A stretch of 62,199 nt of DNA, counting the filler. It is 7 parts of 7 records of this genome, joined end to end, with 100 filler letters (N's around TTAATTAATTAA, not from the genome) between each part and the next. Parts side by side here need not be neighbours in the genome. Positions count along the whole stretch, not along the records: positions 44,615 to 50,688 come from SRR2962707_2274; 6 more parts are not named here. One strand, written 5' to 3'. Below, piece by piece: positions 1 through 62,199 of this stretch. Below the pieces are notes generated by a model that saw only the letters and a program-made list of their open reading frames with translations, ran no database searches and was not told where the DNA came from. Position numbers and translations under genes: made by a program. Numbering within the stretch: the stretch's first letter is position 1; the number at the start of each line of letters is the position of its first letter.

Positions 1-55
1 CCTGAGTTTACCGAAGGGCTCTAAGTCGAAATGGATTAAAACTTTATATAAAACT

Positions 56-412
56 TCACCAATGGTAATGGAAAGGGTAAATAATAACTTTTATTAAGAA
101 GTGTGATAGGTTAAATTTAGCTCCAATGTATAAAGGATTAAATTTTGCAACACTTATTCCGAGAGTTATATAGTTTAAAAATTTAAACTTGAGTTTGTGT
201 AATTTAATATTAAGGTTTTCAAAAAACTCAATATTGTTTCTTGTTTGGAGTGTAGCAACGCCTTGGTATTTAATGCCTACCGCTATATTTTCTGTAGAAT
301 TTTGAGATAACGGAAGTTGAATTTTCTCAAAATGATCAATATCAGTTTTAGAAGAATTTAAATAAATAATTCCTCCTAAAATAAAAAGCGATATAATTTT
401 CCAAATTTTCAC
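56..412 (-). CDS. Hypothetical protein with N-terminal hydrophobic segment and C-terminal YPFHYHW motif
   Basis: 118-aa ORF with GTG start. A Bacteroidota -7 promoter element lies 5 nt upstream. The aromatic/His C-terminus resembles, from memory, small Flavobacteriaceae proteins ending PFHxFW. Confidence 0.6.
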   Translation of the reverse strand: MKIWKIISLFILGGIIYLNSSKTDIDHFEKIQLPLSQNSTENIAVGIKYQGVATLQTRNNIEFFENLNIKLHKLKFKFLNYITLGISVAKFNPLYIGAKFNLSHFLIKVIIYPFHYHW

Positions 413-417
413 AATGG

Positions 418-447
418 CAAAGGTACTTTATTCATCAGTTTTGCAAA
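418..447 (-). promoter_or_regulatory. Bacteroidota housekeeping promoter (-33 TTTG, -7 TACCTTTG), probably leaderless
   Basis: Minus strand reads TTTG (447-444), 18 nt, TACCTTTG (425-418), CCATT, then GTG. The -7 box is an exact TAnnTTTG match. Confidence 0.6.
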
Positions 448-581
448 CATTTTTCTTATTATTTTTAGCGGCTTGTTTCTGTTTATGGATATAGAAATAC
501 TATTTTAGTTGAAATGTGTGAATGAAATATTCACTTTCAAATGATTGTGGAATTTCTTAACTTGTAGAGAAAATTAATAAG

Positions 582-1139
582 ATGAAAAATACTACTATTT
601 TTTTGAGCTCTTGTATTTTGTTGCTTTTAATTGCTTGTGGTGGAGCGCAAGACTCGGCAACTACTGCTAAGGAATTTACAGAAGTAGAAACTTTAATTAA
701 GGATAAAAAATTTAAAGTAGAGAATCAATGGGCTATGCCGCAAGTGAGTTCTAGTATGGTTCAGTTGGGGAATAGCGGAATTTTAGGCCCAGGAAACAAT
801 ATGCAACGCATCAGTTTAATTGGAAACACAAATTATTTGGAGATAAAAGGAGATTCTGCAAAAGCATTTTTGCCGTATTATGGAGAACGCCAAATGGGAG
901 GCGGATATAATTCTGACGGGGAAGGAATCCAGTTTGAGCAAGAAATTACAGATATGCAAGTAGATTTTATTGAAAATAAACAACGTTATAAAATCCAATT
1001 CACAGCCAATAACGGCGCAGAATCTTTTAATGTTACACTTTTAGTTTTTCCAAATAAGAAAACCTCACTCTCTGTAAATAGTTCTCAAAGAGATTTTATT
1101 ACCTATGATGGAACAATTTCTGAGCTTTCTAAAGAATAA
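582..1139 (+). CDS. DUF4251-like lipoprotein
   Basis: Lipobox LLIAC. The segment NYLEIKGDSAKAFLPYYGER..GGY...GIQF and the C-terminal SxQRxxITYDG are typical of DUF4251. Confidence 0.8.
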   Translation: MKNTTIFLSSCILLLLIACGGAQDSATTAKEFTEVETLIKDKKFKVENQWAMPQVSSSMVQLGNSGILGPGNNMQRISLIGNTNYLEIKGDSAKAFLPYYGERQMGGGYNSDGEGIQFEQEITDMQVDFIENKQRYKIQFTANNGAESFNVTLLVFPNKKTSLSVNSSQRDFITYDGTISELSKE

Positions 1140-1230
1140 ATTAATTCTAATTACTAATTTTATAAATCTATTCCCCTTTACAAACCTCATTAGATTTTCT
1201 TTTTTAAGAGTACAATTAAAAGGTATTGGC

Positions 1231-1250
1231 AATGTGTAGAAATACACATT
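1231..1250. promoter_or_regulatory. Perfect 8-bp inverted repeat (operator or small hairpin) upstream of the porin
   Basis: AATGTGTA-GAAA-TACACATT, ending 19 nt before the porin ATG at 1270. Confidence 0.4.
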
Positions 1251-1269
1251 TATAATTTTAGAAAAACGA

Positions 1270-2482
1270 ATGATAAAAAGTTTCAGATTACTTCTTCTAA
1301 CTAGTTTTTTTCTCTTTTTTTTTCAGCAAAATAAATGCTCAAGAAGTAGAAAGAGATTCCATTCGGAAATGGAAAATAGATTATGGATTTAAGGGTTTTG
1401 AATTTAAATCTACAAACAATAGGTATTTATTACAAATCCAGAGTAGACTACAATTCCGTTTTGCTACTCCAGACGATCAGGACCCTGTTACTTTTGATGA
1501 TTATGATGATGAGAATACAAATTTGTTTAAAATAAATAGAGCACGTTTAAAAGTAGGTGGAAACGCCTATCAAACGTGGCTTAAATACTATTGGGAATAC
1601 GAACTAAGTAGGTCTAATTTACTCGATTTTAGAATTATGATTGAAAAATGGGAGTGGCTTAATCTTAAAGTAGGACAATGGAAAATAGAATATTCTAGGG
1701 AACGTAGAATAAGTAGTGGAGAACAGCAAACCATGGATCGTTCTATTCTAAATAGACCATTTACGGTAGATAGGCAGCAAGGTGTAGAATTGTATGGAAG
1801 ACTTAGAGGAGGGAAGGAATTATTAGATTTTAGTTATTGGGCGGCAGTACTAACAGGTTCTGGAAGAGGCGTAACTGTTAATGACGATGAGCATTTAATG
1901 TATTTTGGAAGGTTTCAATGGAACTTATTAGGGGAAGATTTGGGTTTTGAAGGAAGTGATATAGAACTGCATGAAAAGCCTGCAGCCATTATAGCTATTG
2001 CTGGAGTAACAAATAGGAGTCCGTATACTAGGTTTTCGCAATCTGGAGGAGGTTCTTTAGTTGGTTTTGAGGAGGAAGAGGTTGGAGAATATCGTGTTAA
2101 TCAATATAATATAGAAACTGCATTTGTTTACAAAGGTTTTAGTTGGCAATCAGAATGGCATCATAAAAATATAATTAATAAACTTGACAATGATGCCGAG
2201 ACTAAGTTAGAAGGCTTTTATTTACAAGCGGGATATTTAGCACATACAAGTATTAATTGGTGGCCAAAACCTTTAGAGGTAGCTGCTAGATATGCTAGAT
2301 ATCAACCTGATACTAGTTTAGATACTAATTTTCAGCATGAAAAAACGTTGGCTTTTAATTGGTTTTTTACCAAGCATAAAAACAAACTAACATTAGAGGT
2401 AAGTCATTTTGATTATGAAACCGCAGATGGGAATGTAGATGATAAAATCCGATTTAGATTGCAGTGGGATATATCATTATAA
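1270..2482 (+). pseudogene. Outer-membrane porin (OprO/OprP-like), frameshifted by +1 in a poly-T run within the signal-peptide coding region
   Basis: ATG 1270 starts MIKSFRLLLLTSFFLFFF. Removing one T from T9 (1315-1323) joins SKINAQEVERD.., which runs without a stop into ORF 1523-2482 (INRARLK, VGQWK, DRQQGV, C-terminal beta strand FRLQWDISL). Confidence 0.75.
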
Positions 2483-2488
2483 CTTTAG

Positions 2489-3208
2489 TTACATTTCAAA
2501 ATTGAAGCCTTTTTCCGTCAGTTTATTATATATTTCAGGGTCAAACTTATATAGTTTTGCGGCTCTATGAGACACATCTTGTTGTTTTTCTTTAAGGTCA
2601 ACAAGAAGTTTCATCTTTAAAATCTTTCTTCTAAAATTAGGTTTATCAAGTTCTACTCCTAGAATCTCTTGATACAATTGCATTAAATGCAGTAATGTAA
2701 ATTTTTCTGGTAGTAGGTTAAAACCAATAGGCGCATTTCGTACTCTATTTCTTAGATGGTGGAGGCTGTAAGTTAGAATTTCATTGTGGTCATAAATCAA
2801 GTTTGGAATCTCATCAATTTTATACCACTTAGCGTCAGAAGCTGTAAAACCAGCTCTTACATCATAATCTTCCTTTTTTATTAGTGCGTAATATCCAATA
2901 GTAATTACTCTTCCAAGAGGAAAACGCTTGGGGTCGCCAAAGGCTTTTAACTGTTCCAAATAAAGGTCGGAAATTCCTGTTAACTCTCTCAACAATCTAT
3001 GTGCGGCATTGTCTATGCTTTCATCTTCTTTTATCCAACCTCCAGGGAGTCCCCATTTTCCTTTGCTAATTCCTTCTGCGTGTTGAATAAGTAATACTTC
3101 TAACTTTCCTTGTTCAAATCCAAAAATAGCACAGTCAATAGTAATAGCATTTATTACTTTTTCTTCTACTATTTTCCCCGATTCTTCATCAATAAATTTC
3201 TTAACCAT
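2489..3208 (-). CDS. NUDIX-wHTH NrtR-family transcriptional regulator (XylR-type xylose repressor)
   Basis: WGLPGGWI..ESIDNAAHRLLRELTG Nudix box, YLEQLKAFGDPKR, and wHTH FTLLHL..LDKPNFRRKI..HRAAKLY. Divergent from the xyl genes. Confidence 0.9.
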   Translation of the reverse strand: MVKKFIDEESGKIVEEKVINAITIDCAIFGFEQGKLEVLLIQHAEGISKGKWGLPGGWIKEDESIDNAAHRLLRELTGISDLYLEQLKAFGDPKRFPLGRVITIGYYALIKKEDYDVRAGFTASDAKWYKIDEIPNLIYDHNEILTYSLHHLRNRVRNAPIGFNLLPEKFTLLHLMQLYQEILGVELDKPNFRRKILKMKLLVDLKEKQQDVSHRAAKLYKFDPEIYNKLTEKGFNFEM

Positions 3209-3312
3209 CTTTAAATAGGTCGATTAGTTTTAAGTGCATATATACAAAATAATTTCTATATGGCATCTTATCATAAAAATTATTACCAATTATTCACTTT
3301 TGATAACATTTT

Positions 3313-3344
3313 TTTGATAAAATAAAAATATTTAATTAGTATTG
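3313..3344 (+). promoter_or_regulatory. Putative xyl operon promoter (-33 TTTG, -7 TAGTATTG)
   Basis: TTTG 3313-3316, a 20-nt spacer, then TAGTATTG 3337-3344 (one mismatch to TAnnTTTG). Confidence 0.5.
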
Positions 3345-3362
3345 TAGTCAAATTAACTATAA
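3342..3362. promoter_or_regulatory. NrtR-family operator (21-bp palindrome, GT-N7-AC core)
   Basis: TTGTAGTCAAATTAACTATAA is near-palindromic with the GT-N7-AC core typical of NrtR boxes. It overlaps the predicted -7 element. Confidence 0.7.
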
Positions 3363-3384
3363 GATATAGTTTAAATGACCATTA

Positions 3385-5016
3385 ATGAACAATCAAACTA
3401 ACCTAAAACCTAGCAATGTATACTTAATTACCGCGGTAGCTAGTCTTGGTGGATTACTTTTTGGGTATGATACTGCAGTAATTTCTGGAGCGGTAGGAGG
3501 GCTAAGAAGCTATTTTGTAAGTCCGCTATCAGAAAACATAAATATAGCCACAGAGGCTATTGTGGAATTTAAAGGATTAATAACTATATGTACTTTAGTT
3601 ATTTTTGCATTATTTAGTTCTTTCATCTTCAAATTCTTTAAAAAAGTAACCGCTATCGGTATAATGGTAGTCTCTATTTTATTAATAGGGAGTTTACTTT
3701 ATTCTAATTTTTTATCAGATTCTAATGAGCTATCAGAAAATCTAGGAAATTCTATCTTAGGTTTTATGGTTAGTAGTGCATTAGTAGGATGTATTATAGG
3801 GGCTGCTGTAGGAGACCGAATTGCAAATTCAATAGGAAGAAGAAATGGTTTAATTGTAGCGGCACTTTTGTTTATTATCTCTGCTCTTGGTTCTGCATAT
3901 CCAGAAAAGCTACCATTTTTAATGGCTGGAAACCTTACTACATTTATTATTTACAGAATTATTGGTGGAATTGGAGTAGGGTTGGCAAGTATGCTAGCGC
4001 CACTTTATATTGCAGAAATGGCACCAGCCAACATGAGAGGAAAACTTGTTTCTTGTAATCAGCTCGCAATCGTTAGCGGGATGTTGGTAGTATATTTTGT
4101 AAACTATTTTATTATTAAAGGACAAGCAGATGATTGGATTAATAATATTGGTTGGAGGTATATGTTTTTATCTGAATGTATTCCTGCAATTCTCTTTTTC
4201 TTCTTTTTACTGATAGTTCCAAAAACGCCACGTTTTCAAGTTTTAAAAGGAAATGAAGATGCAGCTATTGCTGTATTAACAAAGTATAACGGTTCTTCAA
4301 GAGCTTCAGAAATTTTAGAGGATATAAAAAAATCATTTAAAACAAAGAAGGCTCCATGGCTTAGTTATGGTTGGGCTATTATAATAATAGGATTGTTACT
4401 GTCTATTTTTCAGCAATTTGTAGGGATTAATGTAGTGCTATATTATGCTCCTGAAATTTTTAAAGGAATGGGGATGGAAACAGATGCTTCAATGATGCAA
4501 ACTATTATAGTTGGAGCTATAAACCTACTATTTACGGTGGTTGCAATGTTTACAGTTGACAAATTTGGGAGAAAAATATTAATGATTATTGGGAGTATTT
4601 TTATGGCAATTAGTATGCTCGGATTAGGAACGGTATTGTATGCAGATAGTAGTGGGATTGCCGCATTACTCCTAATGTTACTTTACATTGCTGCTTTTGC
4701 AATTTCTTGGGGTCCTGTTACATGGGTCTTACTTTCGGAGATTTTCCCTAACAAAATAAAAGGAGTAATGGCTGTAGCTGTTGCAGTGCAATGGTTGGCA
4801 AATCTTGTAGTTTCTTGGACCTTCCCAATGATGAATAATAATTCCCATTTAAACGAACTCTTTAATCATGGGTTTGCCTATTGGATTTATGGTATTATGG
4901 CGGTCTTATCGGCTTTCTTTATTTGGAAATTTGTTCCAGAAACAAAAGGAAAAACATTAGAAGAAATGGAAAGTATTTGGGAGGCAGAGGGTACTTTAGA
5001 ATCAAAAATAAATTAA
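3385..5016 (+). CDS. xylE: D-xylose:H+ symporter (MFS sugar porter) with a 68-aa insertion
   Basis: GGLLFGYDTAVISG, IGRR, YRIIGGIGVG, QQFVGINVVLYYAP, SWGPVTWVLLSEIFP and PETKGKTLEEM motifs; adjacent to xylB and xylA. Confidence 0.92.
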   Translation: MNNQTNLKPSNVYLITAVASLGGLLFGYDTAVISGAVGGLRSYFVSPLSENINIATEAIVEFKGLITICTLVIFALFSSFIFKFFKKVTAIGIMVVSILLIGSLLYSNFLSDSNELSENLGNSILGFMVSSALVGCIIGAAVGDRIANSIGRRNGLIVAALLFIISALGSAYPEKLPFLMAGNLTTFIIYRIIGGIGVGLASMLAPLYIAEMAPANMRGKLVSCNQLAIVSGMLVVYFVNYFIIKGQADDWINNIGWRYMFLSECIPAILFFFFLLIVPKTPRFQVLKGNEDAAIAVLTKYNGSSRASEILEDIKKSFKTKKAPWLSYGWAIIIIGLLLSIFQQFVGINVVLYYAPEIFKGMGMETDASMMQTIIVGAINLLFTVVAMFTVDKFGRKILMIIGSIFMAISMLGLGTVLYADSSGIAALLLMLLYIAAFAISWGPVTWVLLSEIFPNKIKGVMAVAVAVQWLANLVVSWTFPMMNNNSHLNELFNHGFAYWIYGIMAVLSAFFIWKFVPETKGKTLEEMESIWEAEGTLESKIN

Positions 5017-5020
5017 AGCT

Positions 5021-6505
5021 ATGTATTTTTTAGGGATAGATTTAGGAAGTTCTTCAATTAAGCTATCGGTTTTAAATGCTGAAACCGAAAAATGTATGGC
5101 ATCAATATCGGTACCCGATTTTGAATTAGAGATGAAAGCTCCAAGGCATGGTTGGGCTGAACAAGAACCCGAAATGTGGTGGCAGTATGTAAAAGAAGGG
5201 ATTGCTAAGTTAAAAGAAGTACATCAAATTGAAATTGAAAAAATAAAAGGAATTGGAATAGCATACCAAATGCATGGATTGGTTTTAACTGATGAAAATT
5301 TAAATCCTGTTCGGTCTTCTATTATTTGGTGTGATAGCAGAGCTGCATCAATTGGCGAGTCTATTTATAATAAAATAGGAGCAGAAGCTTGTCAGGAACA
5401 AATTCTAGGAAGTCCTGGTAATTTTACAGCCTCTAAGCTAAAATGGGTGAAAGATAATCAGCCAGAAGTGTATGCTAAAGCAAAGTATATGATGCTTCCA
5501 GGCGATTTTATTGCTGCAAAATTTTCGGGAGTTGCGCAAACAAGTACTTCAGGATTATCGGAAGCAGCTTTATGGAATTTTAAAGAAAATAGACTAGCAA
5601 CCGAAATATTAGAAGCGATGGATATTTCAGAAGAAATTATTCCAGAGATAGTTTCAAATTTCGGAAAGCAAGCAATTATAGATAAAGAAATAGCAGCAGG
5701 ATTAGGACTGTCTAAAGATGTTCAGATAAATTATAGAGCAGGAGATCAACCAAACAATGCTTTGTCTTTAAATGTTTTAAATCCGGGAGAGATTGCTGCA
5801 ACGGCTGGGACTTCTGCAGTAGTGTATGGGGTTAGTAATACGGATGATTACGATGCAAATAACCGAATTAACACATTTTTACATGTAAATAATACTCCTG
5901 AAGAAAAACGAAATGGAGTAATGGTTTGTATAAATGGTTCAGGGATTTTATACCAATGGCTACGAAAAACATTGTCTGAAGATTCGAAGAACCTTATGGA
6001 TTATGACAAATTAAATGAGCTAGCATCGCAAAGCGAAATAGGAAGTAAAGGACTTCGATTTTATCCATTTGGAAATGGTGTGGAGCGTATTTTTAATAAT
6101 AAGCCAGCTTTTTCTGGAATTGAAGGGTTGAATTTTAATATTCATCAGAAAACAGATATGGTAAGGGCTGCTTGTGAAGGAATTGTTTTTGCGCTGAATT
6201 ATGGTTTCGAAATCATGCGTAATGTAGGGGTGGAAGGAAAAGTGGTAAAAGCAGGAAAAGCAAATTTATTTCTGAATCCAGTTTTTAGAGAAATTTTCGC
6301 AAATACAACAAATACAACAGTAGAATTATACAATACTTCTGGTGCTGAGGGCGCTGCAAGAGGAGCAGCCTATGGATATGGTTATTTCTCAACCATAGAA
6401 GCTGCTTTTAAAGGATTAGAATGTTTAGAAAAAATAGAACCTAATGCAACTTTAGTAGCTCAATATCAGGAAATATATCAAGATTGGAAAAAAAATATAA
6501 AATAG
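5021..6505 (+). CDS. xylB: Xylulokinase (FGGY family)
   Basis: GIDLGSSSIK, GIAYQMHGLV, IIWCDSR, GNFTASKL, RAGDQPNNA and GTSAV motifs. Confidence 0.93.
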   Translation: MYFLGIDLGSSSIKLSVLNAETEKCMASISVPDFELEMKAPRHGWAEQEPEMWWQYVKEGIAKLKEVHQIEIEKIKGIGIAYQMHGLVLTDENLNPVRSSIIWCDSRAASIGESIYNKIGAEACQEQILGSPGNFTASKLKWVKDNQPEVYAKAKYMMLPGDFIAAKFSGVAQTSTSGLSEAALWNFKENRLATEILEAMDISEEIIPEIVSNFGKQAIIDKEIAAGLGLSKDVQINYRAGDQPNNALSLNVLNPGEIAATAGTSAVVYGVSNTDDYDANNRINTFLHVNNTPEEKRNGVMVCINGSGILYQWLRKTLSEDSKNLMDYDKLNELASQSEIGSKGLRFYPFGNGVERIFNNKPAFSGIEGLNFNIHQKTDMVRAACEGIVFALNYGFEIMRNVGVEGKVVKAGKANLFLNPVFREIFANTTNTTVELYNTSGAEGAARGAAYGYGYFSTIEAAFKGLECLEKIEPNATLVAQYQEIYQDWKKNIK

Positions 6506-6531
6506 ATTATCAACATTAAAAGTAAGCACAT

Positions 6532-7845
6532 ATGAAATCAACATTTTTTAAGAACATAGACAAAATTAAGTTTGAAGGAAGAGAAAGTGACAACCCTTTA
6601 GCGTTTAAATGGTATGACGAAAACAGAGTTGTAGGAGGAAAAACCCTAAAAGAACACTTAAGATTTGCAACTGCATATTGGCATACTTTTAATAATAAAG
6701 GAGGCGATCCTTTTGGAGCTCCAACCGAAACTTTTGCTTGGGATAAAAAGGAAGATGCTATTGGAAGAGCTAAAGATAAAATGGATGCTGCTTTTGAGTT
6801 TATGAGTAAACTAGGTACTCCTTACTACTGTTTTCATGATGTAGATGTTGTAGATGAAGCGCCAACACTTGCAGCGTTTGAAGAGAGAATTCAAGAAATG
6901 GTAGCCTATGCAAAACAAAAACAACAGGATACGGGAATAAAATTATTGTGGGGAACTTCTAATCTATTTAGTAATCCTCGCTATATGAATGGAGCTGCTA
7001 CCAATCCAAATTTTGATGTACTAGCTTATGCAGGAGCGCAAGCTAAAATTGCCATAGATGCTACAATAGCGCTTGGAGGAGAGAATTATGTTTTCTGGGG
7101 AGGCCGAGAAGGATATATGAGTCTTCTAAACACCGATATGGGTCGTGAGTTAGATCATTTAGGAAACTTCCTTAACATTTGTAAAGATTATGCTAGAAAA
7201 CAAGGCTTTACGGGGACTTTCTTAATTGAACCAAAACCTATGGAACCAACAAAACATCAGTATGATTTTGATTCGGCAACTTCCATTGGTTTTATTAATA
7301 AATATGGTCTTCAAGACGATTTCAAACTGAATATAGAAGTAAACCATGCTACTTTAGCGGGACACACTTTTGAGCACGAACTTCAAGTGGCAGTAGATAA
7401 TGGAATGTTAGGGAGTATAGATGCTAACAGAGGAGATTATCAAAACGGTTGGGATACCGACCAATTCCCATTAAATCTTTACGAAATAACAGAAGCCATG
7501 TTAGTAATTCTTCAAGGAGGAGGAATTCAAGGAGGAGGAATCAACTTTGATGCAAAAGTTAGAAGAAATTCAACAGATTTAGAAGATAAGTTTATAGCCC
7601 ATATTTCTGGAATGGATGCTTTTGCACGTGGTTTAATTTGTGCGGATCATGTTTTAGAAAATACAGATTTTAAAAAATTACGCAAACAGCGTTACGAAAG
7701 TTTTGACACTGGTAACGGTGCAAAATTTGAAAATAAAGAGCTTTCATTAGAGCAGTTAAGTGAAATAGCAAGAGCTAATGGAGAGCCAAAACAAATAAGT
7801 GGGAAGCAAGAATTATTTGAACAAATTCTAGCCAACGCTTTTTAA
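6532..7845 (+). CDS. xylA: Xylose isomerase (class II)
   Basis: [52 protein letters not shown] and NFDAK motifs. Confidence 0.97.
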
Positions 7846-7904
7846 GTAGCTAACTGTTTTATTTGGCTAACTGATTATTTTATTCTAACAACAAATTAAT
7901 TATT

Positions 7905-10900
7905 ATGGAAAAACAAACAGATCGTTTTTTTAACAAAAATTTTCTGAGAGGAGCAGTATTGCTTTTTGTTTTCCTTTTACAAGTAAGTTATGCACAATCG
8001 CAAACCACTGTAAAGGGTACAATTACATCTGCGGAAGATGGAATGCCTATTCCTGGAGCTAGTATCATGGTAGAAGGTACTACAAAAGGAACAACATCAG
8101 ACTTTGATGGGAATTACCAAATTGAGGTACCAGAAGGAGGCGTACTTCAGTTTACATATATTGGTTTTATAAATCAAAAAATACCTGTTAATGGGCAGTC
8201 TACCATAGATGTTGCTTTAAAAACCGATACGCAACAACTTGATGAGGTTGTAGTAATTGGTTATGGAGTTCAGAAAAAAGAACTCGTAACAGGAGCAAAT
8301 CTTCAAGTTTCTGGAGAAGATTTAGAAAGGCAAAGTACAACTAATGCTTTGCAGGCATTGCAAGGACAAACTCCTGGGGTGCAAATAACATCAACTTCTG
8401 GTCAGCCAGGAGAGGGATTAAATGTTGTAATTAGAGGTTTAGGTTCTACAGGAAATAATTCTCCTTTGTATGTAGTAGATGGAGTTTTAACAAATGATAT
8501 TTCGTATTTAAACAATGCAGATATTGAAACTATTTCCATATTAAAAGACGCAGCATCTGCAGCTATTTATGGTTCACAGGCAGCAAATGGAGTTGTATTG
8601 GTTACCACTAAAAAAGGTAAAAAAGGGCATGCTCAAATTACTTTTGATCATTACTATGGTTTGCAAGAAGTACAACAGAAAATGGACATGGCCAATGGTA
8701 CCGAATATGCAACTTTGTTAAACGAAGCTGCATTGAATTCTGGTAGTAATCCTATTTTTTCTAATGATGAAATTAGTCAACTAGGAGAAGGAACAGATTG
8801 GATGGACGAAATGTTCTCTACAGCAAAAACCGAAAACTATACTTTGGGAGTAACGGGAGGAAGTGAAACCTCAAACTATTCTTCTTCTTTGTCTTATACA
8901 AATCAAGAAGGGGTCGTTGGCGGTCCTGATCTTTCAAATTACGAGCGTTATAATTTTAGATTTAATTCTGAACATAAATTATATGATGGGAGAATTACTT
9001 TTGGTGAGAATTTAAGTTTTGCATATATCAAAAATAATGGAATAGGTGTTGGAGGACAATACAACAACGCTTTGCGTGGAGCTTTTCAAGCAAGTCCGCT
9101 AATTCCTATGTATGACGAAAATGGAAATTTTTATAATACAGCTGGAGATTCAGAAGTTTGGTTAAATGGAATGGCTAATCCATATGCATCTATGGTTTAT
9201 GGAAACCAAAATGGAAGTGAAACACAGAAACTTTTGGGGAATGTTTATATGGAATTTAAATTGACAGACAATTTGAAGTTTAGAACAAGTCTTGGACTGG
9301 ATTACTTCTCTTCTCAAGGACATTCTTTTAGTCCTCTTTATCAATTGTCGTCATACGATTTTAGCAATTTTACTACAGCATCGCAAAGTATGAATGAAGG
9401 TAAATCTCTTATTTGGGATAATTTATTGACCTATACTTTCAATCTTCAAGACAATCATAATTTTGAGGCTATGCTAGGAACTTCATCTTATAAATATGAG
9501 GGAGTTTCAATGTATGGAAGTAATGTAAATTTAGTTTTTGACGATTTAGAGCATGCTTGGTTAAGTAATGCCACAAATACCAATGGGGCACAGATATCTT
9601 TATCTGGAGGACCAGATAATATTATCAAAAGAATGTCTTATTTTGGTCGTTTAAATTACAACTTCAAAGAAAAGTACTTACTTAATTTTACATATAGAGC
9701 CGATGGTTCTTCTAATTTTGCTGATGGATATCGTTGGGGATTCTTCCCATCTGTTTCGGCAGGTTGGATTATGACTCGTGAAGATTTCTTAAGCGACTCT
9801 AACGTATTAAATTACTTTAAATTAAGAACTAGTTGGGGACAAGTAGGGAATCAAAATGTTGGAAACTTTCAATATTTAGCTCCTATTACCTATAGTGGAA
9901 GTAATTATATATTTGGGGGCGAAGAAGGGGTTTTAACACCAGGAGCTTATCCTAACAGATTAGCAAATCCAGAACTTCAATGGGAAACTTCAGAACAATT
10001 AGACTTTGGTTTTGATGCTCGATTTATAGAGTCTAAACTTTCTGTAAACTTCGATTGGTATCAAAAAACTACAAAAGATTGGTTAATTAGTGTGCCTACA
10101 TACGCTACTTCTGGGGTAGAGAGTAAATGGATAAATGGAGGAGATGTTACCAATACAGGTGTGGAGTTGGCTATTTCTTATCGAGATAAAATAGGAGAAG
10201 ACTTTAGCTATAATATTGGAGTTAACGGGGCGTATAATCAAAATGAAGTTGGAAACATTCCTACCGAAGATGGTATTATTCACGGAGAAATAAATCAACT
10301 TTGGGATAACTCTCCTGAATTTTATAGAGCTGAAAATGGTCATGCTCTTGGCTATTTCTGGGGATATAAAACAGATGGTGTTTTTCAAACAGAAGAAGAG
10401 ATTGAAAATTACAGAAGTGCAGATGGTACAAAAATCCAACCAACTGCTTTGCCTGGAGATTTAAGATATGTGGATACTAATGGAGATGGAGAAATAAATA
10501 ACAGTGATAAAACTGAAATAGGAGACCCTAATCCAGACCTTACTTACGGAATATCGTTATCTGCAAATTATAAAGCATTAGATTTTTCAGTACAAACTAA
10601 TGGAGTTGCAGGAAATCAGCTAGTACAAGCGTACAGAAACCCTTCTAATGCATACGGAAATCTCCCAGGGGAATATGTAAACCGTTGGCATGGACCAGGA
10701 TCTTCTAATGAGATTCCTCGATTAACATTGGATAATAAAAACTTTACAAAATTTTCTGACCTCTATGTAAAAGATGGCGATTTCTTTAGAATAAGTAACA
10801 TTACTTTAGGATATGATATTGCCAAGGGTGTTAACAAAGAAAACTTCTTTGCAAGTCAGTTAAGAGTTTATTTCTCGGTATTAAATGCCTATACTTTTAC

Positions 10901-11033
10901 CAATTATAATGGTATGGATCCAGAGGTTGGATATGGAGTTTCTACTAACGATTATAACTTTTCTTCAGGAGTAGATGTTGGGTATTACCCGCGTCCAAGA
11001 ACTTACATGATGGGACTAAACATTAAATTCTAG
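7905..11033 (+). CDS. susC: SusC/RagA TonB-dependent glycan transporter
   Basis: N-terminal carboxypeptidase-regulatory-like domain, LDEVVVIGYG, ILKDAASAAIYGS..NGVVLVTTK plug, LQWET, and C-terminal YPRPRTYMMGLNIKF. Confidence 0.95.
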   Translation: MEKQTDRFFNKNFLRGAVLLFVFLLQVSYAQSQTTVKGTITSAEDGMPIPGASIMVEGTTKGTTSDFDGNYQIEVPEGGVLQFTYIGFINQKIPVNGQSTIDVALKTDTQQLDEVVVIGYGVQKKELVTGANLQVSGEDLERQSTTNALQALQGQTPGVQITSTSGQPGEGLNVVIRGLGSTGNNSPLYVVDGVLTNDISYLNNADIETISILKDAASAAIYGSQAANGVVLVTTKKGKKGHAQITFDHYYGLQEVQQKMDMANGTEYATLLNEAALNSGSNPIFSNDEISQLGEGTDWMDEMFSTAKTENYTLGVTGGSETSNYSSSLSYTNQEGVVGGPDLSNYERYNFRFNSEHKLYDGRITFGENLSFAYIKNNGIGVGGQYNNALRGAFQASPLIPMYDENGNFYNTAGDSEVWLNGMANPYASMVYGNQNGSETQKLLGNVYMEFKLTDNLKFRTSLGLDYFSSQGHSFSPLYQLSSYDFSNFTTASQSMNEGKSLIWDNLLTYTFNLQDNHNFEAMLGTSSYKYEGVSMYGSNVNLVFDDLEHAWLSNATNTNGAQISLSGGPDNIIKRMSYFGRLNYNFKEKYLLNFTYRADGSSNFADGYRWGFFPSVSAGWIMTREDFLSDSNVLNYFKLRTSWGQVGNQNVGNFQYLAPITYSGSNYIFGGEEGVLTPGAYPNRLANPELQWETSEQLDFGFDARFIESKLSVNFDWYQKTTKDWLISVPTYATSGVESKWINGGDVTNTGVELAISYRDKIGEDFSYNIGVNGAYNQNEVGNIPTEDGIIHGEINQLWDNSPEFYRAENGHALGYFWGYKTDGVFQTEEEIENYRSADGTKIQPTALPGDLRYVDTNGDGEINNSDKTEIGDPNPDLTYGISLSANYKALDFSVQTNGVAGNQLVQAYRNPSNAYGNLPGEYVNRWHGPGSSNEIPRLTLDNKNFTKFSDLYVKDGDFFRISNITLGYDIAKGVNKENFFASQLRVYFSVLNAYTFTNYNGMDPEVGYGVSTNDYNFSSGVDVGYYPRPRTYMMGLNIKF

Positions 11034-11037
11034 AGCA

Positions 11038-12621
11038 ATGAAAAAACTAAGCATATATACAATAACCCTAGCAATGTTAACATTAGGATCTTGTACTAAA
11101 GACTATTTAGACACAGAGCCTTTAACAGAGTTAACGGGACAAAATTTTTATAAAACAACAGACGATGCATATGATGCACTTGTAGGTTGTTATGACGGAA
11201 TGCAAATAGCAGAAGGAGCTGCTGGTTTAGCTTTTCCTTTAGCATCAGAAGTATTGTCGGACGATTGTTTTGGTGGTACTGGAAATTCAGATAGTTATAC
11301 TTATCAGGCCTTAGATGAGTTTGATCCAGCGAGATCTCCATCTGATGTAGATTTTTATAATGATACATGGAAAAAGTATTACTCTGCTATTTTTAGATGT
11401 AATTCTCTTCTTGAAAAAATGGATCAAATAGATTGGGAAGGAGATAATCAATTGAAAGCTCAATACGAGTCTGAGGCTAGATTTATTAGAGCTTATATGT
11501 ATTTTGATTTGATGCGCTTATTTGGTCATGTTCCTTTATTGACTGAACCTTCTACAGAGAACATCCCGCAAGCTGCTCCAGAAGAAGTGTACAAAGTTAT
11601 AGCTGAAGATTTGTCTTTCGCATCAGAAAACTTAGAAGCAGCACCATATACTTCTGTAGAAAGCGGGAGGGTTACAAAATGGGCAGCAAAATCTATGTTA
11701 GCAAGAGTATACCTTTATTATACAGGTTATTATGGAGCTTCAGATTTAGCGGGAGTAGTGTCTCAAGCACAAGCCTTAGCTGGTTTAGAAGATGTTATAA
11801 GTATGAGTGGACATGGATTGGTTGAAGATTTTAACAATTTATGGCCTGCAGCATCTTTAGAAAACTATGCAGGGGAGGATAATGAAGAGATTGTTTTTTC
11901 AGTGAAGTTTACATACACTAGTGATTACGATGGTAATACCGATGGAAATCATTGGATGGTAATGTTTGGAATGAGAGAGTTTGATTATTACCCTTTCGGA
12001 AGAGGTTGGGGAATTACAGTTACTCCAGAGCTTTATAATTCTTATTCAGATGGAGATGCCAGAAGAGAGGCTACAATTATTGCAATTTCCGAAGAAGATA
12101 TTCCTTTTGAAAATCAAGATAAACAAAGAGAGTATACAGGTTATTATAATAAAAAGTATACCCCTATGATTGATGAAGATGGTAATAGTACAGCAGAACA
12201 AAATGGAGCTGTAAACTTTCAAATCGGTCAATTCCAAGATTATTTTGTTATTAGATATTCTGATGTACTTCTTATGGCTGCTGAGTTAGGTAGTGCAAAC
12301 GCACAACAATACTTCAACGAAGTTAGACAACGCTCTCTTGGAGATGCTTTTACGCCATTGACAGCAAATCAAACAAATATTTTAAAAGAAAGAAGGCTAG
12401 AGTTTGCTATGGAAGGGGTTAGATATTGGGATTTGCTTCGACAGGGTGTTGGCACAGCAGCAGCAGAATTGGCAGTTAATACAACTGTTTTAAATGGAGG
12501 TGTTGAAACAACAAAGGTTATTTCAGCAGGAAACGTGCAAGCAAGTCAAGGTTTACAACAAATTCCTAATACTCAGATTACCTTGTCTAACGGAGTTTTG
12601 GAACAAAATGAAGGTTGGTAA
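11038..12621 (+). CDS. susD: SusD/RagB glycan-binding lipoprotein
   Basis: Lipobox LGSC, EARFIRAYMYFDL, GRVTKWAA, IRYSDVLLMAAE and ERRLEFAMEGVRYWDL motifs. Confidence 0.95.
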   Translation: MKKLSIYTITLAMLTLGSCTKDYLDTEPLTELTGQNFYKTTDDAYDALVGCYDGMQIAEGAAGLAFPLASEVLSDDCFGGTGNSDSYTYQALDEFDPARSPSDVDFYNDTWKKYYSAIFRCNSLLEKMDQIDWEGDNQLKAQYESEARFIRAYMYFDLMRLFGHVPLLTEPSTENIPQAAPEEVYKVIAEDLSFASENLEAAPYTSVESGRVTKWAAKSMLARVYLYYTGYYGASDLAGVVSQAQALAGLEDVISMSGHGLVEDFNNLWPAASLENYAGEDNEEIVFSVKFTYTSDYDGNTDGNHWMVMFGMREFDYYPFGRGWGITVTPELYNSYSDGDARREATIIAISEEDIPFENQDKQREYTGYYNKKYTPMIDEDGNSTAEQNGAVNFQIGQFQDYFVIRYSDVLLMAAELGSANAQQYFNEVRQRSLGDAFTPLTANQTNILKERRLEFAMEGVRYWDLLRQGVGTAAAELAVNTTVLNGGVETTKVISAGNVQASQGLQQIPNTQITLSNGVLEQNEGW

Positions 12622-12646
12622 ATCAATTAACTATAAAATTTAACAG

Positions 12647-14062
12647 ATGAAAACTATATATAAAATTAGTCTCTTCTTATGTTTCTTAGGGATGCTATTT
12701 ACATCTTGTGAGGATCATGAGTATGAAATGGGATCTAAATTGGATATTTCCAACATAGATTTTAAAATAGAGCAGGACTACAATACGGATGCAGGAGGAA
12801 ACACTGTAATTCTAACTAGCAATACTCCAGGAATAATTCCTGTGTGGGATTATGGTACTGGAAAATCGAATAGAGCAGTAGATACAATTAATTTTGCATT
12901 TGCTGGAGATTATGAAATTAAATTTTCTGCAATGACAGATGGTGGTGTTGTAGAAGCAGAGCCTGTAACAATTTCTGTCACCGAAGACAACTTTAATTAT
13001 GTACAAGATCCTCTTTGGATTATGCTATCTGGTGGTGTAGGAAATAGTAAGACATGGGTGTTGGATTTAGATGAAAATGGAGTGTCTAAATACTTTGTAG
13101 GTCCTCAATTTTTCTACGGAACCGATAATGGATGGCTTGAAGATGGCGAAGCTTGGGATGGTGGAGACTCTGGATGTTATGGTGAAGACTGTTGGAATTG
13201 GAGTCCAGACTGGCCAGGAAATCAATGGTTAATGGCAGCAGGAGATTATGGTTCTATGACTTTTAGTTTAGACGGTGGACCTTATGTGGATGTGAATCAT
13301 TTAATGATGCCTTCTTTAGGAGAAGAAAATGGGACTTATTATTTAGATGCCAATGCACATACACTTACATTAACCAATGCTGAAATGCTTCATAATACAG
13401 AAAATGATGCTTGTGTTGATAACTGGGCTTCTATCAGAATTTTTTCTTTAACTGAAGATACCATGCAGTTAGGAGTGTTAAGAAAAGACAATTGTGACGG
13501 TGCAGCCATGTTAGTTTTCAATTTCATTTCAAAAGAATATAGCGATAATTGGGTGCCTGAAGAAACAGAACCAGAAATTGATGAAGGTTACAATCCAAGT
13601 TTTGAATCTGGGGAGTTATTAAATATGCTTACTGGAGGAACAGGTTCTGGTAGAGTTTGGACTATAGATGCCGCTGGGAATCCTATAGATTGGATTGCTG
13701 GAGGGATAGGATGGACAGAAGATGCTTCTAGCTCTTATAATTGGGGTTGGAATGATGATTGGACTGCTATAGCAGGTAATTCTTGGATTCGATTTGACCA
13801 ATGGAATGGAGCACAAACGTATACCAGAAATCAAAGTGGTGTTGAAACTTCTGGAACTTTTACTATAGATGAAACTAGCAACGAGATTACTCTAGATGGT
13901 GAAACTTTAATACAAAATACAAGTAGTTCTCTAAATCCTACTACAAATATTATTAAAGTGGTAAAAGCTTATGATGATTATGAAACTAAAGGGATTTGGT
14001 TTGGTACTAGTTATGATGAAAGCAAAGATGAATGGTTGTCATTTCACTACATCATTCCTTAA
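12647..14062 (+). CDS. SusE-positioned surface glycan-binding lipoprotein (PKD-like domain plus two related Trp-rich domains)
   Basis: Lipobox FTSC and PKD-like WDYGTG..FAGDYEIKF. The motif ML(S/T)GG.G..(K/R)xWx(L/I)D occurs twice. Located directly after susD. Confidence 0.75.
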   Translation: MKTIYKISLFLCFLGMLFTSCEDHEYEMGSKLDISNIDFKIEQDYNTDAGGNTVILTSNTPGIIPVWDYGTGKSNRAVDTINFAFAGDYEIKFSAMTDGGVVEAEPVTISVTEDNFNYVQDPLWIMLSGGVGNSKTWVLDLDENGVSKYFVGPQFFYGTDNGWLEDGEAWDGGDSGCYGEDCWNWSPDWPGNQWLMAAGDYGSMTFSLDGGPYVDVNHLMMPSLGEENGTYYLDANAHTLTLTNAEMLHNTENDACVDNWASIRIFSLTEDTMQLGVLRKDNCDGAAMLVFNFISKEYSDNWVPEETEPEIDEGYNPSFESGELLNMLTGGTGSGRVWTIDAAGNPIDWIAGGIGWTEDASSSYNWGWNDDWTAIAGNSWIRFDQWNGAQTYTRNQSGVETSGTFTIDETSNEITLDGETLIQNTSSSLNPTTNIIKVVKAYDDYETKGIWFGTSYDESKDEWLSFHYIIP

Positions 14063-14079
14063 ATAATATAAATTAATAT

Positions 14080-14116
14080 ACATACAGATGGGAAAATTTC
14101 CGTCTGTATGTTTAAT
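14080..14116 (+). terminator. Stem-loop between the SGBP and GH2 genes (terminator or stabilising hairpin)
   Basis: ACATACAGATGGGAA-AA-TTTCCGTCTGTATGT, followed by TTAAT. Confidence 0.6.
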
Positions 14117-14125
14117 GTAAAATAG

Positions 14126-16492
14126 ATGAATTTTACTTCATATTTTAAGTTAGTTTTATTTGTTGCATGCATTGGATTTTTCAGTGCATGCAATTCTTCA
14201 TTGAAAAATGAAAGCATACTACAAAGCAGAAAAATCAATTTTAATGAAGGATGGTCTTTTCATTTAAATGATAGTCTTCAAGACAATGACACCATCTCCA
14301 ATATAACCAAATGGCAGGATGTTAAAGTTCCGCACGATTGGAGTATCGGAATGGAATTCGATGAGAAAAGTCCTACAGGTCACGGAGGCGCTTATCTTGT
14401 AGGTGGCTTAGGATGGTACAAAAAATCTTTTAAAGTTGCAGAAGAAAAAAAAGATAAACGCATTGCTATTGTTTTTGATGGGGTGTATTGCAATAGTGAA
14501 GTTTGGGTGAATAACCATTATTTGGGAAAACGTCCAAATGGATATATTGGTTTTGAATATAATATTACTCCTTATTTAAATTATGGGGATGTTCCAAACG
14601 AAATTTTGGTTAAAGTAAATAACAAAAATCAACCTAATTCTAGATGGTATTCTGGTTCTGGAATTTATAGAAACGTATGGTTAAAAACTACTCATAAGCT
14701 TCATGTAGGGCAATGGGGAACTTATATAACTACTCCAAAGGTCTCAAAAGAAACAGCAGAAGTACGTATAGAAACAACTATTAATAATGAAACCCTTCAG
14801 CAGCAATCGGCAACTCTTGTTAATACAATTTATTATAAAGGGGAAACGATTACAACTTCAGAAAATGAAATAAATGTTGAAAAAGGGTCGCTTAAAAATG
14901 TAGTTCAAAATCTTAAAATAACAAATCCAAAATTATGGTCGGATGTAAATCCTGCGCTTTATAAAGCAGTAACAGAAATTAAAGTTGAAGGAGAAACTAT
15001 AGATACTTACAAAACTACTTTTGGAGTTCGAGCGTTTGAATTCGATTTAAATAAAGGTTTTATTTTAAATGGTAAGCCAGTAAAAATAAAAGGAGTTTGC
15101 CTACATCATGATTTAGGACCTCTTGGAGCAGCAGTAAATACACGTGCTATAGAGCGTCAATTAGAGATTATGAAAGAAATGGGAGTGAACGGTATTCGTA
15201 CGGCTCATAACCCACCAGCACCAGAACTTCTAGCTTTATGCGATGAAATGGGCTTTATAGTAATGGATGAAGCTTTTGATATTTGGGAAAAAAGTAAAAC
15301 TAAATTTGATTACGGAAACGATTGGGAACTTTGGCATAAAAAAGACCTAGAAGATCAGATTTTAAGAGACCGAAATCATGCTAGTATTTTTATGTGGAGT
15401 ATCGGAAATGAAATTCCTGAACAATGGAGTGAACGTGGTGCAGAAATTGGACGGGAACTTTCTAAAATAGTAAAGGATTTAGATACTACCCGTTTGGTAA
15501 CTGCCGCTATGAATCCTCCAATTCATATTCAAAATAAAGAGGTAACTCTTCAGTTTGAAGATGTAGCAGCCCAACCAAATGCTTTGGCTGGATCTGGGGC
15601 ATTAGATATTATTGGGTATAACTATGCGCATCAAACGTATGAAGATCATCAGAAAAATTTTCCAAAAACTCCGTTTATAGCTACCGAAACTACCTCTGGA
15701 TTACAAACTCGTGGATATTACGATTTCCCTTCAGATACTACCAAAATATGGCCAGTTCGATGGGATAAAGTTTTTACAGAAGGAAATGCTGACAATACAG
15801 TTTCTGCCTTTGATCAAGTAAGGACTCCATGGGGGTCTTTGCACGAAACGACTTGGAAGATTATTAAGAAAAACGATTATTTATCTGGTTTTTATATCTG
15901 GACAGGCTTCGATTATTTAGGAGAGCCTACTCCATATGTTTGGCCTTCTAGAAGTTCTTATTTCGGAATTGTAGACTTGGCAGGTTTTCCAAAAGATGTT
16001 TATTATATGTATAAAAGTGAGTGGACCGAGGAGCCTGTGCTTCATTTGTTACCACATTGGAATTGGAAAAAAGGACAGTTAGTAGATGTTTGGGCATATT
16101 ATAATAATGCAGATGAGGTAGAACTGTTCTTAAATGATAAGTCTTTAGGAGTTAAACAAAAAGAAGGAGAAGACTTACATGTTATGTGGCGACTTCCGTT
16201 TGAAGCTGGAACTTTAAAAGCTGTTTCTAGAAAAGATGGAAATGTAGTTTTAGAAAGAGAAATTAAAACAGCTGGAGCAGCAGCACAATTACAATTAACT
16301 GCCGATAGAACTACAATAAATGCTGATGGAAATGATCTTTCGTTTATAACAGTTGATATTCTTGATAAAAACGGAAATTTTGTGCCTACAGCCAATAATT
16401 TAGTAAAGTTTTCTCTTGATGAAGGGAATGGGGAAATTGTGGCAGTAGCTAATGGAGATCCTACAAATCATGAATCATTTAAAGGCAAATAG
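14126..16492 (+). CDS. GH2 glycoside hydrolase (beta-galactosidase-like lipoprotein); homology continues past the TAG to 16615
   Basis: VPHDWSI, SRWYSGSGIYR, GVCLHHDLG, IRTAHNPP, WSIGNE (acid/base), FIATET (nucleophile) and WTGFDYLGEPTP motifs. Confidence 0.92.
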   Translation: MNFTSYFKLVLFVACIGFFSACNSSLKNESILQSRKINFNEGWSFHLNDSLQDNDTISNITKWQDVKVPHDWSIGMEFDEKSPTGHGGAYLVGGLGWYKKSFKVAEEKKDKRIAIVFDGVYCNSEVWVNNHYLGKRPNGYIGFEYNITPYLNYGDVPNEILVKVNNKNQPNSRWYSGSGIYRNVWLKTTHKLHVGQWGTYITTPKVSKETAEVRIETTINNETLQQQSATLVNTIYYKGETITTSENEINVEKGSLKNVVQNLKITNPKLWSDVNPALYKAVTEIKVEGETIDTYKTTFGVRAFEFDLNKGFILNGKPVKIKGVCLHHDLGPLGAAVNTRAIERQLEIMKEMGVNGIRTAHNPPAPELLALCDEMGFIVMDEAFDIWEKSKTKFDYGNDWELWHKKDLEDQILRDRNHASIFMWSIGNEIPEQWSERGAEIGRELSKIVKDLDTTRLVTAAMNPPIHIQNKEVTLQFEDVAAQPNALAGSGALDIIGYNYAHQTYEDHQKNFPKTPFIATETTSGLQTRGYYDFPSDTTKIWPVRWDKVFTEGNADNTVSAFDQVRTPWGSLHETTWKIIKKNDYLSGFYIWTGFDYLGEPTPYVWPSRSSYFGIVDLAGFPKDVYYMYKSEWTEEPVLHLLPHWNWKKGQLVDVWAYYNNADEVELFLNDKSLGVKQKEGEDLHVMWRLPFEAGTLKAVSRKDGNVVLEREIKTAGAAAQLQLTADRTTINADGNDLSFITVDILDKNGNFVPTANNLVKFSLDEGNGEIVAVANGDPTNHESFKGK

Positions 16493-16682
16493 CATAAAGC
16501 TCTAAATGGTAAATGCTTGGTAGTTGTACAAGCTGGGAAAACAAAAGGAAGTATAAAACTTTCGGCAGCTTCGGAAGGGATGGAAACAAAGACTATAACG
16601 CTTCAATTAAAATAAATGGAAGTAGACTTAATTTTTTCATATAAAAAATTAGTGTTGTCCGATAAAAGTTAACGGGATTTAT

Positions 16683-16782
16683 NNNNNNNNNNNNNNNNNN
16701 NNNNNNNNNNNNNNNNNNNNNNNNNNTTAATTAATTAANNNNNNNNNNNNNNNNNNNNNNNNNNNNNNNNNNNNNNNNNNNN
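16683..16782. other. Artificial contig spacer
   Basis: 44 N + TTAATTAATTAA (stops in all six frames) + 44 N. Base composition changes abruptly across it. Confidence 0.97.
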
Positions 16783-17734
16783 TGAAACTGACCCAGCCGG
16801 TCATCTGCGCCAACCGCAAAGACACCGCACCCGTCGCCGCGATATCGCCCGCCGTGACCAGACCCAGCGACCAATACCAAAGCGCACCACCGACCAGAAG
16901 TACCGGCAAAAGCCCCGCGATCGTCATCAGCCAAAACCGGAAAGCGACACTAACACGGCCAAAATCAAGGCTCGTATCAAGAAACTTGTGCATGGCACCC
17001 AGCGCTGCACGGTCTTCGAAATCGGCGTGGGCGAACAGTTTCACCGTCTTGATATTGGTGATCGTATCAACGACCTGCCCCGTGACCATCGCCCGTGCCC
17101 CTGCCCGCGCCTGCGAGAATTTGCGGATACGTGGCATGAAATAACGGATCAAAAAGACATAGCCGACCATCCACAAAACCAGCCCGGCCGCGATCCGCCA
17201 ATCCACCGTTCCCAGCAACATCACAGCACCGACAAACGACGCCGCCGCGAAAACAATGGTGTGGATCATTTCGACCACAACATCGGTCAAGGCACGGCTG
17301 GTTTGCATTTCCTTTTGCGAAATCCGGCCTGCGAAATCATTGTCAAAAAACGTGACCGCCTGACCCAGCGTATACCGATGCAATCGCGACAGCGAGATGT
17401 TGAGTACATTCGGCCCGATAACAATCGACTGCATATAAGATGCCATCCCAAAAAGCGCGGGCCGCAGGAACAAGAAGAACAGTAAACAGCCGATCATCAA
17501 ACCGATCTGATCGCTGAAAACGGCACCTGGTGTCGATGACAGCGCCGCGTCAACAACCCACCCCAGCACAAGCGCGGCCAACACCTCGACCACGCCCGCG
17601 AGCATGGACAAGGCAGCCGCCAAAGCCAGCGCAAAACCGCACCCCTTTAGCGCCCAGACAAAAAACGGCAGCAAACGTTGCGGCGGCTCACCATCTGCGG
17701 GGGCAAAAGGATCAATCAAATTGGCAATCTTCAT
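16783..17734 (-). CDS. ABC exporter permease/ATP-binding protein, 3' end truncated by contig end
   Basis: ABC transmembrane domain with FFDNDFAGRISQK and VVDTITNIKTVKLF. Paralogue of the adjacent gene. Confidence 0.9.
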
Positions 17735-17736
17735 CT

Positions 17737-19572
17737 TTAATCGTCTTCCGTTTTGAGGAACCCGCCGGATTGCCGCCCCCAGAAATCAGCATATAGCCCG
17801 CCATTCGCCAAAAGCATGTCATGCGTGCCCTCTTCTACGATGCGCCCGTCGTCCATCACCAAAATCCGGTCCATCTCGGCGATGGTGGAAAGACGATGCG
17901 CGATGGCGATGACGGTTTTCCCCTCCATCATGCCATAGAGCGTTTCCTGAATGGCGGCTTCGACCTCGCTATCCAGCGCACTTGTCGCCTCGTCCAGCAG
18001 CAGGATCGGGGCGTTTTTGAGGATCACACGAGCAAGCGCTATCCGTTGGCGTTGCCCGCCAGACAGCTTCACACCCCGTTCACCGACCTGCGCATCATAG
18101 CCAGACCGCCCGTCAGCATCCGCCAGATCATTAATGAAATCATGCGCTTGGGCCTGCTTGGCCGCCGCGATCACCTCGGCGTTTGTCGCGTTGGGCCTGC
18201 CGTACAGGATATTTTCGCGAATGGTGCGGTGCAGCAATGCGCTGTCTTGTTGCACCATCCCGATATTCTGCCGCAGACTGTCCTGCCTCACCTTGGTGAT
18301 ATCCTGACCGTCGATCAAAATCTGGCCGGATTCAGGATCATAGAACCGCAAAAGCAGCTTGACCAAGGTCGATTTCCCGGCACCAGACCGCCCGATCAGC
18401 CCGATCTTTTCACCAGGTTTGACGATCAAATTAACGTTGTCCAGCCCACCAGAACCACGGCCATAATGATGGGACAATCCGATCATTTCGACCCGCCCGT
18501 CCGTCAGATCAAGCGGCAGCGCATCTGAATCATCCACCAGCGTAATGGGTTGGGCAATCGTCTCCATCCCTTCGGCCACGACGCCAAGCTGCTGAAAGAA
18601 TGTTGAAAGCGCCCACATGATCCAAGCTGTCATTGAATTCAGCCGCAAGGTGAGCGCCGCGGCGGCCGTTACGGCCCCAACGGTGGCGTGGCCAGCGGAC
18701 CACAAATAGAATGCCCAGCCCACGACGCCAACGATCAAAAGCCCGTTCAACATGACCAAACACACATCCATCACCGTGAAAATGCGCATCTCTTTCTGAA
18801 AAGTGCTGCGCGCGTTTTCGATGGCGGATTTCGCATAATTCACCTCGCGGTCATGATGGGCAAACATCTTGACCGAATGAATATTGGTATAGCTGTCAAC
18901 GACACGGCCTGTGACCTCGGACCGGGCATCGGATGCCGCTTTTGATGCGACGCTGACACGTTTTACCGTCCAACGGGTCAGCACCGCATAAAGCGCAAAC
19001 CAGATCACCAGCGGAATAAGCAACTGCCAATCCGATGTGGTCAGCAAAATCGCGGCACCGATCAGATAGGCCAGCGAATACGAAATTGCGTCAAAAACCT
19101 GAAATATCACCTCGCCCGCGGCGGGGGGCGTTTGCATGATTCGGTTGGCAATCCGCCCGGCAAAGTCATCCTCGAACCAGCCGACGGATTGCCGCAAGAC
19201 CTGCCGATGCGACCGCCAGCGGAACAACGCCCCGTAATTGGGCAAAATCGCGTTGTTCAACAATAACACGTCTATGCCCTGCATCACGGGCCGCAATAGC
19301 ACAATAAACAGGGCGACCAGAATGAATTCGGTCCCATAGGTTTGCCAAACTTCAGCGGGCGATCCATCCAGAAGATCCACCAGACGGCCCATGTAATAGA
19401 TCAGCCCAATCTCGATCCCGGCGACAATGATCGACATGATCCCTGCCAGCACAAACAGCTTTTTGAACGGCTTGCTATAATCCACAAAGAACGCCCACAG
19501 CCCGGTCGGGGGCGTGTCCTGTTCGGGATATTCGACATAAGGGTCGACCAGGTTTTCAAAAAAACGAAACAT
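17737..19572 (-). CDS. ABC exporter, fused transmembrane and nucleotide-binding domains
   Basis: GRSGAGKST, LSGGQRQR and LLLDEATSALD motifs. Start placed at MFRFFENLVDP. Confidence 0.93.
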   Translation of the reverse strand: MFRFFENLVDPYVEYPEQDTPPTGLWAFFVDYSKPFKKLFVLAGIMSIIVAGIEIGLIYYMGRLVDLLDGSPAEVWQTYGTEFILVALFIVLLRPVMQGIDVLLLNNAILPNYGALFRWRSHRQVLRQSVGWFEDDFAGRIANRIMQTPPAAGEVIFQVFDAISYSLAYLIGAAILLTTSDWQLLIPLVIWFALYAVLTRWTVKRVSVASKAASDARSEVTGRVVDSYTNIHSVKMFAHHDREVNYAKSAIENARSTFQKEMRIFTVMDVCLVMLNGLLIVGVVGWAFYLWSAGHATVGAVTAAAALTLRLNSMTAWIMWALSTFFQQLGVVAEGMETIAQPITLVDDSDALPLDLTDGRVEMIGLSHHYGRGSGGLDNVNLIVKPGEKIGLIGRSGAGKSTLVKLLLRFYDPESGQILIDGQDITKVRQDSLRQNIGMVQQDSALLHRTIRENILYGRPNATNAEVIAAAKQAQAHDFINDLADADGRSGYDAQVGERGVKLSGGQRQRIALARVILKNAPILLLDEATSALDSEVEAAIQETLYGMMEGKTVIAIAHRLSTIAEMDRILVMDDGRIVEEGTHDMLLANGGLYADFWGRQSGGFLKTEDD

Positions 19573-19637
19573 AATATGTATTCCAAATCTATAGGTCGAG
19601 ATATTCAGACCCGGCGGCACAAGTCCACCTTTTGCGG

Positions 19638-20822
19638 TCAGCTATCCGGCGTATCCAATAACGTCGCGCGATCAGCGGCAAAGCCGGACGCAATCCAAAC
19701 CGCCTCTAGCTGTTTGATACGTTTGCCCAGCGCGGGGCCGGAATAGTCCGGCATCAGGTCGGCTGACTTGATCGGAAAAACGGCTTCACTCGCGTTATAA
19801 ATCGTCTCTAACCCATGCAAATCCGGCGGAGTTTCAGCGATGCAGGCGCGCAACAACCACGCACCTTGCGCGATTTTTTCACCATAGCGATAGGCCAGCT
19901 CGGCTAGGGGTCTTCCCTCAAACGCGGCGTCTTTCAAACGGTCCAGATCACGGGCATCGGCCTTGCTAAGCCTCAGACGGTCGGCCAGGCCCTCACCCCC
20001 AAGCGCCGCCAGCCGCCACAACCACGCGACCGACACCCCCGCAAGGGTTTCGAAATGCACCAGCATAGCGATCCAGCGGTCATCTGACCCGGGCAACACC
20101 GCGCCCAAAACCCCCGTCTGGCGCATCGCGGCCAAGGCGGGGGCAGGATCCGGGGCGCGCAAAATCTTTTGCATCTCCGCACCAACACGCTCCGCCGAAA
20201 GTGTTGCTAGTCCATCGGTATTCGATGCGATTGCGGATAATGCGTCGGCATCAAACCCTTCGGCAGGGTCCGAATACCACGCGCAAAACCTGAAAAATCG
20301 CAACATCCGCAGATAGTCTTCGCGAATGCGGGCATCGGCATCTTCGATAAACCGCACGCGACGGGCACGCAGGTCGGCCATCCCTTCAAGCGGGTCAATA
20401 ACGCGCCCCTCGGCATCGGCATAAAGCGCGTTCATCGTGAAATCACGACGGCAGGCATCATCACCGATATTGTCCGAAAATACGACGACCGCGTGGCGAC
20501 CATCGGTTTCAACATCCCGGCGAAACGTCGTTACCTCGAACCCTTTGCCGCCGCTGACGACCGTCACCGTTCCATGTTCAACCCCCGTTGGGACGGCTTT
20601 CAGTCCGGCACCGCGCGCCAATGCCATCACCCGTTCGGGCAATGCATCTGTCGACATATCCACGTCACTGTCCGGCAGGCCCAACAACGCGTTGCGCACG
20701 CACCCCCCGACAAAGTAAATACGGTGGCCGCCCGCCTCGATCGCTTGGCAGACCGCTTGCGCATCCGCATCGGCAAGCCAGCTGGTATCGCCGGGAAGGG
20801 TTATGTCATACGTTCGCACCAT
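19638..20822 (-). CDS. cca: CCA tRNA nucleotidyltransferase
   Basis: FVGGCVRNALL, DVD, EVTTFRRD, RRDFTMNAL and EDYLRMLRFFRF motifs. Confidence 0.9.
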   Translation of the reverse strand: MVRTYDITLPGDTSWLADADAQAVCQAIEAGGHRIYFVGGCVRNALLGLPDSDVDMSTDALPERVMALARGAGLKAVPTGVEHGTVTVVSGGKGFEVTTFRRDVETDGRHAVVVFSDNIGDDACRRDFTMNALYADAEGRVIDPLEGMADLRARRVRFIEDADARIREDYLRMLRFFRFCAWYSDPAEGFDADALSAIASNTDGLATLSAERVGAEMQKILRAPDPAPALAAMRQTGVLGAVLPGSDDRWIAMLVHFETLAGVSVAWLWRLAALGGEGLADRLRLSKADARDLDRLKDAAFEGRPLAELAYRYGEKIAQGAWLLRACIAETPPDLHGLETIYNASEAVFPIKSADLMPDYSGPALGKRIKQLEAVWIASGFAADRATLLDTPDS

Positions 20823-21397
20823 GCCCGCAGCATACGCGCGGTTGCACCCCAAATGTAATAGGGGCCGTAGGGAACAACGTAATAATGCCGCTGTTGTCCA
20901 CGCCAGCGGCGCGATTGCACCAGATAATTATCGGCATTCAACACATGGCCTAGCGGAACGGTAAACACTTCCTCGACCTCGCCGGGTTCGGGAATGATGT
21001 CAAAAACGTCTCTAACAAGGCCAACAACCGGGGTCACATGAAAGCTGGTGACGGTTTCATGGGCCGGGAGGGTTCCCAAAACCTCGACCAGCTCGGTCGG
21101 CAGCCCGATCTCTTCGCGGGCTTCGCGCAGGGCGGCGGCAATCACATCGGCATCGCCATCGTCCTGCTTGCCGCCCGGAAACGCGATTTGCCCCGGGTGA
21201 TGCTTCAAAGCTGAAGACCGCTTGGTCAGGATCAGTTCGAACTGTCCGTTTTTCTCAATGATCGGTGCAAGCACGCCAGCAGGCCGCAATTTGCGATCTT
21301 CCGGCAGCAACACACCCTTGTTCAAATCAAAATCGGACGACATGACACCGGTTTGCGCCAGCGCCGTCCGAAAACTGCTTATCTGGTCACTCAGCAC
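20801..21397 (-). CDS. CoA pyrophosphatase (NudL-like NUDIX)
   Basis: LTKRSSALKHHPGQIAFPGG..AALREAREEIG and IWGATA motifs. Start codon uncertain (GTG 21397). Confidence 0.9.
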   Translation of the reverse strand: MLSDQISSFRTALAQTGVMSSDFDLNKGVLLPEDRKLRPAGVLAPIIEKNGQFELILTKRSSALKHHPGQIAFPGGKQDDGDADVIAAALREAREEIGLPTELVEVLGTLPAHETVTSFHVTPVVGLVRDVFDIIPEPGEVEEVFTVPLGHVLNADNYLVQSRRWRGQQRHYYVVPYGPYYIWGATARMLRAWCERMT

Positions 21398-22373
21398 GGG
21401 CGGATTCGGCGTCAAACCCGACTGTTTTTGGATCCAGATCGTAATGGGCGCTACAGAACTGGCAATCCGCGGTGACGCGCCCGTCTTCGGTTGTCATCTT
21501 TTCGATGTCTTTGGCCGAATAAATCGACAGACTTTGGCGCACGCGATCTTCTGAACAGGAACACCCGAAACGGACCGCCTGCGCATCATAGACACGCGGC
21601 GTTTCCTCGTGGAACAGACGCAACAACAGATCCGTGGGCGGCAAGCTCGGGCCGATCAGCTCCAGCTCGTCAACCGTATCCAGCAGAACATTGGCACGCC
21701 GCCAGTTCTCGCCTTCTTCGCCGTCAACCAGATCATCGGGCGTCAGGATTTCACCTGTACCTTCGGTTTTGGCGGCAAATGGCGATGCTTTGGGCATGTG
21801 TTGCAACATCACGCCGCCGGCGCGCCAATGCTCGGCCTCGCCCGGCATAGACGATTTACCAAAGCTCAGCTGAAACCGCGTTGGCAGCTGTTCGGATTGC
21901 GCAAAATATGCTTCGGCACAGGCCGACAGCGACCCGCCCGCAAGCGGCGTGATCCCTTGATAGGGTGTCATTCCTTGGCCTTGGTCGATCATGACGGCAA
22001 AATAACCCTTGCCGACCTGATCAAACGCAGGCGCGTCGGTGATGCGATCCGCATCAAAGCTGGCATAGGCGCGAATACGGGCCGGGGCACCTTCCTCGGT
22101 CGGGCCATAATAATCGACGGCAATCATGCGCACGGGGCCATCTGACTGGACCTGCAACTGCAATTTCCAACGCAGCTTGATCGTTTGACCGATCAACGCG
22201 GCCAGCAACGCCATCTCGGCGACCAAAGCTTCAACCTTCTCAGGATAGTCGTGCTGACGTAAAATCCCCTCGAGGACGCCATCCAAACGGGCCACACGGC
22301 CCCGGATGTCGGACGCATCGAGTTGAAAGGGTAGGACGGTGTCATCCCACGCGATTTTATTTCCTTGGTTCAT
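21387..22373 (-). CDS. hslO: Hsp33 redox-regulated chaperone
   Basis: RGRVARL, YQGITPL and YFAQSEQLPT motifs, plus zinc centre CSCS..CQFC. Start placed at MNQGNKIAWDD. Confidence 0.93.
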   Translation of the reverse strand: MNQGNKIAWDDTVLPFQLDASDIRGRVARLDGVLEGILRQHDYPEKVEALVAEMALLAALIGQTIKLRWKLQLQVQSDGPVRMIAVDYYGPTEEGAPARIRAYASFDADRITDAPAFDQVGKGYFAVMIDQGQGMTPYQGITPLAGGSLSACAEAYFAQSEQLPTRFQLSFGKSSMPGEAEHWRAGGVMLQHMPKASPFAAKTEGTGEILTPDDLVDGEEGENWRRANVLLDTVDELELIGPSLPPTDLLLRLFHEETPRVYDAQAVRFGCSCSEDRVRQSLSIYSAKDIEKMTTEDGRVTADCQFCSAHYDLDPKTVGFDAESARAE

Positions 22374-22450
22374 CAGACTTTCCTTACAGGCGGGCACTTG
22401 GCATACCGCGTCTATATAAGGGCAACAAGCCACACGAAAAGGGGTGTTAT

Positions 22451-22897
22451 ATGATGCGAAGATTCGGCGCGCCGCCATTGGCTGGAAAAAACTATACAAT
22501 TCGACCCGGTGCATACGCGATTTTGCCATTGAAAAACAGGTTCTTGATGACGGCGCAAATGTCGCCCCAAGTCGATGTACAGCTGCCCGGCGGCGGTATT
22601 GATCCCGGCGAATCCCCCCTACAGACACTTCACCGAGAGGTGATGGAGGAGATCGGCTGGTCGATCGCGTACCCCCGGCGGTTGGGCGCATTCAGACGGT
22701 TTGTTTATATGCCGGAATATGATCTTTGGGCCGAAAAACTGTGCCATGTCTATGTTGCACATCCGATCCGCCAAATCGCTGATCCGATTGAGCCTGATCA
22801 CACGACAGTTGTGCTGTCTGCCGATGAATCCCTGGCCGTATTGGGCAACGACGGTGACCGGTTATTTTTACAGCAATACTGCGCTAACGCCCTGTAA
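22451..22897 (+). CDS. NUDIX hydrolase
   Basis: Nudix box LPGGGIDPGESPLQTLHREVMEEIG. Confidence 0.88.
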   Translation: MMRRFGAPPLAGKNYTIRPGAYAILPLKNRFLMTAQMSPQVDVQLPGGGIDPGESPLQTLHREVMEEIGWSIAYPRRLGAFRRFVYMPEYDLWAEKLCHVYVAHPIRQIADPIEPDHTTVVLSADESLAVLGNDGDRLFLQQYCANAL

Positions 22898-24146
22898 ATT
22901 CGAATAATATGCCGGACACATCGTCGGGAAACTCATCATGACCCGAAAACTCTGACAACTTCCACAAGATCGCCTCGAGCAAGGGGGGGCCTGACACATC
23001 GCGCAGCGAAAAGAGCATTTTTGCAAGGCCCTCTTCCTCCATCATGGTGCCGTCAGGATCGGGGCATTCGGTTACCCCATCCGACAAGACCAACAACCGG
23101 TCGCCGGGCGATAAAGTTACCTCGAATTTTTCATATTTAACCTTGGCCATCAGTCCAACAGGGAAACCGCCAGGCCCATTTTGTTCAATTTCGCCATTGC
23201 GTCGCTGTACAACGGGGTAAGGGTGCCCCGCCTGACACATCAAAACATGGCCCGACTTCAAATCAACCTCTGCCAAAAGCAGCGTAAAATAATGTTCGGT
23301 TTCCATCTCGCTCAACACCAGATCGTTTAGTTCGGAAACGACCTCTTCAGGGGAACGCATCGTATATGCCCCATCGCTATCGCGGCTTAGGGCGATATTC
23401 TGGTCAGGAACGGCGGCAGATAAATACCCAGCCAAACGCGCCGTCATAAGCGCAGAGCTGATCCCATGGCCCGAAACATCAATGCCAAAAAGCCCCAGTT
23501 TTGTATCGTTAACCGGAAAGAAACCCACAAGATCCCCGCCCACATGACCGCTGGATCGCAGCAACAATGACAGCTTTCCGCCGTCAAAATCGCGGGTACG
23601 TTCGCGCACCAGCGATTGCTGCAGTTTCTTTGCCTCGATCAAATCCTTATCCAGCAGGTCATAAACGCGCTGCAATTCATCCAATGTATGGGTAATAATC
23701 AGGTTTTTATCCGTCAGCTGTCGCTGCATTTCCAAAATACGTTCGCCTGCCGCAATCCGGGCGCGCAGCTCGTGCACATCGACCGGTTTACTAAGAAAAT
23801 CATCGGCCCCACTGTCCAAGCCCTTGGCGACTTCGGCCTTTTCACTTTTCGAGGTCAGCAAGATAAAATAGCCGTATTGCGTTTCGGATAACGCACGGAA
23901 TTCTCGGCAAAATTCAAGGCCAGACATCCCTGGCATCACCCAATCGCTAAGCACGAGATCGGGAAGCCGGTCTTTGCACTTTTCGATGGCTTCGGGTCCC
24001 GATGCGGCCTCGACCACCGAAAAGCCCCATTTTTTCAATGACGCCCCCAGAATACGGCGCTGCAACTTGCTATCGTCCACCACCATCGCAAGCTGCATGA
24101 CGCCATCGCGCTGCGGCTGTTCTGAAATTTGTGGGTTATGGTGCAT
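22884..24146 (-). CDS. Response regulator receiver fused to a PP2C/SpoIIE phosphatase
   Basis: Receiver motifs VVDDS, DWVMP and KP; SpoIIE motifs GGD, DVSGHG, QAGHP, SDGVTE and DDVS. Confidence 0.92.
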   Translation of the reverse strand: MHHNPQISEQPQRDGVMQLAMVVDDSKLQRRILGASLKKWGFSVVEAASGPEAIEKCKDRLPDLVLSDWVMPGMSGLEFCREFRALSETQYGYFILLTSKSEKAEVAKGLDSGADDFLSKPVDVHELRARIAAGERILEMQRQLTDKNLIITHTLDELQRVYDLLDKDLIEAKKLQQSLVRERTRDFDGGKLSLLLRSSGHVGGDLVGFFPVNDTKLGLFGIDVSGHGISSALMTARLAGYLSAAVPDQNIALSRDSDGAYTMRSPEEVVSELNDLVLSEMETEHYFTLLLAEVDLKSGHVLMCQAGHPYPVVQRRNGEIEQNGPGGFPVGLMAKVKYEKFEVTLSPGDRLLVLSDGVTECPDPDGTMMEEEGLAKMLFSLRDVSGPPLLEAILWKLSEFSGHDEFPDDVSGILFEFTGR

Positions 24147-24298
24147 TAAAAATCGACCAATCAGAGGTTTGAAAGCACCGCACTACCGCACAGCTGTTTA
24201 ACAGCCCATGAAACCTAAAACTTGAACAAACAATCGCCGTTGGGCCACCTCCCGTTAATCCCCATCCTTTATCGTGATAAACGAAAGGAAGCTTCACC

Positions 24299-24631
24299 AT
24301 GATCGACTGGGCACAGGTCAACACCTTGCGTGATGACGTTGGAAAAGATGACTTTGCTGAAATCATCGACATTTTTATCGATGAGGTGGAGGACGTTATT
24401 GAAAAGCTGCGCAATGTGCCGGACCTGAACACGCTGGGCGACGATTTGCATTTTCTCAAGGGCAGCGCGCTGAACCTCGGGTTCTCGGCCTTTTCTGAAC
24501 AATGCCAACTGGGCGAGACGAATTCAGCCGCGGGGCATGCCGATCAGGTCGACATTTCCGCGATTATTGCTGCCTATGATTCATCGAAAACAAAATTCAT
24601 TGCCGAAATGCCCGACGCGCTGAACCCATGA
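24299..24631 (+). CDS. Hpt (histidine phosphotransfer) protein
   Basis: LHFLKGSALNLG motif. Confidence 0.9.
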   Translation: MIDWAQVNTLRDDVGKDDFAEIIDIFIDEVEDVIEKLRNVPDLNTLGDDLHFLKGSALNLGFSAFSEQCQLGETNSAAGHADQVDISAIIAAYDSSKTKFIAEMPDALNP

Positions 24632-24632
24632 A

Positions 24633-25865
24633 TCACAGTACAAACTGGGCCAGCGTTTCGTCATTAGTAATGTCGGTATAGGTAAATCCCGCGTCTTTCA
24701 GCTGGGACAGGAATGGGCCAAAACTGTCCGGGCTGCGGGTTTCGATCCCTATCAGAACCGAGCCAAAGTTACGGGCCGATTTCTTGAGGTATTCAAACCG
24801 GCAGATATCATCATCAGGCCCAAGGATGTTCAAGAACTCCTTTAGCGCACCGGGGCGCTGCGGCATGCGCAGGATGAAGTACTTTTTCACGCCAGAATAA
24901 CGCTGGGCACGTTCCTTAACCTCGGGCAGGCGTTCGAAATCAAAATTGCCACCAGACGCGACGCAAACAACGGTTTTGCCTTTGATTTGATCCGCGACAT
25001 CGCCCAGCGCCTCGATCGACAGGGCACCGGCTGGTTCCAGCACGATCCCTTCGACATTCAGCATTTCGATGATGGTCACACAAATGCGGTCTTCTGCCAG
25101 ATTTATCACGTTTGCCGGATCGACCCCCTTGAGGCGGTCAAAATTCCGCTGCCCGATCTTGGCCACGGCGGCACCGTCTACAAAGCTGTTGATCGGCGAA
25201 ATATCGACAGGCTCCCCTTTTGCCAACGCGCCGGCCAGACTTGGCGCGCCTTTGGGTTCGACAAAGGTGTAATCGCAGGATTTCCCGAAATAGCTGTAAA
25301 TGCCCGACGATAACCCGCCGCCCCCAACAGGCAAAATCACGCGATCGGGGACGCGGCCTAACTGCTGCTCAATCTCGACCGCAACAGACGCCTGGCCTTC
25401 GATCACATCATCATCATCGAAAGGCGACAGAAAATGCGCCCCTTCGCTGGCACAAAAATCCTGCGCCGCCGACAGGGTTTTGTCGAAATAGTCGCCCACC
25501 AGCCGCACCTCGATCTGGGCACCGCCAAACATCTTGGTTTTCTGAATTTTCTGCTGCGGCGTGGTCACCGGCATGAAAATCACACCTTTTACCCCGAAAT
25601 AGCTGCACATAAACGCGACGCCCTGCGCGTGATTGCCCGCACTTGCACACACAAACAGCGATTGCTCCGGGATAACCTTGCGCATCGCATTGAACGCACC
25701 GCGCAGCTTGTAGGACCGAACGGGGCTCAGGTCTTCACGCTTGAGCCATATGTCGGCCTCAAACTTTTCTGACAGATGTTCGTTGCGCATCAGCGGTGTC
25801 GGGGGGAACACATCGCGCATCGCTTTGGTCGCATTTTGCGCCAAGATCTTGAAATTATCGGTCAT
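24633..25865 (-). CDS. ilvA: Threonine ammonia-lyase (biosynthetic, short form)
   Basis: REDLSPVRSYKLRGA, ASAGNHAQG, VGGGGL and EPAGAL motifs, with ACT-like PQRPGAL. GAGG RBS precedes ATG 25865. Confidence 0.94.
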   Translation of the reverse strand: MTDNFKILAQNATKAMRDVFPPTPLMRNEHLSEKFEADIWLKREDLSPVRSYKLRGAFNAMRKVIPEQSLFVCASAGNHAQGVAFMCSYFGVKGVIFMPVTTPQQKIQKTKMFGGAQIEVRLVGDYFDKTLSAAQDFCASEGAHFLSPFDDDDVIEGQASVAVEIEQQLGRVPDRVILPVGGGGLSSGIYSYFGKSCDYTFVEPKGAPSLAGALAKGEPVDISPINSFVDGAAVAKIGQRNFDRLKGVDPANVINLAEDRICVTIIEMLNVEGIVLEPAGALSIEALGDVADQIKGKTVVCVASGGNFDFERLPEVKERAQRYSGVKKYFILRMPQRPGALKEFLNILGPDDDICRFEYLKKSARNFGSVLIGIETRSPDSFGPFLSQLKDAGFTYTDITNDETLAQFVL

Positions 25866-25989
25866 CAACGGCCTCATAAGGTGGATATCCTTCGATACGA
25901 CCCCAAACCGGGGCGGTCAACGCAGCCTTCAATCTTGCTCACGCCTGTAAAACCCGATACCTCGCGATGCAAACCGCAAAGGAAATAAC

Positions 25990-27210
25990 ATGTCCGCGCC
26001 CAAAAAAGTTGTGCTCGCCTATTCCGGTGGGCTTGATACGTCGATCATCCTGAAATGGCTGCAAACCGAATACGGTTGCGAGGTGGTGACATTTACCGCC
26101 GATCTTGGCCAAGGCGAAGAGCTGGAGCCAGCCCGCGCCAAAGCCGAAATGATGGGTGCCTCCGAGATTTATATCGAAGATGTTCGCGAAGAATTCGTGC
26201 GCGATTTCGTTTTCCCGATGTTCCGCGCCAACGCGTTGTACGAAGGGCTGTATCTGCTGGGCACATCCATCGCGCGGCCGCTGATTTCCAAGCGTCTGGT
26301 TGAAATTGCTGCCGAAACCGGTGCCGATGCTGTCGCCCACGGTGCGACCGGCAAGGGCAACGATCAGGTTCGTTTCGAACTGGCCGCCTATGCGTTGAAC
26401 CCCGACATCAAAGTGATCGCACCTTGGCGCGAATGGGATCTGACCAGCCGCACCAAACTGCTTGAATTCGCTGAGAAAAACCAAATTCCCGTTGCCAAAG
26501 ACAAACGTGGCGAAGCACCGTTCAGCGTTGATGCGAACCTGCTGCACACGTCATCCGAAGGCAAAGTGCTGGAAGACCCCGCAATTGATGCGCCAGAATA
26601 CGTCTATCAGCGCACCGTCGCACCGGAAGACGCGCCAGACACGCCCGAATACGTCGAGATCGGATTTGAAGCAGGCGACGCCGTCAGCATCAATGGCGAA
26701 GCAATGTCCCCCGCCACGATCCTGACCAAGCTGAACGAACTGGGCGGCAAACACGGCTGTGGCCGTCTTGATCTGGTCGAAGGTCGTTTTGTCGGGATGA
26801 AATCGCGCGGGATTTACGAGACCCCCGGCGGCACATTGCTGCTTGAAGCACACCGCGGAATCGAATCGATCACGCTGGACCGTGGCGCTATGCACCTGAA
26901 AGACGAATTGATGCCGCGCTATGCCGAACTGATCTATAACGGTTTCTGGTTCAGCCCCGAACGCACCATGTTGCAGGCCGCAATCGACGCGTCACAAACC
27001 CACGTCACCGGCACCGTGCGCCTGAAACTGTACAAGGGTCACGTGCGCACTGTTGGCCGTTGGTCTGATCATTCGCTCTATTCCGAAGCGCATGTGACGT
27101 TCGAAGACGACGCTGGCGCCTATGATCAAAAAGACGCCGCCGGCTTTATTCAGCTGAATGCCCTGCGTCTGAAGCTGCTGGCAGCCCGTGACAAACGCCT
27201 GAAAAGCTAA
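25990..27210 (+). CDS. argG: Argininosuccinate synthase
   Basis: [24 protein letters not shown] and [11 protein letters not shown] motifs. Confidence 0.97.
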
Positions 27211-27223
27211 GCGATAAAGTTAG

Positions 27224-27266
27224 AAAAAGGGCCCGGACAGAATACTATCTGTTCGGGCCCTTTTTT
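27224..27266. terminator. Bidirectional rho-independent terminator
   Basis: AAAAAGGGCCCGGACAG-aatactat-CTGTTCGGGCCCTTTTTT between convergent genes. Confidence 0.88.
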
Positions 27267-27298
27267 GTGGGCGATCAAGGTTACAGATCGGGCAAACA

Positions 27299-27991
27299 TT
27301 ACGTAACACGTTGATTATAAAGTATCTTATAGTGAGGAAGCGCTTCCTCAAGAAGCTGCTTTTCATCCCCAGTCAGCATCGGCAGCGGCCCCTCGGCACC
27401 CGCGAACCCCGTGCTTTGATGCACCGCGCCATACCAATGCGACGCCCAAACGCCATCCTCACTCCGGGTGCCGGCCGGCCATGACAACATCGCGGGATCA
27501 AAAGGCAGATCGATCGCCCTGCACAGCTTGCGCAACATGCCCTCGGGGTCGGCGCGAATATCGGCGGAATCGATAACCAAGCCGCCAATCTGATCATAAA
27601 GCGCGGTCTGCTGGCCAAATCCAATATCCGCAAAACTGGGTGCCTCGCGTTTCGCGGCATAGCTGGCAATCACGCGGGCCGGATGCCGGATCAGGTGAAT
27701 ATTCACGCAATCCTTGGCCCAGTCCATCGGAAACCCGTCCAGCATGTGATGGGACATATGTTTCATATAGATATGCGGGCTTCCCGGCTGTTGGCACAGC
27801 GCGCTCACCTTTTGCGGATCGGCTTCGTGCGCTGCCAGAATTTCGGCGCGCATCGGGTGATCCTCGCCTGTGGTGGCAAGATAGGCCGCATAAAACGGTT
27901 CATCCATTACCGAAAAGTCAGCGCGGTTGCCAAAGCTGTACATCATCGCCGTGCTTAGATTACGCGGGCCGGACCACATCGCGATACGCAT
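27299..27991 (-). CDS. Sulfotransferase-like (P-loop) protein of unknown function, coupled to an aminotransferase
   Basis: MRIAMWSGPRNLSTAMMYSF, DEPFY, KHM, LIRHP and GVWASHWY motifs. ATG overlaps the upstream TGA (TGATG). Confidence 0.8.
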   Translation of the reverse strand: MRIAMWSGPRNLSTAMMYSFGNRADFSVMDEPFYAAYLATTGEDHPMRAEILAAHEADPQKVSALCQQPGSPHIYMKHMSHHMLDGFPMDWAKDCVNIHLIRHPARVIASYAAKREAPSFADIGFGQQTALYDQIGGLVIDSADIRADPEGMLRKLCRAIDLPFDPAMLSWPAGTRSEDGVWASHWYGAVHQSTGFAGAEGPLPMLTGDEKQLLEEALPHYKILYNQRVT

Positions 27992-28899
27992 CAGGCGCAC
28001 TCCTGCTTGATCAAATCCTTATAAAGATCACGCAACCGCTGGGTCATCGGCCCCATTTCGCCCGTGCCAATTTGACGCCCATCAATGGATGCCACGGGCG
28101 TCTGCGCACCGAATGTACCGGTCAAAAACGCCTCGTCCGCGCCATACGTATCAACAAGTGAGAAATTGCGCTCAAAAACCGGAATGTCATTGGCGCGGCA
28201 CAAATCGATCACCTTTTGCCGCGTGATACCGTTCATACAATAATCCCCCGTGCTGGTCCAAACCGCCCCCTTGCGCACGATGAAAAAGTTACAGGCGTTG
28301 GTCGTGTTCACAAAACCATTGATATCCAGCATCAGCGCCTCGTCTGCGCCCGCTTTTTCAGCAGCGATACAGGCCAGAATGCAATTCAGTTTGGAATGGC
28401 TGTTCAGTTTGGGGTCTTGGGTCATCGGCAAACCACGCAGGTGGGGAACCGTCGCCAACCTGATTGGGCGCGGGATACTGGGGCGTGAATGCTCCATAAT
28501 AATCGTGATCGTCGGGCCGGATTGCGACAGTGACGGATGCTGGAAGGGGCGCGTTTTGACCCCGCGCGTGATCATCAAACGCGCATGGGCATCTGTGGTC
28601 ATCCCGTTGGATTTTTGCGTCTCTAACAGGGCGGAAATCAATGCTTCACGGGTCATTCCGATGTCGATATCAATGGCCTTTGCGGCCTCGAACAGACGAT
28701 CAAAATGTTCATCCATAAAGGCCCAGCGCCCATCGTACAGGCGCAGCCCTTCCCAGATGCCATCGCCCAACATGAACCCGCTGTCATACACGCTGACCAC
28801 CGCTTGCGCCTTGGGAACGATCTCGCCGTTCAGGTAAATCAGTATCTCATTGTTGCGCGCATCTTCTTCAGCTTGGTGTGTGGTCACGTGATCTTGCAT
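27991..28899 (-). CDS. Aminotransferase class IV (branched-chain/D-amino-acid aminotransferase-like)
   Basis: VSVYDSGFMLGDGIWEG, GITRQ and ADEAFLTGT motifs. Start at MQDHVTT with GGGGA RBS. Confidence 0.88.
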   Translation of the reverse strand: MQDHVTTHQAEEDARNNEILIYLNGEIVPKAQAVVSVYDSGFMLGDGIWEGLRLYDGRWAFMDEHFDRLFEAAKAIDIDIGMTREALISALLETQKSNGMTTDAHARLMITRGVKTRPFQHPSLSQSGPTITIIMEHSRPSIPRPIRLATVPHLRGLPMTQDPKLNSHSKLNCILACIAAEKAGADEALMLDINGFVNTTNACNFFIVRKGAVWTSTGDYCMNGITRQKVIDLCRANDIPVFERNFSLVDTYGADEAFLTGTFGAQTPVASIDGRQIGTGEMGPMTQRLRDLYKDLIKQECA

Positions 28900-29046
28900 C
28901 GTTAATCCCCTTTTCACCGCGACGCTAAGAACTTCGCCAGCCCGCGCCAAGCCTGAAATTGAATTCAACAGCGCGTGAGATGGCCAAGCTGTGTGTTGCG
29001 CAGCGCCGTGAACCAGGTCACCGTTTCCCAAAAGAGGAGACCCCCA

Positions 29047-29712
29047 ATGCGCATGTTAGCCAATTTCAAGCTAATCGCCCTGTCTGTCACCATTGGTTTG
29101 GGCCTAGTCTCCCAAAGCACCAGCGCAAAAGCCGCCGGAACCGAGACGCTTTTGGTCGCTGGCGGGTGCTTTTGGTGCGTCGAATCCGATTTCGAGAGCG
29201 TCAAAGGCGTGAAAGACGTCGTTTCCGGTTTTGCCGGTGGTTCGGTCAAGAACCCCACGTACAAGCAGGTCGTCGCAGGCGGCACCGGGCATTATGAAGC
29301 GGCGCAGATCCAATATGATCCGGCAGTGGTCAGCGCCGATCAACTGCTTGCTATGTTTTTCCGGTCGGTCGACCCGACAGATGCTGGCGGTCAGTTTTGT
29401 GATCGCGGCGACAGTTATCGCACAGCTATTTTTGCCGATGGGCCTGTCGAAAAAGCAGCCGCGCAGAAAGCCAAAGCAGATGCACAAGCCGCGTTGGGAA
29501 AAACAGTGGTGACACCGATTCTGGGTAAAGCCGCGTTTTATCCCGCCGACGATTATCACCAAAACTACTATAAAAGCAGCGAGCGGCTGGCCTTTAGCAG
29601 TGTCGGTCTGGGCGTCAAGAAATCCGAGGCCTACAAACGCTATCGCGACAGATGCGGCCGGGATCAGCGCGTGGAAAAATTATGGGGCGATGCGGCACCA
29701 TTTACGCATTAG
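29047..29712 (+). CDS. msrA: Periplasmic peptide methionine sulfoxide reductase A
   Basis: Signal peptide, AGGCFWCVE, GQFCDRG and YHQNY motifs; AGGAGA RBS. Confidence 0.92.
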   Translation: MRMLANFKLIALSVTIGLGLVSQSTSAKAAGTETLLVAGGCFWCVESDFESVKGVKDVVSGFAGGSVKNPTYKQVVAGGTGHYEAAQIQYDPAVVSADQLLAMFFRSVDPTDAGGQFCDRGDSYRTAIFADGPVEKAAAQKAKADAQAALGKTVVTPILGKAAFYPADDYHQNYYKSSERLAFSSVGLGVKKSEAYKRYRDRCGRDQRVEKLWGDAAPFTH

Positions 29713-30589
29713 GGTCATCGTCAAAATTGTGATCCTGAATTTCCTTTAGGTCCGGGATCACATCTGCCGTTCCCTGCCGCATCACCATCAATGCGGCGGC
29801 TTGCATGGCCAGGGTGATTGCGTCTGTCATGGTAAGGTGTCGATCAAGCGCCGCGATCAAATAGCCCGTAAAGGTGTCGCCGGCACCTGTCGTGTCGACC
29901 GCCTTGACCGCATAGGCAGGGAAAAACTGTTCGCTTTTCCCTGTGTTAGAGACCCATTTACAGCCGTTTTCACCCAAGGTGACAATGATATCATCGATAG
30001 GAAGCTGATCCAGCGGTTGCCCCAGCGCCTGAACCAGATCCGCCGCTTCGCCCTCGTTCAAGACCAGCAAATCGACATCATCCATCACGTCAGCGACGAC
30101 TTCTGCCTCGAACGGGGCGGCAGCATAAGCCACGCGAAGCCCTAGCGTTTTCGCGGTCCGGGCTGCAAATTCCTGACCCAGGGTTTCATTCTGCATCAGC
30201 AGGAAATCACCGGGCGACGCTTCGGACAGGGCTGCGCCGATGATCCTATCGTCAACCTCGTAGTTTGCCCCGGAAAGTAGAACGATATTATTCTCGCCAT
30301 CGTCGGCGACACAAATATTAGCGTGCCCCGTCGGCACGTTGATCATGTGTATATGCTGGGTCTCAACCCCATATTCCAACAGACGTTCAACCGCCCATTT
30401 CCCGTCAGGCCCAACCGCGCCGATATGCATGACACGGGTGCCAGCACGGGCGGCGGCGACCGACATATTGGCGCCCTTGCCACCTAAACCTTGGTTAAAA
30501 CCCTCGGCTGCGATCGTTTCGCCGGGTTTCGGCAAATGACGCAGATAATAGAAATTATCCGCGTTGATCGAGCCGAGGTTCCAGATCAT
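29702..30589 (-). CDS. rbsK: Ribokinase (PfkB family)
   Basis: GSINAD, GGKGAN, QNE and VDTTGAGDTF motifs. Confidence 0.85.
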   Translation of the reverse strand: MIWNLGSINADNFYYLRHLPKPGETIAAEGFNQGLGGKGANMSVAAARAGTRVMHIGAVGPDGKWAVERLLEYGVETQHIHMINVPTGHANICVADDGENNIVLLSGANYEVDDRIIGAALSEASPGDFLLMQNETLGQEFAARTAKTLGLRVAYAAAPFEAEVVADVMDDVDLLVLNEGEAADLVQALGQPLDQLPIDDIIVTLGENGCKWVSNTGKSEQFFPAYAVKAVDTTGAGDTFTGYLIAALDRHLTMTDAITLAMQAAALMVMRQGTADVIPDLKEIQDHNFDDDPNA

Positions 30590-32572
30590 TCGCCGACCTT
30601 ACACGCCGCCAAGATTGCCATGTTCAGAATATCATTTGCCGTCGATGTTGTTGAACAAATCTGGATCGATTTATCCAAGCCCGTCAAAATCGGGCCAATC
30701 ACCGTTGCACCCGCCATTTCCTGCATCAATTTAACCGAGATGCTTGCCGAATGCCGCGCCGGAACAACCAAAATATTCGCGGGCCCCGTCAACCGCGAGA
30801 ACGGATAGTTCTTTTGGCTTTCGGCATTCAGCGCGACATCAACGGTCATCTCGCCTTCGTATTCAAAGTTAACGCCGCGGGTATCAAGAACGTTTGGCGC
30901 GCGTTGCATTTTCTCGGCACGCTCGGAAATTGGATAGCCGAATGTGGAAAAGCTGACAAAAGCCACTCGGGGTTCAAGCCCCAGATGCCGCGCAACTTTG
31001 GCGCCGCTTTCAGCAATGTTCGCCAGATCATTTTCGTCGGGCCATTCATGCACCAATGTATCGCCGATAAACACGATCCGGCCTTTGTGCAGAACGGCGG
31101 TGATGCCGACCGCACCATGTTGGGCGTCAGCGTTGAAAACGTGGTTAATACGTTCGAGCACGTGGGCTGATTTGCGTGTCGCACCTGTTACCAGACCATC
31201 ACCATGCCCGTGCGCCAACATCAAAGCTGCAAAAACATGGCGGTCGCGCGCGGCAAGACGATGAATGTCTTTGCTGTCAAAACCCCGACGTTTCAGGCGG
31301 TCATATAGAAACGTTTTATATGCTTCCAAGTGGGTTGTATTGGCCGCATTCACGACCTCCAACTCGCGATAGGCATCTTCCAAACCGGCGGCGGCCAGTT
31401 TGGCTTTTACGTCATCGGCACGCCCGACAACCAACGCCTTGCCCAGACCGGACCGCTGATAGGTCACGGCCGCGCGCAGCACCTTGGGGTCGTCGCCTTC
31501 GGCAAAGATCATGCGCGCTTGGTTCGCACGGGCACGGGCGTTAATCCCGCGCAAGATGTTCGCCGTCGGGTCCATGCGCGACTTCAGGCTCAGCTCGTAG
31601 GCGTCCATGTCGATGATCGGGCGCCGCGCCACGCCAGTGTGCATACCGGCGCTGGCCACGGCGGGCGGAATGCGGTGGATCAAACGGGGGTCAAACGGCG
31701 TAGGGATGATGTAATCACGGCCAAAGCTCAGGTTTTTACCATAGGCCAACGCGACCTCGTCCGGCACATCCTCGCGCGCTAGGTTTGCCAACGCATGGGC
31801 GCAGGCGATCTTCATTTCGTCATTGATGGCGCGGGCGTGAATGTCCAACGCACCACGGAACAGATAGGGAAAGCCCAGCACGTTGTTCACTTGGTTCGGA
31901 TAGTCACTGCGACCCGTTGCAACGATGGCGTCAGGGCGAACTTCGTGTGCTTCTTCGGGTGTGATTTCGGGATCGGGGTTCGCCATGGCAAAGATCACCG
32001 GATTATCCGCCATGCTGGCAACCATCGCCGGGGTCACAGCCCCCTTGACCGACACACCCAAGAACACATCGGCGTCTTTCATCGCCTCTTCCAGGCTGCG
32101 CAGTTCAGTGGCGGCAGCATGGGCCGATTTCCACTGGTTCATACCTTCGGTACGGCCCTGATAAATAACGCCTTTGGTGTCACACATGATGCAGTTGTTA
32201 TGCTGTGCGCCCATCGCTTTCAGCAGCTCAAGACAGGCGATCCCGGCAGCCCCGGCACCGTTCAACACAATGCGCACGTCTTCGATTTTCTTGCCGGAAA
32301 TATGCAGCGCGTTCAGCAGACCGGCCGCACAAATCACCGCCGTCCCGTGCTGGTCATCGTGAAAGACGGGAATATCCATCTCTTCTTTCAGACGCTGTTC
32401 AATGATGAAACATTCCGGCGCCTTGATATCCTCAAGGTTAATGCCGCCAAAGGTCGGGCCCATCAATTTAACCGCATTGATGAACGCTTCGGGGTCTTCA
32501 GTATCCAGCTCGATATCGATCGAATTCACATCCGCGAACCGTTTGAACAGAACCGCCTTGCCTTCCATCACC
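30586..32572 (-). CDS. maeB: NADP-dependent malic enzyme with PTA domain, 5' end truncated
   Basis: INLEDI, FHDDQHGTA, GAGAAG and TGRSDYPNQVNN motifs, followed by a phosphotransacetylase-like domain (FAEG, EGEM). Confidence 0.95.
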
Positions 32573-32672
32573 NNNNNNNNNNNNNNNNNNNNNNNNNNNN
32601 NNNNNNNNNNNNNNNNTTAATTAATTAANNNNNNNNNNNNNNNNNNNNNNNNNNNNNNNNNNNNNNNNNNNN
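32573..32672. other. Artificial contig spacer
   Basis: 44 N + TTAATTAATTAA + 44 N. Confidence 0.97.
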
Positions 32673-33012
32673 CACTCACTCACTCACTCAATCACTCAAT
32701 CACGCACTCCGCAACCTAGAGGGGAGGAGCCACACACACACACACCCACTCACATGCTCTTCACGAACTCTTCATGAACCTTATTAACTTACATTTAAGC
32801 TCACGAACTCCTCGCGCACTCCACAAACTCACGAACTCTTCATCACGAACTCCTCGCGAACTCCTCCTCACACACTCATCACGCACTTTTCAAACTCAGG
32901 AGCTCATCACGCACCCCTCGCGAACTAACTCATGAACTCGCCACGCACTCACGCACTCATTTACTCATGAAATTATTCACGAACTCAATGAACTCATGCA
33001 CTTACAAACTCA
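32673..33012 (+). repeat. Degenerate CACT / CACGAACT satellite
   Basis: (CACT)n followed by many variants of TCACGAACTC, CACGCACTC and CATGAACTC. Confidence 0.8.
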
Positions 33013-33166
33013 AGCAAGTCATTTTTTTGTCCACGTCACTCTCGACGCTATCTGTCTCTGTTTGTGTCAAAGAGCTTCTCTCGCATCTGCCTGTCTACCT
33101 TTCTTTCTTTCTTTCTGCTCCCCATTGGCCGTTGTAGCGTTATTGTGGAGCCTCTTCTCGAAAGGC

Positions 33167-35960
33167 ATGGCCGAGATCAATCACACGTCGTCGTCGTCTT
33201 CTCCTTCTCCGGCAGCACAGGCAGCAGGAATCGGATTTGCCTCCGCAGTTGCGTGTGGAGTTGCGGCGTTTCAATACCTTCAAAAGCGCCGCCCAGCGTT
33301 CGTAGCCTCCCATCTAGGCGGCGTTGACGAGGGCGATGAGGACTCCAAACCTGTGACAGAGCGGCGGAACGCATTGAGTGCAAATATGCACAGTGCTGAC
33401 GCGATAGAGATGTTTGAAATAGGGCACCGCGTGGACCGCCAGATTATCGACAGTTTCAAGGACTTTCCTCGGTTAGACAGCCCTGAGAAGCTGAAGCTCG
33501 TTCAAGACAGCGTCTCCTTGGTCGCAGAAGTGCTGGAAAAAAGCGTCGCAAAGAATGTCACTGGCTCAACGCAGGCGCCGCCAGTGGCGGCTCACCGCGT
33601 TGTTCTCAGTGGATCGGGCACCAGTGGCAGAATTGGTTTTTACGTTGCGAGGAAGTACAACGCACTTCTCCGGCAGCTGGGAAAGCCAGAAGTGTTTGGG
33701 TACGTGCTTCGATTGCTTTTTGACCAGAAATACGGCGATTTCAATGCTCACTGAAAAACTGATCGGTTGCACAGGGTGTACGGTTGCAATCACATTCAGC
33801 TTGTGCATTGTGCAGATACACGATTAGCGGAGGCGATAGTGCTCTGTTGCTGAGTGACGAGTTACCAGAGGATGATCCTCAGGCTGGTGTTGCAGATCTT
33901 CACGCACTTTGCGGGGGGCCCCAACACCCTTGCCTCATCATTGGCATTACATGTGGGCTGTCCGCGCCCTACTGTGCGGGTCAGGTAGACCACGTGCTTG
34001 ACCGTATTGATGTAGAAGAAAACGATGAGAGGACGAACACGAGCACTGAATTCAGCGGGTCGGCAGCTATTCTAATGGGGTTCAACCCTCCTGAATTGGC
34101 ACGCAACGTCCCGATCGAGCATTGGGCAGGGCGCAATGCTGGAAGCAAGACTGTTCGCGATGTTGTGAAACGTGTGCATACCCGCATGACAGACGATCTA
34201 TCCAACAGCCAACGCTCTGCCCCGCGCGCGGTCCTACTGAACCCCATCATTGGACCAGAGTTTGTTTGTGCATCAAGTCGCATGAAAGGAGGCTCGGTGA
34301 CGCTGGTACTCTTGGAGGTAATCTTCACGCGCGCCATCTGCGAAGTTTTTGGGCCAGATGTTGCGAAGCACTTTGGGGAGGCCGGGGCTGGAACTTGCAA
34401 CGCCAGTGTCGCAGATCTAGTTCAGACTTATAGTCAATGCATTGACGAGGCTTACTCTCCCTACAACCGTGCCGAAATTGCCCCGCTGTTGAAGCTTGCG
34501 GGAGATAGCCTAAGCGCGGGCGGCCACCTGTATTGGCTGGGTTCAGAGGGCAATCCAAGGTCCAACGTTGTCGCTGCAGCAACCTCTGGGCCTGTGGCCG
34601 GTAATGGTGGCGTGCTTGCTTTGATTGACCAGTCTGAAATGCCAGACACATACGGCTGTCCCTTTTCTGACATCCGCGGTTTTGTGCCCCAGAGGCAAGT
34701 TGTGTGTTGGGTATTTTGTCTTTTGGAAGTCTGAGTGTTCTTGTAGAATGGATTGCGTCGCTAACTATGCCATCTTCTCGCGCGTTTTGACAGTTGGCGT
34801 GGTCTCGGCAATGTAGCTGGCGATCTGTCAGCTCAAAGTGGTAACGCCTTTGAGCTCTCATCCTGTCGTTTGTGGGGGAAATACTATGCCAACGCATGTT
34901 TCTAATGCAAGTTTTCGATGTCTGTTGCTAGGCCTCCACCGCATTGGCATCTCACACTTTAAAGAAGACGTTTTGCCAAGCATATCAGGCAATGATGTGG
35001 TCGTTGTAGTTCTTGGTGTTGGAGAGGACACAACAGTCGAGGTGGAAGCTGTTTGCCGCGACGCGGCATCACGCGGCGCGCATCTTGCCGTTGTTGCGAT
35101 GTCGTGCGCGAGTGACCAACTCACATCAACCCCGCGTTGGCAAACGAACCTTCCAAGACCTGCCGTTGCGGCGGCTCTTCAGCTAGCTCGTGTTGATCTA
35201 CTGCCGAACACAGGATCTCTAGCTGACTTAAGCATGAAAATGCTGCTCAACGTGGTGTCAAGTGGAATGCAGGTTCCGTGCGGGTGCGTGCAAGTGGCCG
35301 AGGCGCCCTTGACTCCAGGTTCTGTCCAGATTCATGTCACTTCTTTATCGCCGCTGCTGACGTTGCATGGGGATGTGTAGGCGCATTTTCCGGAATCTGA
35401 TGATTAATTTCAGTCCATCCAACGACAAGATCTATAATCGCTGCATTCACCAAATTGCATTTTGCGCAAGATGTTCACGTGCCAACGCTGAATTGGCGCT
35501 TATTCGGGTCAGTGGTTGCATCGATCCGCTTGTGGAACGTACAGCGCGACCAAGCAACGTGCGTGACTTGTGTTGTTGCGTCCTAGGCGATTCGAAAAAC
35601 AGACCGCGTGACCATTCGAGCAGCGCTTGCTCCGAAATCAGACCACATTCGCCTTGCCACCCCCCAGACAGAAGCAGAGAAAAACATTCCACAAATTGTT
35701 CAGGCTGCTGCCATTTTGCTTGCGTCTGGCCGATGCAAGACCTACGCACAGGTGCGACCATGTTCTGATTGATCCGTTTTCTTCAATGTCGCTGTTGGGG
35801 CCGCGAAGGAATGATGGGCAGAACACTTTTTCGGATTTGTGGTGCATTGGCACTATTGCTCGTGACACATGGCTGCATTGCACCGCACTCGTTTCATCCC
35901 TCTTCATAGGCGGAGGCACTTTTGCGACGTGGAGCCCGCGTGCAATTTGACAAACTCTGA
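33167..35960 (+). CDS. Glucokinase regulatory protein-like (GCKR/MurQ double-SIS), spliced eukaryotic gene
   Basis: VVLSGSGTSGR, YTISGGD, GITCGLSAPY.AGQ.D, MGFNP..AR, NPIIGPE...SSRMKGGS and KMLLNVVSSG..GRIFRNLM motifs. Introns 33700-33815, 34695-34793 (GC-AG) and 34841-34931 restore frame, followed by three more introns. Confidence 0.85.
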
Positions 35961-36126
35961 AGCAACGTGGTATGAGATTGAGATTGCCCACAACCGCAGT
36001 TATTTTTTGAAATGAAAGCCCTTTTAAACAATTGCGACTATCGACGACGAAGTCATGTTGGTACTTGACTGTGTAGCAACGCTGCTCTCACACCTTGCAC
36101 CTGAAGTAGTCAATTCACTTATTCAC

Positions 36127-38651
36127 TTATGTCACACTGAGCGCGGCCAGCTCATTGGAGTGTGCCTTGAGCTGTTGGAAAAGGTCTTTGTGTGGCGACC
36201 CCAGACGTTCACCGAGGGATGCGAGCGCAAGGCTATTGAAGTCGGCATCCTTGTCTTTCTCGATTGCACGAAGCTGCATGAGGAGTTGCTGCACACGCAG
36301 ATCCGATGAGTTTTGCAATTTTTTGTACTCATCCCTTAAACGCTCAACTGCTTCTTCGGCAACTGCTCGAATGTTGGATTCTGTTTCGAACTTGGCCTTA
36401 AGGCGGTTGTATCTTGATATCACGTTCACGGCAAACACAAAATTCAACAGTTAATTGTCGACAAGCAAATCATAGGACCCAAAATCAGGACACCCCGCGA
36501 CACTCAACAGATACGGAACCGACGCGTCTCCAGCACGTACTTGTCTTTCGCCTTGGCCAAAGCTCTTTGGCATCTAGCTTTCATCGCAGCCGTGCCAGCA
36601 TCAGCGTCGGAAACACGTTTTTGCGCTCGCTCAATTTCTGATTTTAGCGCTGCCTTTTCCTTCTTCAGTTGAAGCCCCAGAAGCTGCTTTTCCTGGGCCA
36701 ATTCAGAATGCATCCGCTCCCGGGTATGGGATCGCTACCACGCAAAATAGTCCAAATTGCAAATTGTGAAAACAACTTTCGAAACTTGCTGCACTACACT
36801 GATTTAGACGCGAGAGTGGCATAAGCACGCGATTGGGTCGTACCTCCACTTCGGTGTTTCGAAGTTGCTCAACTTCCGCCTCAAGCCGTTTCTTTGCCGC
36901 CGCTACACTCTGCAGTTCCAACTTGGCTTTGCCGTATGCCTCATCCATAGCCTTAAAATTTCCCTCTAATGTGGCCAACTTGGAGCGAAGTTCTCGCAGC
37001 TCCACACTGCGGGTTGCAGCCTGCTCCTCCGCAATGGCCTTTGCACGACCCGCCTCTTCCGCTGATGCGGCAGCGGCATCAATCTTTTCATGCGCTGCCT
37101 CTAACACCTTTTGGCCGTTTTGGTTCAAAACTTTTACCTAGTGACAAGATGTCAAATACGGCAAGGTCAAGCTCAGTTGCTACTTTGCGCAGTCAGCAGT
37201 CGCCGCACGTTTTGGCGTTTCATTTTATCAGTTCTGCTTAAAGAGCAGAATGCCTTCATTTTCCCACAAACCTCCTCCTGCGTCTCACGAAGGTGTCGCT
37301 CAACAACACTCTTGCTGCTTTGCAACTGCTGCATCCGGCTGTTGATGCTCTGCATTGCACGTTCTTGTTCATGTCGCAGTCGTGACACTGCTCGGTTAAG
37401 GTCCTCAATCTCTTTATTTTTTTGCATTGTAACCCGCTCAGCCGCCAGTCGCTCTTCTTTCAGCTTGGCATCAGCAGCGCGAATTCGTTGCTCGTACTGG
37501 GATTCCACCTGAATTAGCATGGCAGAATGGTCATCTTTCAGATGTGTGTTCTCCTGAGTCAATTGGTCGCAGAGCATTGTTTGAGATTCCAGTTTTTGGT
37601 CGCTGTCTGAGAGACGCAGCCGCGTCTCCTCCAGGCGTTGTTGCAACGCGTTGATGGATGCAGCTTGGGCATCGTGTTTGCTTTGGCTTTGCTCCAATTC
37701 GCACTGCGCCTTGAGCAGTTCTCCTTTAAGTTCTGACAGCTGTCGAGTGGTCAGCAAGGCGCTCGCGTTCATGGCAACAACCACGTCTTCTTTCTCCTTT
37801 CGGAGATCTTGAAGCTCTTGCGAAAGCTCGCGGCGTACAACCTCAAGCTCAGAAATCTTGCGTTCGAGGTTAATTACCTGTCCAGACACAGGATGGGTCT
37901 GCCATTGGCGTTCAGAAGTTGGAAATAATGACATTCGCCAACGCAAGCAATGACATAAAACGGTAGCAGAGGTAAGCGTCTTGAGACGACATAAGAAAGC
38001 CTTTGAAGTTTCCATGCTGTGCCAAACGGACGAAAGACTACAAACATGACGACGCACGGATTTCGTTGTTGCTCGCAGATCTTGCATTGACTGTGACACG
38101 CGATCGAGAGCCGCCTTGTGTGACTTTTCAAGCCCCGCCACCTTGCGCCGGTGAGCTTCCTCAAGATGCTTCTTTTCGTCCAGCAGCAAATCATGCGCCC
38201 GCTTGTGTTTGAAATAGAGATCCCGGAACTTTTCCACATCAGCCTCCGCGGTCGCTACCTTCCCACGAAACTTGCTTGAAAGCTCCTCAAGAATCTGCAT
38301 TCGAATTATTTGCAAATCTTGTGGACCGCGGCGTGCTAAATCAGCTTGTACGTTCGCGAAATCCACCGACTGCTTTTCAAATTGCGCCCGCAGATCTCGC
38401 AGAGCATTTTCAGATTTCTTGTCACCTTCTGCCTTGGCTTGCTGCATGCGCACATAGTTCACCTCGGACTCTTGAACAACCTCCGTTAAACGCGCATTCT
38501 CGTTTCGAAGCTGTTCGTGGGACTGCATCAAAGTCTCATTTTGAGATTTCAGCGTGTGACAAATCGCAGTCGTCTTGGACAAATTCTCCTGGAGTCCTGC
38601 TATTTGCTGCAGCAGCTCAGTGTATCGACTGTTTGCAACTTGATGAGCCAT
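36127..38651 (-). CDS. Coiled-coil protein, CEP83/CCDC41-like (centriole distal appendage), spliced
   Basis: Long heptad ORFs linked by GT-AG introns. PQDLQIIRMQILEEL..VEKFRDLYFKHKRAH resembles the conserved CEP83 N-terminal block as recalled. Confidence 0.6.
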
Positions 38652-39039
38652 GTTGGAATCCAAACCGACAACGCCGCTTTCCACGGCACCCCGAGAGAAA
38701 CCGAGCTTTTCCTTTTTTCTTCGTGCATTTGTGACCGTAAGAGAAACAATCACATCACAGTTAGCACACGAAGACACCCAAATCCAAAGCCCCAAATATC
38801 CCCGAATACAGCCCCCCTTGCAGCCCACGCACGCAACACAACACACCTACCTCGCAGAACGCGTCAAGTCACTATTGATTCTGTTCCTTCGAGATTCTTG
38901 GAAGGAAAGCCTCCCTTTCGCTTCAACACGTGCTCCCTGCGACCATTTCCACGAGTGTGCTCGTGAAGCCACACCACCACAGGCCAGGCCAAGCAAGAAA
39001 AACAAGACAAACAAGACAAACAAGAAACACACCGGAAAG

Positions 39040-39072
39040 CGAGCGAGAGTGAGTTCGTGAGTTCGTGAGCGA
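39040..39072 (-). repeat. CACGAACT satellite copy in reverse orientation at contig end
   Basis: GAGTGAGTTCGTGAGTTCGTGAG is the reverse complement of CTCACGAACTCACGAACTCACTC. Confidence 0.7.
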
Positions 39073-39172
39073 NNNNNNNNNNNNNNNNNNNNNNNNNNNN
39101 NNNNNNNNNNNNNNNNTTAATTAATTAANNNNNNNNNNNNNNNNNNNNNNNNNNNNNNNNNNNNNNNNNNNN
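39073..39172. other. Artificial contig spacer
   Basis: 44 N + TTAATTAATTAA + 44 N. Confidence 0.97.
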
Positions 39173-39498
39173 CCTCACTCTCCTTCACTCTCCAACCACC
39201 TCCCTTTGTGGGTGTGTGTTCAGGCCCCCCTCCCCTCCCTCCCCTGGGCGCCAACCCCATTCACTCGTTTTCAACTTCGCACTGTTGCTCTCACCCTCTC
39301 CTGAGAACGCGCTCGCGGACCCGTGGTCAGTGAAGTTGACTGGCACTGCTGAAAAGCAACAACGAACGAACAAACGAAAAACTTCTTCTTTTTTTTTCTT
39401 CCCAAACCACGCTTTCAACGTTCAAACGGACCAACGGACCAACAAACTACCTACTTGCGACCACCACCCGCCCACACACACAAGACCACTCCTAGACA

Positions 39499-39783
39499 AT
39501 GTGTTGGAAGACAACCTGCGGAAACTGCGGCAAGGCCACCTGGGGGGGCTGCGGCGCCCACAAGGAAGGTGCCCTCCGAGGCGTTCCGGAGGACCAACGA
39601 TGCCCTGGCTGGCGCACAGGCCGCTGCTCAGCAGCTGCGAAGCCCGCTGTGTCTAAGCCAGCTTCTACCACCACGACACAGACAGCCTACTCCCGGTCTG
39701 TCACTGCTGCCAAGCCGTTGAACTCGCAGCAATCCAGCACGTCCCGTGCTGCCTACCACATGTTCCACAGCAGTGGGCGGTAA
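39499..39783 (+). CDS. Small Cys-rich, putative zinc-binding protein of unknown function
   Basis: MCxxxxCxxCGKxTWxGCGxH..VP..QRC pattern, recalled from uncharacterised fungal/plant/protist proteins. Followed by an AT-rich 3' region. Confidence 0.75.
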   Translation: MCWKTTCGNCGKATWGGCGAHKEGALRGVPEDQRCPGWRTGRCSAAAKPAVSKPASTTTTQTAYSRSVTAAKPLNSQQSSTSRAAYHMFHSSGR

Positions 39784-40147
39784 TTACCCGATGCAGTTGT
39801 TGAATAGAAGGCAGGCGATGCTACTATTCCTCCTATTTATTTCAAACTAGATAATGATTTACTTTTTCCCTTGCAACAAACACCACCGAGACTTCTCGTT
39901 AACAATGAACTGGCTTGACCGATGTTCCATGTCGATGTCTTCATTCTCTTTTGTTCGTTCTCCCGCACACAAACGCGACACTTGCTTCACGTGAGCTGGC
40001 TCGGCTCGATGATCCGATTGGCTGGTTTTTCAAACAATTCGCTCTCGCGCAGCAAACACTTCTCCTACTTTGCGTGTTGAATAGCCTCACGCCAGATCGA
40101 ACTCGCATCCACACACGTCTGGCGAGTGCTTCCCCGTTGGTTCACAC

Positions 40148-43100
40148 TCACACTGAGGAGGAATCCGAGTCAGCGCCTCGCCGTAGGCGCTCTCGCGAGA
40201 GCCTCGCGGCGCGAATCACTTGATCCGACAAGCGCTTGCCGTCTCCGCCCTCGCCGTCACGACGCCCCAATAACGGGGAACGATTCAGCGACGTGTCTGA
40301 ATCAGTTTCGTCAAGGAAGTTGCTGAAAAGCATTTTCGCAGTCGCGACGACCTTCATTTTATTCATTGGCGTTGAAATCTCGGAAGCGCCCCCACCCCCA
40401 ACGCATGCATCTCCATGGACGCCGGTGCGAGAATCCGCAGATTCAGTCAGTGCGTACGCAGCTGCAAACACGGGAACTCGACTCACAAGCTCAACAACGG
40501 CTGCAAACGTAAAGCCAACTTGGTGACCTGTGGAAAGGAGGGTACAATGCCACAACCACGTCACGATCAAAAAAAATGTCACACAGCTCAGCTTCATCGT
40601 AAAAGAGAAGAGTGTGTTGGGCGTCGAAGCTAATTTCAGTCGTTGTTGCGCACCTTGAAGAACTTCGAGTAGAAGCTGCTTTTCTGCGCCAGTCATGTGC
40701 ACGACAGCAGGACCATGCGTTGCTGACAGACGTGTCAAGCGGGGTCTGCCAAGGAGGGGCCTGGCTCCGCCTTCTTCCGGTGGCACTGACGGGACCGGAG
40801 GGAGGCACTCCCGGTAGAAGCTCGCTACTCCACGTTGGTGTCTCAGGACATAGGTCACGCGGCCAAGCCAAGCGAGCAATAATATCACTTGGTGTTTGTG
40901 CACGGTGTTGACCTTGAACTGGTTGAACACGCCAAATGCGACGCGAAGTTTTTTCCGAGCAGGTACCTGTCGCGGGAACATGTCGCGAGCATAAATGTGG
41001 TACTGGTAGTCGCATGTTTCGCAATTTATGTTCACGATGCGCGCATGTTTCGCAAAGGAAGTGGCAGCGACACTCCCAACACTGAGACAAAGTCGCACCC
41101 GGTCATGTGGCTCCAGGAACACCACTGCGCACAGAAACTCCGCAAAAGATATGGAGCCATCATCATTAAAGTCAAGTGCGGAAAAATAGCTATACAAACA
41201 GCAAGTGTCACAGGAACCCCCCCCCAAAACAAAGAGATACAATTAGGTCGGGGTACCTGTCCCAAGAGCGTAAGACGGGAAAAACAGCGGCGTGACGAAC
41301 GTGAATGCCCCAGGCTCAACACCGCGGGTGGATGATATCGCCTGTGGCCTTGTACTTTCGTCAGGAAATAACTTTTCAATTAGAGTAGCGAATCCTTGGG
41401 CGTCTATCCATCACCAATCAACACAAAACCAACACAGGCAAAGTTCGGAGGCGTCATTTGATTCCTTCAGTGAGAAACGAAGAACGGATACAAATGCATT
41501 CAGAATCACATCACGACGAACCAACGCGAAAGTGGTCAATGACAGGGGCGTAGCAGAAAGAATGGAAAAGGTTAAAAATCTCGTCAAATCGTCGGGAGTA
41601 GTCGGTTTCGACATGACTGGAGGTACAGTGCTCGCCATCAGCAGCAAAGTCAAACTGCTGGCGGAAAGAAATCCGGGCTTCCTCCATGACGTTTTGCTCC
41701 ACATCTGCAGCATGTCGCCGGCCTGATGCTATAAACTCTATCCTAATGCGCTCATTCATGTCCTTTAGCTCTTCCATGAAAGTGAAGGCGTTCCAAGCAG
41801 CAGCCATTTCCTCCTAAACATTGAATGCGAGCATAATTCGGAGACACAGTCCACAAAGGAAAACCAATAAGTGCCGACAGCCACCCCCCACAGGTGGATT
41901 TTTTTGGAGTAGCGGCAATCACACAATCTCAAACCTGCACCGCAGAATGAAATTCCACCACATTGAAACACTCCTCTGTCAGGCGGCGTGAACACCGGTT
42001 TAGAATCACCATCTGGACGACAGAACCAACAAAAAATACCAAGTTGAGCTCTGAAGGAAATATTGTCAGCGAGAGTGCTGCGCCACGCAGCGCAGGCTTT
42101 GAGTTGATGAACATTGACCATCGTTACACACCAGACCAGCTAGAAGGACGCGACGTCCATACAGCAAGAACACGTCAAGAAACCGGAGCGTGGTGATGGT
42201 CGGAAGGTGGCCTGTTGCAAAAAGAAATATGGAACAAATGAATAAGAGAAGGCGGCTTCGTGTGGCATGTGGTACCAATTCTACATTCACATACCGACAA
42301 ACAAGCTCATCATGGGAGCCGCAACGATCATGTTCGCATCCACGCCGATGCGATTCATGTGGGCGCGAAGATCAGGGTTGATAGTGGAGATCAAGTCCTC
42401 CAAGATTAGGAAATCAACTAACAGTCCTGTGCAAGTGAATGGTAAAATCCATGCGTGGTGATGAACAGGTGCAGTAATTTTGCAGCCAAGAACTGTTGTG
42501 TTTTGTGAACCACATCAAAACGGCAGCACCAAACAAACCTTGAAGTGAGACGGCGTAATATCCTGGACATAGCTCTTCCACTATTCGCACCAGCGCAAAG
42601 AACGCTGCCTCTTCTGATGGAAGGACCAGCAAAAGAAACCCTGCAACAAAATTGAGCGACTGACAGTAGCCAGTGGCGCGATTGTGGCACGAAAAAGCAA
42701 GCAGAACTCGCCGTAGTTGGTCCTGGCCCTCCCTGAAATAACATTCATGTGTACACAAGGCAGAAATCAGCATCGATTTTGGCCCAGGAGCTTGTCAGTA
42801 CTCGCGTCACACAACGACAAAGTCTACAAGGACGTGTGGTTTTGACTTTCGTCTAGGAAACGAGGTCCACGACGAAAAACGTACCCCGGGGCGGAGAGGC
42901 TTGTGCGGGCGCCTGAAAAGGTGCGATTCAAATCAAGCTCGATTTGTGCAATCATGGGGCCATCCACAAAGGATTTCCCTTTTTGCACCAAAGTGGCGAC
43001 ATCTTCTAACGTAGCAGTGCCCGTTTTTGGGAGCTGCATTGAGTTGGCTGAAATGTGCTGACACAAATCCGGATTTTGCTGAGGAGAAATGAAAGAAAAT

Positions 43101-44317
43101 TGCCGTGCTCTGATACTGTGGATGGACTCGCGTGTTCTCTCATCGATACCGTGAGTTGGAGTCGGTACCGCTTCCAGTTCGCTGAATTCGTCGTCAACGT
43201 CCGGCTCTGGAGACTCAATTGCAGCCGCTGCAGGCCACAGCGATGCTGGATTGCCACTCGACGCCGCGTCAAGTCCCCGCATTGGTGCGGTTACAGCTCT
43301 GGCAGTAAGGCTGGCCCGATCGTTGAGAGCCTTGTTTGCTAGCCTATGATAGTATCGCTGCCCAAGACGATTCTTCTTAAATTGTACTCGGCACAAGCAC
43401 CGGTATATCGTCTCTCGCTTTGCCCGGGGTATGCCTAAAGTTCAACACAGTTCAGAAGAAATGGTTGCTAAACAGCGCTAGGGAGACACACGCACAACCC
43501 TTCTCAATTTTCAGTGAGACGCACCACGCCAAAAGATCGGCTCGAACATCGGAGAAGACCTGATGTCTGCATTGTCTAACTTCATGAATTCAGCGAGCCC
43601 ACCTGCTGCTGACCACATCAGTCCATTGACGTCGGTCATTTTGAAGAAGCTGAACTCACTTTGATACACGTCCTCAAAGCCAATGGGGACCTCGAATCCC
43701 AGAAAATCGTACTCACACTTCATGCTATCGATCGAACTGTGGCGCTGGGCGGCAGTCAAAGCTGCCCACTCACGAATCTTGATAGCTGAATCGAATGAAG
43801 GCGAGTACTGGATTCGAATGTAACCGTTTCCCCCAAGCAGCGGAAACCACTGTGGGTCGTCCGGTGCGTCCATGAGTTGCCGCACGTTCAAGTGAATGGA
43901 GCCGACGTGCCGTGGTTCGTTCCGGATGAGTCTTCGTGGATGGCGCTTGTATCGCATAACATCAATAATGATGACATTGTACTTCTCGTGTGTGAACTTG
44001 AAATCCAGGGCCTGGGGGAGGGAAAAATCTACGGACCCGCTGGTCAGCTGCACCGAGTGCTTTGTACCCCAGTTCTTCTCGCGGCCCTTCCCAGAACTTC
44101 GCATTTCGAAGTTGCTTCGCTCAGCTGCGTAGCTAAGGCTAGCGTATTTCGTGCCACTCACTCGAAGACCCAGCACGAGAATGTGCCCAGTATCCCCGTG
44201 AGCGTAACGGCCAACGAATTGTTCTCGACCAACTCCTCCACCACCGCTTCCACTTCCACGTCCGAAACCATTCTCAAATCCAGTTCCACGCCCATGTCCA
44301 TTTCTATCGCGGTCCAT
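40148..44317 (-). CDS. C2-like domain + TBC Rab-GAP + EF-hand protein, spliced
   Basis: C2-like HVGSIHLNV..PQWFPL; YDFLGF; spliced RGIPRAKRE; IELDLNRTF (Arg finger); GYCQSLNFVAG (Gln finger); EF loop DFNDDGSISFAEF. Confidence 0.82.
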
Positions 44318-44485
44318 TGCGGTCGGTCTGGCTCCCTCGGCCAGAACAGGAACAAAGCGGTTCGATCCTTCACCGCACTCTCAACAGCATTTTGCTGCTG
44401 CTGCTGCGACTGCTGCTGGGGAAAATCACGTCGAAGTTGACAGTCGCGAGGAGACTTGCTTGGATCTGCTCATGGCAGCGGTCGA

Positions 44486-44514
44486 GCAGGCAGGCAGGCA
44501 GGCAGGCAGGCAGG
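44486..44514 (+). repeat. (GCAG)n microsatellite at contig end
   Basis: About seven tandem GCAG units. Confidence 0.85.
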
Positions 44515-44614
44515 NNNNNNNNNNNNNNNNNNNNNNNNNNNNNNNNNNNNNNNNNNNNTTAATTAATTAANNNNNNNNNNNNNNNNNNNNNNNNNNNNNN
44601 NNNNNNNNNNNNNN
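44515..44614. other. Artificial contig spacer
   Basis: 44 N + TTAATTAATTAA + 44 N. Confidence 0.97.
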
Positions 44615-44745
44615 AACGAACCCGGGGGCGATTTCGAATTATTCGAAATCCAGAACTTGAAAAACGCCAGCTGACTGCTGGTTGGTCCCTTGGCAGGTGT
44701 AGCTTCAACGAGAAAAGAAAGAAAAAGAAACGAGCAGCTGAGGCG

Positions 44746-47700
44746 ATGAGCAGCTCCGCTGCTGCTGCTGCTGCTGCTCCTGACGCGGGGCCATCGCACC
44801 TGAGGCTGCTTTACAAAACTGGCCCACAGACCGACGAAAGTTGCCTCGTCGCCTCTGCTGGAGACATTCTCGTCCGTCTCTCTACAACAGGAGAATGGCA
44901 TCTTGTGATGCACATCAAAGACCAAGATAAGGAAAATGCGCCAACAGGGTACGTGCCCTGCACTTACGTCGAGGAATACCACCTGACGGATGTGGACTCC
45001 TCCGCGGATGATCGGTCCGTCCACAGCGCCGCTTCTCGAGAGGACGACTCCACGTCCGAGGCAGAATCCGTCGACGTGTCAGCCTCGACCAGAGACCTCA
45101 AGTCTGCAGCACAGCCATCAACGGCAGCTGCTGGTGTTGACAGTGCAAACTGTGCTCGAGAAGAAAACACGGCAGCAACGTCGACTGCAATGACAATAGT
45201 GAAACAAGAGAAACCCAAAGAAAAGCTCAAAAAAGTAAGGAAGCGGCGTCAACAGCCAAAGGGTGCGACCAAGCAAGAGCACGCTGCTGCAGTGAAGCTA
45301 GCCGTTTTAGCGGCATCGAAGAATCGCCAAAAAAATCAATCAGAACTCTCGCTTGCTACGGCCCAGCTCGCTTCTGCAGTCGCCAAGGCCCGTGAGCGAC
45401 GCACAATTGTATCGTATTTCGGGCTTCAAACCGCCTTACGAGCCGCGGTGGTTGCTGGAATGGCAGCGTCTGCCCCTGAAGCTGCTGCAGCCAGGGCGCT
45501 CGTGCATGAGCTTCAGCATGGCAACGCTGACCTGACTGGTGGCCAGCGTTACTGCATTGATTTTACGAATGTGCTCTCAGACACTGGAACTACGTTGGTG
45601 TATGCAGCCACAGATCAGCGCCTTGACGAACCTGTAGCTGTGAAATTTTGCCCGCGAACGGACGGTTTCAAACGAGAAGCTCATCGCTTTGTTGCAAAGC
45701 AATTGGCGGCCAGATTAAAGCGCAAGCGGAGGAAAACTGTCGCATATGCGGACGGTGCCGTGAACATTCGAGAGCTTTTGGACGCTAAAACGCTCGGGCC
45801 ATTTCCAAAAGCACTGCGGCGTGAAATGTTGTTGCAGCCGCCAGACCGCTGCCGACTTTCTCAGGCAATCGTGATGGACTTTGCTGCAGGCGGGAGCCTA
45901 CATAATTTGCTTGCCTCAACGACTTTTGCTGGACGGCAATTCGGGCGTAGCATGAACATTTTTTTTTCTGTTGCACAAGCGCTTTACAAGCTTCACGCCG
46001 CGCGTCGGGTACACGGGCAGGTCAACCCCAGAAAGGTTCTTCGAATTCGTCAAGACCACCTTGGTGGCGGCAACAGTGACGCTAATTTGCAGCTCGAAAC
46101 ACGCAAAAGCTTGTCATTGCGAGACTCTGTCACAGAGAGCAATTCAATTGATAGTATCAAGGAGCACAAGCACGATCTCGACAGTACAACTGGTTACGAT
46201 GATGGGGCCGATCACCGATTTGTGTTCAAGCTCTGTGGACTGAGTGCACAGACAAAGTTCGGCCATCCATTCCTGCACCCGCGAGCTGCTATTCAAACCT
46301 ACGACGCACCGGAGGTTGTCCGTGTGCTGTCATCGACATGTCAGACGAACCAAGTTCATGCGTCTGAAACACTCTGCGCACATCCAAGTCAGGATATCTG
46401 GGCTCTCGGATGTCTTCTGTTTCAACTTGGAACTGGACGCCCACTCTTCCGCCCAACAGGATTCGGATCCAATGACTTGGAGGACGAGGCTGACATCATG
46501 AGATTGTGCACCTGGACGAAACTTGAACAATCAGCTGCTTCCTTGTTTTTTCGTGGCAAGTTGGGGGTCACAGGTGACATAGATCGTCAAGAATGCAGCG
46601 AGTCTGATCGACAGGAAGTGTTGCGCTTAGCGCGAGCATGCTTGCAGGGGAGTGCGAGCGCTCGCCCAAACATCCGAGCCATTCTTCTGTCACCGTTGGC
46701 AGCCCGATTTCTGCCAGCATCTTTTGTGGATTTCATTGCCATTCAGCCCTTTGACGCTCCTGGCCTTGTGAGTGCACCCGCCAGCTGCAACACCCACTTT
46801 TTCATTTCGAGGCCGAGCTCCGCTTGTCGTTTACAGGTGAACAGCTTGGGGATTGCCCTTGAAGGGCTTGGCTGCTCTGTGTGGAAGCACACTGCGAACC
46901 AAGACTCCCATGTCAGTACAGCGATCGTGGACATAGGGCTGCGACCGAAGCAAGCTCGTGTTGGAGTTGCTGAGTCCGACATTTTTGTCCTATTCCTCCC
47001 CGCCGGAGCCGCTCACCGTGGGCTTTCTCGGGCCGCCTGTGTGTCGGAAGTGTTGTGGGCGTACGTAGCTCCATGCGTTGTGACTACCAGTGTCAAATTG
47101 TTGTTGGTGTGACCTTGCCTTACACTGTATCGTCTCTTGTCACTGTTGATGTAGATACGTCCTCAACAAAGCTACAGTTATTGTTGCCGAAAACCGTCAG
47201 GCCTTTATCGATTTCGAGCTCGACTTTTATGAGCGAGTCACACAACTGGACCCCGCAGAATTAGTATTGCAGATAGCACCGGCTCACAGCGCGGATCCGA
47301 GTGCTGGCAGTGAGGAAGGACCTGTCGCGCTGGCGAAGCGCGTCTTGCGTTTCTTTAAGGAGCGCACTGAAAGCTGTCCACCACTGTTTGCTGGGAAGTG
47401 GCCTGTTCAAATTGTTGCAGAGAATGTGCTGCGCAGGGCTTCGTCGCTTGCTGGTTGGGGCTTCTTACCGGTCCAACTGTCCAGTTTGAGCGCGCAAGCG
47501 ACTCCAGACGAATCACTGCCGGGACAGACTGAAATATCGATCAGTTTCCTGCATGATGGATCGTCTGCGGCCGATACAGCCTTGAAGGCTGTCGAGCGCC
47601 TCGCGAGTGACTTACACAGTATCATCGAAACCAACGATGAAGGCCCTGAAAACTCAACTGATCATGTCACGGTTGGTGCAGTAGATGTGTCAGTCACGCC

Positions 47701-50133
47701 TCTTCGCATCGTGGGTAATGACAATGAGGGCAACAACGTGAAGCTGTCTAGCGCTCAAAATATTGTCGTTGTTTTACATGACGACTTGACGCTATCTGCT
47801 GCCCTAGTTGCTCTTTCAAAATCGTACTTTTCTGGACATGTGTCTCGGCAACGCATTCAAATTGTGCTGCCTGTGCCCGAGTTGCCTAGTGTGGCCCCAG
47901 ATCACAAAGACCGCAATGGTCTGGATTGTGATGCCGCTATGGACGAGGCAATCAAACGCCTAGTTGATGCCAAGGCTGACGCTGGCGTCATTCGGTTGGT
48001 TGGCGACATAGGCCGGGTGCATCTCATGACTGAAGTATCCGATCCCTCGCGCGCATTGGTCAGCGACCCGTCCGTCGTTGTGTACGATGCACGGGACTAC
48101 CAGCTCGTACAATTGCTACATTCCTTGTTTCCCACTGCGAAAGGTGCACGCCTGCCAGCGAGCCGCAAGTCGGTCAAATCGCCGTTGATTTTGCCTGCAG
48201 ACCGAACACACGCGGTCGGCGCACAGGTCAATGAAGGTGAGGAGAAAACGCGACCAGTTGAAGAAGACCCTGAAGATAAGACTGCAGCAGAAGTTGCAGC
48301 GTCAAGTTCTGAGCGTTTGGGGGATGCACCTCAGCAAAGCGCAATGTCGGATGGCTCTAATTCAAAGTCGATGAAACCACCGCCACCTCCAGCCAAAAAA
48401 AAGGCCAATACCACCCCCATCACCGCTGGAGGAGCAGAGTGCGAGGCCAAACCGTCACAAATCACCAGCGAGGAACTTCCCGCGGTCCCTGTGCGCAAGA
48501 AGAAAGGCAAACTTGCCGATGCGGCTGCACAGCGAGGCCAAGTTTCGAGCACGCCAGCTGCTTCGCGCAGCTGTGAGTCACAGAGGTCAATGTTTATTCC
48601 CAAGCCATCTGCCGCTTTCTTCCAGGTAAGAAGCTGCTTTTGTGGTCAAGTGCTATTCATGTGACTGTCAAGAATGAAAATAGTTATTTGTTCAAGCGCT
48701 GGTTCAAGGAAGTCCGTTTTTACTGCTTGGTTTGCAGGTGATCGAAAAGCATATTTCCAAATTGAAACGTCCAGAAGAGTTTCAATACCTGCACATGCGC
48801 ACAGCTCTACGCGTTACGGTAGGGCGACCCACCCTGTCTCCATTTGAAAAGGCTGCGCTTAAGTATAGGCTGATGCAGTTCACGCCACAAGCTGTCCAAC
48901 GCATTGAGGCGTTTTTGACACGGAACGCAGCTTTCGAGCAAGAAGGCATCTTCCGCATTGCTCCCTCCCAAGACTTGCTGCAGGGAGCCCTCGCCACGAT
49001 GGAATTATGCTCTTCACGGGCACGTGTTCTCAGCGATGACGCGGCCGCGGACACTTTCCCGGAGTTCTTAGACATGCAGATTCCTTTGCCTTTTGGACGT
49101 GAGCGTGAGCTGCTCATCAACGTCGTCGCCAGCTGCTACAAGTGCGTTTTCGATCTCATTGTTTCGTTCTTGTATTGGTGTTGGCTGATACTGCTTGGTT
49201 TGTGGCTTGCTGATTTTACCTGTTTCGTGTCATTCTTGCATGACTTTTCTTGGCAGGTACTACTTTCGCCGCATGAGCATTCCACTCATTACTCCAGAAG
49301 TCTACACTGCCATGCGCTCTCTTGCGTCGGAAAGCAACATGGGCCGCGAAGAGTTTCTGGCAGGCCTGCCCCAAGTCCTTGTCGTGCTCCCTCCTCCCCA
49401 TCGCGTCTTACTAAGGCATACGCTGAGGGTCCTTCAAAGAGTGACTGAGTGTGGAGACGTAAATCGCATGTCCACAGATGCTGTTGCACGCATATTTGCG
49501 GCCGGTGTATTGCCCGTTGCGGAACTGGAGTCCGCACGTAGCCTCTCTGACATGCAGGATGACAACGACAAGCAAATCTGGATGTTGAAAATTCTCATAG
49601 ACGCACAAAGCAAGGTTGGTGTGCTCATCTGTGTTCGTCTGCCTGGATACGTTGTTACCTTAGTTGAGTGCCCACTCGCGTTGATTCTGCATGTTTAGGT
49701 GTTTGTTGAGATGGATATCCTGATTGCAGCACAACTTGCGGAGAACCCAAATGTGCGCTTAGCCAGTGATGATTCGATTAGTGAATGCTGCCACGATGTA
49801 AACCGCTGGCGGTTTTTCTTCCCGGAGGATGCGGCGGCTTCGATTGCAGTCTCAGGTTAGTTGTGTTTGGGGCTCCATGCATTCACTCACTCTGACTTGA
49901 AGCAGTTTTTAATGTGCTTGGTTTGTGTATTCTCTGGTGCATTTTTTTTCGACTGGTGGACACCACAATCATGTCCGCTTGTGACAGTCCCGTGGACGAA
50001 CAAGTCCAAAAAGTCAATATTCGAGCAAAAGTTAGCTGCGAACGATCAACGTAAAGCTGTCGCAAGTCAGTTCGACGAATTTTTGGCCACAGTTCGTGCC
50101 AAAATAGCGGAAGTTGAGTCCACGACGCCATAG
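44746..50133 (+). CDS. SH3-pseudokinase-TIR-RhoGAP multidomain protein (about 1616 aa, 6 exons)
   Basis: Exons 44746-47060, 47155-48625, 48738-49141, 49257-49614, 49699-49855 and 49988-50133, all GT-AG and phase-compatible. Motifs: GDIL..GEW..GYVPCTYVE; VAVKF, YDAPE, DIWALG; HFFIS..SDIFVLFL..CVSEVLWA; EGIFR, NRMS. Confidence 0.8.
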
Positions 50134-50688
50134 CCAATTTCGCTTCACCCCTCTCCTCTCCACCACGACCGGCGCCGCCGCCACCATCACGGCTTTTATA
50201 TTGTTCCTGAATATTACCATGTGAGAGTCCACCGAGGCGACACCTGTGACCGCCTGTGTGTATGTGCCAAACTACCACAAAATCAAACATGCAATATAGT
50301 TCTAAAAATTCACACCGACCCCCGTGTTGCAGCAGAGCAGCGTGACAGAGTACTGCAGTATCTTCATTCACCTCCGCCAACCCCTTGCGAAGCTCCTTTG
50401 ACGCCATTGGATTGAAAGAGAACGCTCTTTGTCAAAGGCGACACAGCAACGTTCCGAATGAGGAGCAATGTTTGATAAATACCGCCATGAGAAACAGCCA
50501 CAACAAAAAACCCAACCTCGCGAAAAATGCACATTCATTCGCCCACCTACTCGTCCCAGCCCACGGACCAGGTCATTCATGCATCAACCTTTTCAAGCAC
50601 ACGCCGCCTCCACCCACTGCTGACAGGCAGTCCACAATATTATATGGTTTCTTGCTCGCCAATTCTTCTTCTCGTATGAGATTGTAGA

Positions 50689-50788
50689 NNNNNNNNNNNN
50701 NNNNNNNNNNNNNNNNNNNNNNNNNNNNNNNNTTAATTAATTAANNNNNNNNNNNNNNNNNNNNNNNNNNNNNNNNNNNNNNNNNNNN
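50689..50788. other. Artificial contig spacer
   Basis: 44 N + TTAATTAATTAA + 44 N. Confidence 0.97.
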
Positions 50789-50937
50789 GAGTGAGTGAGT
50801 GAGTGAGCGTGAGTGAGGTGGAGTTCGTGACCGTGTGAGTCGGTGAGTGGAGGGGAGGGCGAGTGAACGAGTGAGTGAGAAGAGCAGCGCGCGAGGTGGT
50901 GAGCGAGAGAGTGATGAGTGAGTGAGCGAGTGAGTGA
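50789..50937 (-). repeat. Degenerate (GAGT)n satellite of the same family as 32673-33012
   Basis: GAGTGAGT runs including GAGTTCGTGA. Confidence 0.8.
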
Positions 50938-51495
50938 CTTCTTGACAACCCCCCTACCAGCAGTAAAATATCGTTAAAGAATCCTTTTTCAACAACAAAC
51001 GTCCGTTAAATAATACTTTTTAACAGCTTCTTACTGAAAGATTGTCTGGCCGAAGAAGCACAGAGCCGTCGCTCTCTCTCTCTCTCTCTGCCTCGAAGTC
51101 AGCGAAGTCGAAGCTGTTCGAATCGGTCGCTGTGTCTGTCTGTCTGTGTCTCTCATTGAAGCTGTGAGTGAGTGTGTCGGTGCTTGCTGACCGACTTGTG
51201 CATTCCTTCCCTCTGCTTTCCTTTCCGTTTCTCTCACTTCCTTCTGCTCCTTCTTCGTGCTTTTCTTGCGTGTTGTTGTTGTTGAAGGGTCGGTGCTGCG
51301 CTCCCAACCTCCCTCTTGGTTCGTGCTACGGTCTGTCTGTCTGAGTTTTTGCTGCGGTATTTCGAATTCGCACACTACGTGCGACGGGTCGCAGTCGGCA
51401 GCCCAGCAAGTTGAAGGTCGTTGACACCAAAACAACGAAGAAGATACAAAGCGAAAACAGGAAAGAAGCACAAGAAGGAAAAGAAGGAAAGCAGC

Positions 51496-54400
51496 ATGGA
51501 CGGTTTTGTTTTTGACGAACCTCCTGCTAGGCCTTCCACAGGCGACTTTCTGAATCGAGTGAAGGCTGACTCCGAGCGATTGCAAGCTCTCGCTTCCCAC
51601 CTTCGGTCGGCAACCGCCGACCGCGGTATCTCCGCAGTGGAGGGTAGTGAAGTCACTCCGCTAGTTTCTGAGACCGAGTTGGAGCGGTTGCTGAAAGCAG
51701 CGTTTAGCAGACGTTACGGATGGTCGGAGTTCAAAGCGCACCCTGGCCTGGCCAGTTTTTTCCAGAGCGTCAAGCCAAAGCTGAACAAGGCAGCTGATGA
51801 CGTCCTGGTGGAATTTCAGAAGGTCGTGGAGCCGTCATGTTTTGTGGCGGGACTCCTAGCTGTTGCACAGGTGGAGGCGGACGCGGCAGTGCGGCGGTCA
51901 ATTTTCAACTACGGAATTGAGTAAGTTCTTTGACCTTCCATTCTGGAATTGTGTCGCGCCTTTGCGCCTGCAATTGATCAATGGCTTGTTTGAATTCCTG
52001 GGACTACATGCTCATGACGCGATTGCACACATTTGTTTTTGCCCAGGTTTTCGCGCGAACGCGCGAGCAGGGAAGAAGCAGGACAAGAGGGGTATATTGC
52101 AGTGGTTCAGAAGATGGTCCTTGCTGGGCTTGCTGATGTGTGGTCCAATATAAGAAAAGATACAGCGAGAGGATTGTTCAAACAAGGAAAGCCGCAGTTC
52201 TTGCCAGGCCCACAAATCCACAATATCTTTGAGGAGCTTGTGCACTGGGTGGAGCGTGAGGGAGTCACTGGGAACTGGCAGGCTGTTGATGGTGCTCTAC
52301 ATGGCATCAACAGTATTTTGGCACACGAGTCGGATGTTCAGCACAAGAATCCTGGGCATGTGTTGCCTGATTACCTGTGGACTTCTGTGCAAGATCGAGT
52401 GTGTGCGCCAATGTTTCGGCATGGGCAATCCGACATCCGAGCCAATGCAGTTCAAATTTTCCGCACCTTCCTGACTTTCCCGCGTGCGCAAAAAGAGCGC
52501 ACGTTGATCCTCAAAACTGTGCTTTTATCGCTGAGGCCCGATGTCGACGGCATCAACCAATTGCTACCTGATTTTGAGGTTTGTGTGTCTTCGTGTGAGG
52601 ATGGTTATCCGTTGGCCGTGTTACTCCTGCGTTCCTGATAGAAGCGCATTTTTTCTGTGACAGGCAGAGAGCGTTCTTCAGGTTGTTGCTGCCATTGTCA
52701 GCAGCCCTGCAGCTGGGTCTAAAGCAAACGATGCACTCAAGCCAAACTCAGATTTTGCATTGGTTACAGCTGCGATTGCCGGGTACACGATGAATACATC
52801 ATCCATCGTGCGGCAGGCTGTGGCGGACGTGTTCCGTGCATTTGCGGACCTCGATTTTACTCAAGAGGCAGATGTTTTGCACGGCGCGACTGACTCTAGC
52901 TCCGTTGGGTTCCTGGAGGTGGTGCGTTATCTTTAATATCACTCGATTCTAAGCTTGGTCTTATATGGGCTTGTTGCAAGGTGGCGCTTCAGCTTTGGGT
53001 TGTTCTGTCCGTTGCACAGGTTTTGGCTCATCGACTGTTGGTGTGGCACGGTCATACTGGCAGCTCGGTTTCGTGGGCGCAACAAGAATGCTCGCTCCTT
53101 GTATTGGAAGCAGCTGTCGAGCACTTGCATCAGTACAATCCCCCCTTGCCCCAGCAGTCATGGACATTGGATCCCGACACCGACATTAAAAGCCTTGTAC
53201 ATGTGTGGTGCGTACTTGGCTCGAAGAGTTTCACGTTGCACTTTCGAGAGAAGCTGCTTTTTTGAATAAAATCACCAAGGCCCTTGTTGTACATACATAC
53301 ATGATGCTATTCTGTATGCGTCCTTGGTCACTGGTGCCATCGTGCATTTTTCCCGCAATTCTTGAACAGGTATCCACAGTTTAGCGTTGTGCCTGCAAAT
53401 TCCTCTTCAGTGCAGGCACCTTCCTTTGAGGACAGAGCACTACGCGTTCATGTACTGCTAACGCTTGCTCTTTGCGCCTGTGCCGAAGAGTGTGCCAACC
53501 AAGTGTAAGTGCACGGTGTCGTGGGTGCTTGTTCTGGGTATCTTGGCTTGTACTGCGGTTCTTGGACCAATGTGATGTGCTTGGGGACTTGGGTTTGTTG
53601 ATGTTCGAATTTGCAGGTACGAAGTCCAGCGAATTGCCACCCAAGTGGTAGAGCGATTGTCATTGTACCTTGTTTCCAATATTGCTGCAGGCAAGACCGA
53701 AGTTCATCATCAACTGTCGTTCTTGTGCGCAGCATGGAGTAAATTGACATCTCCACTTGTCGCTACTCCTGCTGCAAGGAGCGAAATCGCGCTGGTGTCG
53801 TGTACCAAAGGTCTTTGTGTCTCGCTCGGAATCTACTTTGATGTGTATCATCAAATTTGGAGCCAGCAAGCACCAGATCAACAAGAGGAAAGCGCAATCC
53901 GTGAGCTATCTTCTGTTGTTCATCCAAGCGAAATTGTGACTGCCGTCAAAGCCATCATAAGTTTTGCCAGTGGCGAGCTTGCTGCCGTGAAGCAGGCTGC
54001 TCAGCTCTCGCTGGAGATTCGCCTGGGAGTGGTGAACACCGTGGCTCGAGCAATCGCGTGCAGGCCGAGCCTCCAGCGAGCTTTATCAATGACTACTCGC
54101 GCCACTGAATTTTGCCGTAGAAGTTTTTTACAGGTACGAAACGTGCTCTTGCATCAGCTGTACTCGGAGTTGGTGAAAGGAACGCGAGTTTCATGCTGTT
54201 CCCTGTGTTTGCATTTCTGGGGTTCTGAACATACGCTAATGGACGTGTTTTTCGCACAACATTGCTCCAATTTGATTGGTTGTTATTCCAATTCAAGTTT
54301 ACAACACCAGATACTTCAGTATCCGTGACATTCAAGAATCGAAAGCTTGAGCATCACTTTCTTCGCGCTGCTCTCGGTGCCTTTGCGCATTATGCGATTC

Positions 54401-55424
54401 CCTCGGATCTGCCACTAGTTTCCCGACTTCTGACAAGTCCACATTTTGCATTGAAGGGTCGTGACGGTCAGCAAAACCGACATCATATTCTTCGGGCTGC
54501 CTGCAGATGCTTTGTGTCTGCACTGGGATCAGCACAGCAGCCCAAAAGTCAGGAACCTGCGGTCGATGGTGACGACACGACGTCTGAAGCGGAGGTGTTG
54601 GCCGATGTACCCCTCCCTGTCCCGGCAGGCACCACCCAAAGCGAACGGGAAACGGGGATTGCAGCGAAAGTCCTGCGTTTGCTTGTCGACACTTTGGCGA
54701 TTGATGGCGAATGCAACCCCGTGCGAGATGATTCCGTTGCTGTGGGTCTCGTCTGTGATGCACTGACAGCTGCCGCATTGGTCGCAAGAGATGCACCTTC
54801 GACGCTTGGACTTTCTTGCGATGTTGCGGAGTCGATTGTTGCCTATGCACTTGACCACATGGCTCTATTTCACCAAAGCTTGCAGGTCCGTTGAGGAACT
54901 ATTTGCTCGCACGCATCACTTTGTGAAAGTTGCTGGCTGTGCTCCAGTTGAACTGAATTGTTCGTATCATATTTTGAACGACAGAGTACTGCGGGCGCAA
55001 GGGCCGAGGAACCTGCTGACGATGAAGAGGACAGTGGATCTGACTGGGACGAAACAAGTAGCGACGAAGATGTGAATGCAACTCTTGCTGGCGCAGATGA
55101 TGGCGCTCGTGAGGCTGCAGTTGTCGCTTTCGTTGCAGAGCTATCATATGGGGTACGAGTGAACGCTGTTTGTCTTTCCAGAGCAGAAGCGGAATCTACG
55201 CTTGTGAGATTTATAATTGTCGAAGATCTGTGTCATTGAATTTATCCTGTAACTTGTGTTGTGCATAGGCGGTTGACTGGCTTGCCACGCGCATATTGCC
55301 GCGTCTGGCCGATCGGGATCGCCCCGCCCTTCTCCCACTTTTGCAGCTTGCCAAGCTCAGCTCCGTGAGTGACCGCGCCCTGAAGCTACGTCACCAGCAT
55401 CTGCTTCAGCGTTTCCTGCAGTAG
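51496..55424 (+). CDS. Large alpha-helical HEAT/ARM-repeat-like hypothetical protein, spliced
   Basis: Chain of same-strand ORFs separated by GT-AG introns. HEAT-like segments GLADVWSNIRKDTA, WQAVDGALHGI and DIRANAVQIF. Last exon 55269-55424. Confidence 0.6.
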
Positions 55425-55555
55425 TAGTTCAATTGGTTCATTATTTATTACGTGGCTTGCAACACTTTTTCAACCAATCCGAATCATCTGACTGTCGTTG
55501 CGAACATTCCAAGAAACTTGGAAGAATGCAGCCCTTCGTAAAGCGGTACCAAGAG

Positions 55556-56068
55556 CTACCTCACGATTACGGTTGTAGTGACCCCAATTGCCATTGCCAA
55601 GGCGGAGAGTGATAAGAACGTCCCTACAGCTGCAGATGTTCGTCCGTTGTTGGCTTCATTCGCCCGATCTGCTTCCGCTGGTGTCTTGCACTGAACAGAA
55701 GAGTTACCACTGTACGCCTTCATCATTGCATCGGCAGCAGCACAGTCTGTGTTGTCGCCAAACAGATGAGAGCAATTTTGAATTCCGAATCCGTACAAAT
55801 TGTTGATTGCAGTCATTGTGAGCGTCGTGTAGTCACCCGGTTCTCCTGCACCGACCCAATTCGCGCACGAGCCCAAGCTGCCATCAGACGGCACCCCCCC
55901 CCAGAAGTGCGCGTTTTGTTCGCTGCCTTCACACCAGGCAACTTCCCACCACTCGTCCGCAAAATATTCGCAGCAACAGGCAGCCTCAACGCTACCTCTA
56001 GCGGAAATCAACACCACAAGCCATGGCACAACAGTAACTCCCACAAAGTTGAACAGCCTCACCAACAT
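55556..56068 (-). CDS. Secreted Cys-rich protein with probable GPI-anchor or C-terminal membrane signal
   Basis: 170 aa, intronless. Signal peptide ends VEA, the core is Cys/Trp-rich, and the tail is small residues (TSAA) followed by a hydrophobic stretch. Confidence 0.65.
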   Translation of the reverse strand: MLVRLFNFVGVTVVPWLVVLISARGSVEAACCCEYFADEWWEVAWCEGSEQNAHFWGGVPSDGSLGSCANWVGAGEPGDYTTLTMTAINNLYGFGIQNCSHLFGDNTDCAAADAMMKAYSGNSSVQCKTPAEADRANEANNGRTSAAVGTFLSLSALAMAIGVTTTVIVR

Positions 56069-56638
56069 ATCGGTTCCGGTCAGCCAAAGGGATCTGCAGC
56101 CGGGAGTCCTCTGACGACAACACGCCACGAATCCCACGAAGTCTTCCGCCGGGAAAATCGCGAACTTGCAGCTCTCAGCTCTCAACTCTCAGCCCCCGTC
56201 CTCGTTCGTGCAATAATCGAATTCAAAAACACGCTTCCGACAGAAAACACTGCAGCAGAAGCAGCAGCAGCGACTTGATTCGACCTCGCAAGCACAAAAG
56301 AGTCCACAGCGACTGCTTCGTTGGGGCCACAATGTATGTTGGCATTCATTATTTATTCACGTCTTACTGACTGCTTCCTTGCGTTTGTCTTTGTCGACTC
56401 GCCTCCTACTCTTCTTCTTCTGTCCGGATCCGTCACGCACGGTCGCAGTCTCTGCCTCGCCTGTCCATCTATTATCTCACTGCTCGACTTTTGTCTCCTC
56501 TCTGTCACAATTATTTTCACGAGCCAACCGACTCGTCGTCGTTGTCGAGCTCTTGTGAATTTTTCAACAGCAGCAAAAGACACAAAAAAACGAAAAAAAA
56601 ATCAAAACACAAAAAAACGCGAAAAACGAAAACAGGAA

Positions 56639-56738
56639 NNNNNNNNNNNNNNNNNNNNNNNNNNNNNNNNNNNNNNNNNNNNTTAATTAATTAANNNNNN
56701 NNNNNNNNNNNNNNNNNNNNNNNNNNNNNNNNNNNNNN
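56639..56738. other. Artificial contig spacer
   Basis: 44 N + TTAATTAATTAA + 44 N. Confidence 0.97.
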
Positions 56739-56760
56739 GGGGGGGGGGGGGGGGGGGGGG

Positions 56761-59700
56761 GGGCACCGCCGCCTTCTCCAGCCGTCGCAGAAACTCCTCC
56801 ACCGGCTGCAAACGTACATGAACAACCTACCGCTGGCAACGCAGGCGTGGGTGGTTTACGAAATCGTGGGCATGTGCACCGGCTTTCAATGGATTAAAGA
56901 GAACGGGGATTTTCGGCAAGTGCAGTGCGCTTGTGACTCGTGCGGGACGGCGGAAATCGAGCACCCGTTTGAATGGGCGGCGGGGTGCCGAGGTTTCGAC
57001 CCGGATACAGATCGCTCCGAGGCTACAGTGGCAGCGGAAGCTCGGGCGGACGCTGTTGTGCAGCAAAAAGAAGTCCCTGGGGGAGGTCATGTGCACGCCT
57101 TGCCAGTTAAACCAGTCCATGCAGAGACTGCTCACCAACTCCAAGAGCCAAGTCCTGATTCAACGTCGCTCCCGAACCCGAATGCGCCCCCTATTCCCCA
57201 TCGTCCGCCACGTCGGCATTTGCTGTGCTTGAAGTGTGTGCTTGAGCACATTTCAGATCCTGAGCGGTGTGAACAGTGGTTGTGCCCCGTGTGCATTCGT
57301 GATTACCCTGAAAGTGTTGAAGCTGAGGATCCATGGGTGCGTTGAAGCGCGTCAAAGTACACTGACGCTGTACTGTCTTCGATATGCCACACAGCACTCC
57401 CTGCATCGAGAGCTGCCTGACGGTCAGACGTTTATTTCTCGTTTTGCAGGCTGTAACCACTGCGCCCATAAGCAAAGCAGAGAGCCTAGCTCGATTTATA
57501 TTGCTTGATCCAAAGGCTCCATCGAAATGCGGTGCGTCTGTGCCGTTGGCTCTGCCTCGACATCGCCAATTTTGCCCTCAATCCCTATTGTTCAGGCCGC
57601 GTGGTTCAATGTCACATTGCATGTGTTTTCACGGGAAAGGTCAACCACGTCAATCGTCCACAGAAAATGGAGTGGACCAAAAGCAAAAAAAGAAGAAGAA
57701 AATAGTGCATGATGGTCAAAGACGCAAATTACAGAAGCAACAGAAGCAGAAGCTTCGACGCGAGATGGAAGCAGCAAAGCGGCTAAGGCGTGAAATCGCA
57801 GATGGGGTGCCCTCTGGTCCTTCTGGCTCCGCAGTGGCTGAAGTTCTTGACAATGCCAGTTCTGCAACTAGTTCGTGCATGACTATCGAACAAGCAGTAG
57901 CCGCGGTGTCGCCAGAGCTCGTCGAACGGATCAAGGCAGCAGGAAATCGCGTTCGCGAGCTGAAGTCAGCAAAAGAAGACTTTCAACCTGCGTTGAAAGA
58001 ATTGCTAGCAGCAAAGGCTGCTTTCAAGCAAGCGACCGGTGTTGACTATGTCCCACCTGGCTACAAACCGCAGCGAAAGGTAAGCTTCGTGTATGCGTGC
58101 GCTCCACGTGTGGTGTGGTGTCCTGCAATCATTTGAAGGCCGTGTTTGGGTTGCTGAGTTCTTGAAACATCCTTATTGAAAGTGCACTGGTCGGTTACTT
58201 GGCAGGCTCGAACGAAGAAAAAGAGGCAGGCAGCGCTGAAGCAAGCTGTGGCAGACTTCAAAGAGCAAGTCAATGCTCTAGACAATAAGAATACATTGTC
58301 TTCAAGCCTTCAATCCAACAGCGGCCACATCCCAAAAGCTTGCACTCCAACGGATAGTACGCAAACATTAGCGCAGAGCAGCGAAGTACCGATCGGCGAT
58401 GCCCATGCAACGGAAACTACACCAAGCAATGCTCAAGCTGGGCCCAAGTCTGCTGAAGACAGGTGGGCCACTCTGCGCAAGATGCTTCCCGCAGGTATTG
58501 AGGAAAGGCTGAAGGCACTCTCCAAAGGGTCTGCCGATCACCCTGACAAGCTCGTGGTCTTCCGGCCGCCGCCGCATGCAGCGGACCGAGATCAACGACG
58601 TCAACTTCATATCCTAATCAAAGATCTATTCCCAAAGCTGCACACAGATACCCACGTTGAGCGCCCAAGCCAACACAATTCTGCACCTGCGAATTCTGGA
58701 ACACAGCCCACAGCAGAAGTGTGCCACTTTATTCGAGTTTGGCACGGAGACATTCTTGGTGACTCAACTGCAACCGCGACAGCAACCAACGCTGCTGTCC
58801 AAGCATCACTGGGCACAGCCGCAGCAGCAAGAGGAGAAGCTGGCGCGCAGAATGCCAAACTTACGCGTCGACAACGCCGGGGATGGCGTGGCGATGCGGT
58901 GCTGCCACTTCCAGCTGGAAATAGTCTCCTCTGTGGCACGGACCAAGGTAGGCCGCGTTGGTTTCAAGACGTGGTGGGGAGGCTGGCACTGGAGACGTTC
59001 TGCCTATTTGTACGCGAAGCTATCGTTTTCAGAGCTTGTTGTATTTGCTGGCGCTGTGTTGAAGGCCGTCGGATGGAACTTTTCTTTGAAGCCATCGAAG
59101 CTGGGCAGCACAGCCGTGTGTATCATCTGGTGCAGGCAGGTGTCAACTTGGACCAACAGAATGAGTACGCTTCACCAATGGTCTTGTCGCCCCGCCTTGC
59201 TCCGATCTTGATTTTTTGTTGTTGATAGAATTGTGGCTTGATTGCCTGCAGATATGGCCACACAGCTGTTTTTTTGGCAGCATGGTATGGCTACGATGCA
59301 ATCCGCAAAACATTGCAGGTTTGCGCAGCCGTACTTGTCTGTGCTCTCACTGCTGCGTTTCCATCGATCGCTATTTTTACTTGGCAGAGCAATGACTGAT
59401 CAATCACCTTGCACTGCAGGCTGCTGGCGCCGATGAGTCCATAGCTGCCAACGATGGCACAACCGTTGCACAGGTTGCAATGCTAAGAAATCGAAGTGGC
59501 ATTGCGCCTGAGCGCTTGGTAACGTCGCTCTTGACATCGTTGGAAGCTTCATCATCGAGAGGCACGTTGCTGGATCTTATTCCACTGGAAAACCAGGCAA
59601 AACCAGAGATTTGCGCAATAACAAAAGCACAGGAAACCAACAGCCAAACAGAACCTGTTTCTTTGGGCGTCAAGGAGGAGGAAGACAAGGAGGAAGTGCA

Positions 59701-60597
59701 GGTCCACGTTGGTGCTGGCCAGTCATTTGTAATTGACGATGCTTTTGACCCTGCCTTTTTGGCCAAAATTGATGCCATGCGACAAACGTTGCCTTTCGCG
59801 CCGGTACGTTGCATTTGTTACACTTTGCTCCGCGTCCCTTATCTATCGGATCAGAAAAGTCATGCAAGCTTGGATCAGTTGGACTTGCCTGCTTTGTCGT
59901 TCATGTTCAATGTCAAGGAGACGAAAAAGTCACACTCGCTTCGCCGGTATTATTGTGATGTCGATGGATCTGTGTCGTTGCAAATTCGAGCCGTCTTGAG
60001 AGCGCATGGGCTCAATCTTTCGCCATTGTCCAAAATGCGTTTCTTAGAGTACACATCCGCAAACCAAGTAAATCTATGATTTCAGTGCCACGGTGCGATC
60101 GGAGTTGGGCAGTCTTAATTTGTTTTGCTTGTTGTCTTCGAAGGATTTGCCGCCCCACGTCGACTTGTCGAGGACGACACAATTGGGTGTGACATCAACG
60201 CACACTTTCATTCTTTACCTCACTAATTGTGCGGATGGAGGTGAGACATCCCTGCTTACCCACGTCTCACCCCAGAGCTCGCCGGAGGACCACCTGTATG
60301 ATGTGAAACCTGTGGCTGGTGCGTTCGGTGACCACTCGCAAGGAGATTTCTTGTTTTCGTATATTGGTCGATGTGTGCATGTTTGCATTTAATGTGTTGA
60401 GGTGGTGCTTGACGCTCGTGTATCTTGTTGCTTGTTCTTTTTTTTCTTCGTTAGGCCGGTTGCTCTTATTTCCCCATATGTGTCCGCACGAGGGGCGCAT
60501 GGTGGAAACACTCCCTAAAATTTTGCTTCGAGGCGAGCTATTGGATGTATCAGCCAGCGAGGAGGCGGAAAGAAAGTTCGCTGAAGTTGGGTATTGA
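56761..60597 (+). CDS. RING-like + WHEP + R3H-like + ankyrin + 2OG-Fe(II) oxygenase protein, spliced, possibly 5' partial
   Basis: Phase-compatible GT-AG introns at 57337-57449, 58080-58205, 58948-59064, 59165-59251, 59319-59419, 59804-59917, 60068-60143 and 60319-60454. Motifs GNRVRELKS..LLAAK..TGVDY, NEYGHTAVFLAAW, PHVD..YLT...GGET..HEG. Confidence 0.78.
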
Positions 60598-60808
60598 CAG
60601 GACGCTCGATTGCCCTGTCCCAACACCTATCCAGCGAGCATTCCACGCACTCACGCAAAGTATTGCACAGGAAAGCGAAAGAATAAATAAAAAATAAATA
60701 TCTAGACAACCAAACCGTAACACTCTCAGCCGACAAAGTGGGCTTCACATCACAACCTCGCTCCGGCTGTCCCAAAGTGCAAAAGCCTTGATTGCACATT
60801 GGCCGTGG

Positions 60809-62199
60809 CTACCGAACTGTCTTAGTGGATGTGTGGCCGAGAAACTCGCGCTGCAGCTGTCCAATCACATCGACAATACGTCGTGCTCGGTGTGAGACAT
60901 TCAACTCGGCCGTACTGGAAGGGCCATCAGACACTTCTGTCGTGCGTCGTCCATTGCGATGGGGGTCCTGTTGACCACAAAGGCGTTTCAGAACACGGCT
61001 GTCTTTCATTTGTGTCAACGCAAGCAATACTCGATTCAGCTGGATGGCTTTCCGAGTTGCCTCCTCCAAGTCGTCATCTTTTTGCCCGGCACCGCCATCA
61101 TCGTCGTCATCTGACGAATCGTAAGCATGCGCATGTTGGGACGGCGATGGACCTAAAGACGCGTTGTCTGGAACTGCGGATGAGAAATGCTCGGTTGCCC
61201 ATGGGAGCACGCATTTTGTGAAAAGATCCAAGGCATGAAGCGCCGCAAGAGCATACGACTCGTAGCGGCTCCCCAACAGAATTGACACAAGTGGGAGCAA
61301 ACCGCGCACAAGCTCAAGCGGAGTTCCTGCGATTCGAACAACGCCCACAAGCAACACAACAACGGGCGCATTGGTCAAAACAACACATGCACAATCGACT
61401 GTTACCGCACAAACCCTCAACATCAAACGAACCTTCGAAGTCCTCGAGCGCCCGGACATTCAAGGAACGAAGAAAATCTGCTGTCACAGAGGCATCTTGG
61501 TTCGCCTGCAGATACGAAAGAATTGCTTCAACATCACCAGCAGCCCAAAACTTCCTGAGCAGCTGCAGTTTCTTTACCCTTGCTTCCAGGACAGCTTGCA
61601 CCGTGTTGTGTGACTGTGCAAATTCGGATCCAGTGAAAAAGTCACTGGCAGCTGCTGTGGTCGCCACATCTGTTGCCGATACACTACTTCCAACGGGTTT
61701 AACCCCTTTATTGTTGGGTGCCAGCAAAATCATTGTTTGGGCGAGCTCATCCTCATACGGGGAATTCGTAACAGATGCGGTGTTGGCTGTACCACCCGAA
61801 TCAGCGTTGCCAGCATCGCAATGGAGGCTGGCATCAGGCGCCATTTCCGAAGTATCGTTGAAGAAGCGAATTGCACCATCCTCCGCCCCAGCTGCAGTGG
61901 CGCCATTTTCAGTAGTCGCTCCAAGCTTCGTCGACCCGCCCAAAGCCCTTGGGCTGCGCGGAGCTACAATGGTTTGATCGTTGTTTCCGAGTTCGATTGG
62001 CTCTGGCTCCGACTCCAGCCCACCATCATCAAAGTGACGTTCAATGATGCAGCTTGCTGAGGGGCGTGGCGCTACCACCGTCGCCTCCAAAGCTGGCGAG
62101 TTTGCAGATGCACCAGCCGGTCCAGCGTCGGCATTGGAGTTTACAATGGACGAAGCAGCAGCAGTTGCTGCAGTTGTTGTTGTTGTTGTTGCTGCTGCT
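60809..62199 (-). CDS. Katanin p80 (KATNB1-like) C-terminal con80 domain, 5' partial
   Basis: HNTVQAVLEARVKKLQLLRKFWAAGD..DASVTADFL, intron 61432-61327, then LELVRGLLPLVSILLGSRYESY. The frame is open to the window end. Confidence 0.8.

Follow-up and report, generated by a model that had tools for sequence, protein, structure and literature searches.

A single expressed protist gene encodes an SH3-like domain, a predicted pseudokinase, a probable, very divergent TIR-like domain and a RhoGAP domain in one protein, and joins known parts in a new architecture. It lies on the plus strand of the window, the 62,199-nucleotide stretch of DNA analysed here, in which separate contigs are strung together with N spacers. 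The gene occupies a contig of 6074 bases (44615-50688), and this 6-kb contig carries no neighbouring genes.

Gene structure and expression

The exon-intron model places six exons within 44746-50133, which splice into an ORF of 1616 aa whose sole stop is terminal. Exon 1 (44746..47060) begins with the ATG at 44746 and encodes aa 1-771, ending two bases into codon 772. Intron 1 (47061..47154, 94 nt) interrupts the TIR-like domain 3′ of helix C and is followed by exon 2 (47155..48625; aa 772-1262), intron 2 (48626..48737, 112 nt) and exon 3 (48738..49141; aa 1263-1396 plus two bases). Intron 3 (49142..49256, 115 nt) falls within the RhoGAP domain. The remainder consists of exon 4 (49257..49614), which ends at aa 1516, intron 4 (49615..49698, 84 nt), exon 5 (49699..49855), intron 5 (49856..49987, 132 nt) and exon 6 (49988..50133), with the stop codon at 50131-50133. 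All five introns have GT..AG ends. No in-frame stop is present 5′ of the ATG within the 6074-base contig, and the choice of this ATG is backed only by conservation from about residue 15 and by the identical start of a related sequence, P0004.

One intron-less contig of 5080 nt, from the public run X2, maps to 44620-50231 in six pieces with 0 mismatches and omits exactly the five modelled intron stretches. Its first piece (44620-47060) covers exon 1, and its last continues past the stop codon to 50231, corresponding to the 3′ UTR. Run X2 was classed as RNA by guess, whereas the other public run, X1, is DNA; in X1, there are no exon joints at the locus and the introns are retained, so that the joint 47060>47155, for instance, is seen in the X2 contig and not in X1. 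Since the X2 contig spans the six exons without the five introns, the locus corresponds to one transcript and not to two genes. A first-pass annotation of this DNA had proposed the same 1616-aa ORF with five GT-AG introns, had suggested that its junctions be checked on transcripts, and had named split transcripts as the finding that would speak against a single gene. The splice model and the X2 contig (RNA by guess) confirm the ORF, and all five joints are present in one contig that spans all exons.

Conservation of the architecture

A relative from a seawater metagenome (P0005, on record L002) is 41% identical over exon 1 and has an identical module order, which is held in two independent records, L001 and L002. 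The whole architecture is thus shown to be conserved, as judged by sequence, in a relative at 41% identity. In this relative, the ORF runs uninterrupted where the window gene has introns 1, 3 and 4, and introns 2 and 5 have counterparts at their sites. The relative's intron at the shared intron 2 site measures 83 nt, and intron 5 has the same site and phase in both genes. In addition, exon 1 has an 81% match in P0004, which stems from a third source.

Identity between the window protein and the relative varies strongly along the chain. The SH3-like domain is the best-conserved module (77%), followed by the RhoGAP region (66%), the C-terminal tail (55%) and the kinase-like domain (52%). The TIR-like segment (24%) is as low as the linkers, and the middle region stands at 22%. 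The probable TIR-like module appears to be fast-evolving.

Kinase-like and RhoGAP domains

The protein-kinase-like domain (45556..46710; aa ~271-655) matches Pfam Pkinase with 38.1 bits, above the cut-off of 31.7, and the relative scores 43.4 bits. In alignments to RAD53, AAK1 and SRPK1, the segment H423-G-Q-V-N-P-R-K430 (46012..46035) replaces HRDLKPxN, with the catalytic Asp changed to Gln, the Lys to Asn and the Mg-binding Asn to Lys. HGQ is also found in P0005. At the place expected for DFG, C497-G-L (46234..46242) was read by eye and is kept in P0004 and P0005. The domain is accordingly predicted to be catalytically dead, and the pseudokinase of the first-pass annotation stands.

The RhoGAP domain (48885..49512; aa ~1312-1482, including intron 3) was recognised by Pfam with 48.2 bits on exon 4 of the window, and the relative's uninterrupted exon covers profile positions 1-147 of 148 with 65.5 bits. 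Seven PDB RhoGAP chains, including ARHGAP15 and chimaerins, match at E <= 1e-3 (E 7e-5 to 7e-4). Arg1335 (48954..48956), read from the window translation, is the arginine finger within E-G-I-F-R, as had been stated from the DNA alone. In the relative, E-G-I-F-R aligns with the G-L-Y-R finger of chimaerin, in a low-scoring stretch, and exon 3 of the window, the one that encodes the finger, had no Pfam match when scanned by itself. The conserved Asn of the chimaerin helix motif is Ala in the window; ARHGAP15 has Ser there. As Pfam was passed in both the window and the relative, the earlier call of a RhoGAP domain with an intact finger holds.

SH3-like domain and proline-rich linker

The SH3-like domain (44788..44985; aa 15-80) was found by a PDB-profile search and by ESM features. 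SH3 domains make up 12 of the 21 weak PDB-profile matches (E <= 10), the best being spectrin SH3 at E 0.014. ESM features gave a score of 0.91, with 174 of 256 features shared, and SH3 families appear in all the matches listed. The Pfam scan of this domain returned no SH3 match. Thus, the SH3 domain of the first-pass annotation tops the PDB-profile and language-model searches but fails Pfam, and SH3 homology of aa 15-80 is weakly to moderately supported.

Two motifs found by a regex scan lie far downstream in the proline-rich linker, namely PxxPxK at 48380..48397 (aa 1181-1186) and PxxPxR at 48479..48496 (aa 1214-1219). By the same scan, the proline-rich linker of the relative also contains two PxxPx[KR] motifs.

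TIR-like domain

The TIR-like alpha/beta domain (46792..47239; aa ~683-800, including intron 1) is indicated by hhalign, PDB-profile and ESM searches. Against 22 TIR_2 domains, hhalign gave a score of 31.7 (probability 59.7%, P 8.9e-5), and 90 columns stay in register from strand A to strand D. Control scores were 20.1 for NDT, 12.8 for ThsB and 14.5 for receiver domains; none of 100 column shuffles reached 31.7 (mean 10.1, maximum 17.8), and the reversed query gave 12.1. In the same register, the window sequence alone scored 28.3 and the relative alone 21.1. When the whole protein was scanned against TIR_2 in sliding windows (n=43), five windows starting at aa 596-736 and spanning aa 596-875 scored 18-29, and the other 38 scored 6.8-12.8, so that the TIR-like segment is the sole peak.

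Two features stand out in this alignment. The strand A motif H-F-F-I-S (46795..46809) falls on the F-I-S columns of TIR_2, where the reference domains have F in 19/22, I in 17/22 and S in 17/22. Glu768 (47047..47049), placed correctly by the first-pass annotation, falls on a column where 22/22 reference domains have Glu, and its counterpart is present in P0004 and P0005, that is, in 3/3 known sequences. In addition, bacterial TIRs represent 4 of the 9 PDB-profile matches (E 0.18-0.75), including the NAD(+) hydrolase AbTIR, and TIR_2 is named on 10 of the 30 ESM feature matches, the others being unnamed.

Other results run against this assignment. The TIR models of Pfam, PADLOC and NCBIfam gave no match even at E <= 10, and a self-built TIR_2 HMM gave 2.9 and 3.6 bits, scores reached by 14 and 9 of 2000 shuffles. 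The hhalign probability is no higher than about 60%, the segment shares just 24% identity between the two species, and the ESM search found 152 shared features, under the 170 typical for true family members. The Trp four residues upstream of the Glu in 12/22 reference TIR_2 domains is Ala in the window. Modelling with AlphaFold followed by Foldseek, as had been suggested, yielded two models with mean pLDDT of 44.3 and 46.2, too poor to judge the fold; Foldseek and VIA-align on these low-confidence models found no TIR (best Z 4.2). In the relative, the top Pfam lead is the nucleoside 2-deoxyribosyltransferase family PF05014 (E 0.0016; 19 bits, below the cut-off of 28.8). A phmmer search with the relative's TIR-like and middle regions against 1.84 billion representatives recovered the relative itself and one repeat protein, judged spurious. 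Thus, of the TIR domain first annotated, the TIR_2 profile match and the Glu on the 22/22 column stand, but no curated HMM recognises it and the fold is unconfirmed. These sequence comparisons lend moderate support to a divergent TIR-like domain in which Glu768 occupies the invariant Glu column.

The middle region that follows (47240..48139; aa ~801-1100) is predicted to be alpha/beta by a low-confidence model. It had no Pfam match and reached only 9.7-11.3 in hhalign against TIR_2, ThsB, NDT and receiver domains.

Proposed function

The protein is probably a regulated, cytosolic RhoGAP scaffold of a marine eukaryote with SH3-like, dead kinase-like and divergent TIR-like modules. From the N to the C terminus, it would consist of the SH3-like domain, a basic disordered linker, the dead kinase-like domain, the TIR-like domain, an alpha/beta region of no known family, the proline-rich linker with its two PxxPx[KR] motifs, the RhoGAP domain and a conserved C-terminal tail. 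We infer SH3 and TIR homology as well as every functional step. RhoGAP is the only module with clear catalytic credentials and, judging from its family, would turn off a Rho-family GTPase and thereby act on actin. The remaining modules may set the place and timing of this action. For instance, the SH3-like domain could bind proline motifs, possibly those of its own linker; the pseudokinase could be a docking or allosteric module; and the TIR-like domain may serve for homotypic association or regulation, and might also cleave NAD+.

Alternative explanations

It is hardly credible that the fusion is an artefact in which two or more genes were merged by mis-assembly or by the splicing model. The contig is short (6074 bases), it comes from a mixed assembly with bacterial contigs, and the RNA label of X2 is a guess. 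Nevertheless, the contig of an independent run joins all exons with 0 mismatches and the five GT..AG introns gone, a metagenome contig from the relative (41% identity; records L001 and L002) has the same module order on one strand, and a third source supplied P0004, with an 81% match to exon 1; the idea is close to refuted. A different question is whether 46792-47239 is instead a non-TIR Rossmann-like or flavodoxin-like module (e.g., NDT-related) or a lineage-specific alpha/beta spacer, its TIR_2 likeness reflecting no more than a shared beta-alpha pattern. The curated HMM libraries and fold searches without a TIR agree with this, as do the sole Pfam leads, which come from the relative, namely PF05014 (E 0.0016) and PF15891 (E 0.014). 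The hhalign score of 20.1 was obtained with three NDT-family sequences, over strands C-D, and TIR_2 and NDT profiles cross-match at 25.4, which leaves 31.7 little above a known cross-family level. However, the TIR_2 match is in register from strand A to strand D and includes F-I-S, which is absent from NDT in the alignment; the window alone scores 28.3 against TIR_2 and 12.8 against NDT; the PDB-profile and ESM leads are TIR, not NDT; and the NDT reference set is tiny, with one of its three sequences below the Pfam cut-off. A non-TIR module is an unlikely alternative.

The TIR-like domain could also be an active NADase or cyclase that acts through Glu768 and couples NAD-derived signalling or NAD depletion to Rho/actin control, for instance, in prey or pathogen sensing. 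The position of Glu768 on a column occupied by Glu in all 22 TIR_2 domains, its retention in the three known sequences and the presence of AbTIR among the closest weak PDB matches are consistent with such an activity. By contrast, TIR homology itself is only moderately supported, the W-x-x-x-E pattern is without its Trp, and a lone conserved helix Glu in three sequences is a weak sign of catalysis. The 24% identity between orthologs, at the level of linkers, looks unlike a tightly constrained enzyme. Taken together, an active enzyme seems rather improbable, and a RhoGAP scaffold with a divergent TIR-like module is the reading retained here.

Comparison with known systems

NADase TIRs such as SARM1, plant TNLs and Thoeris ThsB use the Glu of this column for catalysis. 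Compared with TIR_2/TIR NADases (AbTIR, the Brucella TIR protein, SARM1, TNL and ThsB), the TIR-like domain has the same predicted strand-helix order from strand A to helix D and shares the F-I-S motif of strand A, as well as a Glu where helix C has its invariant one. Its weak PDB-sequence matches are headed by AbTIR and the Brucella TIR protein. The domain differs in matching no curated HMM and in having no Trp four residues before the Glu, and its 31.7 lies far under the family level, as TIR_2 and ThsB_TIR profiles score 99.6 with each other. With regard to the NDT-like families PF05014 and PF15891, the relative's sub-threshold leads cover strand C, helix C (with the Glu) and strand D, whereas the window's own sequence has no NDT lead and the N-terminal half of the domain matches TIR, not NDT.

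SH3-RhoGAP combinations occur in animals, and an SH3-type module and a proline-rich linker in one chain allow autoinhibition or recruitment. The window protein shares this pairing with the SH3-containing RhoGAPs of animals and fungi (ARHGAP members, chimaerins), as well as the RhoGAP fold and the arginine finger. Unlike them, it has no PH, BAR, C1 or SH2 domain, with a pseudokinase and a TIR-like domain instead.

Choanoflagellate 'Kinase TIRs' combine Pkinase and TIR without a transmembrane segment, their classes being defined by Pfam Pkinase and TIR/TIR_2 matches, and have been proposed, untested, as a short-cut in innate-immune-like signalling (Richter et al. 2018, eLife, PMC6040629). Going by the description given there, both are cytosolic protist proteins in which a protein-kinase fold adjoins a TIR or TIR-like domain, whereas the window protein matches no TIR model, has a kinase without the catalytic Asp and carries the additional SH3-like and RhoGAP domains.

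Gene structure and transcript support

The gene lies on the plus strand at window positions 44746-50133, in a contig of 6074 bases (44615-50688) that is one of the seven in the window. Reading of the region together with scripted splice-site testing gives exons at 44746-47060, 47155-48625, 48738-49141, 49257-49614, 49699-49855 and 49988-50133, separated by five introns of 94, 112, 115, 84 and 132 nt, all of the GT..AG type. The spliced product is a single ORF of 1616 aa, in which the codon at 47047-47049 specifies Glu768 (E768) and that at 48954-48956 specifies R1335, the arginine of an E-G-I-F-R motif. The coordinates in the first-pass annotation, which had proposed a single protist gene fusing SH3, pseudokinase, TIR and RhoGAP modules, are correct, including those of the Glu codon and of the E-G-I-F-R motif.

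Four public runs are listed, three of which contain the gene stretch or part of it, and three runs were aligned on 44620-50680. One of them, X2, has been labelled as RNA by a guess, and none of the runs that contain the stretch is recorded as RNA. In X2, one contig of 5080 letters matches 44620-50231 in six pieces, with no other letters, and omits precisely the five proposed introns, while the DNA run X1 covers 44620-50680 without joints. A locus that is intron-less in X2 and intron-containing in X1 follows the pattern expected of a spliced mRNA, and, since the X2 contig covers all modules, the locus corresponds to one transcript. Thus, the proposal of one spliced gene is supported at its junctions, and the reading in which two genes or a mis-assembly produce the apparent fusion is dropped because a single X2 contig spans all the exons.

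In X1, three exonic sites carry small indels relative to the window (1, 2 and 1 bases missing at 44903, 45959 and 48395, respectively), and these would alter the reading frame. At all three sites, the X2 contig has the sequence of the window, so the frame of the window is the credible one, and the indels are probably sequencing errors in the X1 contigs rather than alleles. The ATG is a less secure point of the model, as the contig has no in-frame stop upstream of it. This start is favored by P0004, a homologue 81% identical to the window protein, which begins at the same Met, and by P0005, a more distant relative, with which conservation starts near residue 15. A tblastn search found no paralogues within the window, and Rfam gave no matches over its whole length.

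Composition of the window

Bacterial and eukaryotic contigs occur together in the assembly from which the window derives. The first contig (1-16682) is bacterial and not from the protist: its GC content is 0.343, 89% of its bases lie in ORFs of at least 200 aa, and it carries side by side a SusC-like TonB-dependent receptor, a GH2 glycosidase and a sugar transporter, the GH2 gene having 99% protein identity to Galbibacter orientalis DSM 19592. The second (16783-32572) is also ORF-dense, with a GC content of 0.557, 96% of its bases in long ORFs and an ABC transporter, and probably comes from another bacterium. Contigs 3-7 have a GC content of 0.51-0.525 and a lower ORF density, resembling the gene studied.

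The joints between contigs (16683-16782 and those from 32573, 39073, 44515, 50689 and 56639) consist of 44 N, a 12-base AT linker and 44 N. This linker has stops in all frames; no ORFs or repeats are to be read across the joints. Directly before one of these spacers, at 44490-44514, a (CAGG)n-type microsatellite closes the preceding contig. At the other end of the gene's contig (50643-50680), the summed depth of the X1 contigs climbs to about 8200 from about 48, with numerous contigs ending loose at 50643. This high-copy sequence is probably repetitive and the reason why the assembly broke off.

Relatives and conservation of the architecture

A word-seeded search with exon 1 retrieves three proteins among 8000 candidates, namely the window's own ORF, P0004 (803 aa, 81% identity) and P0005 (1168 aa, 41% identity, from seawater metagenome records). 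No longer or fused homologue of exon 1 was found among 7998 candidates, and so far just three members of the family are known.

P0005 is encoded on two metagenome contigs, L001 and L002. Its locus at 7682-12217 of L002 contains just two introns, whose sites are those of introns 2 and 5 in the window. The ORF of P0005 is unbroken at the intron 1 site and stops exactly at the end of exon 2, where an 83-nt GT..AG intron follows at the same site as intron 2 of the window. A single uninterrupted exon then codes for the entire RhoGAP region, reading through the positions at which the window has introns 3 and 4, and is followed by an intron at the site and in the phase of intron 5 and by a conserved last exon. 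Consequently, introns 1, 3 and 4 were either gained in the lineage of the window or lost in the other. By this comparison of sequences, the splicing predicted in the window is independently confirmed at three of the five junctions, and the predicted architecture as a whole is conserved at 41% identity.

Conservation is distributed unevenly along the protein. Identity to the relative is 77% in the SH3-like domain, 58% in the helical region before the kinase, 52% in the kinase-like domain, 66% in the RhoGAP region and 55% in the C-terminal tail, and it is 24% in the TIR-like domain, 22% in the middle region and 24-27% in the linkers. The RhoGAP, SH3-like and kinase-like modules are highly conserved.

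The RhoGAP, kinase-like and SH3-like modules

RhoGAP is the only module with intact catalytic hallmarks. Exon 4 of the window reaches 48.2 bits against Pfam PF00620 (cut-off 24.5) over profile positions 63-144, and the unsplit exon of the relative reaches 65.5 bits over positions 1-147 of 148. In addition, seven RhoGAP chains from the PDB match at E <= 1e-3. The arginine finger (G-x-F/Y-R) is found in the relative as E-G-V-F-R, which aligns, within a low-scoring stretch, with E-G-L-Y-R of chimaerin, and the E-G-I-F-R of the window stands at the same place. The earlier identification of a RhoGAP domain with an intact finger is borne out by both the Pfam match and this alignment.

The kinase-like domain is also recognized by Pfam (PF00069, Pkinase, cut-off 31.7), with 38.1 bits for exon 1 of the window, 43.4 for P0005 and 35.2 for P0004. 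Its catalytic loop, H-G-Q-V-N-P-R-K, was aligned with H-R-D-L-K-P-D-N of RAD53 and H-T-D-I-K-P-E-N of SRPK1, and AAK1 was also compared. Judged by the H-R-D-L-K-P-x-N pattern, neither the catalytic Asp nor the Lys nor the Mg-binding Asn is retained, in the window or in the relative. As the Asp of HRD and the Mg-binding Asn are missing, the domain is classed as kinase-like and predicted to be inactive; C-G-L stands at the position expected for DFG, as read by eye only. As a prediction, the pseudokinase is well founded.

For the SH3-like domain, Pfam gives no SH3 match (PF00018, PF07653 and PF14604): the 71-aa segment, taken from the window or from the relative, has none at E <= 10, and exon 1 has none at E <= 1. 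Nevertheless, the core pattern of such domains is present (hydrophobic-G-D, Trp, G-x-x-P-x-x-Y-V), and a profile made from three sequences over aa 15-85 has 21 matches at E <= 10 among PDB sequences, 12 of which are SH3 domains, including spectrin (E 0.014), FRK (0.085) and HCK (near 1). These matches align over the G-D and G-Y-V-P-x-x-Y-V parts; of the other nine, seven are homing-endonuclease variants. In the ESM language-model atlas, where only named clusters were considered, SH3 families are the only ones listed (best 0.91, with 174 of 256 features shared). The PDB-profile and language-model lines agree, each being weak alone, and the segment is likely to be an SH3 domain. In this respect, the initial assignment stands on these two leads. 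Two PxxPx[KR] motifs lie in the linker that precedes the RhoGAP, in the window as well as in the relative, and a predicted complex of the SH3-like domain with this Pro-rich linker scores 0.03, the mark being 0.34.

The TIR-like domain and the middle region

Curated families do not recognize the segment at 46792-47239: TIR-type Pfam models of the STIR superfamily (PF01582 and PF13676) find nothing at E <= 1 to 10, whether in the pieces of the window, in P0004 or in P0005, and the TIR-type models of PADLOC and NCBIfam find nothing at E <= 10. The window domain is split by intron 1 and was therefore scanned as pieces, and the unsplit domain of the relative has no match either. The sole Pfam leads are nucleoside 2-deoxyribosyltransferase families, below their cut-offs and in the relative only (E 0.0016 and 0.014). 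An exhaustive phmmer search with the TIR-like and middle regions of the relative against 1.84 billion representatives returns only the query itself and P0006, a bacterial protein whose near-identical tandem repeats are matched in six stretches and which was rejected as spurious. A word-seeded profile search with the TIR-like alignment finds none of 7161 candidates at E <= 10.

AlphaFold models of aa 625-1010 and 631-791 of the relative have mean pLDDT values of 44.3 and 46.2, both too poor for judging the flavodoxin-like TIR fold, a five-stranded parallel sheet with helices A-E; the order beta-alpha-beta-(loop)-beta-alpha-beta-alpha fits in only one of these two low-confidence models. With Foldseek, the 386-aa model (pLDDT 44.3) finds in the PDB only two-domain Rossmann-like proteins with TM near 0.18; plant RPP1 appears there at ranks 4 and 6 and is not counted as support. 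The 161-aa model (pLDDT 46.2) gives nothing at E <= 0.001 with Foldseek against the PDB, and in a wide VIA-align search its best Z is 4.2, for periplasmic-binding-protein-like rows, with no TIR among the matches listed. HMMER and AlphaFold with Foldseek had been suggested as a check in the first-pass annotation; when run, the Pfam HMMs carry Pkinase and RhoGAP past their cut-offs, and neither curated HMMs nor Foldseek on the low-confidence models yield a TIR.

It is at the level of profiles that a probable relation to TIR domains emerges. A four-row profile has nine matches at E <= 10 in the PDB, four of them bacterial TIR domains with E 0.18-0.75 (two chains each from AbTIR and a Brucella-type TIR protein), which align over strand A, helix A and strand B. 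In the ESM atlas, 10 of 30 feature matches carry TIR_2 and the rest are unnamed (0.92, with only 152 shared features). For hhalign, the query alignment combined the spliced window domain, the relative and a partial P0004. The references were 22 TIR_2 domains above the Pfam cut-off, from 16 of 151 Flavobacteriales genomes reached through a bacterial contig of the window; the controls were three NDT, six ThsB_TIR and 20 receiver domains. The query scores 31.7 against TIR_2 (P 8.9e-5, probability 59.7%, 90 columns, strands A-D), which is only slightly above a known cross-family level, as the TIR_2 and NDT references score 25.4 with each other (TIR_2 and ThsB_TIR, 99.6). The controls give 20.1 (NDT), 12.8 (ThsB) and 14.5 (receiver). 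None of 100 column shuffles reaches 31.7 (mean 10.1, sd 2.0, maximum 17.8), and the reversed query scores 12.1. In the same register, the window sequence alone scores 28.3 and the relative alone 21.1. When 43 windows of 140 aa are taken along the protein, only five, spanning aa 596-875, score 18.2-29.4, and the other 38 score 6.8-12.8. In direct comparison of the TIR_2 HMM with sequences, the scores are 2.9 and 3.6 bits, and 14 and 9 of 2000 shuffles, respectively, score at least as high.

In this alignment, E768 corresponds to the catalytic Glu position of helix C: its column is Glu in all 22 reference TIR_2 domains, and also in P0004 and P0005. H-F-F-I-S is aligned with the F-I-S columns, in which 19 of the 22 have F, 17 have I and 17 have S. 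Four residues before the Glu, 12 of the 22 references have Trp and the window domain has Ala. Homology to TIR_2 at the profile level, over the core of the domain and in register, is supported at a modest level, and the segment is rather more probably than otherwise a TIR-superfamily domain, although an active NADase seems unlikely. The proposed TIR domain with a catalytic Glu consequently survives as an in-register profile-profile match that places Glu768 on the invariant Glu column, without a match to any curated HMM.

The middle region (47240-48139, aa ~801-1100) is likewise predicted to be alpha/beta; it is about 300 aa long, is 22% identical to that of the ortholog and matches no Pfam family. 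Its aa ~890-1100 show no likeness to TIR_2, ThsB, NDT, receiver domains or the first domain, with hhalign scores of 9.7-13.2.

Proposed mode of action

The most economical reading of this protein is a regulated RhoGAP, which, judging from its family, would speed GTP hydrolysis on a Rho-family GTPase. An SH3-proline interaction may set the activity or the location of the GAP, and the pseudokinase could do so as a scaffold. The fast-evolving TIR-like module may likewise act on the GAP, perhaps by mediating homotypic association or sensing a ligand. We infer all of these steps.

A coupling of NAD-derived signalling to actin is also possible. A 2026 preprint (10.64898/2026.04.20.719644) reports that TIRs from several groups of protists have NADase activity that depends on the Glu, which adds some plausibility to such a coupling; the low conservation of the TIR-like segment calls for caution. 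In its strongest form, a competent, highly divergent TIR NADase would share one polypeptide with RhoGAP, pseudokinase and SH3, and TIR oligomerization or NAD-derived products would directly gate Rho-GTPase inactivation and actin remodelling. We regard this as improbable. If true, TIR-gated Rho inactivation might operate, for example, in the phagocytosis of bacteria, as a TIR output unlike the known cell-death, adaptor and Thoeris-type routes, and the domain would represent a new TIR subfamily that current HMM libraries cannot see.

Significance and comparison with known systems

Taken together, the first-pass observation holds and its interpretation stands in part: the fusion is clean, expressed, conserved and unusual, with a TIR assignment of moderate strength at the profile level. 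The first-pass annotation had considered the architecture unfamiliar from model organisms. In the full-text literature searched, the combination of TIR domain, RhoGAP and pseudokinase is not described, only unrelated papers being retrieved, TIR_2 with RhoGAP likewise leads only to unrelated papers, and broader literature on protists and TIR architectures has nothing on the present one. The parts are all of known kinds; as far as searched, their combination and the HMM-invisible TIR-like domain are new.

A fusion of TIR-like and RhoGAP domains would suggest a connection of TIR signalling to the cytoskeleton, one undescribed in the literature searched. In addition, divergent eukaryotic TIR-like domains escape current HMM libraries; the one in the window surfaced only through profile-profile comparison. 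New domain shuffles are common in protists, and this, together with the moderate TIR assignment and the three-member family, limits the weight of the finding. TIR domains are now regarded as ancient immune modules that process NAD, and reports of active protist TIRs are very recent (10.64898/2026.04.20.719644). The nearest published architecture found is that of the choanoflagellate 'Kinase TIRs', which, as described by Richter et al. 2018, combine Pkinase and TIR with no membrane span.

Follow-up and report, generated by a model that had tools for sequence, protein, structure and literature searches.

Gene structure and domain order

The window analyzed here is a 62,199-nt stretch of DNA made up of seven contigs joined end to end, bacterial ones among them. 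One of these contigs, SRR2962707_2285 (positions 56,739 to 62,199), carries, without an N, all parts of a gene whose product combines a RING-like Cys/His finger, a WHEP domain, a predicted R3H-like domain, two ankyrin repeats, and a 2-oxoglutarate (2OG)-Fe(II) oxygenase (Table 1). Each of these elements lies where the initial annotation had placed it. The gene model was built from spliced contigs of a public run (X1), whose RNA nature is only guessed and which possibly represents the same sample as the window. The spliced contigs gave ten exons separated by nine GT..AG introns rather than the eight introns proposed earlier. Because one 2,473-nt contig spans exons 1 to 8, a single transcript carries the WHEP and R3H-like domains together with the finger, the ankyrin repeats, and half of the oxygenase (the first half), which answers the earlier concern that separate transcripts might carry the WHEP/R3H and ankyrin-oxygenase parts. 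Exons 9 and 10 are covered by a separate 419-nt contig, and at the exon 8/9 joint the shorter side is 29 nt only. The joined exons amount to 2,802 nt, or 933 codons from the ATG at 56818 to the stop codon, with no internal stop.

The gene start had to be corrected. No stop codon interrupts the reading frame between the contig start and the first ATG, and the stretch upstream of this ATG is homologous to the N terminus of a protist protein family described below, the score of the family N-terminal HMM being 14.6 bits with this stretch and 5.7 bits without it. The gene therefore lacks its 5' end, and positions 1 to 171 of the HMM had no counterpart on the contig. The locus is thus a real spliced protist gene that is truncated on its 5' side by the contig edge.

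Table 1. Positions of the gene and its features, counted along the window
Feature	Positions	Strand	Basis or remark
26-G run	56739-56764	.	Contig start, directly after the N44-TTAATTAATTAA-N44 joiner; assembly edge, outside the gene
Open in-frame stretch 5' of first ATG	56764-56817	+	Aligns to family N-terminal HMM positions 172-228
Exon 1 (aa 1-173)	56818-57336	+	Spliced contigs; contains RING-like finger
RING-like finger (C39, C42, C57, H134, C137, C140, C156, C159)	56932-57294	+	Family RING profile alignment
Pro/Ala-rich 76-residue insertion (aa 58-133), between ligands C3 and H4	56989-57216	+	Kept in spliced transcript contig
Intron 1	57337-57449	+	GT..AG, spliced contigs of run X1
Exon 2 (aa 174-201)	57450-57531	+	Spliced contigs; post-RING motif (S-L-x-x-F...L-P type), conserved in family
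Intron 2	57532-57639	+	GT..AG, spliced contigs of run X1
Exon 3 (aa 201-347)	57640-58079	+	Spliced contigs; Lys/Arg-rich stretch, then WHEP
WHEP-TRS domain (aa 294-340)	57918-58058	+	PF00458, 46.9 bits (cut-off, 32.5)
Intron 3	58080-58205	+	GT..AG, spliced contigs of run X1
Exon 4 (aa 348-595)	58206-58947	+	Spliced contigs; basic stretch, low-complexity linkers, R3H-like domain
R3H-like alpha/beta domain (aa 430-527)	58452-58745	+	Fold model, pLDDT 68.9
R3H-like peptide	58581-58649	+	Contains R-x3-H at 58596-58610
Intron 4	58948-59064	+	GT..AG, spliced contigs of run X1
Two ankyrin repeats (aa ~597-683)	59065-59518	+	Exons 5, 6, and start of 7; family alignment
Exon 5	59065-59164	+	Spliced contigs; ankyrin repeats
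Intron 5	59165-59251	+	GT..AG, spliced contigs of run X1
Exon 6	59252-59318	+	Spliced contigs; ankyrin repeats
Intron 6	59319-59419	+	GT..AG, spliced contigs of run X1
Exon 7 (aa 651-778)	59420-59803	+	Spliced contigs; ankyrin end, acidic linker, first oxygenase strands
2OG-Fe(II) oxygenase, PF13640 type (aa 719-917)	59624-60546	+	Exons 7-10; family oxygenase HMM
Intron 7	59804-59917	+	GT..AG, spliced contigs of run X1
Exon 8	59918-60067	+	Spliced contigs; oxygenase
Intron 8	60068-60143	+	GT..AG, spliced contigs of run X1
Exon 9	60144-60318	+	Spliced contigs; oxygenase
HxD (H833-V-D835), iron binding	60156-60164	+	Family-invariant columns
Intron 9	60319-60454	+	GT..AG, spliced contigs of run X1
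Exon 10	60455-60597	+	Spliced contigs; oxygenase end
H898, distal iron-binding His	60487-60489	+	Family-invariant column
K908 (+10 from distal His; 60517-60519) and R912 (+14)	60517-60531	+	Family-invariant
Stop codon (60595-60597) and 3' untranslated region to transcript contig end	60595-60698	+	Transcript contig

The RING-ankyrin-oxygenase family

Sequence comparison places the gene in a conserved protist RING-ankyrin-2OG-FeII_Oxy_3 family. A search with exon 9 matched three proteins (P0001 to P0003), and a search with P0002 matched 164 proteins at an E value of ≤0.001 among 8,000 scored candidates. The family members among the 120 matches listed come from Aphanomyces (oomycetes), diatoms, Symbiodinium/Effrenium (dinoflagellates), Spumella, and a chytrid. 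UniRef labels them "RING-type domain-containing protein," and the Symbiodinium label is "ASB2"; a literature search found no paper on a RING-ankyrin-2OG oxygenase family. With the spliced model as the blastp query, amino acids 580 to 916 aligned to family members at 33 to 39% identity, the best match being Aphanomyces astaci DYB25_000485 (P0006; 2e-56). Family proteins are 235 to 1,231 amino acids long (median, 664.5), and the linker varies in length and content. RanBP2-type zinc fingers were found in 4 of the 52 longest members, dinoflagellate ones included, and P0088 has a PUS1-like region where the RING would be.

The initial annotation had not recognized this domain combination. The family search showed that the core is not unique to the gene, the RING-ankyrin-oxygenase combination being already present in databases; only the inserted WHEP and R3H-like domains set the gene apart. 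The gene follows the domain order of the family, which runs from the RING through the post-RING motif and the basic linker to the two ankyrin repeats and the oxygenase. In contrast, the WHEP and R3H-like domains occur in the linker here only, among the members examined, the RING of this gene contains a 76-residue insertion, and an N-terminal region of about 170 profile positions is off the contig.

When aligned to the family RING profile, the finger encoded by exon 1 keeps all eight RING ligands, in the order C-C-C-H-C-C-C-C. The family N-terminal HMM matches amino acids 2 to 57 and 131 to 223 in the same order as in the family; the matches to HMM positions 172 to 228 and 226 to 316 are in order but weak (14.6 and 9.5 bits, one target). 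In C3HC4 RING fingers the His follows the third Cys after 1 to 3 residues, a spacing that is broken here by the 76 residues between C57 and H134. No Pfam RING cut-off was passed, the best profile being zf-C3HC4_4 with 17.8 bits against a cut-off of 30 (E = 0.0037) for the second half alone; among nine family members scanned, two (P0065 and P0090) passed one. The Cys/His finger noted earlier thus stands as far as its ligands and its homology to the family RING are concerned, but not as a RING by Pfam cut-offs or spacing. Since the spacing rule is broken and no Pfam cut-off is passed, the RING may be inactive.

The claim of two ankyrin repeats is supported by 33 to 39% identity to stretches of family members that match Pfam Ank, Ank_2, or Ank_4. 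Because the repeats are interrupted by introns 5 and 6, they are invisible to Pfam in single exons, none of which gave an Ank match.

Oxygenase domain and active site

The spliced model matched the family oxygenase HMM with 215.6 bits (E = 4.6e-68), and 52 of the 56 conserved columns covered were identical, including all metal and 2OG ligands. The HxD motif, distal His, and Lys at +10 claimed from the DNA were all found, with H833, D835, H898, and K908 aligned to invariant columns. K908 and R912 are conserved without exception in the 52 long family members and probably bind the C5 carboxylate of 2OG. Judged from these alignments, the iron and 2OG site (H833, D835, H898, K908, and R912) is intact. 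Exon 9 alone scored 15.4 bits against PF13640 (cut-off, 27), the whole domain being split over four exons. PF13640 (2OG-FeII_Oxy_3), which we take to be a prolyl-hydroxylase-type family, was matched at an E value of ≤0.001 by all of the 52 longest family members, and the homologues P0003 and P0006 scored above its cut-off (38.5 and 33.3 bits).

The model of family member P0003 (pLDDT 93, pTM 0.90) had mostly prolyl 4-hydroxylases as its top Foldseek matches, namely, algal P4H (3gze; 3.5e-9), followed by viral vCPH and Cr-P4H. With VIA-align, the same model gave Z values of 16.1 for OsALKBH1, 15.8 for OGFOD1, 15.7 for Cr-P4H (2jij), and 14.9 for PHD2, with lower values for Dictyostelium PHD (14.4) and Escherichia coli AlkB (14.2). 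AlkB-type and prolyl-hydroxylase-type chains are tied in this comparison, as their Z values differ by less than 1, and because of this tie among AlkB-type chains, OGFOD1, Cr-P4H, and PHD2 the fold alone leaves the substrate class unfixed. PDB sequence searches with exon pieces or P0001 found no oxygenase. In collagen-type and algal prolyl 4-hydroxylases, 2OG is bound by the Lys that lies 10 residues after the distal His, whereas the AlkB arrangement is an arginine pair. The active site looks like that of a protein prolyl 4-hydroxylase, not that of an RNA oxygenase. Modification of tRNA, the ribosome, or translation factors, as put forward in the initial annotation, is a hypothesis.

The WHEP and R3H-like insertion

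The WHEP domain claimed at this position received full HMM support, scoring above the Pfam cut-off over profile positions 1 to 50 of 53 (E = 2.7e-12; residues 157 to 203 of the piece from 57450). Of 15 columns that are at least 80% conserved among 140 WHEP proteins, 13 are identical, and the other two carry V-to-L and L-to-A substitutions. Its closest relatives (41 to 45% identity) are multi-WHEP proteins, 7 of the 10 scanned having GluRS or ProRS domains. The oxygenase was found in none of the 141 nearest WHEP proteins. Conversely, WHEP was found in none of the 120 family members among the matches listed (precomputed Pfam), nor in the 52 longest members when these were scanned anew. A search with the exon 3 region gave no close relative. 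Lys/Arg-rich stretches flank the domain. On its profile match, the domain is a true WHEP-TRS domain inserted in the RING-ankyrin linker. According to a 2014 study, no WHEP domain had been reported until then in a protein other than a synthetase (PMC4072531).

The second inserted domain was modeled from its single sequence. The prediction begins with two helices, followed by a beta-alpha-beta unit (strand 39-42, helix 46-64, strand 68-75), a disordered loop of roughly 20 residues, and a last beta strand (96-103). The R-x3-H motif (R478-R-Q-L-H482) falls in the helix given by model residues 51 to 64. The best VIA fold match was to residues 163 to 235 of human PUS7 (5kkp; rmsd 1.8, 62 residues aligned), with a Z of 8.4 that is close to the usual best background Z of 7 to 8. 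Other matches were the R3H domains of PARN (1ug8; Z = 5.8) and Smubp-2 (2lrr; Z = 5.2), and four R3H-titled entries were among the top 19 rows (Z, 4.3 to 5.8). The model had no Foldseek match at an E value of ≤0.001. Pfam R3H (PF01424) was not matched at an E value of ≤1 on exon pieces or ≤10 on the 77-residue core, and PUS7L_N (PF23943) stayed below its cut-off (20.3 against 27 bits; E = 6.4e-4; profile positions 42 to 66 of 80). A search with the exon 4 region gave no relative. Human PUS7 residues 163 to 235 have been described as an R3H-like insertion (PMC8599909). The R3H assignment made earlier thus agrees with the fold model and the R-x3-H motif but not with Pfam R3H, and the model points to an R3H-like fold in the RING-ankyrin linker.

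Proposed function and alternatives

We propose that the protein hydroxylates other proteins in the manner of a prolyl 4-hydroxylase, possibly acts as a ubiquitin ligase as well, and is tethered to RNA or the translation machinery, a reading to which we give roughly an even chance. The oxygenase would hydroxylate a protein side chain, most likely proline, and the ankyrin repeats, which are predicted to pack rigidly on the catalytic domain in the family model, would present the substrate. The RING, if folded around the 76-residue loop, would recruit an E2, so that hydroxylation and ubiquitination would be coupled in one polypeptide. In this lineage, the enzyme would be tethered to RNA or ribonucleoprotein by its WHEP and R3H-like domains and its Lys/Arg-rich stretches; tRNA, synthetase complexes, and the ribosome are candidates, and the action would then be aimed at translation-associated proteins.

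Alternatively, the protein could be a family-typical hydroxylase and ligase whose WHEP/R3H-like insert is unconnected with RNA or translation, with a protein substrate as in the rest of the family and with the extra modules being protein-protein pieces, spacers, or neutral accretion in a disordered linker. That linker is already variable across the family, the R3H assignment is without HMM support, and conservation of the insert is unsupported because the exon 4 region has no relative and the exon 3 region no close one. WHEP domains also mediate protein-protein contacts in synthetase complexes, so RNA tethering is not the sole reading of this domain. However, the WHEP domain keeps nearly all of its conserved columns, scores above the Pfam cut-off, and is flanked by Lys/Arg-rich stretches, and the second inserted fold is predicted to match nucleic-acid-binding R3H domains. 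The RanBP2 fingers and the PUS1-like region in other members indicate, moreover, a repeated recruitment of RNA-related modules in the family. We regard an insert unrelated to RNA as rather unlikely.

A broader version of our proposal takes the ankyrin-oxygenase as a protein hydroxylase repeatedly wired to RNA machinery, on the grounds of the WHEP and PUS7-type R3H-like insert here, the PUS1-like region in P0088, and the RanBP2 fingers in dinoflagellates; in the present gene it would be joined in one chain with a ubiquitin ligase and docked on tRNA, synthetase, or ribosome complexes. In this full form we find the proposal unlikely.

The two RNA-binding-type modules in one chain could instead bind an RNA substrate directly, with the oxygenase oxidizing a base or ribose of tRNA or other RNA, as AlkB, ALKBH8, or TYW5 does. 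An AlkB homologue, OsALKBH1, gave the highest VIA-align Z, E. coli AlkB was also matched, and the relative P0088 is fused to a PUS1-like region. However, AlkB-type and prolyl-hydroxylase-type chains are tied in VIA-align, the top Foldseek matches are mostly prolyl 4-hydroxylases, and family members score above the cut-off of PF13640, presumably a prolyl-hydroxylase-type family. The invariant Lys at +10 is likewise the prolyl 4-hydroxylase arrangement, not the AlkB arginine pair, and an RNA-binding module is unrecognizable in most family members (120 matches listed, 52 longest scanned). We consider oxidation of a nucleic acid quite improbable. An artefact (chimeric assembly, pseudogene, or misjoining of distinct genes), which could be suspected from the seven-contig patchwork with bacterial contigs, the poly-G run that opens the contig, the insertion that disrupts the RING, and the possible origin of run X1 from the same sample as the assembly, is largely refuted and very improbable, given that all parts lie on one contig without an N, that nine canonical introns are removed in contigs joining exons 1 to 8 and 9 to 10, that 933 codons have no internal stop, and that the oxygenase retains 52 of the 56 conserved columns covered.

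WHEP domains count as a hallmark of eukaryotic aminoacyl-tRNA synthetases, and here a well-conserved copy lies within an intact hydroxylase that also bears a RING-type finger and a predicted R3H-like fold. If functional, the insert would offer a natural handle on the role of a large and so far unstudied family, the RING-ankyrin-oxygenase proteins found in oomycetes, diatoms, and dinoflagellates, and it would suggest a direct route from oxygen/2OG sensing to translation control. Should the protein indeed be a docked hydroxylase-ligase, oxygen and 2-oxoglutarate levels would be tied directly to translation factor turnover, and its WHEP domain would be one of few functional ones outside aminoacyl-tRNA synthetases. 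If the insert is nonfunctional, the gene would simply be a further example of domains accreting in a disordered linker.

Comparison with known systems

The WHEP domain shares the PF00458 match and 13 of 15 conserved columns with the linker WHEP domains of glutamyl-prolyl tRNA synthetase, but it is present here as a single copy in a non-synthetase. The R3H-like domain resembles the R3H-like insertion of PUS7 and the canonical R3H domains of PARN and Smubp-2 in its predicted fold, with PUS7 as the best match, and in its R-x3-H motif, but it has no Pfam R3H match and its PUS7L_N score is below the cut-off. In the single-sequence model, it also differs from PUS7 and R3H domains by the loop of about 20 disordered residues between its last two strands.

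The oxygenase is predicted to have the same double-stranded beta-helix as the prolyl 4-hydroxylases Cr-P4H-1 (2jig/3gze), PBCV-1 vCPH (5c5t), and human C-P4H-II (7zsc), with Foldseek E values of 3.5e-9 to 1e-7 for the family model and a shared HxD...H and Lys at +10, at an identity of 14 to 19% only in structural alignments. We know of no ankyrin, RING, or WHEP domain in prolyl 4-hydroxylases of solved structure. Prolyl-hydroxylase-type oxygenases are functionally linked to ubiquitin ligation in PHD2/VHL and in the Skp1 prolyl hydroxylase PhyA/SCF, and a similar coupling may exist here, although the RING may be inactive. In PHD2/VHL and PhyA/SCF the hydroxylase and the ligase are separate proteins, whereas here they would be joined in one chain.

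Gene structure and transcript evidence

The spliced contigs of one public sequencing run, X1, were aligned to positions 56790-60900. The kind of this run is only presumed to be RNA; it contains 71% of the words sampled from the stretch, and its contigs serve here to show splicing rather than to gauge expression. Nine gaps with GT..AG borders appeared in the alignment, instead of the eight introns counted in the initial annotation. The ten exons joined from the first ATG (56818) comprise 2802 nt, or 933 codons, with the sole stop at the end (60595-60597). A single 2473-nt contig spans 56830 through exon 8 and so unites the finger, the WHEP domain, the R3H-like segment, the ankyrin repeats, and the initial half of the oxygenase in one spliced molecule. 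The WHEP/R3H part and the ankyrin-oxygenase part, which had been read as one gene, are thus joined in it and are not split between transcripts. Exons 9 and 10 are joined in a 419-nt contig extending to 60698. The contig that carries the exon 8/9 joint reaches only 29 nt past it on the shorter side; the joint is backed by the match to the family profile, which runs unbroken across it. Intron bins were shallower but not empty (16-27 versus 73.5), and therefore unspliced sequence is also present in X1.

To judge from the reading frame and the family profile, the gene is truncated at its 5' end. Its frame is already open where the contig begins, and the N-terminal profile of the family aligns (HMM positions 172-228) from 18 codons 5' of the ATG, with 14.6 bits when the upstream stretch is included versus 5.7 without it. 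Nothing on this contig or elsewhere in the window corresponds to HMM positions 1-171, and a six-frame search of the entire window for the missing 5' exons, made with profiles of the family, matched the locus alone. The truncation is attributed to the run of G at the contig start, which may have arisen in sequencing or may be a homopolymer at which the assembly broke off. With these two corrections, the ninth intron and the truncation, the gene as originally described was borne out.

The window (62,199 bases) is made of seven contigs strung together through six identical spacers, and features crossing these spacers have no real linkage. The first contig, with genes for outer-membrane proteins, looks bacterial and Bacteroidota-like, and the second is probably bacterial. 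Given the bacterial genes on these two, the assembly is mixed, with the contig of the locus as its eukaryotic part. The katanin p80 con80 domain of the convergent neighbour is split across two ORFs, and this gene therefore has introns; its end is covered by a 1379-nt contig of X1. Scanning the window for Rfam families and tRNAs returned no match.

Features of the window and introns of the locus (intron positions from X1 contigs, after the cut shifts stated by the tool)
Feature	Position	Strand	Remarks
First contig	1-16682		GC 31-36%; dense plus-strand ORFs
Phosphate-selective porin O/P	1301-2482		First contig
SusC-like TonB-dependent receptor	7875-11033		First contig; with CarboxypepD_reg domain
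Second contig	16783-32572		GC 55%; dense minus-strand ORFs
ABC transporter with membrane domain	17737-19641	-	Second contig
N44-TTAATTAATTAA-N44 spacers	16683-16782, 32573-32672, 39073-39172, 44515-44614, 50689-50788, 56639-56738
Open frame, 849 codons	44563-47112		Protein kinase domain, 37.6 bits; contig other than that of the locus
Last contig, bearing the locus	56739-62199		Opens with 26 G
Run of 26 G	56739-56764		Very start of the last contig
Introns 1-5	57337-57449, 57532-57639, 58080-58205, 58948-59064, 59165-59251	+
Introns 6-9	59319-59419, 59804-59917, 60068-60143, 60319-60454	+
Convergent neighbour gene, katanin p80 con80	60715-62199	-	PF13925, 41.5 bits

A conserved family with a RING-derived finger, ankyrin repeats, and an oxygenase

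A query with exon 9 returned three proteins, including P0002 (768 aa), which carries ankyrin and PF13640 domains. Residues 200-768 of P0002 in turn matched 164 proteins at an E value of ≤0.001 among 8000 scored candidates, and domains and sources were counted in the 120 matches listed. The sources named among these 120 include Aphanomyces (oomycetes), several diatoms, Spumella, Symbiodinium, Effrenium, and the chytrid Terramyces. Precomputed Pfam assignments for the 120 matches listed place PF13640 in 116, an ankyrin family in 119, a RanBP2 finger in 3, and PF00458 or PF01424 in none. A fresh Pfam scan of the 52 members of at least 685 aa found Ank_2 and PF13640 in all 52, a RanBP2 finger in 4, PseudoU_synth_1 in 1, and WHEP or R3H in none. 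The Pfam RING cut-offs were passed by two members, P0065 and P0090. The combination that the initial annotation did not recognise therefore has at its core, RING-ankyrin-oxygenase, a conserved family present in databases under uninformative names. A search of the openly available literature turned up no study of this architecture and none of a WHEP domain in an oxygenase; PMC10598087, which it returned, was irrelevant.

Some members differ in what precedes the ankyrin repeats. A RanBP2-type zinc finger lies in the linker between RING and ankyrin repeats in P0034 and P0037 (both Symbiodinium), P0062, P0099, and similar members. In P0088 (818 aa, a EukProt Trinity transcript), a PUS1/TruA-like region takes the place of the RING, scoring 23.3 bits against Pfam PF01416. 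Two stretches of this region match human PUS1 (E 0.0015) in unchanged order, and Glu is aligned at the catalytic Asp position of the RTDKG motif. P0088 may represent a genuine fusion, or its transcript may be chimeric.

The putative finger of the locus matches the family profile at aa 2-57 and then aa 131-223, in order, and keeps all eight ligands (C39, C42, C57, H134, C137, C140, C156, and C159). The third Cys and the His are separated by 76 Pro/Ala-rich residues, and Pfam RING models reached at most 17.8 bits, where the cut-off is 30, in the second half only. The Cys/His finger proposed initially holds as a set of eight ligands in family order and falls short of a Pfam RING. We also considered the loop as an unremoved intron; this was rejected, as the spliced X1 contig runs unbroken across 56830-57335, and by eye no acceptor would place C57 beside H134.

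Pfam gave no ankyrin match on single exons. The stretch aligns precisely where family members bear Pfam Ank, Ank_2, or Ank_4, which supports the ankyrin repeats called earlier. Exon 9 alone scored only 15.4 bits against PF13640 because the oxygenase domain is spread over four exons; the spliced model scored 215.6 bits (E 4.6e-68) against a profile built from homologues. Among 122 family members, 57 columns of the oxygenase reach ≥85% conservation; the exon pieces cover 56 of these and are identical in 52. The sole uncovered column is a codon split by an intron, which reads Gly after splicing. The identical columns include H833, D835, H898, K908, and R912, and the oxygenase is intact at the HxD, the distal His, and the Lys, as had been claimed.

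Sequence searches of the PDB returned nothing meaningful (exon 9, E 0.5; exon 7, E 0.11; database protein P0001, E 0.32 at best), and when alignment A1 was used as a profile against the PDB, ankyrin proteins overwhelmed the result. The model of a family member, P0003 (127 alignment rows), has a pLDDT of 93 and a pTM of 0.90, implying that in the family the ankyrin repeats and oxygenase form one rigid unit. In Foldseek the best matches of this model were prolyl 4-hydroxylases, with the algal Cr-P4H bound to a peptide substrate at 3.5e-9, followed by a chlorovirus collagen prolyl hydroxylase and a Pseudomonas P4H, and with PHD-type enzymes lower down. The VIA-align Z scores amount to a tie (OsALKBH1, 16.1; OGFOD1, 15.8; Cr-P4H, 15.7; Trichoplax PHD, 15.0; PHD2, 14.9). 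The fold class assigned to the catalytic domain from the predicted model is therefore certain, and the substrate class is not.

The WHEP domain and the R3H-like segment

The WHEP domain was found where it had been placed initially (57918-58058), at 46.9 bits for Pfam PF00458 against a cut-off of 32.5. Of 15 columns that 140 WHEP proteins conserve, it is identical in 13, and Lys/Arg-rich stretches flank it on both sides. By these sequence comparisons, the locus carries a true WHEP domain. A full HMMER pass with exon 3 over 1.84 billion representatives gave 141 matches. The best, P0123 (175 aa), is 100% identical and represents an ORF called without splicing on the DNA of the locus itself; it runs into both introns flanking exon 3, and a gene caller of the prokaryote type was apparently used on the contig. 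All of ten other matches scanned have several WHEP copies, and seven have GluRS or ProRS pieces. WHEP-TRS was matched by 137 of the 140 relatives, and the domains alongside it were chiefly those of synthetases (among 25 of 36 families listed). Nicastrin, Hpt, and LeuRS domains also turn up in single members; these may be further non-canonical contexts or gene-model fusions. The family oxygenase profile matched none of the 141 proteins at an E value of ≤1, and no close orthologue of the gene was found in the databases searched. Within what could be searched, the combination of WHEP and oxygenase stands alone.

For the R3H-like segment, Pfam R3H gave no match even at an E value of ≤10, and the sole profile match was PUS7L_N (E 6.4e-4; 20.3 bits, under the cut-off of 27). 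Exon 4 (247 aa), searched against longer proteins, matched none at an E value of ≤0.001 among 5996 candidates, the PDB sequence search with the R3H-like piece gave nothing meaningful (best E 1.3), and its best score in the ESM Atlas, 0.77, was under the useful range. An AlphaFold model predicted from the single sequence of aa 425-545 (pLDDT 68.9; pTM 0.58) has two helices, a strand, a helix, a strand, a disordered loop, and a last strand. Foldseek returned no match to this model at an E value of ≤0.001. In an exhaustive VIA-align comparison, human PUS7 residues 163-235 ranked first (rmsd 1.8 over 62 aligned residues) with a Z score of 8.4, which sits near the usual best background. Yeast PUS7 ranked second (Z 6.3). 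Entries entitled R3H took ranks 3, 4, 14, and 19 (Z 5.8, 5.2, 4.6, and 4.3), and KhpB/EloR took rank 8. The report of the human PUS7 structure describes precisely residues 163-235 as an R3H-like insertion positioned to contact tRNA (PMC8599909). The sub-threshold PUS7L_N match and the independent fold match to PUS7 point to one and the same domain. The R3H claim gets no support from Pfam R3H; with the PUS7-type match of the predicted model, the segment probably has an R3H-like fold.

Proposed function

We propose that the enzyme, with its intact Fe(II)/2OG site, would hydroxylate a protein substrate that the ankyrin repeats present to it. The RING-derived finger, if functional, could couple hydroxylation to ubiquitin transfer, and the inserted WHEP and R3H-like modules may dock the enzyme onto RNA or a ribonucleoprotein. 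One rival explanation is that the insert plays no RNA role; the RanBP2 fingers of relatives and the PUS1-like region of the possibly chimeric P0088 would give weak side support to RNA docking. Another is that the oxygenase acts on RNA itself, and here the tied fold scores have to be weighed with the invariant Lys ten residues past the distal His. We take this to be the arrangement of collagen-type and algal P4Hs, and it tips the catalytic domain towards a protein prolyl hydroxylase. An artefact is largely excluded by the spliced X1 contigs and the 933-codon frame without an internal stop, together with the WHEP score above the Pfam cut-off and the conserved oxygenase columns.

The interpretation first put forward is partly supported: most of its domain calls stand, the core architecture belongs to a family already in databases, and a translation-directed function of the hydroxylase is a candidate reading. 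The finding rests on one truncated protist gene in a mixed assembly. What sets this gene apart is a WHEP domain outside the synthetases and within an intact hydroxylase, which is unusual and testable.
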